Shown here in pieces: positions 1 through 64,000 of a stretch of 64,000 bases of DNA (positions within the stretch are counted from its first letter, which is position 1; every line of letters starts with the position of its first letter). Source of the stretch: an uncultured Chloroflexia bacterium (GTDB lineage: Bacteria > Chloroflexota > Dehalococcoidia > DSTF01 > JALHUB01); contig CAVXOY010000019.1 of NCBI GenBank assembly GCA_963763495.1, positions 64,211 to 128,210 on the forward strand. Reading direction: 5' to 3'. The notes below the pieces were generated by a model. That model was not told the DNA's origin. It made no database searches and worked only from the letters and a program-made list of their open reading frames with translations. Both the position numbers and the translations under genes were made by a program.

Positions 1-1002
1 GTGCAGGCGATACTGTCGGCGACGGCGGGACATGAGGAGACGGCGCAGGTGCAAGACGCGCTGGGGCGTCCGGTCGCGGCTGTCTGGGGACTGCTGGACG
101 AAGGGCCGGCGGCGGTGATCGAGATGGCCGCCGCGTCGGGCCTGATCCTCCTCAGCAGCGAGGAGCGCGACCCCCGCCGGACGAGCACCTACGGGACGGG
201 GCAGCTCATCAGGGCGGCGCTCGATGCCGGCTGCCGGCGGCTCGTCGTCGGCGTGGGCGGCAGCGCCACCAACGATGGCGGCGCCGGCATGGCCCAGGCG
301 CTGGGGGCGCGGCTGCTCGACGAGGCGGGAAGAGACCTCCCACCGGGAGGAGCGGCGCTGCGCCGGCTCGACCGCATCGACATATCCGGCCTTGACCCGC
401 GAATCGCCGAGAGCCGGGTGATGGTCGCCTCCGACGTCACGAATCCTCTCTGCGGGCCGCTGGGCGCCTCGATGGTCTACGGGCCTCAGAAAGGGGCGAC
501 GCCGGAGATGGTCGAGGAGCTGGACGCGGCTCTCGCTCACTACGCGCAGGTGATCCGGCGGGACCTGGGGGTGGACGTGCTCTCGCTCCCCGGCGGGGGC
601 GCGGCCGGCGGTCTCACGGCGGGGCTGGCCGCTTTTCTGAAGGCGGAGGTCCGTCCCGGCGCGGAACTGGTGGCGCAGACCATCGGTCTGAGGGAGCGGA
701 TGCTGAGGGCGGACGTCGTATTCACGGGGGAAGGCCGCCTCGACGCCCAGACGCCGTTCGGCAAGACGGTGATCACGGTGGCGCGGCTGGCGAAGGAGCG
801 CCGTCTGCCGGTGATCGCTCTGGCCGGCAGCATCGACGAGAGCTACGAGACGCTGCGAAGAGAAGGGATCGACGCGGCGCTGGCGATCACGCCCGGCCCG
901 ATGCCGCTGGCGGAGGCGCAGGAGAACGCGGCGCGGCTGCTGGCGGACGCCGCTGAGCAAGCGGCGCGGCTATTCCTTATCGGCCGGTCTCTGAGAGGCT
1001 GA
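1..1002 (+). CDS. glxK: glycerate kinase (5' end probably cut by window edge)
   Basis: The ORF is open from base 1. Motifs GVGGSATNDGGAGMAQALG, VTNPLCGPLGASMVYGPQKGA and TGEGRLDAQTPFGKT are typical of the glycerate kinase family. Confidence 0.85.
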   Translation: MQAILSATAGHEETAQVQDALGRPVAAVWGLLDEGPAAVIEMAAASGLILLSSEERDPRRTSTYGTGQLIRAALDAGCRRLVVGVGGSATNDGGAGMAQALGARLLDEAGRDLPPGGAALRRLDRIDISGLDPRIAESRVMVASDVTNPLCGPLGASMVYGPQKGATPEMVEELDAALAHYAQVIRRDLGVDVLSLPGGGAAGGLTAGLAAFLKAEVRPGAELVAQTIGLRERMLRADVVFTGEGRLDAQTPFGKTVITVARLAKERRLPVIALAGSIDESYETLRREGIDAALAITPGPMPLAEAQENAARLLADAAEQAARLFLIGRSLRG

Positions 1003-1431
1003 TCAGGGTTCGGGGCCGGCATCGACGGCCGGCTCCTCCATCTCCCAACCTCGCGGGTAGTTCACCAACACCAGCACGAGGAAGACTATCGCCACGGCAA
1101 GGGGCACGATAACGCTGCCCACGCCGAAGTCGTCGGCCGCCAGGTGGAAGACGGCCGCACAGATCGCGACCAACTGCTCGATAGCCGCCAGCCAGAGGAC
1201 GGCGCGATGGCGGAGGGGATCGCGGATGGCATACAGATAGACGACGGCAGGGACGATGAGAGCGCCGCTGAAGGCCCGGGCGGCCAGGAAGCCCTCCATG
1301 TCACCTTTCACCCGGAAAGCGAAGCTGTCGGTGTACAACTGGACGAGGAACCCCAGGATATCCCAGACTGCCATCAAGAGAAGAATGAGACGCAACCGTT
1401 TGCCAAGGCTCAGCCTTTGTTCGCGCTCCAA
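1003..1431 (-). CDS. hypothetical integral membrane protein
   Basis: 142-aa ORF with several hydrophobic helices (LILLLMAVWDILGFLV, ALIVPAVVYLYAI, VIVPLAVAIVFLVLVLV). I recognise no family. Confidence 0.45.
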   Translation of the reverse strand: MEREQRLSLGKRLRLILLLMAVWDILGFLVQLYTDSFAFRVKGDMEGFLAARAFSGALIVPAVVYLYAIRDPLRHRAVLWLAAIEQLVAICAAVFHLAADDFGVGSVIVPLAVAIVFLVLVLVNYPRGWEMEEPAVDAGPEP

Positions 1432-1504
1432 TTCCCTCTCCTCTCTGACTCCAGCGCGACCGGCGCTGTACTAGATGGAGGTCATTCTACCACGAGGGGC
1501 AACC

Positions 1505-1873
1505 TCAGCCGATTCCCAGGTCCTCGACCGCCTGCTCAGACATCCCGAAGAAGTGGGCTATCTCATGGAGCACGGTCTTCCGCACCTCTTCGAGGAGTTC
1601 CGCCTCGTCGGGAAAGTCAGCTTCCAGGGGTTCTCGGAAGATGGTGATCTTGTCGGGAGGCACCAGACCGTAGTTGCCGCCGCGTTCGGTGAGGGGCACG
1701 CCGTCGTAGAGACCGTAGAGCCGGTCATCGCGGCGGGCGCCGGCGAAACGGCGGTCGGCGGGAGTGGGCCGGCGTTTGATGACGACGTCAACGTTGGAGA
1801 GATGGTCGCGGAAGGGCTCTGGTATCTCCTCCAACGCCCGAAGCACCAGGCGGGCAAACCGTCGAGATGTCAC
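1505..1873 (-). CDS. small zinc-metallopeptidase-family protein (HExxH; DUF1025/zinicin-like)
   Basis: 122-aa ORF ending with VLHEIAHFFGMSE (an HExxH motif). Size and layout fit the small 'metallopeptidase family protein' group. Confidence 0.65.
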   Translation of the reverse strand: MTSRRFARLVLRALEEIPEPFRDHLSNVDVVIKRRPTPADRRFAGARRDDRLYGLYDGVPLTERGGNYGLVPPDKITIFREPLEADFPDEAELLEEVRKTVLHEIAHFFGMSEQAVEDLGIG

Positions 1874-1943
1874 CGGTCATTCCCTCGTGGAGTAAACACG
1901 AGCGCGCGGCGATTTCGGGAGAGGCAAGAAAGCCGGAGCGGTC

Positions 1944-2402
1944 TCAGGACCGCCGCTGCTGACCGGGGCTGCAGCACTCCCACAGCGCCTGGTAGCCCCT
2001 GCCTAGGATGGCGCTCTTGACCTCCTGCTCTTCTTGCGCCAAGAGCTCGCCAAACACCCCTTCACACTGCTGGGCGGCGCCGGGAAAGCCGGAGTCGATG
2101 ACCCGCTTGGCAATGGCCTGCCAGACGCCGTAGGTGGCCAAGCTATTGATGTGTTTGGGCCACCATATGGCGCAGATCTTTTCCGGGAGACGGAAGCGAG
2201 GGCGGATCTCCTTCAGACTGCGGAAGCGTTCCTCAGGGGACTTGACGGCGGACACCAGCTTGAGGAGAGGGCCATCCACGGCGCTGAAGCGAGTGTCGAT
2301 GAGAAGGCCCTGGCCGATCACCACGAAGCGAAAGGTGAGGACTTCCGCCGACTCTACGGTCCGCAGTATCTCACCGACGTCCAGGTCATAATTGTTATCC
2401 AT
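1944..2402 (-). CDS. hypothetical protein
   Basis: ORF 1944..2498. I prefer the internal start MDNNYDLDV (ATG at 2402) because the upstream part is Arg/Pro-rich and looks non-coding. No recognisable domain. Confidence 0.4.
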   Translation of the reverse strand: MDNNYDLDVGEILRTVESAEVLTFRFVVIGQGLLIDTRFSAVDGPLLKLVSAVKSPEERFRSLKEIRPRFRLPEKICAIWWPKHINSLATYGVWQAIAKRVIDSGFPGAAQQCEGVFGELLAQEEQEVKSAILGRGYQALWECCSPGQQRRS

Positions 2403-2750
2403 AAGCCCCCAAGGGGTCGCCCAACCAATGTCAGGCGCTATTCGGGCAGGCCGAAGAGGCCAACGGGGACTGCTGCGCCTCTGTAACAATTCTAACATCA
2501 GGGTATTTGGCGCTCAAGGCAGCATCCCGTACCGGCGATCTCAACCCTTGCCCTCCCCGGAAATGCGGGGACTTGGTGGCACTTCCGGCTCCTACGGTGA
2601 GGGAGAATCGCCGCCCGGGCGCGACCTTCCCGGGGGTCCGGAGGAGGCGCGAACGGCGGTTGACACCAAGGTGTCTAATGGCTAAAGATGACGAGAAACC
2701 CCAGGGAGGGCCGGTTGTTCTGGCCTCTTTCAAGGAACGAAGGTGCCCCG

Positions 2751-3901
2751 GTGCAGTGGAGATTGAGCAGGCCGGCAGCGGCAGTCGCCTTGGCTGTACC
2801 CCTCCTGCTCGCGATCATTCTCGCGGCCTGTGGCGGAGGACCAGGATGAAGGATCGTCCTCCACCTCTTCGCCCGTACCACGGGACGTTCAGAAAGGCGT
2901 TCCCCGGCCGTTCAAGCTGGGGTTGAGCTCTCTCCCGGCAGAGCCCACGGGGGCAAGCTACGAGAAGGCCTTTGCCCTCGCCGGCCAGGTGGGAGAACTG
3001 ATCTTGATCCAGCGGGCGCCACCCTGGCAGGAGTTCGCCGGCGGCGGGACGCTCTCCAAGAACACTGAAGACACAACAACGGAGGAGAAGCGGCTGGCGG
3101 AGGAGAACAGGCTGGCGATCTTCTTTGCGATCGACCCTACGGACCCCGCCGACCGCAGCCGCCTCCAGGGCCTGCCGCAGGAGCTGGAGGGCAAGAACTT
3201 CGGCGATCAGGAGGTACGGGATGCCTTCATCGCCTACGTCAAGTACGTGGCGCTGAACTACGAGCCCCAGCTTCTGGCGCTGGGTACCGAGATAAACATG
3301 TACTGGGAGCAGCAGCCGGAGGACTTCGAGAACTTCCTGAGCCTCTATTTCGAGGCCTACGACGTGGTGAAGGGCATCTCACCGGATATCCTGGTCTTCC
3401 CCACCTTCCAGCTCGAAGCGATGCAGGACCTCCTCTCCCCAGACGGCGACCCCTGTCGAAGAGTGGTCTTTGTTGCAGAGGTTCGAACCCAAGCTGGACG
3501 TGGTGGCGCTGAGCACCTATCCCAGCTTCGTCTACGATAGCATCACCGACATGCCGACCGACTACATCAGCCGCGTCAAGCATTACACAGACAGGCCGAT
3601 AGCTATCGCCAGCGCCGGCTATTCCTCCGGCTCCGGCCGCGACGGGCTGAACGAGGGCACAGAGATGGAACAGATGGGCTTCGTCCGGTTCCTCTTGCAG
3701 GAGGCGGACCGCCTGGATATGCCGTTCGTAATCTGGGGGGAGGCATGTGACCCCGCCGTCCCCGCTGACCCACCCTTCGACCTGTACGCCCACACCGGGC
3801 TGTGCCGCTCCGATGGGAGCTTCAAGTCGGCATGGCAGATCTGGGCGGGCCAGGCGTCACGGCCGCTAGCGGCTCGAGCCCGCCGGCCAGTAGCCCCCTA
3901 G
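2751..3901 (+). CDS. TIM-barrel glycoside-hydrolase-like lipoprotein, two frameshifts as sequenced (sequence error or pseudogene)
   Basis: A lipoprotein signal peptide VQWRLSRPAAAVALAVPLLLAIILAAC|GGG lies in one frame (GTG 2751, stop 2847). The body is in ORF 2830..3540 (ALGTEINMYW, ILVFPTFQLE) and the C-terminal part in ORF 3470..3901 (VVALSTYPSF, IAIASAGYSS). Frame switches occur near 2832-2846 and 3445-3470. Confidence 0.45.
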
Positions 3902-5064
3902 CCGTAGACGAGGTCGCGCTCGATCAGCGCCCGCGAGACGATGACGCGATGGATCTGGCTCGTCCCCTCGACGATCATGAGCTGCCGGGCATCGCGGTAG
4001 TGGCGCTCCAGAGGGTGGTCACGCATGTAGCCCTGGGCCCCTAGGACCTGCAGAGCGTCCGATGACACCCTCACCGCCATCTCCGTGGCGAAGGCCTTGG
4101 CAATCGACAGCATGTGGGCGTCTCCGCGCTGGAACCGTCCCTGGTCGACGAGCCACGCCGCCTGATAGGTCAGCAGACGCGCTGCCTCCACCTGGATCGC
4201 CATGTCGGCGAAGAGGAACTGGATGGCCTGGAGATTGACGATCGGCCCGCCGAAAGCTTCTCGCTGACGGGCGAAGTCGAGGGCATAGGTGAGAGCGCCC
4301 TCCGCCAGGCCGACGCCGCGGGCGGCCACGATGGGCCGGATGCTGTTCAGCGTACCCATGACCGTGCGAAATCCCTGGTCTTCCTTCCCGCCCAAGAGGT
4401 TCGACGCGGACACCCGGCAGTCCTGAAAGGCGAGCAAGGCGGTGGCGACGCCGCGAACCCCCATCTTCTGATCGAGGCGGGCGACGGAGAAGCCGGGAGA
4501 ATCGGCCGGGACGACGAAGCCGGAGATACCGCGCGAGCCGGCAGCGGGGTTGGTCTTGGCGAATATGGAGACGTAGCCGGCGACAGCGCCGCCGGAGATG
4601 AAGGCCTTCTCGCCGTTTATCACGTACTCGTCGCCGTCGCGGACGGCGCGGGCCTTGATGTTGGCGGCGTCGGAGCCGGCATCAGGCTCGGTGAGGCCGA
4701 ATGCCGCCTTAGTCTCACCCCGCGCCACGGGAGGGAGGAATCGCTGCTTCTGCTCCTCCGTCCCACCGAGGACGATGGGCTGAGTAGGAAGAGCGGAGAG
4801 GAGAAGCATGAGCCCAGAGGAGCAGCAGTATTTCGCTACTTCTTCAACCGCCAGCGCGAGGGCGAGAAAGCCGGCGCCGCTTCCGCCGTACTCGGCGGGA
4901 ATGGTGAGACCGAACAACCCGGCGTCTCGAAAGACCTGGAATATGTCGTGGGGATACTCCTCTTTCTCGTCGATCTCGGCGGCCCGGGGGGCGACGCGCT
5001 CGCGGGCGATGCGCCGGGCGGTGTCACGGATCAGCTTGTGCTCTTCGGAAAGCTGGAATTCCAT
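3898..5064 (-). CDS. acyl-CoA dehydrogenase
   Basis: 388 aa with full-length resemblance to short/medium-chain ACADs (FGLTEPDAGSD, INGEKAFISGG, YMRDHPLERHYRDARQLMIVEGTSQI). Confidence 0.9.
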   Translation of the reverse strand: MEFQLSEEHKLIRDTARRIARERVAPRAAEIDEKEEYPHDIFQVFRDAGLFGLTIPAEYGGSGAGFLALALAVEEVAKYCCSSGLMLLLSALPTQPIVLGGTEEQKQRFLPPVARGETKAAFGLTEPDAGSDAANIKARAVRDGDEYVINGEKAFISGGAVAGYVSIFAKTNPAAGSRGISGFVVPADSPGFSVARLDQKMGVRGVATALLAFQDCRVSASNLLGGKEDQGFRTVMGTLNSIRPIVAARGVGLAEGALTYALDFARQREAFGGPIVNLQAIQFLFADMAIQVEAARLLTYQAAWLVDQGRFQRGDAHMLSIAKAFATEMAVRVSSDALQVLGAQGYMRDHPLERHYRDARQLMIVEGTSQIHRVIVSRALIERDLVYG

Positions 5065-5150
5065 GGGGACAACTCCTCCCTCAGGGGAATAGGGCCGCGT
5101 TTCAACATCAGAGAGACCTGCACGGCGGGTAGCGACAGAGCCGGCCCAAC

Positions 5151-5180
5151 TTGACGCTCAGCCGTTTCCACTTCTAAAAT
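5151..5180 (+). promoter_or_regulatory. sigma70-like promoter for the SAM-riboswitch operon
   Basis: TTGACG (5151-5156), an 18-nt spacer, then TAAAAT (5175-5180), about 27 nt upstream of the riboswitch P1 helix. Confidence 0.4.
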
Positions 5181-5206
5181 AGACCTACAACCGCATACGG
5201 TAAACG

Positions 5207-5373
5207 CTCTTATCAAGAGTGGTGGAGGGCACGGCCCGACGAAGCCCGGCAACCAGTCTGGGGAGCCCAAACACAAGCGTTTCTCCTCCGATATGGTGCC
5301 AAGTCCGACCCTCGTAACGAGGGAAAGATGAGAGTTGGTTTCGCATAACTTCTCACACCACGAGGAGTTTTTT
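5207..5373 (+). promoter_or_regulatory. SAM-I (S-box) riboswitch with terminator-type expression platform
   Basis: CTCTTATCAAGAGTGGTGGAGGGCACGGCCCGACGAAGCCCGGCAACCAG...GGTGCCAAGTCC...GAAAGATGAGAG is a near-consensus SAM-I core; the P1 helix pairs 5207-5214 with 5327-5334. It is followed by the hairpin AACTTCTC-acaccac-GAGGAGTT plus a T-run (5347-5373). Confidence 0.92.
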
Positions 5374-5403
5374 GTTGCCTCCCATCAGAAGGAACGGAAC
5401 GGT

Positions 5404-6463
5404 TTGGAGACGATAAGCTGGTCAGAGGGGAGAGTCCGCCTTCTCGATCAGTCCCGGCTGCCCCTAGAGGAAGTCTATCTGGAGATCGACGACTGCCGGG
5501 GCATGGCGAAGGCGATCCGGGAGATGCGCATCCGCGGCGCCCCAGCCCTCGGCCTCGCGGCCGCCTACGGCCTGGCGCTGGCGGCCCGTTCCAGTCCCAC
5601 CTCCGACAAGCAGGCGCTCCTGGGCGATCTGGAGGCGGCGGCGCGAATGCTGGAATCGACCCGCCCCACAGCGGTGAATCTCGCCTGGGCGCTGAGACGC
5701 GTCCTCGGCGTGGCGCAGGCAGCATCGAGCCCGGAAGCGATCCGGGATGCCGCGCTCAGGGAGGCGCAGCGCATACATCAGGAGAACCAGGGAAGCAGAC
5801 GAACACATGGGCCGGCTGGGAGCGGAACTTATCGCCGACGGCGCCACCGTCCTCACCCACTGCAACACCGGCGCTCTGGCCACCGGCGGCTATGGGACTG
5901 CCCTGGGGGTCATCCGGGCCGCGCACGAGCAGGGAAAGGCGCTGCGAGTGCTGGTAGATGAGACGAGGCCCCTCCTTCAGGGAGCGCGGCTGACAGCGTG
6001 GGAGCTGCAGCGACTCGGCATCCCCGCCACCCTCATCGTCGACGCGGCCGCCGGCGGGTTCATGCGCCGGGGGACTGTGAGCTGCGTCCTCGTCGGGGCC
6101 GACCGCATCGCCGCGAACGGCGACGTCGCCAACAAGGTGGGCACCTATCCGCTGGCGGTCCTTGCCAAAGAGAACGGCGTGCCTTTCTACGTCGCCGCCC
6201 CGACCAGCACAATAGACCTCTCGCTGTCCAGCGGCGATGAGATAGCAATTGAGGAACGTTCGCCGGATGAGGTTACGACGCTGGCGGGCAAGCGGCTGGC
6301 GCCGGAGGGGATAGCCGTCGCTAACCCCGCTTTCGACGTCACGCCGCACGGCTACATCTCGGCAATCGTCACGGAGCGAGGGATCGTGCGGGCACCCTAC
6401 CGACAGGGACTGGAGCGCCTGTTCACGGCAGCAATCGGGGCCCAGACACGGCAGGCTGGGTGA
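5404..6463 (+). CDS. mtnA: methylthioribose-1-phosphate isomerase, one frameshift near 5785 as sequenced
   Basis: [19 protein letters not shown]...IRGAPALG sits in frame 1 and [22 protein letters not shown]...[18 protein letters not shown]...AFDVTP in frame 2. I chose the TTG at 5404 because the track's ATG at 5335 lies inside the riboswitch. Confidence 0.85.
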
Positions 6464-6490
6464 CCGACAGATCTGAATGAGAAACGACAG

Positions 6491-7449
6491 ATGATAAGCT
6501 GGTCTGACTACCTATACGACGACCCGACGGACTGGTTGCTGGAAGAGGAAAACCCCTCCGTCCGCTACCTGGCGCTACGCACGATAATGGAGAGGCCCGA
6601 GGACCACCCTGAGACTGTGGCCGCCAAGCAGGCGATCATGAGCTCAGGGCCGGTGCCGGCTATCCTCGCCGCCCAACACGAGGACGGCTACTGGGTCAAG
6701 CCGGGGACAGGCTACAGGCCCAAGTACCAGGGGACAATCTGGCAGCTTATGTTCCTGGCCCAACTCGGCGCCGACGGCTCTGATGAGCGAGTGGCCAGAG
6801 CCTGCGAATATGTCCTTGGTCACAGTAGGGACAAGAACGGCGCTTTCTCAGTGACAGGCGCTACCGAGCGCCGCCATCGAGTGCCTCAACGGCAACCTGA
6901 TCCACGCGCTCTACCGCCTCGGTTGGGGCGGGGACGAGCGGGTACAGGAGGCCGTCCAGCAGCTCTGCGCCTTGATCACGCGGCGCCACTTCCAGTGCTC
7001 GGGAAACTACAACCTCCCCTGCGCCTGGGGCGCCGTCAAGGCGCTCTTCGGCTTCTCCGCTATCCCGAAGGAGGAGCGAACCAGCGAGGTGAAGGCAGCG
7101 ATTCGACGAGGGCGCCGACTTCCTGCTCAGCCGCAATCTCGCCGTCGCCGACTACCCGTACCGGGAGCGGATCAACTCGAACTGGCAGAAGTTCGGCTTC
7201 CCGCTGAGCTACGGGAGCAACGTTCTGGAAGCGCTTCGAGCGCTGGCAGATCTGGGCTACGGCGCCGCGCCGGGGCTCACCGACGCTCTGAAGCTGGTCC
7301 TCTCCAAGCAGGACGACCAGGGACGCTGGAAGATGGAGACAAGCCTCAACGGCAAGATGTGGGCCGACATCGAGAAGAAGGGGCAGCCCAGCAAGTGGGT
7401 GACCCTACAGGTGGCGCAGATGCTCAAGCGGGTCTTTGAGGGTTACTAG
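6491..7449 (+). CDS. conserved hypothetical, possibly alpha/alpha-toroid (prenyltransferase/terpene-cyclase-like repeat) protein; two frameshifts as sequenced
   Basis: Sensible sequence runs through three frames: NPSVRYLALRTIMERPED...YWVKPGTGYRPKYQGTIWQL, then AIECLNGNLIHALYRLGWGGDERVQEAV...NLPCAWGAVKAL, then DFLLSRNLAVADYPY...GRWKMETSLNGKMWADIEKKGQPSKWVTLQVAQMLK. Switches occur near 6860 and 7105. The family call is tentative. Confidence 0.4.
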
Positions 7450-7452
7450 AAG

Positions 7453-8319
7453 ATGCCTCAGGCAGAGCTAGCGATAATCGGCGGGAGCGGCTTCTATCAG
7501 ATGGAGGGCCTGACGGAACGGCAGGAGGTCCGCTGCCGCACTCCCTTCGGCGACCCCAGCGACGTGATTCTCCTGGGCACGCTCGCCGGCGTGCGCGTCG
7601 CCTTCCTCCCCCGCCACGGCGTCGGGCACCGTCTGCTGCCCAGCGAGGTGCCGAGCCGGGCCAATATCTACGCTCTCAAGACTCTAGGCGTCGAGCGCAT
7701 CATCGCGGTCAACGCCGTGGGCAGCCTCCGCCAGGAGATCGCGCCCCGCGACCTGGCCGTGCCGCAGCAGCTCATCGACCAGACGAAGGGCCGCGCCAAC
7801 AGCTTCTTCGGACGCGGCCTGGTGGCGCACATCTCGTTCGCGGAGCCGTTCTGCCCCACAATGCGGGAGCTGCTCGTCCAGTGCGCCCGCCAAGCGGGGG
7901 CGACGGTGCACGCGGGAGGCGCCTGCGTCGTCATGGAGGGCCCGCAGTTCTCGACGAAGGCGGAGTCGAACCTCTATCGCGCTCAAGGAGCCGACCTCAT
8001 CGGCATGACGAACCTGCCCGAGGCGAAGCTGGCGCGGGAGGCGGAGATCTGCTACGCGAGCCTCTGCTGCGTCACCGACTACGACGTCTGGCACGAATCG
8101 TACGGCGCGGTGAGCGCGGAGATGATCCTGGCCAATCTCGCTTCGAATGCAGAGACGGCGCAGCGGGTCGTCACTCTCGCCGCCCAAGGGCTGCCTCGAG
8201 AGCGCGACTGCGAGTGCGGGCGTGCCCTAAGCGACGCCCTGGTGACACCGCCGCAGATGGTGCCGGCGGAGATTCGGAAGGAACTCGCGCCCATTATCGG
8301 TAAGTACATGCCTTCTTAG
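7453..8319 (+). CDS. mtnP: S-methyl-5'-thioadenosine phosphorylase
   Basis: LAIIGGSGFY, FLPRHGVGHRLLPSEVPSRANIYALKTLGVERIIAVNAVGSL and GMTNLPEAKLAREAEICYA are typical MTAP motifs. Confidence 0.9.
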   Translation: MPQAELAIIGGSGFYQMEGLTERQEVRCRTPFGDPSDVILLGTLAGVRVAFLPRHGVGHRLLPSEVPSRANIYALKTLGVERIIAVNAVGSLRQEIAPRDLAVPQQLIDQTKGRANSFFGRGLVAHISFAEPFCPTMRELLVQCARQAGATVHAGGACVVMEGPQFSTKAESNLYRAQGADLIGMTNLPEAKLAREAEICYASLCCVTDYDVWHESYGAVSAEMILANLASNAETAQRVVTLAAQGLPRERDCECGRALSDALVTPPQMVPAEIRKELAPIIGKYMPS

Positions 8320-9282
8320 GTGGACAAGGCTAGCAGCGATAGGAGGCCGACAAGCCTGACTCAGAAAGCGAAAAACGACTACAGATTCCTGGTGCGGCCG
8401 CTGCGGGACCGCGAGCGGATCCGTCTTCTGCTGGAGCCGGAGCCCGCCTATTCGGCCTACGCCCTCGGCCAGTTGGAGCCGGAGTTGTTCTCTCAGTCGG
8501 AGTGGTGGCTGGCGCAGGCAGACGGGAGAGAGGCGCTGCTGATGCACTCGCGGGGCGGCCTCGGCAACGCGCTGGTGACCTTCGGCGACTCTCTTGCCCT
8601 GCAGGCTCTGCTTAGCCTGCACCCGGGGCCGGTGCAGACCTTCGCAACGTTCCGGGTGGATCACAGAGAGGCGCTGCGTCAGTTCTTCGCCCTCGCCCAT
8701 GACAAGCCGATGCTGCGAATGATGGTCACGGCGGACTCCTTCGCCGTCCCGACGGAGGAGAGAGAGGAGGCAGCCGACGGGTCGGAGCTTAGGCGTCTGT
8801 CTGACAGCGATATCCCTGCGGTCGACCGGCTGTACAGCAGCGAGGGCAACAGGTTCTACTATCGGGCCCGCCGAATCGAAGAAGGGGTATACTTTGGAGT
8901 ATTCAGCGACCAGCAGCTCGTAGCCGTGGCCGGCACGCATGCTGTCTGCCGCGAAAACGGGATTGCAGTCGTGGGGAACGTGTTCACCCACCCTTCCCAC
9001 CGGAATAATCACTTTGCCGTACGGGCAACCGGCGCAGTAACCGAGACGCTGCTGCAGACGTGCCAGCAGGCCGTCCTCACGGTCGCCCCGGAGAACACGG
9101 CGGCGATCCGCGCCTACTCGCGCCTGGGCTATCGCGAGGAGTGCGAACTCATCGAGTGTGGGGTCACGCGCAAGGAGACGCTTGGCCTCGGCACTCTGGC
9201 GCGGCGGCTCCTGGCCCGCTGGCGCGGCCGCGGCAAAGGCGGGGAGATGGTAACGCTGGCAGAAGATGAAGACGAGGACTAA
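8320..9282 (+). CDS. GNAT-family acetyltransferase-domain protein (function unknown)
   Basis: The C-terminal part (VAVAGTHAVCRENGIAVVGNVFTHPSHRNNHFA...TAAIRAYSRLGYRE) looks like a GNAT fold. The N-terminal 200 aa are unassigned. GTG start abuts the mtnP stop. Confidence 0.5.
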   Translation: MDKASSDRRPTSLTQKAKNDYRFLVRPLRDRERIRLLLEPEPAYSAYALGQLEPELFSQSEWWLAQADGREALLMHSRGGLGNALVTFGDSLALQALLSLHPGPVQTFATFRVDHREALRQFFALAHDKPMLRMMVTADSFAVPTEEREEAADGSELRRLSDSDIPAVDRLYSSEGNRFYYRARRIEEGVYFGVFSDQQLVAVAGTHAVCRENGIAVVGNVFTHPSHRNNHFAVRATGAVTETLLQTCQQAVLTVAPENTAAIRAYSRLGYREECELIECGVTRKETLGLGTLARRLLARWRGRGKGGEMVTLAEDEDED

Positions 9283-10584
<1,302 letters not shown>

Positions 10585-10620
10585 CCCGAACACCGCTTCA
10601 ATGAACTGGAGGAGGAACAG

Positions 10621-11882
10621 ATGTCGACAACGTTTATGAACTCGCCGTCCCTGATGCTTACGTCGGAGTCGGTCACGGAGGGACACCCCGACAAGCTGTG
10701 CGACCAGATCTCCGACGCCGTCCTCGACGCCATCATCGGGCAGGACCCGGTGGCGCGGGTGGCCTGCGAGACGGCGGCGACGACCGGCCTGGTCGTGGTG
10801 ATGGGAGAGATCACGACAAGCTGCTACGTCGAGATTACCGGCCATCGTCAGGAGACACGATCCGCCACGTCGGGTACACGCACGCGAAGTACGGCTTCGA
10901 CTACGAGACCTGCGGCGTCATGGTGTCGATCAAGGAGCAGTCGAAAGACATCGCCCAGGGCGTCGACCACTCGCTGGAGTTCCGCGAGCATCATCAGCGA
11001 GGACGAGGACATGGAGCACGGCGCCGGCGACCAGGGTATGATGGTCGGTTTCGCCTGCACGGAGACGCCGGAGCTGATGCCGCTGCCGATATCGCTGGCC
11101 CACAAGCTGTGCCAGCGGCTGGCGGAGGTGCGCAAGGACGGGACGCTGCACTATCTGCGCCCCGACGGCAAGTCGCAGGTGACGGTCGAGTACGTCTACG
11201 GCGTACCCAAGCGGGTGGAGGCGGTGGTGATCGCGGCGCAGCACGACACGGTGGTGAAGCAGGAGCTGCTGCACAAGGAGATCGAGGAGCTGGTGATCCG
11301 GAAGGTGATCCCGGCGCAGCCTGCTCGACAATGACACGAAGTTCTTCATCAACGCGACCGGACGGTTCGAGACGGGCGGGCCGATGGGCGACGCCGGCCT
11401 CACCGGGCGCAAGATCATCGTCGACACGTACGGCGGGGTCGCGCGGCACGGCGGCGGCGCTTTCTCGGGAAAGGACCCGACGAAGGTGGACCGCTCCGGG
11501 GCCTACGCCGCCCGCTACGTGGCGAAGAACCTGGTGGCGGCCGGGCCTGGCGGACAGGCTGGAGCTGCACGTCTCCTACGCCATCGGCGTGTCGCACCCG
11601 ACGTCGCTGTCGGTGGAGGCGTTCGGGACAGCGCGGGTGTCGGAGGATGAGATGCTGGCTCTATCCGAAAGGCACTTCGACCTGCGGCCGGAGGCGATCA
11701 TCCGGAGACTGAACCTGCGACGGCCGATCTACCGGGCGACGGCGGCCTACGGCCACTTCGGCCGCGAGGATATAGACGCGCCCTGGGAGAAGACGGACAA
11801 GGCGGATATCCTGCGTCGAGAGGCGGGGCTGAACGCGGCGCAGGTCAAGGCAGAGCGAGCAGCGCTGCGGGCCGACCGCTAG
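10621..11882 (+). CDS. metK: S-adenosylmethionine synthetase, about five frameshifts as sequenced
   Basis: MetK sequence continues across all three frames: [50 protein letters not shown]...[70 protein letters not shown]...AAYGHFGRE. Switches occur near 10837, 10852, 10985, 11320 and 11545. Confidence 0.9.
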
Positions 11883-11940
11883 ACGGCTTGCGAGTCGACC
11901 GGCTGACTGGTTTGAGTTACCCGCGAGAGGGGGAACACGA

Positions 11941-12624
11941 TTGTTCGCGCTGGTACTGGCAGGAGGCAAGGGAGAGCGGCTGCGGCCGCTGACGGCGGAC
12001 CGACCGAAGCCGATGGTGCCGGTCAACGATAAGCCGATACTGCAGCATCACCTGGAGTGGCTCCAGAGCAACGGCGTCACGGACGCGGTGCTGCTGTGCG
12101 GCTACAAGCACGAGGCTATCGAGCACCACTTCGGGGACGGGAGCCGCTTCGGGCTGCGCATCCGCTATTCGATTGAGGACGAGCCTCTGGGCCGCGGCGG
12201 AGCCTTCAAGCAGGGCTTCCAGCAGGTGCCGGAGGGAGAGCGGTTCGTCATCGGCACGAACGGGGATAATCTGACGGACCAGCCGCTGGCGCCGCTGCTG
12301 CGCAGTCACCGACGCTCGGGCGCGGTGGCGACGATCATGCTGGCGGCGCTGCGTAGCCCCTTCGGCGTCGTCAGGCTGCGAGGGACGCGGGTCCTGGGGT
12401 TCGCCGAGAAGCCGCTGCTGCCCTACTGGGTAAACGCCGGGGTGTACGTGCTCAACCGCGAGTTCTTCGCGATGCTGCCGGATGTGGGCGACCACGAGAC
12501 GACGGCTTTCCCGGAGCTGGCAGACGCGGGGAAGCTGTACGGGTATAAGAGCAGCGCCTTCTGGAAGCCGGTCGATTCGGTGAAGGACGTGACGGAGGCA
12601 TCGCAGCATCTGGCGAGCCGATAA
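11941..12624 (+). CDS. sugar-1-phosphate nucleotidyltransferase (mannose-1-P guanylyl- / glucose-1-P thymidylyltransferase-like)
   Basis: N-terminal LVLAGGKGERLRPLTADRPKPMVPV signature of NDP-sugar pyrophosphorylases, with a TTG start. Confidence 0.8.
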   Translation: MFALVLAGGKGERLRPLTADRPKPMVPVNDKPILQHHLEWLQSNGVTDAVLLCGYKHEAIEHHFGDGSRFGLRIRYSIEDEPLGRGGAFKQGFQQVPEGERFVIGTNGDNLTDQPLAPLLRSHRRSGAVATIMLAALRSPFGVVRLRGTRVLGFAEKPLLPYWVNAGVYVLNREFFAMLPDVGDHETTAFPELADAGKLYGYKSSAFWKPVDSVKDVTEASQHLASR

Positions 12625-12844
12625 GGGCCGACCCGGGGGCAGGTCGGGCACGGAGTCCCGACCCTACCGGAACATGAGGGATTGGCGAAGGATTAGGAGA
12701 AATGTGGGCAGCACCCCAGGCTGAAGCCTGGGGCATATGAAGGCAAATCGATGCCCCTGCCTTTAGGCAGGGGTCGGGAAACACCCTTCAACCTGAACCA
12801 GTTGCAGGTCCTCTCCTGCATCGTTCCAGAACAGGGACGGCATT

Positions 12845-14290
12845 ATGGGCAACGTGATCAAGTTCGGGACGGACGGCTGGCGGGCGATCATCGCTGAGGA
12901 TTTCACGTTCGACAACGTGCGGGCGTGCGCGCAGAGCGTGGCCCAGTTCTTGAAGGAGAGCAACCTCGCGTCGCGGGGGCTCGTCGTCGGCTATGACACG
13001 CGATTTGCGTCGGAGGACTTCGCGGCAGCGGTGGCGGAGGTGGTGACGGCGAACGGCATCAAGGTCTATCTCACCGAAAACGCCACCCCCACGCAGACGG
13101 TCAGCTACAGCATCCTCGACAAGGGCGCCGGAGGGGCGGTCGTCATCACGGCCAGCCACAACCCGCCGCGCTGGAACGGTTTCAAGTACAAGCCGGAGTA
13201 CGCGGGGAGCGCGTCGCCGGAGGTTGTCGCGAGGCTGGAGGCGCCGCTGCCGGAGATCCTGGCGTCGGGGCCGCCGCCACGGCTGGCGCTGGACGAGGCG
13301 GAACGACAGGGGCTGCTGGTCCGGTTCGACGCCAAACCGGCCTATCTTGCACAGCTCCACCGGCTGGTTGATGTCGAGCGGATACGGGCAGCCGGCCTCA
13401 AGGTGTGCATCGACCCCATGTACGGCGCCGGCATCGGCTATCTGCGGGAGCTGCTGACGGGAGGACGCCTCGTCGCGACGGAGTTGCACGGGGAGCGCAA
13501 TCCCACCTTCCCCGGGCTGCACTCGCCGGAGCCGATAGGCCGCAACCTGGCCGATTTGTCGGCGGCGGTGCGGTCGGAGAAGGCCGACGTGGGACTGGCG
13601 ACAGACGGCGACGCCGACCGCGTGGGCGTGATGGATGAGAACGGCGAGTACGTCGACCAGTTGCAGGTCTTCGGGCTGCTGACGTACTACCTGCTGGAGG
13701 TGCGAGGAGAGCGAGGGGCGATCGTCAAGGCGCTGACGACGACGCGGATGGTGCAGCGGCTGGGCGAGCTGTATGACGTGCCGGTGTACGAGACGGCGGT
13801 CGGCTTCAAGTACCTGGGGCCGAAGATGATGGAGTCGAACGCCCTCATCGGCGGCGAGGAGAGCGGGGGATACGCCTTCCGCGGCCACATCCCGGAGCGG
13901 GACGGCGTGCTGGCGGCGCTGTACTTCCTCGACCTGATGGCCCGCACCGGCAAGAGACCGTCGGCGCTGCTGGCGGAGCTCTACGACCGGGTGGGGCCGC
14001 ATCACTACGACCGGGTGGACGTCCAGATGCGGCCGGAGGAGCGAGACGGGGTGGTCCAGCGGGTCGCAGCCGCCAGGCCAAAGGAGCTTGCCGGAATAGG
14101 TGTCGTCGGGCAGGACACAATCGATGGTTACCGGTTCGTGCTGGAGAACGGGGGCTGGCTGCTCATCCGCTTCTCGGGCACGGAGCCGCTGATAAGGATA
14201 TACACAGAGGTGCCGGAGAAGCGTCTGGTGCCGGAGCTGCTGAAGGCCGGCCGCGAGCTGGCGGGACTGGCGGAGACAAAGGAGAGCTAA
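12845..14290 (+). CDS. phosphomannomutase/phosphoglucomutase
   Basis: FGTDGWRA, active-site loop TASHNPPRWNGFK, metal loop ATDGDADR and GGEESGG are alpha-D-phosphohexomutase hallmarks. Confidence 0.88.
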   Translation: MGNVIKFGTDGWRAIIAEDFTFDNVRACAQSVAQFLKESNLASRGLVVGYDTRFASEDFAAAVAEVVTANGIKVYLTENATPTQTVSYSILDKGAGGAVVITASHNPPRWNGFKYKPEYAGSASPEVVARLEAPLPEILASGPPPRLALDEAERQGLLVRFDAKPAYLAQLHRLVDVERIRAAGLKVCIDPMYGAGIGYLRELLTGGRLVATELHGERNPTFPGLHSPEPIGRNLADLSAAVRSEKADVGLATDGDADRVGVMDENGEYVDQLQVFGLLTYYLLEVRGERGAIVKALTTTRMVQRLGELYDVPVYETAVGFKYLGPKMMESNALIGGEESGGYAFRGHIPERDGVLAALYFLDLMARTGKRPSALLAELYDRVGPHHYDRVDVQMRPEERDGVVQRVAAARPKELAGIGVVGQDTIDGYRFVLENGGWLLIRFSGTEPLIRIYTEVPEKRLVPELLKAGRELAGLAETKES

Positions 14291-14294
14291 AACG

Positions 14295-15356
14295 ATGCAC
14301 GTCCTGGATGATCGAGAGACATACACGCGGCACGATCCCGACGGCCTGGGCGGTCGCGTCGAGGGGCTGCCGGAGCAGTGCCGGGAGGCCTGGCAGCAGG
14401 CGAAGGCGTTCTCCTTCCCTGCCGACTTCGCGCAGGTGGAGAAGGTGGTGATCCTGGGGCTCGGCGGCTCGGCGATCGCGGGGGACATACTGCGGGCGCT
14501 GGCGGTGCGCGAGGGCAAGAAGGCCGTCGTCGTCCACCGCGGGTACGATCTGCCGGGCATCGTCGACGAGCGGACGCTGGTCGTCGCCTCCAGCTACAGC
14601 GGCCAGACGGAGGAGGTGCTGTCGTCGTTCGGGCGGGCGCTGAAGACGGCGGCGAAGAAGATGGTGATGACGACGGGCGGAAAGCTGTTCGACATCGCGC
14701 AGGAGCAGGGTATCGCGGCCTACCGGTTCGAGTACAAGGGCGAGCCGCGGTCGGCGCTGGGGCACAGCCTGATGCCGCTGCTGGCGCTGGGCGAGGCGAT
14801 AGGCCTGCTGCCCGACCAGAGCGGGCCGGTCGACGAGGCGCTGTCGCTGATGACGGAGCTACGGAACGAGATCGGTGTCGAGGTACCGTTCGAGAAGAAC
14901 GCGGCAAAGCAACTAGCGGCGCGGCTGCAGGGGAAGCTGCCGGTGGTCTACGGGGCGGAGGTCCTCACGGAGGCGGCGCATCGCTGGAAGACGCAGCTCA
15001 ACGAGAACAGCAAGGTGTGGGCGTTCTACGAGGAGCTATCGGAGCTGAATCATAACGCTATCGAGGGGTACGGGCTGCCAAGCGAGATCGCGGCGAGGGC
15101 GCACGTGGTCTTCCTGTACCATCCCAAGCTGAACCCGCGCATCATTCTGCGCTATAACGGGACGCACGACGCGCTGGCGGCGTCGGGGGTGTCGGACGAG
15201 CAGGTCACGGCGCAGGGCGAGAGCGAGCTGGCGCGGGTGCTGACGGCGAGCTTCTACGGCGACTGCGCGAGCTATTATCTGGCGATGCTGAACGGGGTGA
15301 GGCCGTCGCCGGTGACTGCGATCCAGCATTTGAAGGGGTGGTTGGCGGAGAAGTAG
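14295..15356 (+). CDS. bifunctional phosphoglucose/phosphomannose isomerase (SIS domain)
   Basis: 353 aa with VVILGLGGSAIAGDIL, SYSGQTEE and WKTQLNENSK, typical of the archaeal/bacterial PGI/PMI family. It sits in an operon with the two preceding sugar-phosphate genes. Confidence 0.75.
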   Translation: MHVLDDRETYTRHDPDGLGGRVEGLPEQCREAWQQAKAFSFPADFAQVEKVVILGLGGSAIAGDILRALAVREGKKAVVVHRGYDLPGIVDERTLVVASSYSGQTEEVLSSFGRALKTAAKKMVMTTGGKLFDIAQEQGIAAYRFEYKGEPRSALGHSLMPLLALGEAIGLLPDQSGPVDEALSLMTELRNEIGVEVPFEKNAAKQLAARLQGKLPVVYGAEVLTEAAHRWKTQLNENSKVWAFYEELSELNHNAIEGYGLPSEIAARAHVVFLYHPKLNPRIILRYNGTHDALAASGVSDEQVTAQGESELARVLTASFYGDCASYYLAMLNGVRPSPVTAIQHLKGWLAEK

Positions 15357-15609
15357 GGGTGCCCCAGACACGCAAGATCTCCCCACCTACCTACCGGCAG
15401 GCAGCCGACAAGTAGAGCGTCGGTGCTCTGGGCAACGCTGGAGTGGGTGCGCCTGACGACGAAAGATCGTCCCACCCACCCGCCCTAGTCCCGTTGGTTG
15501 GGGGGAATCCCCCAAACCCCCTTGGGCGGGAAAGCGCCTCCTCCACCAAAGCCGGCGTATCCCCTAAATCGCCACAGATGAGACCATGCAGGCGGCAGAA
15601 TAAGAACGA

Positions 15610-15630
15610 GGGCGGGCAAGATGCCCGCCC
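15610..15630 (-). terminator. GC-rich hairpin terminator downstream of rpsI
   Basis: GGGCGGGCA-tct-TGCCCGCCC followed by TCGTTCTTATTCT on the minus strand, about 25 nt after the rpsI stop. The T-tract is imperfect. Confidence 0.55.
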
Positions 15631-15655
15631 CACGTTATTGCAGAGAACTCTAAGG

Positions 15656-16048
15656 TTAGCGCTTGGTGTACTGCGGCGCCTTGCGGGCCCGCTTGAGGCC
15701 GTACTTTTTCCGCTCTTTGACGCGGGAGTCGCGGGTCAGAAGACCGTTCTGGCGCAGCGGCTTCCTGAGGTTCTCGTCCAGGTGGACGAGGGCGCGGGCT
15801 ATTCCATGGGCGATGGCGCCCGCCCAGCCGCTGATGCCGCCGCCCGCCACCTTGATCTGGGCGTTGAACTTGTCCTGGTTCTCGGTGACGCGGAAGGGCT
15901 TGAGTACTAGAGTCTGATGGATGGGGCGGTTGAAAACCTCTTCCAGCGGCCTGCCATTGATGACGACCGCTCCCGTGCCCGGGGTCAGGCGCACCCGCGC
16001 TACCGCGCTCTTTCTCCGTCCGGTGCCGGCGTAGTATTGCTGGTTCAA
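15656..16048 (-). CDS. rpsI: 30S ribosomal protein S9
   Basis: YYAGTGRRKSAVARVRL...C-terminal KAPQYTKR. The start overlaps the rplM stop (ATGA). Confidence 0.97.
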   Translation of the reverse strand: MNQQYYAGTGRRKSAVARVRLTPGTGAVVINGRPLEEVFNRPIHQTLVLKPFRVTENQDKFNAQIKVAGGGISGWAGAIAHGIARALVHLDENLRKPLRQNGLLTRDSRVKERKKYGLKRARKAPQYTKR

Positions 16049-16614
16049 GCTGAGGTCTCCTCCTCCGACGATTCTGTCTGGTCAGGCTGCTCGGCCTCAG
16101 GCGCGGTGGCTTCCTCGGCGGGGGCAGCAGGCGGCTCGTCGACCGGTTCTGCCTTCGCCTTAGGCGTCGCGATGGCGGCTTCCACCTGGCCCGGCACTGC
16201 CTTGACCTGGGACTGGTGCGGGTGTTCGGGCCCAACGTAGACCTTGAGGTGGCGATAGAGCTGCGCCCCCAGGCGGTTGTGGGGAAGCATGCCGCGAACG
16301 GCGTGCTCGATGACGCGCCCAGGATGGGTAGCCATCATCCTCTCCAAGGTGATCTTCCTGAGGCCACCATGGTACTGGGTGTGATGGTAGTAGATCTTGT
16401 CGCGCATCTTGTTGTTGCCGCTGAAGCGCACCTTGCCGGCGTTCACGACGATCACGAAGTCACGCATGTCCAGGTTGGGCGTGAAGTCGCGGCGGTGCTT
16501 TCCCCGTAGGAGGGAGGCGACGCGCACGGCGAGACGGCCCAACGACTGGTCGGCAGCGTCGACGACGTGCCACTGCGGTACGATATCTTTTGCCTTAACG
16601 CTATAGGTCTTCAT
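16045..16614 (-). CDS. rplM: 50S ribosomal protein L13 with about 45-aa acidic C-terminal tail
   Basis: MKTYSVKAKDIVPQWHVVDA...HNRLG core, then a tail ...AKAEPVDEPPAAPAEEATAPEAEQPDQTESSEEETSA. Confidence 0.95.
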   Translation of the reverse strand: MKTYSVKAKDIVPQWHVVDAADQSLGRLAVRVASLLRGKHRRDFTPNLDMRDFVIVVNAGKVRFSGNNKMRDKIYYHHTQYHGGLRKITLERMMATHPGRVIEHAVRGMLPHNRLGAQLYRHLKVYVGPEHPHQSQVKAVPGQVEAAIATPKAKAEPVDEPPAAPAEEATAPEAEQPDQTESSEEETSA

Positions 16615-17416
16615 CTATCTCAATCTCTTCGCCCAGATTCAAATCCGTATAAGTGACCCGCATCAGGCAGAGCCCCTGCGGCGGAGCCGCCGGGCCGGCC
16701 GCTCCCGGGCGCCCCTCCTGGAGCACCCGCGCGAACTCTGCGGGCGTCTGCCGTCCCAACCCCACTTCTACGAGTGGCCCGACGGTACGCCGGACCTGAT
16801 GGGGCAGGAAGGCATCAGCCTCCATCAGCAGGATGATCAGGCAACCACGCCGGCGCAATTCGAGCCGGTAGACGGTGCGGACGGTGCTCGCCCGCGGGCC
16901 ATCCGGCTCACCGGCGAAGGCGGCGAAATCGTGCCTGCCGACGAGACAGGCCGCCGCCTCGGCCATAGCGCCTGTATCTAAAGGTTCTGCCACGTGCCAC
17001 GCCCGGCTCCTCAGCAGGGGCGATGGCGCCGGTTCATTATATATCAGGTAGCGGTAAAGCCGCCTGCGCGCCCGCCGCCGGGGGTCGAAGTCCAGCGGCG
17101 CTTCCAGGGCCCGCCGCACGGCGATGTCTTCGGGCAACCAGTGGTTGAGCCCTCTGACGAAGACATCGATTTCGTACGGCGCCTGTGTAAGGAAGGAGGC
17201 GACCTGGCCGCGGGCATGGACGCCGGCGTCGGTGCGACCGGCGAAGGCGGCGCGGCGCTTCTCGCCGGTGAGCTTCCCTATCGCCTCTTCCAGCTCTCCC
17301 TGGATGGTAGGCGCGTTCTTCTGTATTTGGGAGCCGCCGTAGCGGCTGCCGTCATATTCTAAAACCAGGGCAATCCGTCGAGCGGTGCCCTCTATCGGTT
17401 GTCCCTTCGCTGCCAT
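16601..17416 (-). CDS. truA: tRNA pseudouridine(38-40) synthase
   Basis: YDGSRYGGSQIQ and the catalytic GRTDAGVHARGQV motif. Confidence 0.92.
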   Translation of the reverse strand: MAAKGQPIEGTARRIALVLEYDGSRYGGSQIQKNAPTIQGELEEAIGKLTGEKRRAAFAGRTDAGVHARGQVASFLTQAPYEIDVFVRGLNHWLPEDIAVRRALEAPLDFDPRRRARRRLYRYLIYNEPAPSPLLRSRAWHVAEPLDTGAMAEAAACLVGRHDFAAFAGEPDGPRASTVRTVYRLELRRRGCLIILLMEADAFLPHQVRRTVGPLVEVGLGRQTPAEFARVLQEGRPGAAGPAAPPQGLCLMRVTYTDLNLGEEIEIDEDL

Positions 17417-17453
17417 CTCTCAGCGGGTCCGCGACGGTCGCGTCCGCTTTCGG

Positions 17454-17804
17454 CTATACGAGCTCAAGCTGGGCGACGGCGGCGCCATCGCCCAAACGGC
17501 GGCCCAGCTTAACGATGCGGGTGTAGCCGCCGGGACGGTCCGCGTAGCGGGGGCCGATCTCGTCGAACACTTTCTTGACGACACTAGGGTCGGTGACGAA
17601 GCTGCTGGCCTGACGGCGGGCATGAAGGGTGCCGTCCTTTCCCAGCGTTATCATCTTCTCCGCCATCGGCTGGACCTCTTTGGCTTTGGCCTCGGTGGTG
17701 CGGATCTTCTCGTAGCGGAGGAGATCAGTCACCAAGCCGCGGAAGAGGGCCCGCCGCTGCGAAGTGGACCTATCGAACTTTCGACCGGCAATTTGATGTC
17801 TCAT
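17454..17804 (-). CDS. rplQ: 50S ribosomal protein L17
   Basis: [24 protein letters not shown]... in the conserved position after rpoA. Confidence 0.97.
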
Positions 17805-17850
17805 AGTTGTTCCCGCAACCAGGGCTCTGCCTCACGGCAGGCGGCCCCGG

Positions 17851-18954
17851 CTATTCTTCTTCTTTCTGTTCTTCTTCTTGCGCTTGTTCTTCTTCCTCAA
17901 CCACTGGGATGTCCTTGCCCGACTTGCGGAGCGCCTGGAGGAGGGCGGTGCCCAGGTTACCTAGCGACTCATCCTCCTCTTCTTCCTCCTCAAAGGACGG
18001 CATCTCTCCCTCTTCCAGGGACTCGGGCTGGAGGAAGCCCAACTGGACGAGTTTGGCCTTCAGTTCGTCATAGGACTTTCGCCCAAAGTTGCGCAGGGCG
18101 AGCAGTTCATCCTCGCTCTTCTCCAGCACCTGTCCCACGGTCATGAGGCCGCTGCGCTTCAGGCAGTTGTAGGCGCGCACGGAGAGGCTGAGGTTCTCGA
18201 TAGTGGTGTTATAGCTCTCGGGGGTGAGGGCTGCTCCCATCCCGAGGCCCCTCTCGACCATCGCCGGCTGCGGCTTGCCCAGATGGGCGAACATTGTCAA
18301 CTGCTCGACGATGATGGAGGCGCTCTGACTGACAGCCTCCACGCCGGTGATGCTGTTGTCGGTCCATACCTCAAGGACGAGGCGGTCGTAGTCGGTTATG
18401 CCGCCGACACGGGTCCGCTCCACGCGATAGTTGACCTTGCGGACGGGGGTGAAGATCGAGTCGACGGGGATGACGCCGATGGGCAGACCATCACGCTCGC
18501 CGGCGGGGATGTAGCCACGGCCGGGCTCGACGTTGAACTCGACGGTAAGGTGCGCTTTCCCGGAGTTCAAAGTAGCGAGGTGCAGGTCGGGGTTGACGAT
18601 CTCGTAGTCCGCCGTGGTCTGGATGTCGCCGGCTGTTACGCGTTTCTCGCCGCTCGCCTCAAGGTAGAGTTTGCCGGGGCGATCGGAGAGGGCCCGCAGC
18701 CGGATGTCTTTCACGTTGAGGAGAAACTCCATTGTGTCCTCCTTGACGTGAGAGATCGTCGAGAACTCGTGCTCCACCTCCTCTATACGGACGGAGGTTA
18801 CGGCGGCCCCAGGGAGAGAGCCGAGCAATACGCGCCTGAGGGCGTTGCCCAGAGTGGTCCCGAATCCCGAATCCAGGGGCTCTGCGACAAGACGCGCGTA
18901 GTTGTCGCTCTCTTCTTCTATCTCAATGTGTGGGGCTACCAATTCAGATCGCAT
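17851..18954 (-). CDS. rpoA: DNA-directed RNA polymerase subunit alpha, with acidic C-terminal tail
   Basis: EPLDSGFGTTLGNALRRVLL plus a CTD (LSVRAYNCLKRSGLMTVGQVL). I prefer the start at MRSELV (ATG 18954, preceded by GGGAGGG); the track ORF extends to 18996. The tail is ...FEEEEEEDES...VVEEEEQAQEEEQKEEE. Confidence 0.93.
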   Translation of the reverse strand: MRSELVAPHIEIEEESDNYARLVAEPLDSGFGTTLGNALRRVLLGSLPGAAVTSVRIEEVEHEFSTISHVKEDTMEFLLNVKDIRLRALSDRPGKLYLEASGEKRVTAGDIQTTADYEIVNPDLHLATLNSGKAHLTVEFNVEPGRGYIPAGERDGLPIGVIPVDSIFTPVRKVNYRVERTRVGGITDYDRLVLEVWTDNSITGVEAVSQSASIIVEQLTMFAHLGKPQPAMVERGLGMGAALTPESYNTTIENLSLSVRAYNCLKRSGLMTVGQVLEKSEDELLALRNFGRKSYDELKAKLVQLGFLQPESLEEGEMPSFEEEEEEDESLGNLGTALLQALRKSGKDIPVVEEEEQAQEEEQKEEE

Positions 18955-19029
18955 GGCGCCCTCCCGATCCAAGTCTAAAGGTTGAGGACCAATCAATTCT
19001 CTGGCCTCCAGCTATAAGCTCACTAGCGC

Positions 19030-19653
19030 TTACCGCGAATAGTACTCGACGATTACTAGGGGATCGAACTTGATCCCTGCCTCAGCAATCTCTGGGGCAC
19101 GCAGCACGCGTCCCGTCATGGTCTCTTTGTCCAGGACCACCCAGGGTGAAATCTCTTTATTCGTCACCGTTTCCTGGACAATCTTGAAGTATTCGGTCTT
19201 CTTCCCCGACTCGGTCCAGCCGACGACGTCGCCGGCCTTGACGAGGGCCGAGGGGATGCCGGTCTTGCGTCCGTTGATTGCTAGGTGCCCGTGGTTCACC
19301 AGTTGCCGCGCTTGGGCACGGGAGTCGGCGAAGCCCAGGCGGTAGACGACGTTGTCGAGGCGGCTCTCCAGCAGGCGAACGAGGTTGTCGCCGGTCACGC
19401 CGGGGCGCCGCACAGCCTCGGCATAGTAGCGCCGGAACTGCCGTTCCAGGACGCCGTAGGTGTAGCGAGCCCTCTGCTTCTCCCGCAACTGCATGGCGCG
19501 GTCGGAGACCCGGCGCCGTCGAGGTAGGCGGTAGCCGGGCGGCTGCGGTCGCTTTTGGAAGGCGCACTTGGTGTAGCACCTTTCGCCCTTGAGCATCAGT
19601 GCATCGCCGTAGCGACGGCACAGTCTACATACAGGTCCAGTGTATCGAGCCAT
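19030..19653 (-). CDS. rpsD: 30S ribosomal protein S4
   Basis: MARYTGPVCRLCRR...; alpha-operon position. Confidence 0.97.
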   Translation of the reverse strand: MARYTGPVCRLCRRYGDALMLKGERCYTKCAFQKRPQPPGYRLPRRRRVSDRAMQLREKQRARYTYGVLERQFRRYYAEAVRRPGVTGDNLVRLLESRLDNVVYRLGFADSRAQARQLVNHGHLAINGRKTGIPSALVKAGDVVGWTESGKKTEYFKIVQETVTNKEISPWVVLDKETMTGRVLRAPEIAEAGIKFDPLVIVEYYSR

Positions 19654-19676
19654 TTAGGGTTGTCTCCTTTGCCCCT

Positions 19677-20072
19677 TTAGACCCTCCGGCGCTTGGGAGG
19701 GCGGCACCCGTTGTGCGGTATAGGGGTGACATCGCGGATGCTAAGGACGGCCAGGCCGGCGCTCTGAAGGGCACGGATGGCGGCCTCTCTGCCGCTGCCC
19801 GGGCCCTTGACAAAGACATCCACTTGTCGCATCCCATGGTCCATCGCTCGGCGGGCCGCCTGCTGGGCCGCCAACTGGGCGGCGTAGGGTGTGCTCTTGC
19901 GCGAACCCTTGAAGCCGGCGCCACCGCCGCTGCTCCAGGCGATGGCGTTCCCCGCCGGATCGGTCATCGTGATCACGGTGTTATTGAAGGTGGACTGAAT
20001 GTAGGCCCGCCCCTTGGGAACTGACTTGCGTTCTCGTTTTCTAGTCCTTGTCTTGACCTTCTTCTCAGCCAC
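19677..20072 (-). CDS. rpsK: 30S ribosomal protein S11
   Basis: [18 protein letters not shown]...[14 protein letters not shown]. Confidence 0.97.
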
Positions 20073-20088
20073 AGGCCTTCATCCTCTC

Positions 20089-20472
20089 TTACTTCTTGGC
20101 GATTGCCCGCCGCTTGCCGGCGACGGTGCGGCGCACGCCTCGTTTGGTTCGGGCGTTGGTGCGTGTCCGCTGGCCGTGCACAGGCAGGCCGCGGCGGTGC
20201 CGCACGCCCCGATAGCAGTTGATCTCAACCATACGCTGGATATTCTGGCGCACTTCGCGGCGCAGGTCCCCTTCCACAATGTGGCCCTTGTCGATGACCT
20301 CACGGACGCGGTTGATCTCTTCGTCCGTCAGGTCACGCACGCGCGCGGTGGGGTCGACATTGGTCTGGGCCAGGATCTTCTGCGCCTGGGTGCGGCCAAT
20401 ACCGTAGATGTAGGTCAGCGATATAGCGATCTGCTTATCGTTGGGAATATCCACGCCGGCGATACGAGCCAT
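20089..20472 (-). CDS. rpsM: 30S ribosomal protein S13
   Basis: [26 protein letters not shown]. Confidence 0.97.
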
Positions 20473-20519
20473 GATTCCTCCTGATCCGACCCCCTAGGGG
20501 GACAACGTATGTCCGGGCA

Positions 20520-20633
20520 TCAGCCCTGACGCTGCTTGTGCCTGGGATTAGGGCAGATGACCCTAAGGACGCCCTTGCGCCGGACGATGCGGCACTTTTC
20601 GCAGCGCACTTTGACGGAAGCTTTAACCTTCAT
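20520..20633 (-). CDS. rpmJ: 50S ribosomal protein L36 (not in ORF track, 37 aa)
   Basis: The reverse-strand translation is [37 protein letters not shown], lying between infA and rpsM as expected. Confidence 0.95.
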
Positions 20634-20656
20634 CTTGACGCTCTTTGTTCCCTATC

Positions 20657-20875
20657 TTACTTGAACCGGTAGGTTATCCGGCCCCGCGTTAGGTCGTAGG
20701 GTGAGAGTTCTACCAGCACCCGGTCGCCGGGCAGAATCCGTATGAAGTGGAGCCGTATTTTCCCCGATATGTGGGTAAGAACCCGGTGCCCGTTGGCAAG
20801 CTCCACTCTAAACATGGCGTTGGGCAGGGCCTCCTTCACCACGCCTTCCACTTCGATGGATTCTTTTCTAGGCAT
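20657..20875 (-). CDS. infA: translation initiation factor IF-1
   Basis: [35 protein letters not shown]. Confidence 0.97.
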
Positions 20876-20911
20876 AACCTCCCCAAAACAAGTCTTACTT
20901 TGCGCCGCCCC

Positions 20912-21661
20912 CTAGGGCAGCGTCAGGATCTGCGCCTCGCCGTCGGTGATGGCGATCGTATGCTCGAAATGGGCAGAGAGGCTGCCATCAAGAGTGCTGA
21001 CGGTCCAGTTGTCGTCATGCCTCTTGGTGCGCCAGTCGCCCGCATTCACCATCGGCTCGATGGCGAGCACCATCCCCTTCTTCAGGACTGGGCCCCGGTC
21101 GGGCGGGCCGAAGTTGGGCACCTGCGGCTCTTCGTGCATCTGCCGACCGACGCCGTGCCCGACGTACTCCCGCACTACGGAGAAGCCCTGTCCCTCCGCC
21201 TCTACCTGTATGGCATGGGAGACGGCGCCGAGCGGCACTCCCGCCCGCGCAGCCGCGATCCCTTTGTAAAGCGCGCTCTCCGTTACCCGGAGAAGGCGCT
21301 CTGCCTCGGCGTCCAACCGCCCGGCACCAACGCTGATGGCGGCGTCGCCGACAAAACCCTTATAGGTGGCACCCAGGTCAATGCTGACGATATCGCCTTC
21401 GCGGAACACCCTACCGTCAGGGATGCCATGGACGATCTCATCGTTGATGGAGACGCACACGCTGGCGGGATAGCCCCGGTATCCCAGGAAAGCGGGCTTG
21501 GCCCCCCGCGCCGCGAACTCCCGCCGGACGATCTTGTCCAGCTCTTTTCGGGAGAGACCCGGCTTCACCGCCTCTGCCAGGATCTGAAGCACTTGGGCGA
21601 CGATCCGGCCGGCCTCTCTTATTGTCGCTATCTCCTTTTCCGATTTAATGATAATGGGCAT
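20912..21661 (-). CDS. map: type I methionine aminopeptidase
   Basis: 249 aa with the metal-ligand context VCVSINDEIVHGIP, DIVSIDLG, YVGHGVG, LAIEPM and FEHT. Confidence 0.95.
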   Translation of the reverse strand: MPIIIKSEKEIATIREAGRIVAQVLQILAEAVKPGLSRKELDKIVRREFAARGAKPAFLGYRGYPASVCVSINDEIVHGIPDGRVFREGDIVSIDLGATYKGFVGDAAISVGAGRLDAEAERLLRVTESALYKGIAAARAGVPLGAVSHAIQVEAEGQGFSVVREYVGHGVGRQMHEEPQVPNFGPPDRGPVLKKGMVLAIEPMVNAGDWRTKRHDDNWTVSTLDGSLSAHFEHTIAITDGEAQILTLP

Positions 21662-21710
21662 CGGACCTGGTCAGGCAGCCGCGACGCTCCTTCTCTTCGT
21701 TATCGCGAGG

Positions 21711-22355
21711 CTAAAGCCCCGCCGCCTTCAGTAGGTCTTTCCCCACGGAAGCGGTGTCTTGTTCGCCGTTCACCTCGACCAGCTTGCCCGCCCGGGTATA
21801 GTAATCGATGAGCGGCGCGGTCTGCTGGTTGAAGACGCCGAGGCGGTTCCGCACCGTTTCCGGCTTATCGTCGTCCCGCTGGTAGAGCTCGCCGTTGCAC
21901 TTGTCGCAGCGGCCCTCCACCTTGGGCGGTTGGTATTTCTCGTGGTAGACGGCGCCGCACTGGCGGCAGGTCCAGCGGCCACCCAGCCGGGCGACCACCT
22001 CTTCTTCGCCCACGTTTATGTAGAGAACCTTGTCCACGGCCTGTCCCCGGTCCTTGAGGGCCACGTCGAGGGCCTTCGCCTGGTCGAGGGTGCGGGGAAA
22101 GCCGTCCAGCAAGCACCCCTTCTGGCAGTCAGGCCGCTCCAGCCGGTCGAGGAGCATCCGCACCGTGAGCTCGTCGGGGACTAGCTCACCGCGGTTGACG
22201 AAGACCTTCGCCTGTTTCCCCAGCTCAGTCTCGTTGCGGATGTTCTCCCGAAAGAGGTCGCCGGTGGCGATGTGAGCAATATCAGCCTGCTGAGAGATAG
22301 CGTCAGCCTGAGTGCCTTTGCCCGCGCCGGGCGCTCCTAGCAGGATAATAATCAA
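21711..22355 (-). CDS. adk: adenylate kinase (zinc-lid type)
   Basis: P-loop GAPGAGKGTQ, and a lid with CRQCG...CDKCNGELYQRDDD. Confidence 0.96.
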   Translation of the reverse strand: MIIILLGAPGAGKGTQADAISQQADIAHIATGDLFRENIRNETELGKQAKVFVNRGELVPDELTVRMLLDRLERPDCQKGCLLDGFPRTLDQAKALDVALKDRGQAVDKVLYINVGEEEVVARLGGRWTCRQCGAVYHEKYQPPKVEGRCDKCNGELYQRDDDKPETVRNRLGVFNQQTAPLIDYYTRAGKLVEVNGEQDTASVGKDLLKAAGL

Positions 22356-22372
22356 GGTCTCCTCCTAATGCT

Positions 22373-23708
22373 CTACCGGATGAAGCCGGCGTAGTTCCTC
22401 ATAAGGAGCTGGGCTTCCAACTGTTTCATGGTGTCAAGCACCACACCCACCATGATGAGTAGGCCGGTGCTGCTGATCTGCAAGGCTTGCACGTTGGTGA
22501 ACTTGGTGGTGAAGAAGGGCACGATGGCCACCACCCCCAGGAAGATGGCGCCGGCCCAGGTGATGCGCACAAGCACACGCATGATGTAATCCTGAGTGGG
22601 ACGGCCCGGTCTTATGCCGGGGACAAATCCTCCTTGTCGCTGCAGGTTCTCCGCCAGGTTCTGTTGCTGGAAGATGACCAGCGTATAGAAGAAGGCGAAG
22701 GCGACCACAAGCAGGAAGACCATGATGTAGTAGGGAGTGTTGCCGGGGCTGAACGTGCCGGCGATGAACTTGGCGAAATTGTGTACCCACTGGGTGTTGG
22801 AGTTCTCGAACGCCTGGGCCGCCGTCGCCGGGAAGACGACGAGGGAGTAGGCGAAGATGAGCGGAATCATGCCGGCGGAGTTGACGCGCAGGGGTATGTG
22901 GGTCTGGCCCGACTGGCGGTACATACGGCCGCCTCGGAACATGCTGCGGGCGTACTGCACGGGCACCCGCCGCTGCGCTTCGTAGAAGAAGACGATAAGG
23001 GCTATGAGAACGAGACCGAGGATCGCCAGCAGGCCGATCCCGGCGAGGCCCGCCGAGGAGTTGGCGATGCTGGGGATGAGGGAGGGCATGCCGGCGACGA
23101 TGCCACCAAAGATGATAAGGGAGATGCCGTTGCCGATGCCGTTCTCGGTGATGAGCTCGCCTATCCAGACGAGGAAGATGAGTGCCGGCGGTCATCGACA
23201 GGACGGCGGCAAAGGTGGGCAGAGCATCACCTCCAGAGAAGCCGATGCCACTGACAGCCCCGGCGCGCTCGAGCACGAGCAACTGGCTGTAGCCCTGGAG
23301 GATCGCCAGGGGCACGGTCAGCCAGTAGGTGTAGAGGGTTATCTTGTTCCGCCCCGCCTCGCCTTCCTTGGACAGCGCTTGAAGGGAGGGAATGATGGGA
23401 ACAAGGAGCTGCATGACGATGGTGGAGGTGATGTAGGGGTAGACACCCATAGCGGCGACGCTCAGCCTGCGCAGGGCGCCACCAGAGAAGAGGTTGAGAT
23501 AGCCCAGGACAGCGTTCCCCTCGAAGGCGTTCTTGAGTTGCTCCGAGTTCGTTCCCGGGATGGGCACGTGGGCAACAAAGCGGAACACGATCAGCAGGCC
23601 CAAGGTAAAGAGAAGCCGCCGCCGGATGTCCGGCTGCTGGAACGACTGCACGATCGCCTGCAGCAGACGGGGCATGACGGGCTGGGCCGCCTGCCTATTC
23701 GCTGCCAT
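22373..23708 (-). CDS. secY: preprotein translocase subunit SecY, one frameshift near 23180 as sequenced
   Basis: The N-terminal half is in ORF 22434..23708 (RRLLFTLGLLIVFRFVAHVPIPG). The sequence continues in the frame of ORF 22373..23089 from IFLVWIGELITENGIGNGISLIIFGGIVAGMP onward to ...LLMRNYAGFIR. Confidence 0.92.
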
Positions 23709-24153
23709 GTGTCAGCTCCTCTACCTTACCTCCGGCGGCCTCTATCTTTTGGCGGGCGGAGGCAGAGAACTTGTGGGCACGTATGGTTAGGGGCCTCTTG
23801 AGGGCACCGTTTCCCAAGACTTTGAGCGGCTTCCGCTGGTCTTTGATGATCCGCGCGCTCAACAGCGTCTCCGGCGTCACCTCGCTGCCGGCGGCAAATC
23901 GGTCGAGGCGGGAAAGGTTCACCGTCTCGTATTCGACGCGAAAGATGTTGGTGAAGCCGCGCTTGCGTCCCATGCGGCGGACGAGCGGCAACTGGCCGCC
24001 TTCAAAGCTGGCGCGGACGCCGCCGCCGGCGCGCGCCTTTTGCCCCTTTAGGCCGCGACCGGAATAGGTGCCGTGGCCGCTGGAGTTGCCGCGCCCCACT
24101 CTCTTGGAGCGGTGGCGGGCGCCAGGCGGTTGCCGCAGATCGTGCTGATACAC
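23695..24153 (-). CDS. rplO: 50S ribosomal protein L15
   Basis: KRVGRGNSSGHGTYSGRGLKGQKARAGG. Confidence 0.96.
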   Translation of the reverse strand: MYQHDLRQPPGARHRSKRVGRGNSSGHGTYSGRGLKGQKARAGGGVRASFEGGQLPLVRRMGRKRGFTNIFRVEYETVNLSRLDRFAAGSEVTPETLLSARIIKDQRKPLKVLGNGALKRPLTIRAHKFSASARQKIEAAGGKVEELTHGSE

Positions 24154-24339
24154 CTACCGCTCCTCTTCCACTAACAACAGATGCCGAACCTTTTGTATCA
24201 TACCACGCACAGTTGGCGAGTCACCATGAACGACCGACTGGCCCAACCGCCGCAGTCCCAGGGCACGGATCGTGCGCTTCTGGTCCTCGCGGTAGCCGAT
24301 GGCGCTCTTCTTCCAGGTGATCTTAAGCGTTGCCGCCAC
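24154..24339 (-). CDS. rpmD: 50S ribosomal protein L30
   Basis: [32 protein letters not shown]. Confidence 0.95.
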
Positions 24340-24847
24340 TCTTCACCTCCGCCTTGACAGCGGCCCGCCGCTTCGCCCGCACTGCCCGGGGGTCTCGAAG
24401 ACGGGAAAGGCCGAGCATCGTCGCCCGCACCACGTTGACGGGGTTGTCGCTGCCGAGGGACTTGGCCAGGACGTCGCTGACGCCGGCCACTTCCATGATG
24501 GCGCGAACGCCGCCGCCGGCGATGACACCGGTGCCGGGGGCAGCGGGCTTGATCAGCACCTTGGCGGCGCAGTACTTGCACAGCAGCGAATGGGGGATGG
24601 TCGATGCGGCAAGCGGCACCTGGATGAGGCTCTTGCGGGCGATTGCCGAGCCCTTACGAATAGCCTCGGCAACTTCCCGCGCCTTCCCCATGCCAACGCC
24701 GACCTTGCCTCTGCCATCACCCACGACAACGATAGCACTGAAGTGAAAGCGGCGGCCACCCTTGACCACTTTGGCGACACGGTTGATGTGGACGACCTTC
24801 TCGGTCAGTTCCGGCTCAACAGTTTGGAATTGCTCCGCTCTTACCAT
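24323..24847 (-). CDS. rpsE: 30S ribosomal protein S5
   Basis: [30 protein letters not shown] prefer the start MVRAEQF (ATG 24847), just after the rplR stop; the track ORF extends to 24916. Confidence 0.95.
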
Positions 24848-24860
24848 TACTATAAGTCCT

Positions 24861-25229
24861 TTAGAAGCGCAGGCCCGCCTCGCGCGCGGCGTCGGCCAGG
24901 GCCTTGACGCGCCCATGAAACTTGTAACCGCCGCGGTCGAAGACTACCTGTTCGATACCCTTTTCCCGCGCCCGTTGACCAATGAGGCGGCCGACGAGGC
25001 CGGCGACGGCGGTCTTGGCCTTGCCGTTTGCCTGCGCAGCCATCTCATTTTCCTTGTCGGACGCCGCCATGAGCGTGCGCCCGGAGTCGTCGTCTATCAC
25101 TTGGGCATAGATGTGGGTCAGGCTGCGGAAGACGCAGAGGCGAGGCCGAACGGCGGTACCCCGGACCTTCCGGCGTACCCGTCGATGTCGCCGCTCTCTG
25201 GCAGCTACAGCCGTGTGTTGCTTACTCAT
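24861..25229 (-). CDS. rplR: 50S ribosomal protein L18
   Basis: [20 protein letters not shown]...[24 protein letters not shown]. Confidence 0.96.
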
Positions 25230-25250
25230 CGCTTATCCTGCTAGCGTTCC

Positions 25251-25799
25251 TTAACCCTTAACGGCCCTTCCCGCCTTGCCGGCCTTGCGGCGGACCACTT
25301 CGCCGGCGTAGCGGATGCCCTTACCTTTGTAGGGTTCCGGCGGGCGAAGGGCGCGGAGATTCGCCGCGATCTGTCCCACCAGTTCCTTGTCGCTGCCGCG
25401 GATGTGAAATCGGTTGGTCCCGTCCGCTTCCAACGTGATGCCCGGCGGCGGCGGTATCTCGACGGGATGGGAGAAACCGAGGCTGAACACCAGATTGGCC
25501 CCCCGCTGCTCAACCCGATAGCCGAGGCCGTAGATCTCCAGCGTCTTGCTGAAGCCGGTGTCGACGCCGATCACCATGTTGGCGATCAGGCTGCGGGTGA
25601 GGCCGTGGAGAGCACGGTGACGGGGCGCATCGCTGGGACGGCTGACCAGCAGTTGGCCTTCCTCGAGGCGAAGGCTCATCTCCGGGGAGACGTCGCGGGA
25701 CAGATCTCCCTTAGGGCCGCGCACGGTTACGTGCGTGCCTTCTATATCGACCTTCACCCTTTCGGGGAGGGCGATGGGCTGGCGACCCACCCTCGACAT
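25251..25799 (-). CDS. rplF: 50S ribosomal protein L6
   Basis: MSRVGRQPIALPERVKVDIEG...YKGKGIRYAGE. Confidence 0.96.
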   Translation of the reverse strand: MSRVGRQPIALPERVKVDIEGTHVTVRGPKGDLSRDVSPEMSLRLEEGQLLVSRPSDAPRHRALHGLTRSLIANMVIGVDTGFSKTLEIYGLGYRVEQRGANLVFSLGFSHPVEIPPPPGITLEADGTNRFHIRGSDKELVGQIAANLRALRPPEPYKGKGIRYAGEVVRRKAGKAGRAVKG

Positions 25800-25849
25800 C
25801 TAAGCTCCTCCTCTAATCCTGTGCGGCCAACGAGCCGGCACTTCGATAC

Positions 25850-26248
25850 TTACCAAACGTAGCAGAGCACCTCACCGCCGATGTGGCGGTGCCAGGCCTG
25901 CGACCCGGTCATGATCCCTTGCGGCGTAGATAGGATGGCGATACCCAGTCCGCCATAGACACGCGGGATCTCGCGCTTTTGCACATAGACGCGAAGGCCG
26001 GGTTTGCTGACCCGCTGCAGCCCGGAAAGGACGGGCTCTTTCTTGCCGGTGTACGCCAACCGAAGTCGCAGGAACCGGCGGGGGCCTTCGCTGACCTCCT
26101 CGAAATCGCTGACAAAGCCCTCTTCCTTGAGCACGCGAGCGATGGCAACCTTCATCTTGGACGTGGGAAGCCGCAGCTCATCATGCCGAGCCATGATGGC
26201 GTTGCGAATCCGAGTGAGCATATCGGCGATGGGATCAGTCATATTCAT
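25850..26248 (-). CDS. rpsH: 30S ribosomal protein S8
   Basis: [15 protein letters not shown]...GGEVLCYVW. Confidence 0.96.
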
Positions 26249-26313
26249 GCTATCGCCTCCTTCCGGGGGTATCTCCGCCGCGCGTCATGCAGCCCCTCAA
26301 GTCTTCTTCCTCC

Positions 26314-26499
26314 CTACCAACTCGATTTCTTGACGCCGGGTAGCTGTCCCACTAGGGCCAGATGGCGGAAACAGATGCGACACATGCCGAACATACGCAT
26401 ATACGCCCGGGGGCGACCGCAGAGACGGCAGCGGTTCTTCTGCCGCGTGCTGAACTTGGGCGGCCGTTGAGACTTGACGATCATGGATGTTTTGGCCAC
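26314..26499 (-). CDS. rpsN: 30S ribosomal protein S14, short zinc-binding type Z
   Basis: 61 aa with [10 protein letters not shown]...CRICFR (Cys4). Confidence 0.95.
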
Positions 26500-26522
26500 A
26501 GGTTACTCCTCTTACTGGAGCG

Positions 26523-27068
26523 TCAGTTGTGACTGAAGGGCATTCCCAGTAGCTGCAACAGCCGCTTGCCCTCCTCGTCCGTACTAGCCGTCGTCACTAT
26601 TACCACTTGGAGACCGCGGATCTTGTCGATCTTGTCGTACTCGATCTCCGGGAATATCAGTTGCTCACGCAGACCAAGACTGTAGTTGCCACGGCCGTCG
26701 AAGCCCTTGCCGGAGACGCCGTGGAAGTCGCGGATGCGGGGCAGGGCAGCGTTGACCAGACGGTCATAGAACTCCCACATGCGGTCGCCGCGAACGGTGA
26801 CCATGAGGCCGATCGGGTTGCCCTGCCGGACTTTGAAGTTGGCGATGGAGCGCTTCGCCCGGTTGATGACCGGCTTCTGGCCGGCGATAGCGGCGATGTC
26901 GGCGGCAGCCGAATCGAGCGCCTTCGGGTTCTGGAGCGCTTCGCCAAGACCGATGTTGAGCACGATCTTCTCCAGCCGTGGCGCCTCCATGGGGTTCGTG
27001 TGATTGAACTCCTTCATGAGGGCCGGCAGGACTTCCTGGCGATAGAACTCTTTGAGTCTGGGTGCCAA
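26523..27068 (-). CDS. rplE: 50S ribosomal protein L5
   Basis: [18 protein letters not shown]...NIGLGEA...GMPF. Confidence 0.96.
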
Positions 27069-27077
27069 GCTCCGCTC

Positions 27078-27392
27078 CTAGTCTATGAATTCTCCGCATT
27101 TGCGGCAGACACGGGCTCTAACCCCATCGGGGCGCGGGGCGAACCCCACCCGCGTCGGTTTTTGACAGCTCTTGCAGACAAGCATGACGTTGGACACGCG
27201 AATGGGGGCTTCCCGTTCGATGATGCCGGCCTGGGTGCCGTGAGCCTGCGGCTTCTGGTGCTTCTTCACCATGTTGATGCCCTGGACGACGAGTCGCCCT
27301 TCCCTAGGAATCACGCGGCGGACGGGCCCCTGCTTGCCGCGGTCCTTACCGGTAATGACGAAAACCGTATCGTCACGCTTGATCTTGTTCAT
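27078..27392 (-). CDS. rplX: 50S ribosomal protein L24
   Basis: [21 protein letters not shown] (KOW motif). Confidence 0.95.
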
Positions 27393-27757
27393 ACTACCTC
27401 TGGCGCGAGAGAGACTATCTTCATAAAGTTCCTTTCCCGCAGTTCTCTCGCCACGGGACCGAAGATGCGGGTGCCCTTCGGGTTTTCAGCGTCGCTCAAA
27501 ATGACGGCGGCGTTATCGTCGAAGCGGATGTAGGAGCCGTCCTCACGACCGTAGGTCTTGGCGGTGCGAATCACGACCGCCTTGACTACCTCGCCCTTCT
27601 TGACGCTGCCGCCGGGTTGGGCCTGCTTAACGCTGGCCACGATGACATCGCCGACGCGGGCGTAGCGGCGTCCCGTGCCCCCAGACACTTGGATGCACAT
27701 TATCTGGCGGGCGCCGGTGTTGTCGGCCACTTTGAGGCGGCTGTATATCTGGATCAT
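27389..27757 (-). CDS. rplN: 50S ribosomal protein L14
   Basis: [22 protein letters not shown]. Confidence 0.97.
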
Positions 27758-28374
27758 TCCCCGTCCTGCTTCGTCTCTTCCTCTTCGACAGCCGGCTCTG
27801 CCTCAACGGCGGCTTCGGCGTCGGGCTCTGCATCAGCGACCACCACCGCCGTCTCTGTTTCGGGCTCGGCCTCAGTTGCCGGCTCCGATTCGGCCGCCGC
27901 TTCCACCGAGACTGCCTCTGCTTCGGGCTGAGCCTCAGCTACTACCGACTCCGCCTCGGGCTCGGCCTCAGTTGCCGGCTCCGGCTCGACCGCCGCTACC
28001 GGCTCCGGCGGCGCCGCCTTCTTCTTCGCTGCCTTGGCGGGCGCGGCCTTTGCCGGCGCCGGGGCTTCGGCGGCAATCCGCTGGAGGATAGCGTTGTCGA
28101 TCTCGCGCGGGTCGACCTCGGCCACCTCGTGGCGGGCGATTATCTCAGTCACCCGCCAGCGCTTCTCGCGGGAGAGGGGGCGGCTCTCGATGATGCGCAC
28201 GGTGTCGCCGAGGGCGCAGGCATCTTTTTCGTCATGAGCCTTGTAGCGCTTGGTGAAACGCCTGCTCTTCTTGTAGAGAAGGTGGCGCTTGTGCTTTTCG
28301 ACGGCAACGATGACCGTCTTCTGCATCTTGTTGCCGACCACGACGCCCACTTGAGCCCTACGACGGGTGTACAT
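27754..28374 (-). CDS. rpsQ: 30S ribosomal protein S17 with about 120-aa Ala/Glu/Pro-rich C-terminal extension
   Basis: The canonical S17 core occupies aa 1-82 ([18 protein letters not shown]...RWRVTEII), followed by 124 further residues. The stop overlaps the rplN ATG (ATGA), so the tail frame is the translated one. Confidence 0.9.
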
Positions 28375-28377
28375 AGT

Positions 28378-28623
28378 TTAGCTTCCCTCTGCCTTGGCTG
28401 CTTCCCAGACCGCCGTCAGCTCTCGTTCTCGCTGAACGGTCTTGATCCGTGCTATCTGATGTTTGACTTTCGGCAGTTCTCGATGGTTGGCGAGCTGCCG
28501 CGTCGACACCTTGAGGCGCAGGGTGAATAGCTGGCGATAGGACTCCTCCAGCCTCTGAGCGAGGTCGTGGTCGGAGAGGACTCGCAACTCCTGCACTGCT
28601 GTTTTCTTCTTGCGACGAGCCAT
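28378..28623 (-). CDS. rpmC: 50S ribosomal protein L29
   Basis: [27 protein letters not shown]. Confidence 0.93.
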
Positions 28624-28627
28624 CGCC

Positions 28628-29047
28628 CTATGCCCCTTCGTGCTCCCTAGCTACAAAGCGCGTCTCGATCGGCAGCTTGTGGGCAGCGAGGCGCATCGCC
28701 TCTTGGGCCACGTTACGCTGCACACCGGCCAGCTCGAAGAGCATACGCCCGGGCTTAACGACCGCCACCCAGCGATCGGGAGCCCCCTTGCCGCTACCCA
28801 TGCGGGTCTCGGCCGGCTTGGCGGTGACCGACTTATCGGGGAAGATGCGGATCCAGACCTTGCCGCCACGGCGCACGTAGTGAGTAATCGCCCGACGGGC
28901 GGCTTCTATCTGGCGGGCATCCACCCAGGCCCGGCCGACTGCCTGGAGGCCGAATTCACCAAAGGTGACCTGGTTGCCTCCGGCGGCCATGCCGCGCATC
29001 TTGCCGCGATGCACTTTGCGGTGCTTGACCCGCTTGGGTTGAAGCAT
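28628..29047 (-). CDS. rplP: 50S ribosomal protein L16
   Basis: [19 protein letters not shown]. Confidence 0.97.
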
Positions 29048-29050
29048 CTC

Positions 29051-29810
29051 TTACTCCGAAGCCTTCTCTTCTTGGGAGACGGCGGCCTCCTCGACGGGGG
29101 GTGCTGCCGCTGTCTCCTCTTCAGTCTCTGTTGTCTCGGCGGTCTCTTCCTCTACGGGCACGCACGGGTGCCGGAGCTTTAAGCTCGGGAAGGATCTCGC
29201 CCTTGTATATCCAGACTTTCACACCGATACGGCCGAAGGTCGTATGGGCCTCCGCCGTCCCGTAGTCGATATCCGCACGCAGGGTGTGGAGAGGCACCTG
29301 ACCGGATTTCTCCGTCTCGCGACGGGACATCTCGGCGCCACCGAGGCGGCCACCGACGATTATCTTGATCCCCAGCGCTCCCCGCTGCATGGTGCGCGTG
29401 ACCGCCTGCTTCATGGCCCGGCGGTGGGAGACCCGACGCCCGAGTTGCTCGGCAATCGATTGAGCGACGAGCGCGGAGTCGAGCTCCGGCTGGCGGATCT
29501 CGACGATGTTGACGCGTACCCGCCGCCCGCTGAGGCCCTCAAGCTTCTGCCTGAGCTCGTCGACCCTCTGGCCACCCCGCCCGATGACGATGCCGGGGCG
29601 CGCGGTGTGAACGGTGACGGAGACCATGTTGGCGTTGCGGTCGATCTCGACGCGGGAGATGCCCGCATCGGGCAAGGCCTTGGCGATAGTGCCCCGGATG
29701 GTCAGGTCCTCATGAAGGAGTTCGCTGTAATGCCGGTCGGCGTACCACTTGCTCTGCCAACCGTAGATGACACCGAGGCGGAATCCTATGGGGTGCACCT
29801 TATGGCCCAC
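29051..29810 (-). CDS. rpsC: 30S ribosomal protein S3; the C-terminal acidic tail is reached only after a frame switch near 29155
   Basis: GTG start at 29810 ([13 protein letters not shown]...), directly after the rplV stop. The uninterrupted frame stops at 29121. An adjacent frame reads ...[35 protein letters not shown] and stops at 29051, 3 nt before the rplP ATG. Confidence 0.88.
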
Positions 29811-29811
29811 T

Positions 29812-30147
29812 CTATCCCTCCTCTTCGACCACGACGGTGATGTGGCTGGCCCGACGCAGTATGGGGCTGGATCTGCCCCGAGCACGGGCGCGGCTACGCT
29901 TGATGGTTACTGCCTCGTCGGCGTAGGCGGCCTTTATCCGCAGGTCCGACAGGGAAAGCTGGTAGTTGTTCTCAGCATTGGCCGCGGCCGACTTGACGAC
30001 TTTGGCGACGACGCGAGCGCTGGGCACAGGCAGGTAGCGGAGCATAGTAAGCGCCTCGTCGATCCGCTTACCGGGCAGATGCTCGAGCACGAGGCGCACC
30101 TTGCGCGCCGATACTCCTACTTGCTTCGCCTTGGCGCTAACTTCCAC
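29812..30147 (-). CDS. rplV: 50S ribosomal protein L22
   Basis: [29 protein letters not shown]. Confidence 0.96.
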
Positions 30148-30183
30148 GAATATCCCTCACTAATCTCATCCGCCGCCTGTGTA

Positions 30184-30474
30184 TTACTTCCTGCGCACCT
30201 GGGTGGTCTGGGCCGTGCGACCGCCGTGGCCGCGGAAGAGACGGGTCATAGCGAACTCTCCCAGCTTGTGACCCACCATGTTCTCGGTGATGAAGATGGG
30301 CACGTGCCGGCGGCCGTCATGAACACCGACGGTCAGACCAACCATCTCCGGCATGACGGTTGAGGCCCGCGACCAGGTGCGGATAATCGTCCGCTGGCCG
30401 GAGCGCCGGACTGCCTCCACCTTCTTCAGGAGTTTCGGGTCGATGAACGGGCCCTTCTTGGTAGAACGCGACAC
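30184..30474 (-). CDS. rpsS: 30S ribosomal protein S19
   Basis: [19 protein letters not shown]...HNGRxH-like [11 protein letters not shown]. Confidence 0.97.
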
Positions 30475-30483
30475 AGGATTCTC

Positions 30484-31314
30484 CTAGGCTTTATGCCGGC
30501 TTCTGACGATGTACTTGTCGCCGTCATGGCGGCGGCGGGTGCGATAGCCGCGGGCCGGCTTCCCCCAAGGGGTCTTGGGCCCCGGCATACCGATAGGCGC
30601 TTTTCCTTCACCACCACCGTGGGGATGGTCGCGCGGGTTCATGGCCGAGCCGCGAACCGTCGGACGATGTCCCTTCCAGCGAGAGCGACCGGCTTTGCCC
30701 AGCTTTATCATGCTGTTCTCAACGTTGCTCACCTGGCCGATGGTGGCGGTGCAGTCCGCCGGGACGCGCCGCAACTCGCCGGAGGGCAGCCGCACGAGGG
30801 CGAATTCACCCTCTTTGGCCATGAGCTGGGCGGTCGAGCCGGCGCTGCGGACGATCTGGCCGCCCCGGCCCGGGCTAAGCTCGATGTTATGGATCGCGGT
30901 GCCGGTGGGTATATCCTTCAGGGCCATGGCGTTGCCCAGCCGGATATCGGCTTTTGGCCCCGCCTCTATCATGTCACCGACTTCGAGGCCAACCGGCGCC
31001 AGTATGTATCTCTTGTCGCCGTCTCGATAGAAGATGAGGGCGATGCGGGCGCTGCGGTTGGGGTCGTACTCGATGCTGGCGACACGACCCGGCACACCCA
31101 GCTTGTCCCGCTTGAAATCGATTATGCGGAGACGCCGGTGGGAACCACCACCGCGGTGGCGCACGGTGATGCGCCCCTGGTTGTTGCGTCCCGCCTTGCG
31201 CCGGAGGGGCTTCAGCAGGGACTTCTCGGGCTCTTTCTTCGTCACTTCGGCGAAGGTGAAGCCGCTCATTCCCCGCCGCCCCGGCGACGTCGGCTTGTAC
31301 TGCTTAACCGGCAT
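30484..31314 (-). CDS. rplB: 50S ribosomal protein L2
   Basis: [17 protein letters not shown]...[18 protein letters not shown]. Confidence 0.97.
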
Positions 31315-31391
31315 CTCTGTCGCTGCCTCTCATCATCGCATCCGGTCCGCCGCTGCCTCTCGCCCGATCGGGCTCCGGCGCCGGCCCCCGG

Positions 31392-31688
31392 CTATACTCC
31401 TTCGATAAGCTCTATCTTGTGGCCCGCCTGCAGGGTCACGATGGCTTTCTTCCAGTCAGGCGCCGCGGCAGGCCCGGTGCGAAAGCGCCGCACTCTGCCC
31501 CGCACGTTCATGACGTTCACGGCCTTCACCTTCACGTCGAAGGCGAGCTCTACGGCATGTTTGATCTGCATTTTGTTGGCAGCCGTCGCCACCTTGAAGA
31601 CGTACTGGTTCTGGCTGGCGAGGATGGTGCTCTTCTCAGTGACCAGCGGCCGCAGGAGGACGGTGTAGGGATGGATCTCTTTAGGCAT
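31392..31688 (-). CDS. rplW: 50S ribosomal protein L23
   Basis: LLRPLVTEKSTILASQNQYVFKVATAANKMQIKHAVE. Confidence 0.95.
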   Translation of the reverse strand: MPKEIHPYTVLLRPLVTEKSTILASQNQYVFKVATAANKMQIKHAVELAFDVKVKAVNVMNVRGRVRRFRTGPAAAPDWKKAIVTLQAGHKIELIEGV

Positions 31689-32560
31689 CCGAGCCCTCCT
31701 CGACAGTGGCGGCTGGAGCGGGAGCCGCTGTGCGCCGCCGCCGTGCCTGCGGAGCGGCCGGAGCCTCCTCGACAGTGGCGGCTGGAGCGGGGGCCGCTGT
31801 GCGCCGCCGCCGTGCCCGCGGAGCGGGCTGACAGGGCGGCGGAGCGGGGGCTGTGCGCCGCCGCGTCCGCGGAGCGGGAGCCTGCTCGAGCAGGCTCAAG
31901 CGCCGGAATCGGCGCTCGGCGGCGCAGCGCCCTGTCGCCACCCCAAAGCTGCTCCGCCTTTCTCACCGCACCTACGGTCATCAGCAGGTGCTGGTGGGAA
32001 AGCATGTCCGATACGTTCAGATAGGGCGCCGGCAAGACCTTCACCCTCTCCAGGTTGCGGGCGCTCGTGACGATGTTCCTGTCAGTATCCTCAGTGACGA
32101 GGAGGGTCGAGCGCTCCAGCCCCAGATTCCCCAGCAGCGCCACCACATCCTTTGTTCGCGGCTTCTGAAGGCTCAGCATGCTTATCACCTGGAGAGAGCC
32201 GTCGGCGGCCTTAGCGGAGAGGACAGAGCGGATGGCCAGACGGCGCATCCGCTTGGGGAGGTGCTGACTGAAGCTGCGGGGCTTCGGGCCAAAGGCGATA
32301 CCGCCGTGACGGATAGCAGGTGACCGGATGCTGCCCAGCCGGGCACGTCCCAATCCCTTCTGACGGCGTACCTTGGCGGTGCTCCCCGCGACCTCGCCGC
32401 GCGTCTTGGTGCTGCCCGACCCGGCCCGCCGGTTGGCGAGCTGGGCCAGCAACGCCTGATGCACGACAGCGAGGTGCGGTCTGACACCAAAGACCAGGTC
32501 ATCGGCCTTGATCGGCTCAACTTGCTTGCCTTCGGGACTGCGAACCGTGAGTTCCATCAT
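31681..32560 (-). CDS. rplD: 50S ribosomal protein L4 with Arg/Ala/Pro-rich repeat-containing C-terminal extension (requires a frame switch at 31880-31960)
   Basis: The canonical L4 runs to ...LLMTVGAVRKAEQLWGG in the frame of ORF 31550..32560. That frame then runs 140 nt into rplW. The +1 frame (ORF 31681..31941) carries RRRRTAAPAPAATVEE repeats and stops overlapping the rplW ATG (GATGCCTAA). Confidence 0.85.
31695..31880 (-). repeat. 69-bp (23-codon) tandem repeat, about 2.7 copies, inside the L4 tail
   Basis: Units starting at 31695 and 31764 are near-identical (CCTCCTCGACAGTGGCGGCTGGAGCGGG(A/G)GCCGCTGTGCGCCGCCGCCGTGCC...). A degenerate third unit starts near 31833. Confidence 0.85.
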
Positions 32561-33348
32561 TCCTTATCGTCAGACTGCTCTTCAGGGGTCTCCGCCTCAG
32601 CGGGAGCCTCCTCGTTGACAGATGCTTCTTCTTCTCCGGCCTCCGCCTCCACCTCAACAGCCGTCTCTTCGACGACGGGCTCTTCCTCTTCGGCAACTGC
32701 TCGCTCTATGCCGGCGATGCTTGCGGGGGTCTTGGGCGACCGGCAGATGCGTAGGAGCCCATTCCTGGCGCCGGGGACCGCTCCCTCGATGAGGAGGACC
32801 CCACGCGCCGGGTCGCTGTCCAGAACGAGCAGGTTGCGCACGGTGACGCGGTCGGCGCCCATGTGTCCGGCCATCCGCAGTCCTTTGACAACCCGCCCAG
32901 GCGATGAGCCGGGGCCGATGGAGCCGGGAGCCCTCAGGCGGTCCGACTGGCCATGCGTGCGGGGGCCGCCGCGGAACCCGTGGCGCTTCACCCCTCCGGC
33001 GAAGCCTTTGCCCTTGGATATCCCGGTGACATCCACGAAATCGCCGGCGTTGAAGAGCTCGGCGCTCACCTTTTGGCCCGCTTCCCACTGCGCGGCGTCA
33101 TCGACCGAGAACTCCCGCAGATAGCGGAACTCGCCCGTCCCTTTTAGGTGACCCTTCATCGGTTGGTTGACCCGCTTGGTCGCGCCAAATCCGAGCTGAA
33201 CAGCGCTGTAGCCGTCCTTCCCCGGATTCTTGACCTGGACGACCGTGCAGGGGCCGGCTTCGACCACGGTAACGGGGTGAACTACACCCTTGCGGTCGAA
33301 GACCTGGGCCATGCCGATCTTCTTGCCAAGCAGGCCTACTATGCTCAT
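32557..33348 (-). CDS. rplC: 50S ribosomal protein L3 with about 50-aa acidic C-terminal tail
   Basis: [14 protein letters not shown]...[13 protein letters not shown] core, with the tail ...[45 protein letters not shown]. The stop overlaps the rplD start. Confidence 0.95.
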
Positions 33349-33659
33349 TGCAGTTTGATCTCAATGTCCACGCCGGCCGGCAATTGGAGCCTCATCAGCG
33401 TGTCTACGGTTTTTGACGTCGGCTCTAGGATGTCGATGAGCCGCTTGTGAGTGCGAATCTCGAATTGCTCTCGCGAGTCCTTGTCGATGACCGGCGAGCG
33501 GATGACGCAGAACTTCTTCGTCACAGTGGGCAGGGGGATCGGCCCCGCCACGGCTGCCCCCGTTCGCTCAGCGGCCTCTACGATCTGGCTTGCCGACTGG
33601 TCGAGCAAGCGGTGATCGTAACCCTTTAGCCTAATCCGGATCTTCTGCTTTGTTGTCAT
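33345..33659 (-). CDS. rpsJ: 30S ribosomal protein S10
   Basis: [31 protein letters not shown]. Confidence 0.97.
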
Positions 33660-33704
33660 CTTCCAACCAGAGCGTCAGCTACGCTTTCGCCGGACTTCCG
33701 CACT

Positions 33705-35792
33705 CTAGGCGCGGACCGGATGCTTGACCTTGATGCCCAGCTTATCGACCACGCCGGGCGGCACTTCCTGATAGTGATCGAATTCCATGTTTTGCGTCGC
33801 GCGGCCCTGAGTCAGCGACCGCAGCTCCGTCGTATAGCCAAATGTCTCGGCCAGCGGCACGAGGGCGCGCACGGCCTGGATGTCGCCGCGGGCCTCGATG
33901 CCCAGCACGCGTCCCCGGCGCGAGTTCACGTCCCCCAGGACATCGCCGAAGAACTCCTCAGGCGTGAGGACCTCCACCTTCATGATAGGCTCCAAGAGAA
34001 TGGCGTCGCCCTTGTTAAGGGCCTTCTTGATCGCCATCGAGCCCGCGGTCCGGAAAGCCATCTCCGAGGAGTCCACGTCATGATAGCTGCCGTCGACCAA
34101 GGCTACACCGATATCGATAACCGGGTAGCCGGCCAGAATGCCGCTCTCCAGCGCCTCTTTCACCCCTGCCGCCACCGCCGGTATGTACTCCCGCGGGATG
34201 ACCCCGCCGGTCGTCTTGTCGACGAACTCGTAACCCAACCCTCGCTCGCGGGGCTCGACCTCCAACCAGACGTCGCCGTACTGACCCCGGCCACCGCTCT
34301 GGCGAATGAAGCGCCCCTCGACGCGGCTGGGTGAGGTGATCGTCTCCTTGTAGGCGACCTCGGGCCTGCCCACGTTGGCGTCCACGCGGAACTCACGCAG
34401 CATGCGGTCGACGATGACCTCGAGGTGCAACTCGCCCATGCCCGAGATAATCGTCTGGCCGGTCTCCTGGTCGTAGCGAATGCGGAAAGTCGGGTCTTCT
34501 TCGGCGAGGCGGTTCAGGGTCTCACCCATCCGGTCCTGGTCGTCCTTCGTCTTCGGTTCGATGGCGACGGAGATGACAGGCTCGGGGAAGGATATCGTCT
34601 CCAGGATGACGGGGTGCGCCTTGTCGCAGAGGGTGTCACCGGTGAAGGTGTTCTTGAGGCCGACGGCGGCAACGATGTCGCCGGCCGAGACGGACTCCAC
34701 GTCCTCGCGGTGGTTGGCGTGCATCCGCAACAGGCGGCCCAGCCTCTCTCTTTCGTCCCGCGTAGCGTTGTAGATCGTCGCCCCGGTCTGAACGTGGCCG
34801 CTGTAGACGCGGAAGTAGGCGAGCCGCCCGACAAAGGGGTCGGCGACGATCTTGAAGGCGAGCGCGGTGAAGGGCTCTTCGTCGTCAGCAGCCCGCTCCA
34901 CGGTCTGGTCTGTTCTGGGATTAATGCCTGTGACAGGGCGGACATCGACGGGAGCGGGAAGGTAGTCGACGATGGCGTCGAGGAGCGGCTGCACGCCCTT
35001 GTTGCGGAGGGCGGAGCCGCACATGACGGGGGTGATGGAGCCAGCGAGGGTCGCTCGGCGCAACGCCTTCTTCAGCTCGGTGGCGCTTACGGCATGCCCT
35101 TCGACATAGTTGATCATCGTCTGGTGGTCCACTTCCCCCAGTTTCTCAATCATCTCCTCCCGGTAGCGGGCGCGGAGCTCGGCGTATTGCTCGGGCACCG
35201 GCACCACGTCGGGGTTCTCATGGCTTTCGGCAGGGAAGTACCAGGCCCGGTCCTCCACAAGGTCGATGACTCCCTCGAAGGAGGACTCGACGCCCATAGG
35301 TATCTGGATCGCGACAGGCTGGCCGTTCAGACGGGCCTTGATCGCCTCGATGGTGCGCCAGTAATCGGCGCCGAGGCGGTCCATCTTGTTCACGAAGCAG
35401 ATGCGGGGGACACCGTAGTGGTCGGCCTGACGCCAGACCGTCTCCGACTGGGGCTCGACGCCGGCGACGGCATCAAAAACGACGACGCCGCCATCGAGGA
35501 CGCGCAGGCTGCGCTCGACCTCAACGGTGAAGTCGACGTGGCCCGGGGTGTCGATGATGTTGATCTGGTGGTCGAGCCACTCGGCGGTGGTGGCGGCGGC
35601 GGTGATAGTGATTCCCCGCTCGCGCTCCTGGGCCATCCAGTCCATGACGGCGGTCCCCTCATGGACCTCACCTATCTTGTAGGTGCGGCCCGTGTAATAG
35701 AGGATCCGCTCGGTCACGGTGGTCTTACCGGCATCGATATGGGCAATGATACCGATATTGCGGACGCGCTCGATAGGATATTGCCTACCCAT
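33705..35792 (-). CDS. fusA: elongation factor G
   Basis: [31 protein letters not shown], and full-length EF-G similarity. I prefer the start MGRQYPI (35792); the track ORF starts at 35834. Confidence 0.96.
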
Positions 35793-35903
35793 GACTTCGG
35801 TCCCGCGACGAGCGGGTTTTGTTACTATGACCAATTCTCCAAACCAACGAAAACTAAGGACGCTGACTCCATCCGCCGTGACGGAGGGAGCGATCTCGAA
35901 CGG

Positions 35904-36374
35904 TTACCAGCGATAGTGGACGAAGGCGCGGTTGGCCTCGGCCATACGGTGGGTATCTTCCTTCTTCTTGACGGTGGCGCCCTGCCCGGAGGCGGCGTCC
36001 ATCAGCTCAGCGGCCAGCTTCTCCGCCATCGTCTTGCCCTTGCGGGCGCGGGCGGCGTTGATGAGCCAGCGCACGGCGAGGGCGTTGCGGCGCTCGGGCC
36101 GTATGTCGACGGGCACCTGGTAGGTGGCGCCACCGACGCGCCGGGGCTTCACCTCGACGACGGGGGTGACGTTGCGCAGGGCCTGCTCGAAGGCGTCGAG
36201 GGGGCTGCGGTGCATCTGGGACTCGAGGATGTCCAGCGCCTGGTAAGTCAGGCGCTCGGCCACGCTCTTCTTGCCGCCGCGCATGACCTTGTTGATGAAC
36301 ATGGTCAGGCCCTGGCTCCCGTACTTGGCGTCCGGTGGCACTTCCCGTCTAACGACTCTTGCCCGCCTCGGCAT
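35904..36374 (-). CDS. rpsG: 30S ribosomal protein S7
   Basis: [20 protein letters not shown]...[10 protein letters not shown]. Confidence 0.97.
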
Positions 36375-36394
36375 TCTCTTCCTCCAACGACTCG

Positions 36395-36817
36395 CTAGCC
36401 GGACTTAGCCGCCCTGCGAGTGCCATACTTGCTGCGGCCGCGGTTGCGACCCTCGACTCCCAGGGAGTCGAGGGCACCGCGGATGATGTGATAGCGCACA
36501 CCCGGCAGGTCTTTGACACGGCCCCCACGGATGAGCACCGCGGAGTGCTCCTGAAGGGTGTGGCCCTCGCCGGGGATGTAGGCGGTCACCTCGATGCCGT
36601 TAGTAAGGCGAACCCGCGCGATCTTGCGAAGGGCGGAGTTCGGCTTTTTCGGGGTCATCGTGCGCACCTGCGTGCAGACGCCCCGCTTCTGGGGGGAGCC
36701 GTCACCGCGGTCGGTGCGATTTTTCAGGGCGTTGTAGGTGAAGCGCAGGGCAGGAGCTTTGGTCTTCTTGACCAGCTTCTTGCGGCCCTTCCTCACCAGT
36801 TGGTTTATCGTAGGCAA
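36395..36817 (-). CDS. rpsL: 30S ribosomal protein S12
   Basis: (M)[13 protein letters not shown]...[10 protein letters not shown]...[10 protein letters not shown] prefer the TTG start at 36817; the upstream part of track ORF 36395..36952 is non-homologous. Confidence 0.95.
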
Positions 36818-37010
36818 CCCGCTTGTCTCCCTTGTGCTGAACCTACCAGGAACCGTCTTTTGGACAACGCAAAAGGTCGAAAACCCTATTACTGAGCCAG
36901 TACGGCGTGGTGGGCACCAGTGGTATCCGCCACTATCGCCGACCGTAGTCACTTTAAGGTCTTTCGACCCGTTGCAGCGCCGGCTAGGGATCGCGCGGCG
37001 CCAAAAAGTA

Positions 37011-37040
37011 ACTTTACTAGAAACCGTATACAGATGTCAA
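37011..37040 (-). promoter_or_regulatory. candidate sigma70-like promoter of the rpsL-rpsG-fusA operon
   Basis: On the minus strand: TTGACA (37040-37035), an 18-nt spacer, then TAAAGT (37016-37011). This leaves a leader of about 190 nt before rpsL. Confidence 0.35.
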
Positions 37041-37103
37041 GCTTTATGGCGAGTAATTCTTCTCTTGCCCGCCCGACGCGCAAGACAGCCGGCAATCGAT
37101 GCG

Positions 37104-37562
37104 TCACGATGAGGGGGACTCGGCGAGAAGCTCGCGGACGACGGCGCTGATCTCGCCCCCCTCGGCGCGCCCGGCAAGCTGCTTCACGAGCACCGGCATG
37201 ACCTTGCCGATGTCGCGCGGGCCCTGAGCGCCGACCTCGGCGATGACCTTGCGGGCGGCCGCCGTTATCTCGTCGCGGGAGACGGCGGCGGGCAGGTAGG
37301 CGTCGAGAACGGCCGCCTCCGCCTCTTCGCGCTCGACGAGGTCGGGGCGGTTCCCTTTGCGGAACTCCTCAGCGCTCTCCCGCCGCTGCTTCGCCTGCTT
37401 GGCGATGACGGCCAGGGTGCCGCTATCGTCCAGAGCCGCGCCCTTCTCGATCTCGGCGTTGTGGACGACCGCCATGAGGAGGCGGAGGGTGCGCTTGCGG
37501 ACGTCGTCGCCCTCTCTCAGCGCCTGCTTCAAGTCGTCGGATAGCTTATCTTTTAGAGACAC
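37104..37562 (-). CDS. yqeY: GatB/YqeY-domain protein
   Basis: MSLKDKLSDDLKQALREGD...RLLMAVVHNAEIE...QRRESAEEFRKGNRPDLVEREEAE, immediately downstream of rpsU as in many bacteria. Confidence 0.85.
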   Translation of the reverse strand: MSLKDKLSDDLKQALREGDDVRKRTLRLLMAVVHNAEIEKGAALDDSGTLAVIAKQAKQRRESAEEFRKGNRPDLVEREEAEAAVLDAYLPAAVSRDEITAAARKVIAEVGAQGPRDIGKVMPVLVKQLAGRAEGGEISAVVRELLAESPSS

Positions 37563-37604
37563 AGAAGACTCCCGATTCCCCGTACGGAGAGTCGCCGGTG
37601 ATAC

Positions 37605-37781
37605 CTAGCGCGCGCTCTTGCGCCGTTTGGCGGCGGCTTTTCTCTTGCGCCTGACGCTCGGCTTTTCGAACCGCTCGCGGCGGCGGGCCTCGGAGAGGAT
37701 GCCGTACTGCTGCACCTTGCGGTTGAAGCGCCGCAGCGCCGCCTCGAAGCTCTCGTTTTGGTTGACGACTACCTCTACCAC
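37605..37781 (-). CDS. rpsU: 30S ribosomal protein S21 (not in ORF track, 58 aa)
   Basis: The reverse-strand translation is (M)[57 protein letters not shown], with a GTG start. Confidence 0.9.
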
Positions 37782-37977
37782 CTTAGATGTGCCCCTTCAC
37801 CTGAGGTTCGTCGCGGAGCTTAGGTTGGACTCGCTCGGCGATTATAGTTAAGTGGCGAGATTGGTGTCAAGAAGTGGCACGGAGGCAAAGATGGCTCACT
37901 CATGGCCGGCCGAGCGGTCAAGAAAGGGCGGGGGGCGCTTGCCAGCGCCCCCCGGTTTGGAGATGTTCCTTGCTCCC

Positions 37978-39969
37978 CTACGGCACGACCTGTTGGGGGC
38001 GCATCATCTCGTTGTCTTCGTGGTCGACGATGTGACAGTGCCAGACATATCCGGGACCTGTGGTCGGATCGAAGGGGTAGGTGTTGACTCCAGGAGTCGC
38101 GCCCCCGACGGCGACATCCTGCGGCGCATAGCGCACTACGATCCTGGTGACCTCACCCGGGTACATGATGACTGTGTCCTTCCACCCCGCCTCGTTGGGC
38201 AGGGCAGCTTTGGCCGCGCCCTGCAGGAACGGCGTAACGTCGGGGTTGCCACCGAGTTTCGGCGTGCTGTTGTACAGCGCGGGAGGACCATAGGCCGGTT
38301 GATAGGCGCCCGTGGGGAAAGCGGCGTTGTAGACCTTCATGTACTTGGTCATGTTGAAGGCCCGGCGACTGATCAACTGGTACTGCACCAGGTGCAGGTG
38401 AATCGGATGGGCATCGGCCGTCAGATTGACGATCTCCCACACTTCAGTCGAGCCCACCCGCGGCAGCTCAGTCACGCCGCCAGCGTTGGGCGACATAGTC
38501 CCGTCCCACTTGGTGTTGTTGACCAGCACTTCCAGGGGTCCGCCCATACCCATGACCTCGTTGAGGGTCAGTTGCCGCGTGACGTCGGGTGTGACGCCCG
38601 CAGCCAGCGCCCCGCCGCTCGCCAACCTGATTAGGGGGGTCCTGAGGGCAGCGCCGGTCGCCGGGTCGTAGGTGGTGTCGCTGACTGTGCCAGTTCCTAC
38701 CCGCAACTCCATTACCTGGCCAACTGTCTGGGGGTCAGGCGCTGTTCCTTTGGGGAACGGCCCCTTCGCGCTATTGACCATCGTAAGCGTCTGTCCCTGG
38801 TAGCCCGCGAAGTCGATTATGATGTCCGCTCGCTCGCCGGGACCGAGAAGGAGGCGCGGCGAGCCGGCGACGGCCGGATCGTTCAACTTCACAGGCACAT
38901 CAAGGAGGCCACCGTCAGTGCCGATCTGCCAGAATGCCGGCCCCGGCGTCTTGGCTAGGCGGTTCATTAGCCGCAGTTCCCAGAAGCGAGCGTTGGCGCC
39001 ATTCACGATGCGGAAGCGATAGCGCCTGGGCTCAACATTAAGGTAGGGCCAGGTCTTCCCGTTCACCACTACCACATCGCCGAAGAACTCCGGCACCCAG
39101 TAGGGATGCTCGGGATTGATGCCAACGTCCGGGAAGAGCAATTGCCCATTCGAATCGAGCATCTTGTCCTGGATAGCCAGCTCTATCTCGTAGTTCCCCG
39201 CCGGCAGGCCGATCGGGTTGTTGGGCAGGCCGGTGTCACGATTGTCCCTGATGAGGTAGAAGCCCGCGAGACCGGCGTAGAGGTTAAGGCGTGTCGCTCC
39301 GAGCGTGTGATCGTGGAAGAACAGCGTGGTGGCCTCCTGGCTATTGGGGTAGACGTAGGTGTCGGTCACGTAGCCCTCGCCGGTGTAGGTCAGGCCGGGG
39401 GTAAACCAGGAGTCGGGGCCACCGTCGAACGCCGACGGAACCTCGCCGCCGTGGAGGTGGACGACCGCCGGAACAGGCCCGTCATAGGGAGCCAGGCTGC
39501 CATGCTCCATAAGCGGGTCGGCCCAATGCAGCGTTTGATCCACGGTAAGATACGGCTGGAGCGCTGGGCTCACGAGGCTGTTAACGTACCGAACGGTGGT
39601 CGGAGTGCCCTTTTGGGCCTCAATAGTGAAGGCGGGGTAAAGGGGGCCATAGCTGTTCGCGCCGTCGGAGATGCCGTAGCCCCAAACCCTGGTCTGAGGG
39701 AATGCTGCCGGCAGAACCTGCTGCATGAACTCGGACATCGTGACTGTAAGGTCCGTGCCGGTGACCCTTGTGCCAACAAACGATGGCAGGGGATCGACGT
39801 ACTTGGGAATCGCGCTTCCCGGCAGCGGGATCTGCGGTACTTGCACGGAAGCCGCGGCGCGTTTCTCCATGAGCCTCCACGGCAAAACCAACGTCCCAGC
39901 CGTTAGCGTACTGACTTTCAGGAATTGTCTTCGGCTTAGCATGGTTAACCTCCTTTGGCTAGAGTCCAA
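37978..39969 (-). CDS. Tat-exported multicopper oxidase (CotA/bilirubin-oxidase-like laccase)
   Basis: Twin-arginine signal SRRQFLKVSTLTAG. Copper-ligand motifs HLHGGE, HDHTLG, HPIHLHL and WHCHIVDHEDNEMM. Strong SD AAAGGAGG before the ATG. Confidence 0.9.
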   Translation of the reverse strand: MDSSQRRLTMLSRRQFLKVSTLTAGTLVLPWRLMEKRAAASVQVPQIPLPGSAIPKYVDPLPSFVGTRVTGTDLTVTMSEFMQQVLPAAFPQTRVWGYGISDGANSYGPLYPAFTIEAQKGTPTTVRYVNSLVSPALQPYLTVDQTLHWADPLMEHGSLAPYDGPVPAVVHLHGGEVPSAFDGGPDSWFTPGLTYTGEGYVTDTYVYPNSQEATTLFFHDHTLGATRLNLYAGLAGFYLIRDNRDTGLPNNPIGLPAGNYEIELAIQDKMLDSNGQLLFPDVGINPEHPYWVPEFFGDVVVVNGKTWPYLNVEPRRYRFRIVNGANARFWELRLMNRLAKTPGPAFWQIGTDGGLLDVPVKLNDPAVAGSPRLLLGPGERADIIIDFAGYQGQTLTMVNSAKGPFPKGTAPDPQTVGQVMELRVGTGTVSDTTYDPATGAALRTPLIRLASGGALAAGVTPDVTRQLTLNEVMGMGGPLEVLVNNTKWDGTMSPNAGGVTELPRVGSTEVWEIVNLTADAHPIHLHLVQYQLISRRAFNMTKYMKVYNAAFPTGAYQPAYGPPALYNSTPKLGGNPDVTPFLQGAAKAALPNEAGWKDTVIMYPGEVTRIVVRYAPQDVAVGGATPGVNTYPFDPTTGPGYVWHCHIVDHEDNEMMRPQQVVP

Positions 39970-40414
39970 CTAGCCACTGGGCAGAGCAGATTATGGCAAT
40001 ATACTCTGCAACAATAGTCATAAGAGGAAGTCTATGCGGAGAATGTGAAAGTAATATGAACTCCGGCGCGTTATCCGTGACGTTACCGTGAACGGACAGA
40101 GAACGACCCAACTCCATACTTCACCTTTGCTGCGTCTCGCTTCCTCCTTCGCGGCTGCACGTCAAACGTGCAGGTCACAACCTCGTCATCAAGGTAAGCC
40201 TCCTTTCTATCAGTCTCCCAAGGGAGCCGACTTCCGCTGATAGAACGTCAACCTCATAGTCCGACATGGAAGAGGATGATGTCTGTGAACCGGCTAACGC
40301 TGGAGCAACCTGTCGTGTGCATGTCGCAGAGGCGCGGCTGCGGCCTCAGCCCGAGGGCTGAGCGAGGACGACTGTCGGGCAGGGATGCCCACCTGAGGAA
40401 TTACGAGGATGAGA

Positions 40415-41943
40415 TCACATCTCCGGCTGCCAGGCGATCTCGCCGCGAACGACGGTCATCTCGACGGTCAGGGCGGCGATAGCGTCGGCGGGGACGGCTG
40501 TGGGGTCGCCGGAGAGGAGGACGAGGTCGGCGTCTTTGCCGGGGGCGATGCTGCCGCGCTCCCCTTCCTCGAACGCGGACCAGGCCGCCGACCAGGTGTG
40601 GCAGCGCAAGGCGTCTTCCACGTCGATGGCCTCGTCGACGGAGAGCGTGGCGCCGTTGCGGCTGCGCCGGGTGACGGCCGACTCGATAGAGCGCAAGGTC
40701 GCGGGCGGCACGACGGGCGCATCGGAGGAGGCGGCGATTTCGACGCCGGCGCGGCGCAGGCGGCCCAGCGGATAGAGATGCGGCAGGTCGGACGGCGGCA
40801 CCTGAGCGAGGTAGCGGTCGCCGTTGAAGTAGAGGAAGGACGGCTGGGTCACGACGGCGATCCCCGCCCTGCCGATGCGCGCGGCAAGCTCCGGCGGGCA
40901 GATGCCGCAGTGCTCGATGCGGTGGCGATGGTCGGGACGGGGCAGCGCGGCCAGCGCCCGCTCGATGGCGGCGACAGCGGCGGTCACGGCCCGTTCGCCG
41001 ACGGCATGGATCGCCACCTGACGGCCCTCTCGATGCACCTGGCCCACCATGTCCGCCAGCTCTTCCTCGTCGGGGTGGAGTCTCATCGCCCACTTCCTTG
41101 ATGGCGATCTTCACCGGGCCGCGGCGCAGCCTTCCCGCCAGGTCTGACTGCGGGCAACTGCCCTCGCGATGCGAAGCCCTCCATGAGCGTCACGCCGAGG
41201 GGCAGATGTCCCTCTTCGATCAGGCGGCGGAAAAGCGCCCACTCGGCGGGGCCGTTGGCAGCGGTGGCATCCTGAATCGACGTGACGCCCTGGGAGAGGA
41301 AGACGCGCGCGGCCTGCTCGACTCCCTGCGCCAGCTCGTCGTAGGAGAGCGGCGGTACGGCCGCGTCCACGATCTCGTCCATCTCGATGAGGAGCCCGGA
41401 CGGCTCGCCGGTGGTGAGGTCGCGCTCCAGGCTGCCGCCCGGGGGCTCCTCGGTCGCGATGGTGATGCCCGCCAGGGAGAGGGCGAGGCTGTTGAGGACG
41501 CAGGCGTGGCCGGAGCGATGGATGAGGCGGACGGGATGATCAGGGGCAGCGGCGTCGAGGTCCCAGCGGGTGGGATGGCGTCCCTCGGCAAGGGCGGTCT
41601 CGTCGTAGCCGGCGGCGCGGAGCCAGCGGCCGGGCGGCGTCTGGGCAGCGCGATCGCGGAGGAGGCGCTGGATGTCGCCTATCGAGGAGACGGCGGCGGG
41701 GCTGCAATCGATAGATAGCAGAGAGGCGGCATAGGCGAGGAGATGGCAGTGGGCATCGATGAAGCCGGGGAGAAGGGCGCCGCCCCGGCAGTCGATGAGG
41801 CGGCTGCCGGCGGACCGGAAGGGCGCCACCTCGGCGTCCGAGCCGACGGCGACGATGCGCCCGTCCTCTACGGCGACGGCCCGGGCGCGGGGACGCGCGG
41901 CGTCCATGGTGATGACATCGGCGTTGTGGAGGATGAGGGCCAT
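40415..41943 (-). CDS. metal-dependent amidohydrolase (amidohydrolase-3 / YtcJ-like), two frameshifts as sequenced
   Basis: The N-terminal part is ORF 41083..41943 (LLPGFIDAHCHL). A short middle piece LAGRLRRGPVKIAIKEVGDE sits in a third frame. The C-terminal part is ORF 40415..41086 (QVAIHAVGE...HRIEHCG...SDAPV). Switches occur near 41150 and 41090. Confidence 0.8.
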
Positions 41944-42080
41944 CTCTTAGCTCCCGCTGTGAGCCCGATCCCCGGCGCCAAGCGGCGTCCGGGTCGACGG
42001 GTCAGCAAACGCGCCTAGAGAGAACAGTAAGCCCTTCCCTGAGAGGAAAGGGCTTGCGATGAGTCGTGTTCGGAGCGCGA

Positions 42081-42224
42081 CTAGTCGGCGGAGGGCAGGA
42101 CTTTGGGCTGCATCAGCTTCATGGGCTGGCCGCAGCATTCGACTTCGCCCTCGCCCGGCTTGATGCAGAGGATCTCCGTCGCACAGTTGTCGCACTTGAA
42201 GCGCTTACCTAGCTGATTAGCCAT
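42081..42224 (-). CDS. desulforedoxin-like Cys4 mini-protein 1 (47 aa, not in ORF track)
   Basis: MANQLGKRFKCDNCATEILCIKPGEGEVECCGQPMKLMQPKVLPSAD. The CxxC...CC spacing and GxG...CCGxxM match the desulforedoxin / Dfx N-terminal domain pattern (YKCxxCGxxVxVxxxGxGxLVCCGxxM). Confidence 0.72.
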   Translation of the reverse strand: MANQLGKRFKCDNCATEILCIKPGEGEVECCGQPMKLMQPKVLPSAD

Positions 42225-42251
42225 TCTGACACCCCTTGCGCCTCGCTCGAG

Positions 42252-42371
42252 TCAGCTCTTCTGCTGCATAGGCTGGCCGCAACAGACAAGCTGTCCCTCG
42301 CCGGGCTTGGTGATTATGAACTCCGAGCCGCACTTGCTACAGAAGTAACGCTTTCCTGCTTGATTGGCCAC
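42252..42371 (-). CDS. desulforedoxin-like Cys4 mini-protein 2 (39 aa, not in ORF track)
   Basis: (M)ANQAGKRYFCSKCGSEFIITKPGEGQLVCCGQPMQQKS. GTG start with AGGTGA 7 nt upstream. It is a paralogue of the adjacent mini-ORF. Confidence 0.72.
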   Translation of the reverse strand: MANQAGKRYFCSKCGSEFIITKPGEGQLVCCGQPMQQKS

Positions 42372-42442
42372 CGCGCATCACCTGCCATGTCTAAGATTCG
42401 GGGCTGGTCCGCCCCTTCCGTCGGCGTAGCTTCCAGGAAAAG

Positions 42443-42470
42443 TGTATAGCAGCCCCCCGATATCGGTCAA
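42443..42470 (-). promoter_or_regulatory. candidate promoter for the desulforedoxin-like pair
   Basis: On the minus strand: TTGACC (42470-42465), a 16-nt spacer, then TATACA (42448-42443). Confidence 0.4.
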
Positions 42471-42591
42471 CAGCGATTGTTATAGCGAGAACAAGCGGCC
42501 AGAGAGCAGGTCAGCGCTATCTTGCCTGCCGGTGGAACTAGACGCCCTTGGCCATCGCCGATATTTTTTCGAATTTTCCCCTTCAGGGGGG

Positions 42592-42625
42592 TTGACAAGT
42601 GCCGAGATATTATATATGCTCATAT
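42592..42625 (+). promoter_or_regulatory. candidate promoter of the ArsR-family gene with overlapping palindrome (possible operator)
   Basis: TTGACA (42592-42597), a 17-nt spacer, then TATGCT (42615-42620). The palindrome ATATG-ct-CATAT (42614-42625) overlaps the -10 element. Confidence 0.45.
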
Positions 42626-42660
42626 TGACATATACACATTGTAGCTAGGGGGCAAAGATT

Positions 42661-43797
42661 ATGCCAAGATTGACGCAGACGGCAACACCCAAACAGACCG
42701 TAGAGTTCGTTGTCTCGGTCCCGCTGGATCTGATGAATGCCCTCTACTTCACCCACCTGGCAGCCGACGCGGAGGGCATCGACGGCTGGCCCAAGCAGGT
42801 CCGCACCGAGATGGACCCTGCCCTGCTAGCGGAGACCGATTTCCTCTACACCTTCCCGAAGGGTCAACCGGGCGTCATGGGTACGATGGGAGACCGCCTG
42901 TTTGCCCACCGGGAGACCTGGCAGGACGTGGACTCGCTTGTCCGCTTCGTGCGCCAGTTGCCGCTGGGCATCGGCGAATGGCCCGAGCGGCCGGGAATCC
43001 AGGGACTCGCTTTCTGCAGCATCCATTCACTCTTCGACTGCGGCGATCTCGACATCAGTTCGCTTGAGGATGTCAGAGGAGCGCTACGAGATATCCTGCA
43101 GAAAGAAGGCCTCGACGCCGGCGCCGTGCTGGCCGTCTACGACCGGCCGGAAGAACTGCGGGAGCGGATGGCCCGCCTAATCGAGCGGTTTTACGAAGAG
43201 CACTATCGCCACGACCTGCCGCAGCGCCTACCCTGCATGGAGCGCAGCGTCGCCGCCCACAGGGGTTCGTCCGAGCCAGACGTCATCCAGCTCGCTCGCA
43301 AGCTGACGGGCAGGCAGACGTCGTGCCTCGAGGATGTCTGTCCCGGACCGTACGATGAGCTCATATTCGCGCCCTCACTCGACATGGGCCCCTACACCTC
43401 ATGCGCGGAGGTCGGCAAGATACACGGCCTCTTCTACCCGTGTGAATCGGAGTACGCCGACGGTGTGCCCCCGGAGGAGGCGGAGCAAACGCGGCGAATG
43501 GCGCGCGTCTACAAGGCGCTGAGCGACGAGCAGCGGCTGCGCATCCTGCACCTGCTGCGAGATGGTGAGATGTACGCTCAAGAGATCGTGGAGCGTACAG
43601 GGCTCAACCAGTCCGTCATTTCGCGCCACCTCACTTTCATGAGCGCCGTAGGACTGGTGAAGTCGCGACGCCAAAACAACATGAAGTTCTTCTCGATCAA
43701 CCCCTCTGTCTCGGAGGAGCTGAGAAGGGCGTTGGAGCTGTTTGTCCCCGGCTCGGCAGAGGCCGCGGGGACGCCCCGGCAGGGAGGAGGGTCATAA
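42661..43797 (+). CDS. ArsR/SmtB-family transcriptional regulator with about 270-aa Cys-rich N-terminal domain of unknown function
   Basis: C-terminal wHTH: VYKALSDEQRLRILHLLRDGEMYAQEIVERTGLNQSVISRHLTFMSAVGLVKSRRQNNMKFFSI. No canonical ELCVCD or alpha5 His/Asp metal site. The N-terminal domain is unassigned. Confidence 0.8.
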   Translation: MPRLTQTATPKQTVEFVVSVPLDLMNALYFTHLAADAEGIDGWPKQVRTEMDPALLAETDFLYTFPKGQPGVMGTMGDRLFAHRETWQDVDSLVRFVRQLPLGIGEWPERPGIQGLAFCSIHSLFDCGDLDISSLEDVRGALRDILQKEGLDAGAVLAVYDRPEELRERMARLIERFYEEHYRHDLPQRLPCMERSVAAHRGSSEPDVIQLARKLTGRQTSCLEDVCPGPYDELIFAPSLDMGPYTSCAEVGKIHGLFYPCESEYADGVPPEEAEQTRRMARVYKALSDEQRLRILHLLRDGEMYAQEIVERTGLNQSVISRHLTFMSAVGLVKSRRQNNMKFFSINPSVSEELRRALELFVPGSAEAAGTPRQGGGS

Positions 43798-44114
43798 TGC
43801 TGCACGACATCTATGTACGGGAGAAGCTTAGAGAGATTGGCCGACCTATCGGCGAGCCGCCGCGGCCGCCTCTGGCGGTTGATGACGCCTCCGGAGCTGA
43901 TCCTTCTGGCACGCTCCATGGGCGGGCTGCTCTGCCGGGTGGGCGAACGACTGCAGTCGCTTGGAGCGCCGGCCGAACGCAGGCCGCAGGGCGCCCGACT
44001 AAGGGAGCCCGGCTAGGGGCTGGCCAAGCCACAACAGCAAGACACGACGGGGAGGGCTACGGCCCTCCTCTTACATTTCGTGGATCGAAAGGCCGTCCAG
44101 GACGAGGAAGAGGG

Positions 44115-44840
44115 CTAGGCTGAGGTGGGGCGCTTGGGGATGCGGCGGCGGCGCATGCGGGCGAGGCCGCGCAGGTCCTCGGAGACAGTGGACTGGATGT
44201 TGACGCGCGTGTCGGGGTCCTCGACCCAGCGGACGGGTATCTCCTTGATCCGGTAGCCACCCTTGTCGGCGAGGATGAGAAGCTCGGTGTCGAAGAACCA
44301 CTCCTCGTTCTCGATGAGGGGAATAAGCTCCTGGGCGGCCTGACGGCTGATCCCCTTGAAGCCGCACTGGGCATCGACGAAGTGGGTGAAGAAGAGGGCG
44401 CGGATGAGGACGTTGTAGGTGCGGGAGATGAACTCGCGGCGGAAGGAGCGGGTGGTCTGAGCGCCCTTCTTGAGCCGCGAGCCGATCGCCACGTCGTAGC
44501 CCTCGTCGGCGATGGCAGCGACGAGCGGCGGGAAGAAGGATAGGTCGGTGGAGAGGTCGACGTCCATGTAGGTGAGGACGTCGGCGTCGCTGCCCAGCCA
44601 GGCGGCGCGGAGGGCACGCCCCCGTCCCTTCTGAGGGATATGCAAGGGAGACACGTCCCCGTGCTCCTCGGCCATGCGCTGGGCGACGGCAAGGGTGCCG
44701 TCCGTCGAGGCGTTGTCGGCGACGACGATGCGCCAGTCGTGGGGCAGGTTATTGTCGAGGAAGGCCCGGAGCCTGGCCACGCTCTGCGCCAGGACGTGCT
44801 CCTCGTTGTAGACCGGTATCACAACGTCAACGGTGGCCAT
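44115..44840 (-). CDS. family-2 glycosyltransferase (polyprenyl-phosphate sugar synthase-like)
   Basis: VDVVIPVYNEE...ADNASTDGT...DVDLSTD...CGFKG: GT2 / Dpm1-like motifs. Confidence 0.85.
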   Translation of the reverse strand: MATVDVVIPVYNEEHVLAQSVARLRAFLDNNLPHDWRIVVADNASTDGTLAVAQRMAEEHGDVSPLHIPQKGRGRALRAAWLGSDADVLTYMDVDLSTDLSFFPPLVAAIADEGYDVAIGSRLKKGAQTTRSFRREFISRTYNVLIRALFFTHFVDAQCGFKGISRQAAQELIPLIENEEWFFDTELLILADKGGYRIKEIPVRWVEDPDTRVNIQSTVSEDLRGLARMRRRRIPKRPTSA

Positions 44841-44864
44841 CGCGGTTTCCTTTTCTAGCGTCTC

Positions 44865-45975
44865 TCAGGCGCCCAGAGTATCCCGCAAGCGGCGCGCCAG
44901 TCGCAAGGGGTCGCCGGCGATGACGCTGGCGCCGTAAAGCTCCATCGCGCCGATGTCGCTGGTGCGGCTGCCGGGGTCGCCGCGGTCGACGAGGTAGACG
45001 GCGACAGGAAAGCCGCTCCAGTCCTCCTCGACGGGGGCGAGCGGCGGCATATGGAACGCAAGGTTGAAGGAGGAGACGCCGAGGCGGTCGCGGTAGCAGG
45101 CGAGGAGGTCGTAAAGGGTGTCGATCAACTCCGGGCCGACCTGGGGAGCGATGAGAATCGCCTCGTTCTCTTTGACCGGCGTCAGGCTGGCCAGTACCTT
45201 CACTTCTCCCCTCTGAAAGCCGCAGCCGACCGAGGCGTGGGCCTGATAGAGGTCGTCGAAGTAGCTGCTGCCATGCTCGGTCGCGATAGGAGAGGGCGAG
45301 CCGCCGGAGCTGCTCCACCGCCGGATAGTGCGCCCCCCGGCCGAGCAGGGCCTGGGCGTGGCCGTGAACGAGGGAGGCGCCGGCCCGCCAGAGGCAGTTC
45401 CATATGAAGAGGAAGTACTTGGCGGAAGGATCGCTGCGATGGGCCGTCTCCGCCCAGCGGAAGGCGGTATCGACGTAATCGTGGAGCATCTCGCGGTTGA
45501 AGTTGAGAGGGTTGAGCGCCTTGAAGACGATGACGGCGTGCAGGCCGTCGCACTTGGCGACGTTGGACGCGGTGACGCAGAAGCGGCCCTCGACGCGGCC
45601 GAAGGTGTCGGCGGGAGTGCCGGAGTAGGGGTCGGCGAGCGGGTCTTCCACCGCGGGGCCGAACTCCTTCTCCAGGCCGGCAGAGGCATCTGCGCCTTCG
45701 CTGCCGGCCCAGTGAGGGCGGCGAGAGCGCAGGGGATTGAAGAGGGCGCCGCGACCGGTCACGAGGTTGGTGACGCGCACGACCGTCTGCTCCAGGGTAG
45801 CGTCGACGCTGCCGAAGTAGCGCTCGATCCAGGGGCGCATGGCGTCGGGCGGGACGATACGGCCCTCGGTGACGTCGACGCGGAAGATGCGCTGGAAGAC
45901 GGCCTTTTCGGACGCAGGGAGGCGCTCCACGATGTGGGGCAGGTCTGCGATCCCGGTGTCTTCGGTTGAGGGCAT
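44865..45975 (-). CDS. GalT-like (HIT-superfamily) nucleotidyltransferase-family protein, one frameshift near 45285 as sequenced
   Basis: LFNPLRSRRPHW and SLVHGHAQAL (HxHxQ-type) lie in ORF 44827..45975. The sequence continues in ORF 44865..45689 from TEHGSSYFDDLYQAH... to ...LARRLRDTLGA. Confidence 0.5.
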
Positions 45976-46033
45976 GGCGGGAATAGTGTATCTGGTTGGC
46001 CTACGTCAGACCAGCGGGCACGAGCCGTCGTGC

Positions 46034-47563
<1,530 letters not shown>

Positions 47564-47597
47564 ACGGTTTCTAGAATGACCCCCTCTTCAATGGAGA

Positions 47598-48647
47598 TTA
47601 TGCCAAGATCACCCGGTCCTGACCGGTCTGGGGCACCACCTGCCCCACAACCATCACTTCGGGGAGGAGGGACTTCACGGCGTCGACGGCGGCGGGGTCG
47701 CAGACCAGCACCAGACCCAGTCCCATGTTGAAGACGCGGTACATCTCCTCCTCGCTAACGTTACCCTCTCGCTGGATCAGCGTAAAGAGCGGCGGCACCC
47801 GCCAGCTCTTCTTGTCGAAGCGGGCGGCGAGGCCGTCGGGAATGACACGCGGCACGTTGTCGATGAGGCCGCCGCCGGTGATGTGGGCGATCCCCTTGAG
47901 GTGCGGCAGCAGCGGCTTGACCTCGCGGTAGTAGCAGCGATGAGGGACGAGCAGGGCCTCGCCCAGGGTCACTCCCAGATCGGGGTAGGTGCGGTAGAGA
48001 GCGGCCCGCTCCGCCTCGGGGTCGCCGCCGCGGCCGATGTTGAAGACCTGGCGGACGAGCGAGTAGCCGTTGGTGTGGAGGCCGCTGGAGGCGAGACCCA
48101 GCAGCACGTCACCCGCCGCGATGCGCGAGCCGTCGATGATCCGGTCGCGCTCGACGACGCCGACGATGAAGCCGACGAGGTCGAAGGCGCCGGGGCCGTA
48201 GAGGTCGGGCATGTCCGCCGTCTCGCCGCCGATGAGGGCGCAGCCGGCGTCGCGGCAGGCGGCGGCCATACCGCTCACGATCGCCAGCCTCTGCTCCTCC
48301 GTCAGGTCGCTGCTGGCGAGGTAGTCGAGGAAGAAGAGGGGCTCGGCGCCGGTGGTGAAGATGTCGTTGACACAGTGGTTGACGAGGTCGACGCCGATGG
48401 TGTCGTAGCGGCCCATGGCGGCGGCGACGTTGAGCTTGGTGCCGACGCCGTCGGCGCTGGACACGAGGACGGGATCGCGGTAGCCGGCGAGACGGAAGAG
48501 AGAGGCGAAGGGCCCGACGCCCGCCAGCACTTCCGGCCGGCTGGTCGAACGGGCGAGCGCTTTGATGCGAGAGGCGAGCCGCTGGCCGGCGTCTATGTCG
48601 ACGCCCGCTTGGGCATAGGCAGATTGACGTTCGCGTGTTTCATCCAT
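47598..48647 (-). CDS. purM: phosphoribosylformylglycinamidine cyclo-ligase (AIR synthetase)
   Basis: YAQAGVDIDAG...DGVGTK...GGETA. I prefer ATG 48647 (MDETRER); the track ORF starts at TTG 48668. Confidence 0.94.
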   Translation of the reverse strand: MDETRERQSAYAQAGVDIDAGQRLASRIKALARSTSRPEVLAGVGPFASLFRLAGYRDPVLVSSADGVGTKLNVAAAMGRYDTIGVDLVNHCVNDIFTTGAEPLFFLDYLASSDLTEEQRLAIVSGMAAACRDAGCALIGGETADMPDLYGPGAFDLVGFIVGVVERDRIIDGSRIAAGDVLLGLASSGLHTNGYSLVRQVFNIGRGGDPEAERAALYRTYPDLGVTLGEALLVPHRCYYREVKPLLPHLKGIAHITGGGLIDNVPRVIPDGLAARFDKKSWRVPPLFTLIQREGNVSEEEMYRVFNMGLGLVLVCDPAAVDAVKSLLPEVMVVGQVVPQTGQDRVILA

Positions 48648-48700
48648 AAGGAGAGGACAGACTCCCAAGAACTAGGCCAGGTGTTCCGTCGCCGGTTGGG

Positions 48701-50161
48701 CTAACTGGAGGACGGCGCGGGTACGCTCTCCACCCACTCGAGATCGTGGCGGTCGCGCGCGTCGAGCGGCGCCTCCAGGGCCAGCTTGTCCATCTGAAGC
48801 GGGACATCAAGCGGGTAGGAGCCGCTGAAGCAGGCGAGACAGAACGTCTCCCGCGGCAGGCCGACCGACTCGACCAGACCATCGAGGCTGAGATAGCCGA
48901 GGCTGTCGGCGTCGATATGCTCTCGTATCTCTTCCACCGTCTTCTGGGCAGCGATAAGCTCCCAGCGGGCGGCCATGTCTACACCTAAGAAACAGGGATG
49001 GGTGATCGGCGGGGAGGTGATCCGCATGTGGACCTCCCGCGCGCCCGCCCGGCGCAGCATCCGGACGACGCGGGGTGTGGTCGTCCCGCGGACGATGCTG
49101 TCGTCGACCACGACGACGCGCTGCCCGCTCAGTATCTCGGGCAGGGGGTTGAACTTCAGTTGAACGCCGACGTCGCGGATGCGCTGGTCGGGCATGATGA
49201 AGGTGCGGCCCACGTAGCGGTTCTTGACCAGCCCCTCGACGAAGGGGATGCCGGACTCCTGGGAATAGCCGATGGCGGCGGCGGTGGCGGAGTCGGGCAC
49301 GCCGATGACCACGTCGGCGTCCACCGGGTACTCGCGGGCAAGACGGGCGCCCATCGCCATGCGCACCGGATAGAGAAGCTTGCCCCGGATAGTGCTATCG
49401 GGGCGGGCGAAATAGATGTACTCGAAGATGCAGAAGGCGCTTCCCCTGTTCTCCAGGGGGAAGAAGCTGTGGACGCCGGAGCCGTCGATCTGGACGACCT
49501 CGCCGGGCTCAACCTCGCGGAGGAAGGTGGCGCCGAGGTGGTCGAAGGCGCAGCTCTCGGAGGCGACGGCCCAGCCGCCGTTGAAGCGGCCGAGGCAGAG
49601 GGGTCGCACGCCGAGGGGGTCGCGCACCGCCAGCAGCTCGTCCGGCGTGAGGACGACGAGGCTGTAGGCGCCCTGGACACGGCGCATCATGTGGGCAAAG
49701 CGCTCCTCCCAGGTACGGCCGGGGGCATGGGCGAGGATGCGGGCCATCACCTCGGAGTCGGTGGTGGTGGTGAACTCGTGCCCCTCCTCCTCAAGGTCGG
49801 CGCGCAGGAGATCGGCGTTGACAAGGTTGCCGTTGTGAGCGAGGGCGAGCTGGCCGTTGGGGCCTTGAACGCGGAAGGGCTGGGCGTTCTTGATACGGCT
49901 GGAGCCGGTGGTGGAGTAGCGGTTGTGGCCTATCGCGATGTCGCCGGGGAGGTGGCGAAGGTCTTCCTCATCGAAGACCTGGGAGACGAGACCCATTCCG
50001 AGGTGGAGGTGAATGCCGTGTCCGTCGGCTGTGGCTATACCTGCGCTCTCCTGCCCTCTGTGCTGGAGCGCATAGAGTCCGTAGAAAGCGACCCGGGCGA
50101 CGTCTTCGCCGGGAGCATAGACTCCGAAGACGCCGCAATATTCCCGGGGGCTGGACAGCAC
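48701..50161 (-). CDS. purF: amidophosphoribosyltransferase
   Basis: CGVFGVYAP (Ntn Cys after a short propeptide), RGQESAGI, DDSIVRGTT. I prefer the GTG start at 50161, preceded by AGGAGG; the track ORF extends to 50266. Confidence 0.93.
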   Translation of the reverse strand: MLSSPREYCGVFGVYAPGEDVARVAFYGLYALQHRGQESAGIATADGHGIHLHLGMGLVSQVFDEEDLRHLPGDIAIGHNRYSTTGSSRIKNAQPFRVQGPNGQLALAHNGNLVNADLLRADLEEEGHEFTTTTDSEVMARILAHAPGRTWEERFAHMMRRVQGAYSLVVLTPDELLAVRDPLGVRPLCLGRFNGGWAVASESCAFDHLGATFLREVEPGEVVQIDGSGVHSFFPLENRGSAFCIFEYIYFARPDSTIRGKLLYPVRMAMGARLAREYPVDADVVIGVPDSATAAAIGYSQESGIPFVEGLVKNRYVGRTFIMPDQRIRDVGVQLKFNPLPEILSGQRVVVVDDSIVRGTTTPRVVRMLRRAGAREVHMRITSPPITHPCFLGVDMAARWELIAAQKTVEEIREHIDADSLGYLSLDGLVESVGLPRETFCLACFSGSYPLDVPLQMDKLALEAPLDARDRHDLEWVESVPAPSSS

Positions 50162-50279
50162 GCGTACCTCCTGCCCTAGAGCAGTCGCATCCCCGTCAAC
50201 GAAAACCACGAGAATGATAATCCCGCCGGTCGGAGCGCGCAAGGCAAGCGACCGGCAGATCATCACTCCTTACACTCCA

Positions 50280-50308
50280 ATTCTATCATCGGCCAAGGAG
50301 AGGGTCAA
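50280..50308 (-). promoter_or_regulatory. candidate sigma70-like promoter of the purF-purM-purH operon
   Basis: On the minus strand: TTGACC (50308-50303), a 17-nt spacer, then TAGAAT (50285-50280). Confidence 0.5.
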
Positions 50309-50342
50309 TTTGAGAGGGCGGCCCAGGCGGATCGCCTGGACG

Positions 50343-51296
50343 CTAGGCATGCGGGCCGTGGGGCTCAGCCATGCCGTTGGGCGAGAGGGTGCAGTGGAGG
50401 GCGTTGGGGTCGCACACGTCGGTCTCCATCTGGATCGTGCTGTGGCCGATGGCAAAGCGTTCGGACAGCAGCTCGTTCACGCGCTCGAGGAGGAGACAGG
50501 CCTGAGCGATTGTCTGGTCCTCGACGAGAAGATGGCAACTCAGGGCATGGATGCTGGGCGTGATCGACCAGACGTGGAGGTCATGCATCCCCCGGACACC
50601 GGGGACGCGGCCCATCTCTCGCACCAGCTCATCGATATCGATGTGGGCAGGCGAGGCCTCGAGGAAGATGGAGGCGGCCTCGCGGATTATTCCTACGGCC
50701 CCGACAAGAATGATGACGCCGATGACGACGCTGATCAGGGGGTCCATCCAGAGCCAGCCGGCGGCAACGACGGCGACGGCCGCCACCAAGACCCCCACCG
50801 AGCCCAGGAGGTCGCCGAGGACATGAAGGAAGGCGCTGCGGACGTTAAGGCTGTGGCGGCTCTCCTCATGGAGCACCCAGGCGACGACAAGGTTGACGAG
50901 GCCACCGGCGAGCGCCATCGCCAGGAGAAGCGTCCCTTTCACCTCCGGCGGCTCGCCCAGACGGCCTGCCGCCTCGATGAAGATGACGACGGCGACGGCA
51001 ACCACGGCGACGGCGTTGACGACGGCGACGAGGATGCCGACACGGTGATAGCCGAAGGTCATGCGACCGCTGGCGGCGCGGCCCGACTGGTGCACGGCGA
51101 TCCAGCTCAGGCCGAGGGCGAAGAGGTCGGCGAGCACGTGACCGGCGTCGGAGAGGAGGGCCAGGCTGTTGGCGAGGAGGCCGGTGACCACCTCCGCGAC
51201 GAGGATGATGACGGTCAAGAAGAGGGCAATCTGGAGCTTCTTCGCCGCGGGGGGAACGATCAGGAGATGCTCCGGGTGCATGACAGCGCCGCGCAT
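50343..51296 (-). CDS. czcD: cation diffusion facilitator (CzcD/ZitB-like) metal efflux transporter
   Basis: LLANSLALLSDAGHVLADL, SAFLHVLGDLLGSVGV and HDLHVWSI are CDF signatures. Start is at ATG 51296 or 51281. The upstream part of track ORF 50343..51638 overlaps the GT2 gene and looks non-coding. Confidence 0.88.
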   Translation of the reverse strand: MRGAVMHPEHLLIVPPAAKKLQIALFLTVIILVAEVVTGLLANSLALLSDAGHVLADLFALGLSWIAVHQSGRAASGRMTFGYHRVGILVAVVNAVAVVAVAVVIFIEAAGRLGEPPEVKGTLLLAMALAGGLVNLVVAWVLHEESRHSLNVRSAFLHVLGDLLGSVGVLVAAVAVVAAGWLWMDPLISVVIGVIILVGAVGIIREAASIFLEASPAHIDIDELVREMGRVPGVRGMHDLHVWSITPSIHALSCHLLVEDQTIAQACLLLERVNELLSERFAIGHSTIQMETDVCDPNALHCTLSPNGMAEPHGPHA

Positions 51297-52078
51297 ACTA
51301 GCCTGCTTTCCCCTCGGCACCTCACCCGCCGGTGAAGAAAGCGAATGCGGAGCAGGTCCCAGAGAACCTTGAAGGCTGTGCGCAGGCTGACCCGCAGGGT
51401 CGAGCCCTCCACGTGTTGCCAGCGGACGGGTATCTGAGTCACCGTCATCCCATAGCGCCGGGCCAGATAGAGGATCTCGGCGTCGAATGACCAGCCGGAG
51501 AGCCGCTGGGCGGCGAAGATGCGCTGCGCCGCCTCCCGTCGAAAGCCCTTTAGGGGACACTGGGTGTCCTCGATGTCGGGCAGGAGGAGACGCCTGCGGA
51601 AGAAGGTGAAGACCTTTCCCATCAGGCGCCGGTGCCACGGTTGGGAGCGGCGCATATCGTAGCCACCGGGCTGGACGCGTGAGCCTATCGCCACGTCCGC
51701 CTTGTCGCGGAGGGCAGCGACGATCCCTTCGGAGTCTTCGAGAGGGGTCGCCAAGTCGACATCGATGAAGATGACCAACTCGCCTTCGGCGGCCAGACAG
51801 CCGGTCTTTACGGCGGCGCCTTTGCCCTGGTTGTGATGATGGGATAGGAGGCGGAGCTGCACGCTCTCGGGCATGGAGGCGGCCCAGCTTTCGGCCACCT
51901 CGCCGGTGGCGTCGGCGCTGCCGTCGTCGACGACGATGACCTCACAGGGGTAGTCGCGGCCGCCCAGGTAGTCGGCCAGCTTGCGCAAGGAAGCGCCGAG
52001 GCGCTGCTCCTCGTTGTAGGCAGGCAGCACCAGGGAGAGATAAGGACGGTCGGTTGCGGTAGGCTCGTCTCGGGCCAC
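51260..52078 (-). CDS. family-2 glycosyltransferase (dolichyl/polyprenyl-phosphate glucosyl/mannosyl-transferase-like)
   Basis: LSLVLPAYNEE...VVDDGSADAT...DVDLATP...CPLKGF. Confidence 0.85.
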   Translation of the reverse strand: MARDEPTATDRPYLSLVLPAYNEEQRLGASLRKLADYLGGRDYPCEVIVVDDGSADATGEVAESWAASMPESVQLRLLSHHHNQGKGAAVKTGCLAAEGELVIFIDVDLATPLEDSEGIVAALRDKADVAIGSRVQPGGYDMRRSQPWHRRLMGKVFTFFRRRLLLPDIEDTQCPLKGFRREAAQRIFAAQRLSGWSFDAEILYLARRYGMTVTQIPVRWQHVEGSTLRVSLRTAFKVLWDLLRIRFLHRRVRCRGESRLVCAALSCTRSIS

Positions 52079-52260
52079 GACCTACCCTCGCTGAATCAGA
52101 GCCCGCTTCCGGCGGCAATAGAATCGCACAGACTTCACATTTCATTATAGGAAGGGTTTCGCGGCGGCGTCTACACCGGGCTCGGGATGGGGCTACCCGG
52201 CCGGCCACCGATCGGATTCGGATGCGTACCCCCTTCACAAGCGGGAGCAATCTGGCGACA

Positions 52261-52289
52261 TTGACACCAGAGGGGGTGCGCCGTACAAT
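52261..52289 (+). promoter_or_regulatory. near-consensus sigma70-like promoter
   Basis: TTGACA (52261-52266), a 17-nt spacer, then TACAAT (52284-52289), 48 nt upstream of the Trm112-like gene. Confidence 0.55.
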
Positions 52290-52337
52290 GGGCCGTACGT
52301 CTAAGCGAGATTATGGCTTGCTGAGGAGCGTTGGATC

Positions 52338-52535
52338 GTGCGAAAGGACTTGATGGACATCCTGGCCTGCCCGATGTGCAAGGGCAGCCTTGAGCTGACG
52401 ATTGAGAAGGAAGAAGGGGACGACGTGATCGAGGGTAGCCTCTTCTGCGCCAAGTGCAACGAGACCTACCCCATCAACGAGAGCATCCCCAACCTGCTGC
52501 CGCCGGAGTTGCGCAAAGCCCAGCAACAGGGCTAG
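52338..52535 (+). CDS. Trm112/UPF0434-family zinc-ribbon protein
   Basis: LMDILACPMCKGSL...LFCAKCNETYPINESIPNLL. Confidence 0.85.
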   Translation: MRKDLMDILACPMCKGSLELTIEKEEGDDVIEGSLFCAKCNETYPINESIPNLLPPELRKAQQQG

Positions 52536-52623
52536 CGCTCCGGAGCGGGCAGCACCCGAGTCGAACCGAGCCGCCGGTGTCCCAGCCGGCGCACCAATGT
52601 AACCTTCGGAGGTCAATAAGAGG

Positions 52624-52857
52624 ATGGAGAGGACACAGCTTTTCGGTATGCTCATCATAGCGGGCACGGCGTTGGAGATGATGCTCTTTCTCTGGGGGAT
52701 CGTGCGCCGGAGCTACATGGCGGTGGCGCTCCCCGTTCTGGGGGCGATGGCAGCGCTCAACCTTCTGACCCTCTGGGTGGGCTGGACGATGCTCACCACC
52801 GAGGCAGAGATGCCGGAGGAGGGCCTGGAGTTGGAGCCGGAGGAGACGGACGTCTAG
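52624..52857 (+). CDS. small two-helix membrane protein, acidic C-terminus
   Basis: 77 aa with LFGMLIIAGTALEMMLFLWGIV and AVALPVLGAMAALNLLTLWVGW. No family recognised. Confidence 0.4.
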   Translation: MERTQLFGMLIIAGTALEMMLFLWGIVRRSYMAVALPVLGAMAALNLLTLWVGWTMLTTEAEMPEEGLELEPEETDV

Positions 52858-52951
52858 GCAGGTGTCCCAACCTACCGGACTTATCTAAAGACTCGCCTTA
52901 GCGGGCCGCCGAAACAGGGGCGGCCCTTTTCTTTCCCCAATGCCGTGGGGT

Positions 52952-53470
52952 CTACTCGTTCTCCCAACCCGGCGGCTCTATCCTCCTCACCCCCGCCAGG
53001 GCAGCGTCGCCGAGGGCCGACAGCAGTTCTCTCATGGGCTTCCCCAGCACGGGGTGCGCCAGGTCGGGGGCAAGCTCCGCCAGGGGCACGAGGACGAAGG
53101 CCCGCTCCGCCAGCAAGGGATGGGGAATGACAAGGTCTTCTTGCTCCAACACCCGGTCGCCGTAGAGGAGGATGTCGAGGTCGATGAGTCGCGGCCCCCA
53201 GCGCGGCCCGGGACGGCGGCCGATCGCGAACTCGATCTCCTTGAGGTGACGGAGGAGGGCCTCCGGTTCCAGCGCCGTGACGATCCGGCAGACGGCGTTG
53301 TAGAAGGGGGGCTGCTCCTCTTCGCCGACCGGCGCCGTCTCGTACAGGGATGAGACTTCCTCCGGCCGCGCCAAGGGGCTCAGGCGGCGGAGGGCTTCCC
53401 TCAGATTGGCGGCGCGATCACCGAGATTGGAGCCAAGCCCCAGATAGACCGCGGGCGATTCGTTCGACAT
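52952..53470 (-). CDS. folK: 2-amino-4-hydroxy-6-hydroxymethyldihydropteridine diphosphokinase
   Basis: VYLGLGSNLGDR...PRLIDLDILLYG...IPHP. Confidence 0.92.
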   Translation of the reverse strand: MSNESPAVYLGLGSNLGDRAANLREALRRLSPLARPEEVSSLYETAPVGEEEQPPFYNAVCRIVTALEPEALLRHLKEIEFAIGRRPGPRWGPRLIDLDILLYGDRVLEQEDLVIPHPLLAERAFVLVPLAELAPDLAHPVLGKPMRELLSALGDAALAGVRRIEPPGWENE

Positions 53471-53477
53471 GGCGGCC

Positions 53478-54303
53478 TCATCTCAAGACGGCGTCGGCCA
53501 TGCGGCAGACCTGCACCATCTCCTTGACGTCGTGCACGCGGACGATGTCGGCGCCGTGGGCGACGGCGATGGCAACCGTGGCAGCGGTGCCCAGAAGCCG
53601 CTCCTCGACCGGCAGATCGAGCACCGCGCCGATGGTCGACTTGCGGGAGGTGCCGACGAGTAGGGGCAGGCCCATATCCCTCAACTCTCCCAGACGGCGG
53701 AGCATCTCCAGGTTCTGCTCCGGCGTCCAGCCAAAGCCGAAGCCGGGGTCGATGATCAGACGCTCGCGGGGGATGCCGGCCGCCGCCGCCAGGCCGATGC
53801 TGGTTTCCAGGCCGCTGCGAACGTCAGCGATCACGTCGCTGAAGGGGCGGCCCCGCTGGTTGTGCATGATGACGGCGGGAACAGCGAACCGCGCCGCCAC
53901 GGCCGCCATTTCCGGGTCTTGGCGGAGGCCGGAGACATCGTTCAGCAGGTGGGCGCCGGCCGCGAGGGCAGCCTGGGCTACGCCCGCCTTGGTGGTGTCG
54001 ATACTGATAGGGAGGTCGACGGCCGTGAGCAGGCGCTCGATGACGGGCACGCACCCGTCCGATCTCCTCGTCAGCGGTCACGGCATCAAAACCGGGGCGG
54101 GTGGACTCGCCACCGACGTCCAAGATGTCGGCGCCTTCTTCGGCGAAGCGCCGCCCCTGGGCGACCGCCGCGTCCACGTCGTAGCCCAGGCCATCGCCGG
54201 AGAAAGAGTCCAGCGTTATGTTAAGGATTCCCATCACATAGGTGCGGCTGCCCCACAGGAACTCGCGGCCGCGGATGGTCAGCGGTGATGGACTTACTGC
54301 CAA
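53478..54303 (-). CDS. folP: dihydropteroate synthase, one frameshift near 54055 as sequenced
   Basis: MGILNITLDSFSGDG...ADILDVGGESTRPG is in ORF 53824..54303. The sequence continues with VPVIERL...PISIDT...INDVSG...DPGFGFG...SRKS in ORF 53478..54050. Confidence 0.9.
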
Positions 54304-54421
54304 AAGAGCCCTCCTAACAGTATGGAGCGAATTCTATCAGCGGCGGTCGGGGGCGACAAGCAAGAAAGCCTCAGGTGGCCCAATCCTGGGGGAGAAGGTA
54401 AACTGGGCCTATTCTATCCCC

Positions 54422-55684
54422 GTGGGTGAGGACTTGAACGAGCAGGCAGGCCAGCGGTCGCTCACGATCAGCATCTCGCTTGCTCATGCGGTGGTGCACT
54501 GCATAGAGCTGACCTACGCCGCCCTGCTGCTGCGCATCGGCGTCCAGTTTGGGGTGGACAAGCTGGCGCTGGGGTTTATCGCCAACGCCTTCGCTCTCGC
54601 CTTTGGCGTCGGTGCCCTGCCTTCGGGTGTGCTGGTTGACCGGCTGGGCTCGCCCCGCGTGCTGCGGGTCTGCTTCCTGACGGCGGCGGGAGCGGCCCTT
54701 CTGGTCGCGTTCTCGCCCTCGCCGGTGATGCTGGGAGTGTTCCTGACGATCCTCGGCCTCTGCATCGGGCTGTACCACCCGGCGGCGATGTCGCTGATCG
54801 CCCAGGGAGCGGAGCGACGAGGGCTGGTGCTGGGCTACCACGGCATGGCCGGGAACATCGGGGTCGCACTGGCGCCGGCAATCGCCCTCGGGTTCGCGGC
54901 GACGGTGGGATGGCGCTGGTCCTACGTCTTCCTGGCGGGCCTTGCTTTGGCGATGGTCGTGTTCCTCCAGATTATTCGCCTGCCCACGGCGCCGGCGGTC
55001 CGCCAGCGAGCGAGCGCGGCAGTGACGGCAGCGATGCAGAAGACGGCAAAGGTATCGATAGCGGCTCTCGCCCTGATATACATGGCCTACCTGCTCAACG
55101 GCTTCATCTACCGAGGGAGCATGACCTTCATGCCCACTCTCATCGAGGAGCAGGTGCACATCCACATTTTGGGCATCGATGAGACCGCTCTCGCCGGCTC
55201 TTTGACGACGCTGGCGCTGCTCACGGGCGGCGCCGGCCAGTATCTCGGCGGCAGCCTCTCCGACCGGGGCTCGCTGGAGCGCCTGGCTACGCTGATGGCG
55301 CTGGCGCTGCTGCCGGCCCTGCTGCTCATGGGGATGAGCGGCGGACTGCTCCTGGTGGGGGCGGCGGCGGTCTTCGTCTTCTTCAACTTCGCCGGTCAGC
55401 CGGTCTACAACATCCTCTTGGCGAATTACGTGCCCGGGACGGCGCTGGGGCGGAGCTATGGTCTCTCCTTCTTCGCCAGCTTTGGGTTGGGCTCCACCGC
55501 GGCCTCTTTCTCGGGGCTGCTGGCGGACAGGTGGGGCACGTCGTCGGTCTTCCTGGCGCTGGCGGTGTTCGGGGCAGCGGTGCTGGCGCTGGCGGGCATG
55601 CTCTGGCGGCTCTCCTCGCAGCGGCCGTTGCGGGGAGGGGCCGCGGGGGGTACGATCGATAGGACGTGGGAAGCGCCGGGCTAA
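54422..55684 (+). CDS. MFS transporter
   Basis: About 12 predicted hydrophobic helices and the loop motif GVLVDRLGSPRV. The start is uncertain; I chose GTG 54422 so that it does not overlap folP. Confidence 0.75.
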   Translation: MGEDLNEQAGQRSLTISISLAHAVVHCIELTYAALLLRIGVQFGVDKLALGFIANAFALAFGVGALPSGVLVDRLGSPRVLRVCFLTAAGAALLVAFSPSPVMLGVFLTILGLCIGLYHPAAMSLIAQGAERRGLVLGYHGMAGNIGVALAPAIALGFAATVGWRWSYVFLAGLALAMVVFLQIIRLPTAPAVRQRASAAVTAAMQKTAKVSIAALALIYMAYLLNGFIYRGSMTFMPTLIEEQVHIHILGIDETALAGSLTTLALLTGGAGQYLGGSLSDRGSLERLATLMALALLPALLLMGMSGGLLLVGAAAVFVFFNFAGQPVYNILLANYVPGTALGRSYGLSFFASFGLGSTAASFSGLLADRWGTSSVFLALAVFGAAVLALAGMLWRLSSQRPLRGGAAGGTIDRTWEAPG

Positions 55685-55707
55685 CGGGACGGCTGAGAGA
55701 GGTCGAG

Positions 55708-56214
55708 ATGAAACGAAAGGTCACCGTCGAAGGGGAGGGGCTGCGATTCAGCGCCGCCCACATGACGACGATAGGCGACAAGGCGGAGCCGCTGCACGGC
55801 CACAACTATCGGGTGACGGTGTCGCTGGAGGGGGACCTGACGGCGGACTCCTGGGTATTCGATTTCGTGGCGCTGCGACGGCTGGCGCGCCGTCTCTGCG
55901 CCGAGCTTGACCACCGCTTTCTTCTCCAGCGTGAGAGCCGCGTCCTTCAGGCGCAGGAGCACGGCGACGAGTGGGAGATAACCGTCGCGGGCCGCCGCTA
56001 CGTGATCCCCAAGGCGGACGTGGTGGCGCTGCCGATCGACAACGTCACGGCGGAGCGGCTGGCGGAATGGCTGAGCGGCCGGCTGAAGGACGAGTTGAGG
56101 GCGGCGGGCGCCAAGAATCTGACATCTATCAGCGTGGGTGTCGAGGAGGCGCCGGGCCAGGCCGCCTGGCACAGCGAGGAGTTCGGCCAACTACCGGGTT
56201 ACGGCCGAACCTAG
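55708..56214 (+). CDS. 6-pyruvoyl-tetrahydropterin synthase / QueD-family (COG0720) protein lacking the QueD catalytic Cys
   Basis: RFSAAHM...DKAEPLHGHNYRV. The HGH zinc motif is present, but the position of the E. coli QueD Cys (HKCGRLHGH) reads DKAEPLHGH. ATG 55708 is preceded by GAGAGG. Confidence 0.75.
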   Translation: MKRKVTVEGEGLRFSAAHMTTIGDKAEPLHGHNYRVTVSLEGDLTADSWVFDFVALRRLARRLCAELDHRFLLQRESRVLQAQEHGDEWEITVAGRRYVIPKADVVALPIDNVTAERLAEWLSGRLKDELRAAGAKNLTSISVGVEEAPGQAAWHSEEFGQLPGYGRT

Positions 56215-56414
56215 GCGACGAGAGGGATGGACTCCTCCTCAATCAGGCGAAGGAGCTGGGCGCGGATGCGGGCGACGGTCTCGCTATCGGGCACGAGTTG
56301 GGTCTTCTCCTGCTGCGATACGAAGAGCGGGCGCAGCCACTCACCGTCGTCGAAGGTCTCTGCCGGCTTGTAAGGTTTCGTTCTTGTAACCACCATCAAT
56401 CCCTCCAGGGTCAT
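56211..56414 (-). CDS. hypothetical small protein
   Basis: 67-aa ORF convergent with the PTPS-like gene. No family recognised. Confidence 0.3.
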   Translation of the reverse strand: MTLEGLMVVTRTKPYKPAETFDDGEWLRPLFVSQQEKTQLVPDSETVARIRAQLLRLIEEESIPLVA

Positions 56415-56484
56415 AATCGGCAGATCCGGGAGAAGTCTGTGCCCTATTACCGCGTCGGAGACGGGCAGGGTTCAGATTCCGCGC

Positions 56485-56514
56485 TTGACATAGGGTGCGA
56501 GCGTCCGATAATAT
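56485..56514 (+). promoter_or_regulatory. sigma70-like promoter of the sulfur-carrier operon
   Basis: TTGACA (56485-56490), a 17/18-nt spacer, then ATAATA/TAATAT (56508-56514). Confidence 0.5.
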
Positions 56515-56628
56515 CTTCGCAACTGTTGTAAACGGGAGAACCTACAAGTGGCACCTTCAGGCGTGATGGCGATGCCTAGGCCCGAGCGAATCGGGCCGTC
56601 GTAGACCGTGTAATCGGGTAGGTGCTGG

Positions 56629-56663
56629 CAGCCGGCGGATACCAGTGCCGGCTGTTTTGTTTT
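56629..56663 (+). terminator. intrinsic terminator inside the 5' leader of the thrC-like gene (attenuator/riboswitch expression platform)
   Basis: CAGCCGGC, a 10-nt loop, GCCGGCTG, then TTTTGTTTT, ending 18 nt before ATG 56682. Confidence 0.7.
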
Positions 56664-56681
56664 ACAATAGGAAACGCCATC

Positions 56682-57932
56682 ATGTCATATGCCAAAGCTT
56701 TACGTTGCCGAGAATGCGGCCGAGAGTATCCCCTTGACCCCATCCACGTCTGCGAGTTCTGCTTCGGCCCCCTGGAAGTGGACTACGACCGGGAGGCGCA
56801 GCGGAAGGCGATCAGCCGGGAGAAGATAGAAGCGGGCCCCCCGTCGATCTGGCGTTACCGCGACCTCCTCCCCTGTGACGCCGAGCAGGCAGTAGACCTC
56901 AGCGTCGGCTTTACGCCTCTGATGCATGCCCGCAACCTGGGCGAGGCGCTGGGGCTGCGTCACCTCTACGTCAAGAACGATTGCATGAACCCCACCTGGT
57001 CGTTCAAGGACCGCGTGGTGGCGGTGGCGAGCACGAAGGCGCTGGAATTCGGCTTCGATACGCTGGCCTGCGCCTCCACCGGCAACCTGGCGAACTCCGT
57101 CGCCGCCCACGCCGCCCGCGCGGGCATGAAAGCCTACGTCTTCGTGCCCTCCGACCTGGAGTCGGGCAAGCTGCTGGGCTCGGCGATCTACGGGGCGACG
57201 CTGGTAGCCGTCGACGGCACTTACGACGACGTCAACCGTCTCTGCGCCGAGCTGGCCGACAAGTACAAGTGGGCATTCGTGAACATCAACGTGCGGCCCT
57301 ACTACTCGGAGGGCAGCAAGACGCTGGCCTACGAGGTCGCCGAGCAGCTCGGCTGGCGGGCCCCCGACCACTGCGTGATTCCGATGGCCAGCGGCTCGCT
57401 GCTGACCAAGATCTGGAAGGGGCTGGACGAGTTGAGCAAGCTGTGGCTCCTCGACAGCGTCCAGACCAAGATCTCCGGGGCTCAGGCGGCGGGCTGCGCG
57501 CCCATCGTCAACGCCTGGCAGGCGGGCACGCTGAACATCCGGCCGGTGAAGCCCCAGACGATAGCCAAGTCGCTGGCGATCGGCAACCCCGCCGACGGCT
57601 ACTACGCCCTGCGGGTGATGCAGGACACGGGCGGCTCGGCGGTGGCCTCCAGCGATGAGGAGGTGGTTGAGGGGATCAAGCTCCTGGCGGAGAGCGAGGG
57701 CATCTTCGCTGAGACGGCGGGCGGGGTCGTGATCGCCGGGCTGAAGCGGCTCGTCGAGTCGGGCCGTGTCACGCCGGACGAGCTTGTGGTCGCGTTTATC
57801 ACCGGCGCCGGACTCAAGACACAGGAGGCGGTCGCCGGAAAGATAAGAGAAGCAGTCCACGTTACACCCACCGTCGCCTCATTCGAGCAGGCGATCGACG
57901 CGCGCGGCGAGGTCCTTGAGGGAGGAAGCTGA
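56682..57932 (+). CDS. threonine-synthase-family PLP enzyme with N-terminal Cys4 zinc ribbon
   Basis: CRECG...CEFCFG zinc ribbon and PLP-lysine motif NPTWSFKDR. I prefer the start MSYAKAL (56682), because the track's GTG at 56622 lies inside the terminator hairpin. Confidence 0.85.
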   Translation: MSYAKALRCRECGREYPLDPIHVCEFCFGPLEVDYDREAQRKAISREKIEAGPPSIWRYRDLLPCDAEQAVDLSVGFTPLMHARNLGEALGLRHLYVKNDCMNPTWSFKDRVVAVASTKALEFGFDTLACASTGNLANSVAAHAARAGMKAYVFVPSDLESGKLLGSAIYGATLVAVDGTYDDVNRLCAELADKYKWAFVNINVRPYYSEGSKTLAYEVAEQLGWRAPDHCVIPMASGSLLTKIWKGLDELSKLWLLDSVQTKISGAQAAGCAPIVNAWQAGTLNIRPVKPQTIAKSLAIGNPADGYYALRVMQDTGGSAVASSDEEVVEGIKLLAESEGIFAETAGGVVIAGLKRLVESGRVTPDELVVAFITGAGLKTQEAVAGKIREAVHVTPTVASFEQAIDARGEVLEGGS

Positions 57933-57998
57933 GAGTCCCTCTACCGAGCAGCGGCAAGCTAACCGGCGGAACGGCATGATGGCATAGAGGTGAAAGAG

Positions 57999-58241
57999 AT
58001 GGCAAGACAACGCGTTAAGTTCACCTTTCCCCAGGAACTGATTACCCTTCCCATCATTCATGAACTGGGGAAGAGCTTCAATCTGGTGACGAACATCCGG
58101 CGGGCGGACGTCACGGAAGACCGCGGCTGGGTCATCCTCGAACTCGATGGAGAGTTGGCGGAGATCGAGCGCGGCCTCGAGTGGGTGGCCGCCAAGGGCG
58201 TGCGGGTAGACCCGGTACAGGGCGACATCATCGAGGGCTAG
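57999..58241 (+). CDS. NIL-domain (ferredoxin-fold, MetN-C-terminal-like) small protein
   Basis: VKFTFPQELITLPIIHELGKSFNLVTNIRRADVTEDRGWVILELDG. ATG 57999 is preceded by GAGGTGA; the track ORF starts at 57990. Confidence 0.6.
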   Translation: MARQRVKFTFPQELITLPIIHELGKSFNLVTNIRRADVTEDRGWVILELDGELAEIERGLEWVAAKGVRVDPVQGDIIEG

Positions 58242-58342
58242 CTCTCGACCTGTCGCAGCCGGCAGGCCCGCCTTACGGCTATATCTGAGCCCGCTTCCCC
58301 AACGAGGGAGCGGCTCCTGATCGCAGACAAAGGGAGGACACC

Positions 58343-58616
58343 TTGAGCATCAACGTAAGAATCCCCGCTCCTCTGCGCAGCCTCACCGGCAATCAGGCCT
58401 TGGTGAGCACCGGCGGAGGCTACCGTGGGAGAGTGTATCGACCATCTGGAAAGCGAGCATCCGGGGGTCAAGGAGCGCTTGTGCGACGGCGGCGAGCTGC
58501 GCCGCTTCATCAATATATACATCAACGGCGAGGACATCCGCTTTCTGTCCGGCTTGGAGACTTCCCTCAAGGATGGAGACGAGGTGAGCATCGTGCCGGC
58601 GGTGGCCGGCGGCTAA
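58343..58616 (+). CDS. cysO: CysO/MoaD-type sulfur-carrier (ubiquitin-like) protein, one frameshift near 58420 as sequenced
   Basis: (M)[25 protein letters not shown] then (frame switch) [64 protein letters not shown]-stop. This closely resembles M. tuberculosis CysO (RFVNIYVNDEDVRF...ILPAVAGG). Confidence 0.85.
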
Positions 58617-58744
58617 GACCGGGCCGCATCTCGTCCTCGTCCTGAGCCTGCGCGTCTTCTTCTCCGCGTCTCGCAGGGGACGATTCTCCCACATGTAGCA
58701 ACGGGATGGGGAGGCGCGCGTTATCATAAGTTAGGAGGTTACTC

Positions 58745-59815
58745 ATGGCGGTGGAGGTACATATTCCCACCCCGTTTCGAAGACTAACGGGCGGCCGGGC
58801 CGATATCGACGGCGACGGCGAGAACGTCAGCGACCTGCTGGTTGACCTGGAAAAGCGATTTCCGGGCTTCCGCGGCGTCATGTTCGATAACCAGGGCCGG
58901 ATACCGCCTCACATCAAGATCTACGTCAACAGCCAGGACATAGCCTCCCTGGGAGGGCTGACGACGCCGCTGCAGGAGGGCGACCGGGTGGCGATCATCC
59001 CCGCCACCGCCGGCGGCAGCGCGGGCGGTCCCGACTCTCCCCTCACACCCGAGCAGAAGGAGCGCTATTCCCGCCATATCGTCCTCCCCCACTGGGGCGA
59101 GGAGGGGCAGCGGAAGCTGGCGGCAGCCAAGGTGCTGGTCGTGGGCGCCGGTGGACTGGGATCGCCGGTGCTCATCTACCTGGCGGGGGCCGGCGTCGGC
59201 ACTTTGGGCGTCGTCGAGTTCGACACAGTAGACATCTCCAATCTGCCGCGCCAGATCCTCCATCACACGCACGATGTCGGCCGGCCCAAGGCGATATCGG
59301 CGCGGGAGAGCATCGCCGACAACAACCCGGACGTGAAGGTCGCGCTGCACGAGACGCGGCTGACGCGGGAGAACGCGCTGGATATCATCGCCGGCTACGA
59401 TATCGTGGTGCCGGCGGTCGACAACCTGGGGACGCGCTACCTGGTCAACGATGCCTGCGTTCTTCTCGGCAAGCCGATGGTGGAGGCGAGCGTCCTTGCT
59501 TATGAGGGGCAATGCACCGTATTCTTGCCGGGCAAGGGCTGCTATCGCTGCCTGTACGCAGCGCCGCCGCCGCCGGGGCTGATGCCCACGCCTGCTGAGG
59601 CGGGCGTACTGAGCATCCTGCCGGCGGTGATGGGCCCGATCCAGGCGATGGAGACGCTGAAGCTGATACTGGGGATAGGCGAGCCGCTCAGCGGGCGCCT
59701 CCTCCTGTTCGATGCTCTGACGATGGAGTTCCGGCAGGTGCGGATCAAGCGCGATCCCAACTGTCCGGTCTGTGGGGACAAGCCGACGATCAAGGCGCTC
59801 GTCGACTACGACTAG
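58745..59815 (+). CDS. fusion protein: CysO/MoaD-like ubiquitin-fold domain (aa 1-91, ends ...IIPATAGG) plus MoeB/ThiF-type E1 adenylyltransferase
   Basis: N-terminal part: MAVEVHIPTPFRRLTGGRA...IKIYVNSQDIASLGGLTTPLQEGDRVAIIPATAGG. Then linker SAGGPDSPLTPEQKERYSRHI. E1 part: VLVVGAGGLGSP, zinc CYRC...CPVC. There is no rhodanese domain, and PTPAEAGVL replaces the usual (S/T)C(A/V)EAGV. Confidence 0.85.
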   Translation: MAVEVHIPTPFRRLTGGRADIDGDGENVSDLLVDLEKRFPGFRGVMFDNQGRIPPHIKIYVNSQDIASLGGLTTPLQEGDRVAIIPATAGGSAGGPDSPLTPEQKERYSRHIVLPHWGEEGQRKLAAAKVLVVGAGGLGSPVLIYLAGAGVGTLGVVEFDTVDISNLPRQILHHTHDVGRPKAISARESIADNNPDVKVALHETRLTRENALDIIAGYDIVVPAVDNLGTRYLVNDACVLLGKPMVEASVLAYEGQCTVFLPGKGCYRCLYAAPPPPGLMPTPAEAGVLSILPAVMGPIQAMETLKLILGIGEPLSGRLLLFDALTMEFRQVRIKRDPNCPVCGDKPTIKALVDYD

Positions 59816-59838
59816 TTTGGCGGCTCGACCGCCGGCAG

Positions 59839-60753
59839 GTGAGACCCATGCTCTGTGAGCGGCTCATCGACCTGATTGGCAACACCCCGTTGGTGGAGAT
59901 GCCGCGGCTATCGCCTCGGCCGGGAATCCGCTTCTTCGCCAAGCTGGAGGGGCAGAACCCCAGCGGCAGCCTGAAGGACCGCATCGCCCTGTTCATGATC
60001 GAGCAGGCGGAGAAGCGGGGCGACCTGCGGCCGGGGATGACGATCCTGGAGGCGACGAGCGGCAATACCGGCGTCTCCCTGGCGATGATGGCGCGAATCA
60101 AGGGCTACCCGATCCGGGTGGTCATGCCGGACAACGTCAGCCGGGAGCGGACGCTGGTGATGCGGGCCTTTGGGGCGGAGGTCATCCTCACCGACGGCGC
60201 CAAGTACACCGACGGAGCGATAGAGCTGGCGAGTCAACTGGCAGCGGAGGACTCCTCCTACTTCCTCACCAGCCAGTTCTCCAACGCCGACAACCCCCTC
60301 GCCCACTACGAGACGACCGGGCCCGAGATCCTGCGCGACCTCGCCGACATCGATGTCTTCGTTGCCGGAACAGGGACAGGCGGGACGGTCAGCGGCGTCG
60401 GACGCTACCTGAAAGAGCATAAGCCGGGGACCAAGGTTGTCTGCGTGGAGCCGCCGCCGGACGAGCTGATCGAAGGGCTGCACACGCTGGAGGGGTTCCG
60501 GCCCGGCGTCCTCGACCTGTCGGTTATCGATGAGCGAATCGTCGTGAACCAAGCGGACTCCTTCGCCGCAGCGCGGGAGCTGGCGGAGACGGAGGGCATA
60601 TTCGCCGGGCCCTCCTCGGGAGCGGTGCTCCACGCCGCCCGCGTCATCGCCGAGAGGCACGAGAGCGGCAACTTCGCTCTCCTCGTGGGCGACGGCGGCT
60701 GGAAGTACCTATCGACGGGGCTTTGGGCGCCGCGATTCCCCCAGGCAAAGTAG
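59839..60753 (+). CDS. cysM: CysM-type cysteine synthase (carrier-thiocarboxylate-dependent type likely)
   Basis: IGNTPLV, PLP lysine NPSGSLKDR, and TSGNTG. Sits between the E1 and JAMM genes. The start is GTG 59839 or ATG 59848. Confidence 0.88.
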   Translation: MRPMLCERLIDLIGNTPLVEMPRLSPRPGIRFFAKLEGQNPSGSLKDRIALFMIEQAEKRGDLRPGMTILEATSGNTGVSLAMMARIKGYPIRVVMPDNVSRERTLVMRAFGAEVILTDGAKYTDGAIELASQLAAEDSSYFLTSQFSNADNPLAHYETTGPEILRDLADIDVFVAGTGTGGTVSGVGRYLKEHKPGTKVVCVEPPPDELIEGLHTLEGFRPGVLDLSVIDERIVVNQADSFAAARELAETEGIFAGPSSGAVLHAARVIAERHESGNFALLVGDGGWKYLSTGLWAPRFPQAK

Positions 60754-60761
60754 GGCAGTAC

Positions 60762-61193
60762 GTGTTCGAACTCCCGCGACGCTACGTCGAGGAGATCATC
60801 GCTCATGCCCGCGAGGCGGCGCCGAACGAGTGCTGCGGCATTCTTGCGGGCAAGGGCGGGCGGATCCTCAAGCTCTACCGCGCCGTCAACGCCGAGGAAA
60901 GCCCTTACCGCTATAGCATCGACGCGCAGGACCTCTACCGCATCTACCACGAAGTAGAGTCAGCGGGCTGGGAGTTCCTGGCGATCTACCACTCTCATCC
61001 CAGCGGCGAGGCTTACCCATCGGCGACCGACGTGGGTCTGGCGACCTGGACGGGGCCGGCGGGAATCGTCGATCTCTGGCCGAACACCCGCTACTTGATC
61101 GCTTCCCTCGCCGACGCCGACTCGCCGGTGATCCGGGCGTTCCTCATCCACGGCGGGCGCGTCACCGAGGAGACGCTGCGAATCGTAGGCTAG
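60762..61193 (+). CDS. mec: JAMM/MPN+ metalloprotease (Mec-like, carrier C-terminal processing)
   Basis: NECCGIL (Glu) and YHSHPSGEAYPSATD (HxHx7Sx2D JAMM motif). I prefer GTG 60762, just after the cysM stop. Confidence 0.85.
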   Translation: MFELPRRYVEEIIAHAREAAPNECCGILAGKGGRILKLYRAVNAEESPYRYSIDAQDLYRIYHEVESAGWEFLAIYHSHPSGEAYPSATDVGLATWTGPAGIVDLWPNTRYLIASLADADSPVIRAFLIHGGRVTEETLRIVG

Positions 61194-61318
61194 GCTGCTC
61201 CTCACAGCTTACCCTCGTTTTTGTCTATCCCCGGCGTTACTCCTCTCAGCCTTCTGTGATTCCTGCCGATACTCAACTAGGAGCAGGCATACCTTCATGG
61301 AAAGAGGGAAACTAGTGC

Positions 61319-64000
61319 GTGCCCAAAAGTAGAAGTCGGCAATCTCCCAGCGAAGCAACGCCCTCACGCCGCCAGGCAGACCTCGACGAGGTCTTGGCGT
61401 CTGCGGTTCGGCTTGCCTGCGATATCCTCAAGAGCGACAGCGCATCGATAGCGCTGGCCGATGAAAAGGGCGTTCTAGCCGTCCACACCCAACACGGTCT
61501 GTCGCCGCGCTTCGTCAGCCGCTGGCGGAAAAGGTCGAACGAGGGCCTCACCGGCATCGTCTTCCGGACCGGGCAACCGTACGTTTCCCCTGACCTCCTG
61601 GCCGATGAGCACTACAAGGGAACGGCCCTGACAAAGGAGGGGCTGCGGGCCCTCCTCGTGGTTCCTCTGAAGGTCGAAGACGCAGTGGTGGGCTGCCTCT
61701 ACATCGGTCAGAAGAACCGCCGCGATTTCTCATCCGAGGAGGTGCAGCTCGCGAGCCTATTTGCCGGCCACGTGTCGATGTCGATTGAGAGCGCCACCCT
61801 TCTGCAACAGGAGCGCGAACAGCGACGGCTCTCGGAGACGCTGCTGGATGTGGTGAGCGCGCCTTCCCTCAGCCTCAGCCTGCGGAAGGTCCTCATCAAG
61901 CTATGTCAATCGGTCCTCAAGCTCACGATCGGCGAGCGTTGCAGCATCTTCATGTTCAACGAGGACACTCACACGCTGGAGCCCGTCATGTCGCTCAGGC
62001 GCAGGGGTCGAGGATCCGAACATGTGGGATAAGTTGCGCGCCTCGGCCGGGCTCAACATACCCGAATTCAAGGGCATCGGCGAGGCAATCAAGGCCCAGG
62101 AACCTATCATCGAGGAGAACGCGCCGAGTTCGACCGTCATTCCCTAGTTTCTGGACAGAGACCTTTCGGCCTGAAGTCGGCGGCACTCTACCCCCTCGTT
62201 CATAGAGAGAAGACGATAGGGATGGCGGAGGTGGACTCCTTCAGCAGATTCGTCCACTTCCCGCGAAGGAGGTCGATGACGCTGGCCGCGATCGCCAAGC
62301 AGGCTGCGATCATCATCGAGAACGCCCGCCTTTTCGAACAGGAGCAGCGGCAGCGGCAAAGAGCCGAGGCGCTGGTAGAGGTGCTTACAGCCACCGCCTC
62401 CACTTACGGCCTAAAGAAGGTTCTCATCAAGCTCTGCCAGGCGGTCGTCAACCTCAGCGTGGGAGATCGCTGCAGCATCCTTATGACGGGTGAAGACGGG
62501 CGCTCGCTGATACCCGTCATGTCCCTGGGGATTGAGGATCAGGACCTCTGGCAGCGATTCCGCAACCCAGCGCCGGGGGAAAACGCAGCCGTCGCGCCGG
62601 AGCATCGCCGCCTGCAAGCCGCCATTGACACGTGGGAGAAGCCGATCGTCATGGAGGATGCGGCGAAATCAGGTCTGATGACACGCTGGTGGGTGGACAA
62701 CTTCAACTTGAAGTCGCTCGCTCTTTACCCGCTCAGGGTGAAGGATCGGACGATTGGAGTCATGACGGTGGACGCGTTCCGCCACCATGTGCATTTCCCC
62801 CAGGAAGAGATCGACACCCTGACTGCTGTCGCCAAGCAGGCGGCTGTGGTTATCGAGGACGCGCGCCTCTACGAGCAGGAGCAGCAGCAGCGGCAGAGGG
62901 CCGAGGCGCTGGCGGAGGTGCTCACGGCCACTGCCTCTGACCTGAGTCTGAAGAAGGTCCTAGTCAAGGTATGCCAGGCGGTGGTCAACCTCAGCGTCGG
63001 CGAGCGCTGCAGTGTCTTCCTGATGGACGGTGACCAACACCGTTTGGAGCCCGTCATGTCCATCGGCCCTGAGGACGACAAGCTCTGGCAGCGATTCCGC
63101 AATCCGCCCGCCAGCGTTGACCGCTCGCCGGGAACGAAGCGCTTCTTCGAGGCCGCAACCCGCTGGCAGAAACCCATCGTCGTCGAGGATGCGAAGAGTT
63201 CGCCGCTGGTGCCGGACTGGTGGGCAAAGACCTTCGACACCAGATCGCTCGTCTTGTACCCGTTGCGGGTAAAGGACAAAACGATAGGGGCGATGACCGT
63301 GGATACCTCCCGCGACAACGTTTCCTTCCCTCAGGAGGAGGTGGAGACGCTGTCCGCCGTTGCCAACCAGGCCGCCATCATAATCGAGAATGCCCGCCTC
63401 CACGAGCAGCTTAAGGAGCAGGCGATCACCGATCCCCTGACAGGGCTATTTAACCACCGTCACATCCACGAGCGCTTGGACGAGGAGTTCGCGCGGGCCT
63501 CTCGCAACGGTCAACCTCTCGCCGTTCTGATGATGGACATGGACAATTTCAAGTTCTTCAACGATACCCGCGGTCATCTTGTAGGTGATGAGGCTCTCCG
63601 CTTCGCCGCCGGGCTGTTCCGAAAGGCGCTACGGGTATCGGACATCGTCGGCCGTTACGGCGGCGATGAGTTCATGGCCATTCTGCCGGAGACGAGTCGC
63701 GAGGAAGCAGAAAGGACAGGGCAGCGGATAGTAGATCTCCTTGCTGAGCACCCCTTCTCGCTCGACGACTCAGGCCAGCAGGTGCCGCTGGAGGTCAGCA
63801 TCGGCGCAGCCTCCTTCCCCAGCGACACAGCCGAAAAGCAGGAGCTCATAGCTCTCGCTGACGAAGCGCTCTACGACGCGAAGCGCATGGGCGGCTCCCA
63901 GGTTGTTCCGGCTCACGCTGACAGCACGGCACCCGGAGTTTCGTGGAGTTACGGCTTCGGATTCCTGCACAGCCTGCTGAACGCCCTGGCCCACAAAGAC
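61319..64000 (+). CDS. four-GAF-domain diguanylate cyclase (GGDEF with I-site), 3' end beyond window; five frameshifts within GAF2 as sequenced
   Basis: GAF1 is in ORF 61319..62032. From about 62180 an unlisted open frame runs to base 64000 (no stop), carrying GAF2 (C-terminal part), GAF3, GAF4 and ...ITDPLTGLFNHR...RVSDIVGRYGGDEF...DEALYDAKRMG. Confidence 0.85.
61800..63410 (+). repeat. tandem domain-level repeat (three GAF units of about 530-540 bp)
   Basis: Long near-identical strings recur, e.g. 62341-62400 versus 62878-62937 (GGAGCAGC(G/A)GCAGCGGCA(A/G)AG(A/G)GCCGAGGCGCTGG...). The protein motifs LxKVLxKxCQAVVNLSVGxRCS, PVMSxG, LWQRFRNP and YPLRVKDxTIG repeat. Confidence 0.8.

Follow-up and report, generated by a model that had tools for sequence, protein, structure and literature searches.

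The locus described here raises the question of what is made by a gene cluster that opens with an apparent threonine synthase gene and continues with genes for ubiquitin-like sulfur carriers. It occupies positions 56485-61193 of the window, the whole 64,000-nt stretch of DNA that was analysed and to which all coordinates refer, and it proved to be a genuine gene cluster, belonging to a Dehalococcoidia-type bacterium. The six genes, all on the plus strand and separated by gaps of 66, 101, 128, 32 and 8 nt, were found by ORF, Pfam and NCBIfam analysis where the sequence-only reading had placed them, and the domains proposed there (PALP, NIL, ThiS, ThiF and JAB) were matched by Pfam and NCBIfam. 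The features of the gene array are:

56682..57932, + strand: ThrC-like PLP enzyme of 416 aa, PALP domain preceded by an N-terminal four-Cys zinc ribbon (Pfam, NCBIfam)
57999..58241, + strand: stand-alone NIL-domain protein (Pfam) of 80 aa, not the 81 aa first given, without cysteine; conserved partner of the ThrC-like/ThiS pair
58343..58616, + strand: free ThiS/MoaD-type carrier (MetO-like), ending AVAGG-stop, its reading frame disrupted at about 58419 by one inserted nucleotide
58745..59815, + strand: ThiS-E1 fusion, a ThiS/CysO-like domain (aa 1-91, ending ...ATAGG), a short linker and a MoeB/ThiF-type E1 adenylyltransferase
59848..60753, + strand: CysM-type cysteine synthase, 301 aa when read from the ATG (GTG 59839 opens the ORF), PLP-lysine motif SGSLKDR
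60762..61193, + strand: JAMM/Prok-JAB metalloprotease of 143 aa, Mec/HcyD-like (Pfam, NCBIfam)
61191..61211, + strand: weak terminator-like hairpin that closes the gene array

To judge by sequence, the cluster most likely makes homocysteine and cysteine using small ubiquitin-like sulfur carriers, with the ThrC-like enzyme, the NIL protein and the free ThiS carrier acting as a methionine module and the ThiS-E1 fusion, CysM and JAMM as a cysteine module. The claimed AGG-stop end of the free carrier was confirmed, but its gene is not intact in the window: the ORF at 58425-58616 spans ThiS profile positions 25-76 only, and the N-terminal strand, starting at TTG 58343, lies in a different frame owing to an extra C at about 58419 ('GGAGGCTAC' versus 'GGAGG-TAC' in L001, a 94%-identical contig). 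This frameshift is most likely an assembly artefact, as L001 and all other relatives possess an intact carrier of 90-91 aa with an AGG-stop end, and as mtnA, metK and GAF/GGDEF genes are likewise split in the window; the repaired carrier is 90 aa long. Approximately 120 of 125 carriers adjoining a ThrC-like gene end in GG-stop.

The second CysO-like domain, fused to a MoeB/ThiF E1, was also verified, and its best solved match is M. tuberculosis CysO (3DWG_C, 1e-13). The E1 part bears a GAGGLG motif and two CxxC motifs and, as had been stated, is devoid of a rhodanese domain, in contrast to MoeZ. The CysM call was borne out by best solved matches to M. tuberculosis CysM (3DWG/3DKI, 1e-77), and the window protein has a His at the position of Arg220 of the mycobacterial enzyme, a residue that is the phosphoserine determinant there, so that the serine ester used by the window protein may or may not be O-phosphoserine. 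The Prok-JAB assignment of the last gene product was upheld by a visible H-S-H-x7-S-x2-D motif; were translation to begin instead at TTG 60723, the gene would overlap cysM. Taken together, the products of these three genes are similar to the CysO/MoeZ/CysM/Mec route by which mycobacteria make cysteine.

From these likenesses we infer the following chemistry. The E1 would adenylate the free carrier at its C-terminal Gly-Gly, which sulfide or persulfide would then turn into a thiocarboxylate; the ThrC-like enzyme would eliminate phosphate from O-phosphohomoserine and add the carrier thiocarboxylate at C-gamma, after which homocysteine would be freed from the carrier, this being the chemistry of MetM/MetO. 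CysM would catalyse an analogous beta-replacement on an activated serine, with a second, CysO-like carrier probably released by JAMM cleavage of the fusion after its conserved Gly-Gly, and JAMM may additionally hydrolyse carrier-amino-acid adducts, as Mec does. The cluster is best explained by such a route, in which both sulfur amino acids are made by way of carrier thiocarboxylates, and we hold this to be probable.

Relatives keep this gene neighbourhood to a high degree: of 136 loci, 132 have a ThiS gene no more than 1.8 kb downstream of the ThrC-like gene and 106 have an adjoining NIL gene, in at least seven phyla (Chloroflexota, Nitrospirota, Nitrospinota, Armatimonadota, Aquificota, Actinomycetota and Methylomirabilota). 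A lack of such conservation, which would have spoken against the sequence-only reading, was not observed. The exact window layout, with the ThiS-E1 fusion and the six genes in order, was seen only in Chloroflexota relatives, and in Nitrospira, for instance, the order is CysM-E1-ThrC-like-ThiS-NIL-E1-JAB; co-location of the methionine and cysteine modules is widespread and not unique to the window. In L007 an Rrf2 regulator gene separates the two modules, and the six genes may therefore not always form a single transcription unit.

Were the first gene an ordinary threonine synthase gene, the carrier genes beside it would be incidental, or would reflect a shared use of O-phosphohomoserine. Its product does score above threshold with two NCBIfam equivalog models for 'threonine synthase' (TIGR00260, 286.6 bits versus 167; PRK08197, 312.4 bits versus 303), all of its homologues are publicly annotated as 'threonine synthase', and neither the window nor the flanking regions of 165 loci contained a canonical thrC. 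However, members of the ThrC-like family from seven phyla are 59-80% identical, and in a 21-sequence sample the members share on average 62% identity with one another (minimum 49%) as against a mean of 38% (maximum 42%) with four solved threonine synthases, from which the family stands apart in a neighbour-joining tree; the canonical A. aeolicus ThrC is 2ZSJ, and MAGs labelled Aquifex aeolicus carry a ThrC-like paralogue with 38% identity to it. In all 148 distinct members the equivalent of T. thermophilus ThrC R160 is Tyr, that of N157 is Arg, that of T88 is Leu and that of A194 is Lys, so that the predicted phosphate pocket is invariantly remodelled, and the four zinc-ribbon Cys residues are likewise invariant. 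A grouping with canonical threonine synthases, which would have spoken against the sequence-only reading, was thus not obtained, and on sequence grounds the protein is not a canonical threonine synthase and belongs to a zinc-ribbon clade of its own. Its orthologues, moreover, carry methionine-linked and no threonine signals: Rfam SAM-I riboswitches lie directly upstream of the orthologous operons at 17 genome loci, and one is also present in Micromonospora coriariae, where the ThrC-like protein is 56% identical; a SAM-I profile built here for nhmmer matched 48 of 162 upstream regions, and L035 has a T-box with the specifier AUG. These elements place the module, as far as can be judged from them, in the methionine rather than the threonine regulon. 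The Streptomyces system mentioned in the earlier reading was indeed reported in 2024, with MetM being a ThrC homologue that uses O-phosphohomoserine and the MetO thiocarboxylate, and metM of S. albulus being preceded by a SAM riboswitch (10.1101/2024.10.14.618325; PMC12172450); MetM is, in addition, frequently misannotated as threonine synthase (10.1101/2024.10.14.618325). The window pair of ThrC-like enzyme and free ThiS fits MetM/MetO in family, in carrier linkage and in the SAM-I riboswitches of orthologues, and on this indirect ground we assign the protein to what is probably the MetM-type family of carrier-dependent homocysteine synthases. With ThiS linkage being near-universal as well, an ordinary threonine synthase is very improbable, though the protein may be bifunctional in threonine and homocysteine synthesis.

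The carriers allow for two further readings. A combination of carrier, E1 and JAMM could serve ubiquitin-like conjugation of the SAMP/UbaA/desampylase type, or deliver sulfur to a cofactor or secondary metabolite instead of amino acids: with 71.1 bits the repaired free carrier exceeds the cut-off of 60 set for the NCBIfam model SAMP1, and CysO-type carriers also serve sulfur insertion into thiosugars and siderophores (4N6E match; PMC1779556). We consider this scarcely credible, as the matches of the E1 to the UbaA model (313 bits, cut-off 450) and of JAMM to the desampylase model (81 bits, cut-off 130) both fall short in NCBIfam, the genes sit between two amino-acid PLP enzymes, SAM and Met signals regulate the module, and biosynthetic tailoring genes were not found nearby. 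It is possible, though doubtful, that there is just one working carrier, the free ThiS serving both the ThrC-like enzyme and CysM, the fused domain never being released and acting as a built-in adaptor or regulator, and JAMM only hydrolysing adducts. Where a ThiF protein has a Ub-like domain at its N-terminus, a stand-alone ThiS gene is usually present too, and a different role has been proposed for the fused domain (Iyer et al. 2006, PMC1779556); in S. albulus, Mec and MoeZ are reportedly used by MetO as well as by the CysO pathway (10.1101/2024.10.14.618325); and the fused domain may not be a working carrier because in L007 and L014 the cysteine module has its own additional free ThiS beside the fusion. 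Set against this are the CysO match of the fused domain and the conservation of GG exactly at its end in all 10 distinct fusions, with a variable linker after it, as a cleavable and activatable C-terminus would need. JAB, furthermore, accompanies the fusion wherever the contig reaches far enough, and there is a precedent in the reported cleavage of a MoaD-MoaE fusion by a JAMM protease (PMC8832034).

The leader which had been proposed upstream of the first gene proved to be real, with a promoter, a terminator-like hairpin and a fold z-score of -4.1 versus shuffles:

56485..56512, + strand: sigma-70-type promoter-like site, TTGACA-16-GATAAT, 11/12 matches, position kept in close relatives; implied transcription start at about 56519
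56548..56604, + strand: upstream ORF (uORF, leader peptide) (V)APSGVMAMPRPERIGPS-stop, Met codons at 56566-56568 and 56572-56574
56560..56571, + strand: 5' strand of a sequestering helix, GGCGUGAUGGCG, overlapping the Met codons and pairing with 56675-56686
56579..56597, + strand: GC-rich hairpin GGCCCGA / GCGAA / UCGGGCC, beginning 4 nt past the second Met codon
56627..56665, + strand: terminator-like hairpin (56627-56656; 11 bp, 7 of them GC) and U tract UUUUGUUUU, between the uORF and the first gene
56675..56686, + strand: 3' strand of the sequestering helix, CGCCAUCAUGUC, containing the ThrC-like start codon

The leader is predicted to consist of a short uORF whose Met-codon strand pairs with the main start codon, the duplex having an energy of -27 kcal/mol as compared to -10.2 for shuffles (z = -6). 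A known riboswitch was rejected, as Rfam gave no match to the window leader even at E = 10 and a uORF with an invariant AUG-x-AUG is present instead. That the leader is nonetheless a structured RNA which binds a ligand or protein, as a new riboswitch or regulator site whose AUGs are kept through pairing with the CAU/AUG of the main start, is rather unlikely. It would account for the 5' strand with AUGGCGAUG complementary to AUCGCCAU at the RBS and start in many clades, for the flanking GGC-CGA codons and their conserved third positions in one subfamily, which also has a hairpin around the uORF start, for the frequent tandem arrangement with SAM-I, as in tandem riboswitches, and for compensatory changes in the downstream hairpin, the stems of which are clade-specific yet complementary (GCCCCGG/CCGGGGC, GCCCCGAC/GUCGGGGC, GCCCUUC/GAAGGGC and GGGCCCGCU/GGCGGGCCC). 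It accords poorly with the pattern of coding constraint: 30 distinct leaders all share AUG-NNN-AUG, with neighbouring codons that vary, the middle one being GCG, GUG, GUC, UGC, UUC, CUC or AUC, and G-U-tolerant substitutions of the AUGs were not seen among these leaders. The frame, start and stop of the uORF are kept in every subfamily with indels in multiples of three, and many starts have a strong Shine-Dalgarno AGGAG/AGGAGG at 6-7 nt; in the window a GGGAG motif of this kind lies 9-10 nt 5' of the GTG start. A translated uORF would thus set operon expression, and on methionine shortage a ribosome stalled at its two Met codons would presumably keep the start site of the first gene open. This would be translational attenuation similar to the ermC type, but with control codons of the trp type. 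No antiterminator competing with the terminator-like hairpin was found in constrained folds, and in many leaders with both SAM-I and a uORF the pairing of uORF to RBS is no better than in shuffles.

The ThrC-like/ThiS pair has a conserved third partner in the NIL protein. When a profile built from 40 members was compared with the PDB, the only matches were to the C-terminal regulatory domains of MetN (3DHX, 6e-9), the methionine-binding part of MetN, and the near-invariant N32 of the NIL protein aligns with MetN N295. As it is without cysteine it cannot itself carry sulfur, and it may be a small ligand-binding subunit that senses methionine or homocysteine and modulates the ThrC-like enzyme, a ligand-sensing role which is the weakest step of the best explanation. 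The merger of cysteine and homocysteine branches envisaged in the sequence-only reading is supported by the ThrC-like clade, the conserved neighbourhood and the Met/SAM-linked regulation of orthologues, but that reading went too far in treating the combination as undescribed, given that the homocysteine half and the cysteine half each represent an already published pathway. What appears to be undescribed so far is the methionine-codon leader together with the small NIL partner protein, the conservation of which looks to be a new feature of this family.

ORF listing, direct reading and scans with Pfam and NCBIfam confirmed the six co-directional genes and the domains that had been proposed from the sequence alone, with two corrections: the free carrier gene is frameshifted in the window, and the NIL protein, whose domain was confirmed by Pfam, is 80 and not 81 residues long.

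Genes of the operon (window positions)
56682-57932, + strand: ThrC-like PLP enzyme with a four-Cys zinc ribbon at its N terminus
57999-58241, + strand: NIL protein, 80 aa
58343-58616, + strand: free ThiS/MoaD carrier, TTG start at 58343, C terminus AVAGG-stop
58745-59815, + strand: ThiS-ThiF fusion without a rhodanese domain
59848-60753, + strand: CysM-type enzyme
60762-61193, + strand: Prok-JAB (JAMM) protease, JAMM motif intact

The first three genes are referred to here as the Met module and the last three as the Cys module. The nearest proteins are encoded by Dehalococcoidia MAGs, and an identical six-gene order is found in relatives whose ThrC-like protein is 81-99% identical to that of the window. 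The free carrier is split over two frames: of the ThiS profile, the ORF at 58425-58616 matches no more than the C-terminal two thirds, and the first beta-strand lies in a different frame, read from the TTG at 58343. The metagenomic contig L001 (94% DNA identity) lacks one C at approximately 58419 and thereby encodes an intact 90-aa carrier, as do all other relatives. Furthermore, mtnA is split into two ORFs (5335-6463), metK is present in at least two pieces (10585-11647), and the downstream GAF/GGDEF gene (61319-64000) carries several indels relative to L001. Given the intact relatives and these additional breaks, the thiS frameshift is read as an assembly artefact and not as biology; the number of breaks, one of them in an essential gene, points to an indel-rich assembly rather than to pseudogenes. 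A programmed frameshift in thiS was ruled out on the same grounds, namely that the relatives are without it and that other window genes, including metK, have indels.

The ThrC-like protein contains a PALP domain with the SFKDR lysine motif (Pfam), and one scan of species-representative genomes together with one of metagenomes yielded 160 loci with homologues 59-92% identical to it, the 80 named genome loci being distributed over Chloroflexota, Armatimonadota, Actinomycetota, Nitrospirota, Nitrospinota, Aquificota and Methylomirabilota. Across 21 aligned representatives, identity within the family averages 62% (minimum 49%), as compared to a mean of 38% and a maximum of 42% against four solved threonine synthases. 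The phylogeny suggested as a check by the sequence-only reading was drawn by neighbour joining from these 21 + 4 sequences and placed the protein outside the canonical ThrC group, with the two groups cleanly apart. Seventeen alignment columns are invariant inside each group yet differ between them, and the phosphate-pocket residues of characterised ThrC are not kept. With T. thermophilus ThrC numbering set from the PLP lysine K61, canonical T88, N157, R160, Q164 and A194 correspond to L136, R205, Y208, S212 and K243 in all 148 distinct members, canonical S155 is replaced by N203 in 146 of the 148, and canonical N188 by Ser or Gly at position 237; R205 and K243 represent new invariant positive residues in the pocket, and the four zinc-ribbon cysteines are invariant in the same 148 members. 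We take S155, R160 and N188 of the T. thermophilus enzyme to bind the substrate phosphate, with T88 presumably also counted among the phosphate-pocket residues. If these roles hold, the leaving-group pocket would have been rebuilt and its positive charges relocated, which might be what a gamma-replacement enzyme taking a protein-borne nucleophile could require.

At the level of sequence, the separate clade and the remodelled pocket argue against the ThrC-like protein being a threonine synthase of the canonical type. The protein passes NCBIfam models TIGR00260 (286.6 bits, cut-off 167.1) and PRK08197 (312.4 bits, cut-off 303); the latter profile spans the Zn-ribbon region, and may therefore have been built from the ThrC-like paralogue itself. 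Cysteate synthase was ruled out as its identity (73.5 bits against a cut-off of 324.9). When the ORFs of the window and of 165 loci were searched by phmmer with two solved ThrC queries, no ORF was better matched by canonical ThrC. MAGs labelled Aquifex aeolicus encode a ThrC-like paralogue that is 38% identical to the solved A. aeolicus threonine synthase 2ZSJ, on which basis this lineage appears to possess both enzymes.

In the GapMind 2026 preprint and PMC12172450, MetM of Streptomyces albulus is described as a ThrC homologue which forms homocysteine from O-phosphohomoserine and the thiocarboxylate of the carrier MetO, and as being often misannotated as threonine synthase; PMC12172450 places a SAM riboswitch upstream of metM. 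The regulation of the orthologues found here answers to Met/SAM and not to Thr, judged by riboswitch and T-box type. Rfam SAM-I riboswitches lie directly 5′ of the ThrC-like gene in 17 genome loci, and a further one was found in the cultured actinomycete Micromonospora coriariae upstream of a protein 56% identical to that of the window, while an nhmmer profile made from these aptamers matched 48 of 162 upstream regions. In L035, an Actinomycetota MAG locus, a T-box (3792-4090, 102.9 bits) precedes the ThrC-like/ThiS pair, and its specifier, read against the Rfam consensus layout, is AUG (Met); the next base is C and not the usual purine. The SAM-I riboswitches and the Met T-box put the module in the methionine regulon, and agree with the report on S. 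albulus MetM. The Micromonospora homologue stands as the nearest proxy for that enzyme; a search from a Micromonosporaceae homologue returned Micromonosporaceae only and not Streptomyces. By this indirect comparison the window protein is a putative orthologue of MetM. The window leader, searched over 56380-56720, has no SAM-I (RF00162) and gave no riboswitch family match at E values up to 10; the only match to a known RNA family, Yfr1 sRNA with E = 3.7, is ascribed to chance.

The gene neighbourhood was compared by annotating every locus by phmmer with the window proteins as queries, and counts are based on the 136 loci whose downstream sequence is 1.2 kb or longer. In 132 of these the ThrC-like gene is followed by a ThiS gene within 1.8 kb, and in 106 a NIL gene is adjacent, so that the neighbourhood conservation on which the earlier reading depended is borne out. 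Approximately 120 of 125 carriers end in GG-stop.

ThiS and NIL genes beside the ThrC-like gene, by phylum (species representatives)
Chloroflexota: ThiS 21/21, NIL 21/21
Nitrospirota: ThiS 30/30, NIL 29/30
Armatimonadota: ThiS 3/3, NIL 3/3
Nitrospinota: ThiS 10/10, NIL 0/10
Actinomycetota: ThiS 2/2, NIL 0/2

Together with clade separation and Met/SAM-linked regulation, this conservation supports the proposal made from the sequence alone that the ThrC-like protein acts as a homocysteine synthase. Only a minority of the Chloroflexota loci also hold CysM, E1 and JAB; almost all Nitrospirota and Nitrospinota loci hold CysM and E1, joined by JAB in most Nitrospirota, where the usual Nitrospira order is CysM-E1-ThrC-like-ThiS-NIL-E1-JAB. 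The two modules are therefore commonly, not uniquely, found at one locus, although the exact six-gene layout with the ThiS-E1 fusion was seen only in Chloroflexota relatives. In the Nitrospinota (L037, L043, L052, L054, L060-L062, L069, L075, L077 and related metagenome loci) the carrier extends 1-7 residues past Gly-Gly and would require proteolytic maturation; within the flanks examined, JAB was not detected at these loci, and NIL is absent there too. The Met and Cys halves are separated by 12 nt in the relatives L013 and L098. At another locus, L007, a gene for an Rrf2-family regulator (4191-4631) lies between the modules, and the Cys module comprises two CysM genes, a ThiS-E1 fusion, an extra free ThiS and JAB; the two halves appear to be separately controlled in this lineage. 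From the 12-nt gaps and the Rrf2 gene, a single transcript of all six genes is plausible in the window's clade, though not universally.

The NIL family is well conserved, with a mean column identity of 60%: P18, R34 and A36 never vary, G43 is almost invariant, and so is N32, which at least 90% of members keep. The Pfam NIL model matched 40 of 40 members. A single NIL sequence gave only insignificant matches against the PDB, and it was the 40-member profile that retrieved MetN C-terminal regulatory domains, and nothing else (3DHX, 6.2e-9); the MetN C2/NIL domain (3DHX, 3DHW, 3TUI) is the sole solved homologue of the family. The Asn of the N-I-x motif is N32, whose counterpart in the MetN alignment is N295; N295 we take to be a methionine-binding residue required for methionine-dependent trans-inhibition. 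Being without cysteine, the NIL protein is unable to carry sulfur or to hold an Fe-S cluster. In contrast to the MetN domain, which is fused to an ABC ATPase, it is a stand-alone protein, its invariant R34 takes the place of an Ile in MetN, and its partner is presumably an enzyme rather than a transporter. We infer that NIL may be a small ligand-sensing subunit that acts on the homocysteine synthase, which is the least secure part of the model; our search found no literature linking NIL proteins to sulfur-carrier systems.

The cysteine half resembles the mycobacterial pathway. The best PDB matches of the window CysM are M. tuberculosis CysM 3DWG/3DKI (1.1e-77), with enterobacterial CysM ranking behind them. 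For the fused carrier domain the match is CysO (3DWG_C), and the protease matches solved JAMM-family entries, with a Prok-JAB Pfam match of 1.3e-22 and the H-x-H-x7-S-x2-D motif present as 'HSHPSGEAYPSATD' in the translation. The earlier observation that the E1 is without rhodanese holds: the Pfam ThiF match reaches residue 342 of 356, the protein stopping 14 residues later, and matches to the MoeZ model end at profile position 270 of 392. At the site of M. tuberculosis Arg220 ('...YALRNMDEGF'), a residue that Agren et al., in 2008, reportedly linked to the use of O-phosphoserine, the window CysM carries a His ('...EGLHTLEGF'). Given this His, the serine ester may be O-phosphoserine or another one; with an E1 that is without rhodanese, sulfide may attack the acyl-adenylate directly, by analogy with what has been proposed for Wolinella HcyS.

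The two carrier domains, free and fused, share 42% identity. Gly-Gly falls exactly at the domain boundary in 10 of 10 distinct fusions and is followed by a variable linker, and cleavage of a MoaD fusion by a JAMM enzyme is on record (PMC8832034), so that release of a second carrier from the fusion is plausible on sequence and precedent. The competing view is that the fused domain serves as an adaptor and that one free ThiS supplies both PLP enzymes; relatives with an additional free ThiS in the Cys module speak for it, as does a suggestion made on genomic grounds in 2006 (PMC1779556), and the boundary Gly-Gly and the JAMM precedent are the points on the side of release.

On one side of the structured 5′ region of the operon lies a near-consensus promoter (56485-56512), on the other a terminator-like hairpin (56627-56656). 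Comparison across Chloroflexota revealed a conserved element 75-190 nt (mostly 75-120) before the start codon, in which AUG-NNN-AUG precedes a GC-rich hairpin; the element stands by itself in some two dozen loci, the window among them, and 3′ of a SAM-I aptamer in approximately 27. Both AUGs are invariant in 30 distinct versions, the middle codon being GCG, GUG, GUC, UGC, UUC, CUC or AUC and the flanking codons also varying. All subfamilies have an in-frame start and an in-frame stop that define an upstream ORF (uORF), AGGAG or AGGAGG precedes many of the starts by 6-7 nt, and length differences are multiples of three; peptides include MAALLGRMVMR, MSFPLGRMFMH, MTYHRMAMPRPERVGPPQADS and MMNGMMAMRRPEKVGP, and that of the window is (V)APSGVMAMPRPERIGPS at 56548-56604. 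In the clade without riboswitch the Met-codon strand is predicted to pair with the ThrC-like gene's RBS or start codon, the duplex in the window reaching -27 kcal/mol as against -10 for shuffled sequence (z = -6), and such pairing is stronger than 95% of shuffles in 23 of 46 distinct leaders. The post-AUG hairpin stems lie in different registers in the MAFFT alignment and are given as stem variants, with no formal covariation count. The leaders of L013, L097 and L098 keep the terminator hairpin and uORF of the SAM-I leader type seen in L016 and L096, a promoter replacing the aptamer; this looks like loss of the riboswitch in evolution with retention of the uORF.

As in trp and his leaders, a short ORF with clustered codons for the end product is present, and we favour translational attenuation as the better fit, through a helix predicted to sequester the start codon, because placing a ribosome on either AUG in modelled folds opens up the start region and leaves the terminator hairpin unaltered. 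A trp-type transcription model was dropped in favour of start-site sequestration on account of that intact hairpin, and no antiterminator was found in folds constrained by a ribosome on either AUG or on the stop codon. Ribosome stalling at the uORF Met codons would keep the ThrC-like start site open, and the leader would thus sense charging of Met-tRNA, at times in series with SAM sensing. The arrangement is akin to ermC-type attenuation, where the mRNA strand beneath the stalled ribosome likewise sequesters a downstream start, and is unlike classical attenuators in that the constrained folds show no alternation of terminator and antiterminator and in that the element often stands 3′ of a SAM-I riboswitch. 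One alternative is a structured RNA whose AUGs are conserved only for pairing; the predicted pairing with the start region is to be set on its side, and the in-frame starts and stops and three-nucleotide length steps on that of a translated uORF. Another is an arrest peptide that senses free methionine. In a SAM-I + uORF subfamily (L023, L024, L030, L031, L110, L113, L114, L119) the uORF stops one codon past the second Met (G-R-M-x-M-x-stop), which is reminiscent of arrest peptides acting at a stop codon. In this subfamily the uORF Shine-Dalgarno sequence and start are found in the loop of a conserved hairpin (CGGCCCA ... UGGGCCG) approximately 100-140 nt upstream of the ThrC-like gene. Our search found no literature description of Met control codons upstream of a methionine biosynthetic operon.

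The sequence-only reading had considered this combination of genes to be undescribed, a claim that goes too far, since the system joins two published pathways and is hence not categorically new, and since co-location of the modules is common. The MetM/MetO system, credited to Hasebe et al. 2024 (Appl Environ Microbiol 90:e01247-24), likewise pairs a ThrC-homologous PLP enzyme with a ThiS-type carrier, relies on E1 and JAMM protease, and belongs to the SAM/Met regulon, orthologues here carrying SAM-I as S. albulus metM does. The window module differs from it by a third gene, NIL, which goes unmentioned in the sources consulted. It differs also in that its own array supplies E1 and JAMM, which are not borrowed from elsewhere, that the E1 is without rhodanese and carries a fused carrier domain, and that the leader of the window clade is a Met-codon uORF and not a SAM riboswitch. 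The CysO/CysM/Mec/MoeZ cysteine pathway, which Burns et al. are said to have described from Mycobacterium tuberculosis in 2005, likewise has such a CysM and CysO-like carrier domain with JAMM and E1 alongside, whereas in the window the carrier is fused to the E1, rhodanese is absent, CysM has His at the Arg220 site, and the Cys module shares one array with a homocysteine module. For Wolinella succinogenes, Krishnamoorthy and Begley reportedly described, in 2011, a HcyS/HcyD/HcyF/MetY pathway in which a carrier thiocarboxylate gives the homocysteine sulfur and JAMM matures the carrier; its E1 is also without a dedicated sulfurtransferase domain, making sulfide a plausible donor. There the synthase is a MetY-type O-acetylhomoserine sulfhydrylase of fold type I, in contrast to the ThrC fold (fold type II) of the window enzyme, whose substrate is presumably O-phosphohomoserine. 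The features that mark it as a variant are the conserved NIL partner, the diagnostic pocket substitutions, the Met-codon leader and a wide phyletic range hidden behind a wrong annotation. A further-reaching reading, which we rate as possible rather than probable, is that in at least five phyla the MetM-type synthase is a three-protein unit in which NIL senses Met or homocysteine allosterically, and that the Chloroflexota operon is in addition under an undescribed Met-codon leader sensing Met-tRNA charging, alone or in series with SAM-I, the two signals being SAM and charged tRNA-Met.

Elsewhere in the window, its sole SAM-I aptamer (5207-5334, +, 77.6 bits) heads a methionine-salvage/SAM-cycle array that extends to approximately 11650 and comprises an mtnA-like gene (IF-2B family), an unassigned 238-aa ORF, an MTA phosphorylase-type gene, GNAT, SAH hydrolase and metK. 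Directly upstream of the operon, a folate-type cluster (HPPK, DHPS, MFS transporter and 6-pyruvoyl-tetrahydropterin synthase, PTPS; 52955-56214) is found, as also beside the operon in relatives L001, L002, L004, L008, L087, L088 and L090, and a link to methyl-group supply for methionine synthase is possible. Between PTPS and the operon promoter lies an antisense 67-aa ORF (56211-56414, -) without Pfam match, the equivalent of which is called as a gene in L001 (728-931), with small unassigned ORFs at the same place in L002 and L003. A multi-GAF protein (approximately 1240 aa in close relatives) is encoded 3′ of the operon in the window (61319-64000, +), L001 (5834-9562) and L004 (12494-16228), the window gene ending in a GGDEF diguanylate-cyclase domain.

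It was not until 2024 that a carrier-dependent route from O-phosphohomoserine to methionine was reported, in one Streptomyces, and our results suggest that it is widespread in uncultured or hard-to-grow lineages, namely Dehalococcoidia and other Chloroflexota, Nitrospira, Nitrospinota, Aquificota and Armatimonadota. In these lineages the ThrC-like enzyme is uniformly annotated as threonine synthase, a label which skews metabolic reconstructions and auxotrophy predictions, and the invariant pocket substitutions provide a simple sequence rule by which it can be separated from ThrC. Methionine import and archaeal homocysteine synthesis both feature the NIL domain, and the NIL partner offers a testable handle on the function of this domain beyond transporters. 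The Met-codon uORF, which at some loci is paired in tandem with a SAM riboswitch, would provide a rare case of leader-peptide control for methionine.
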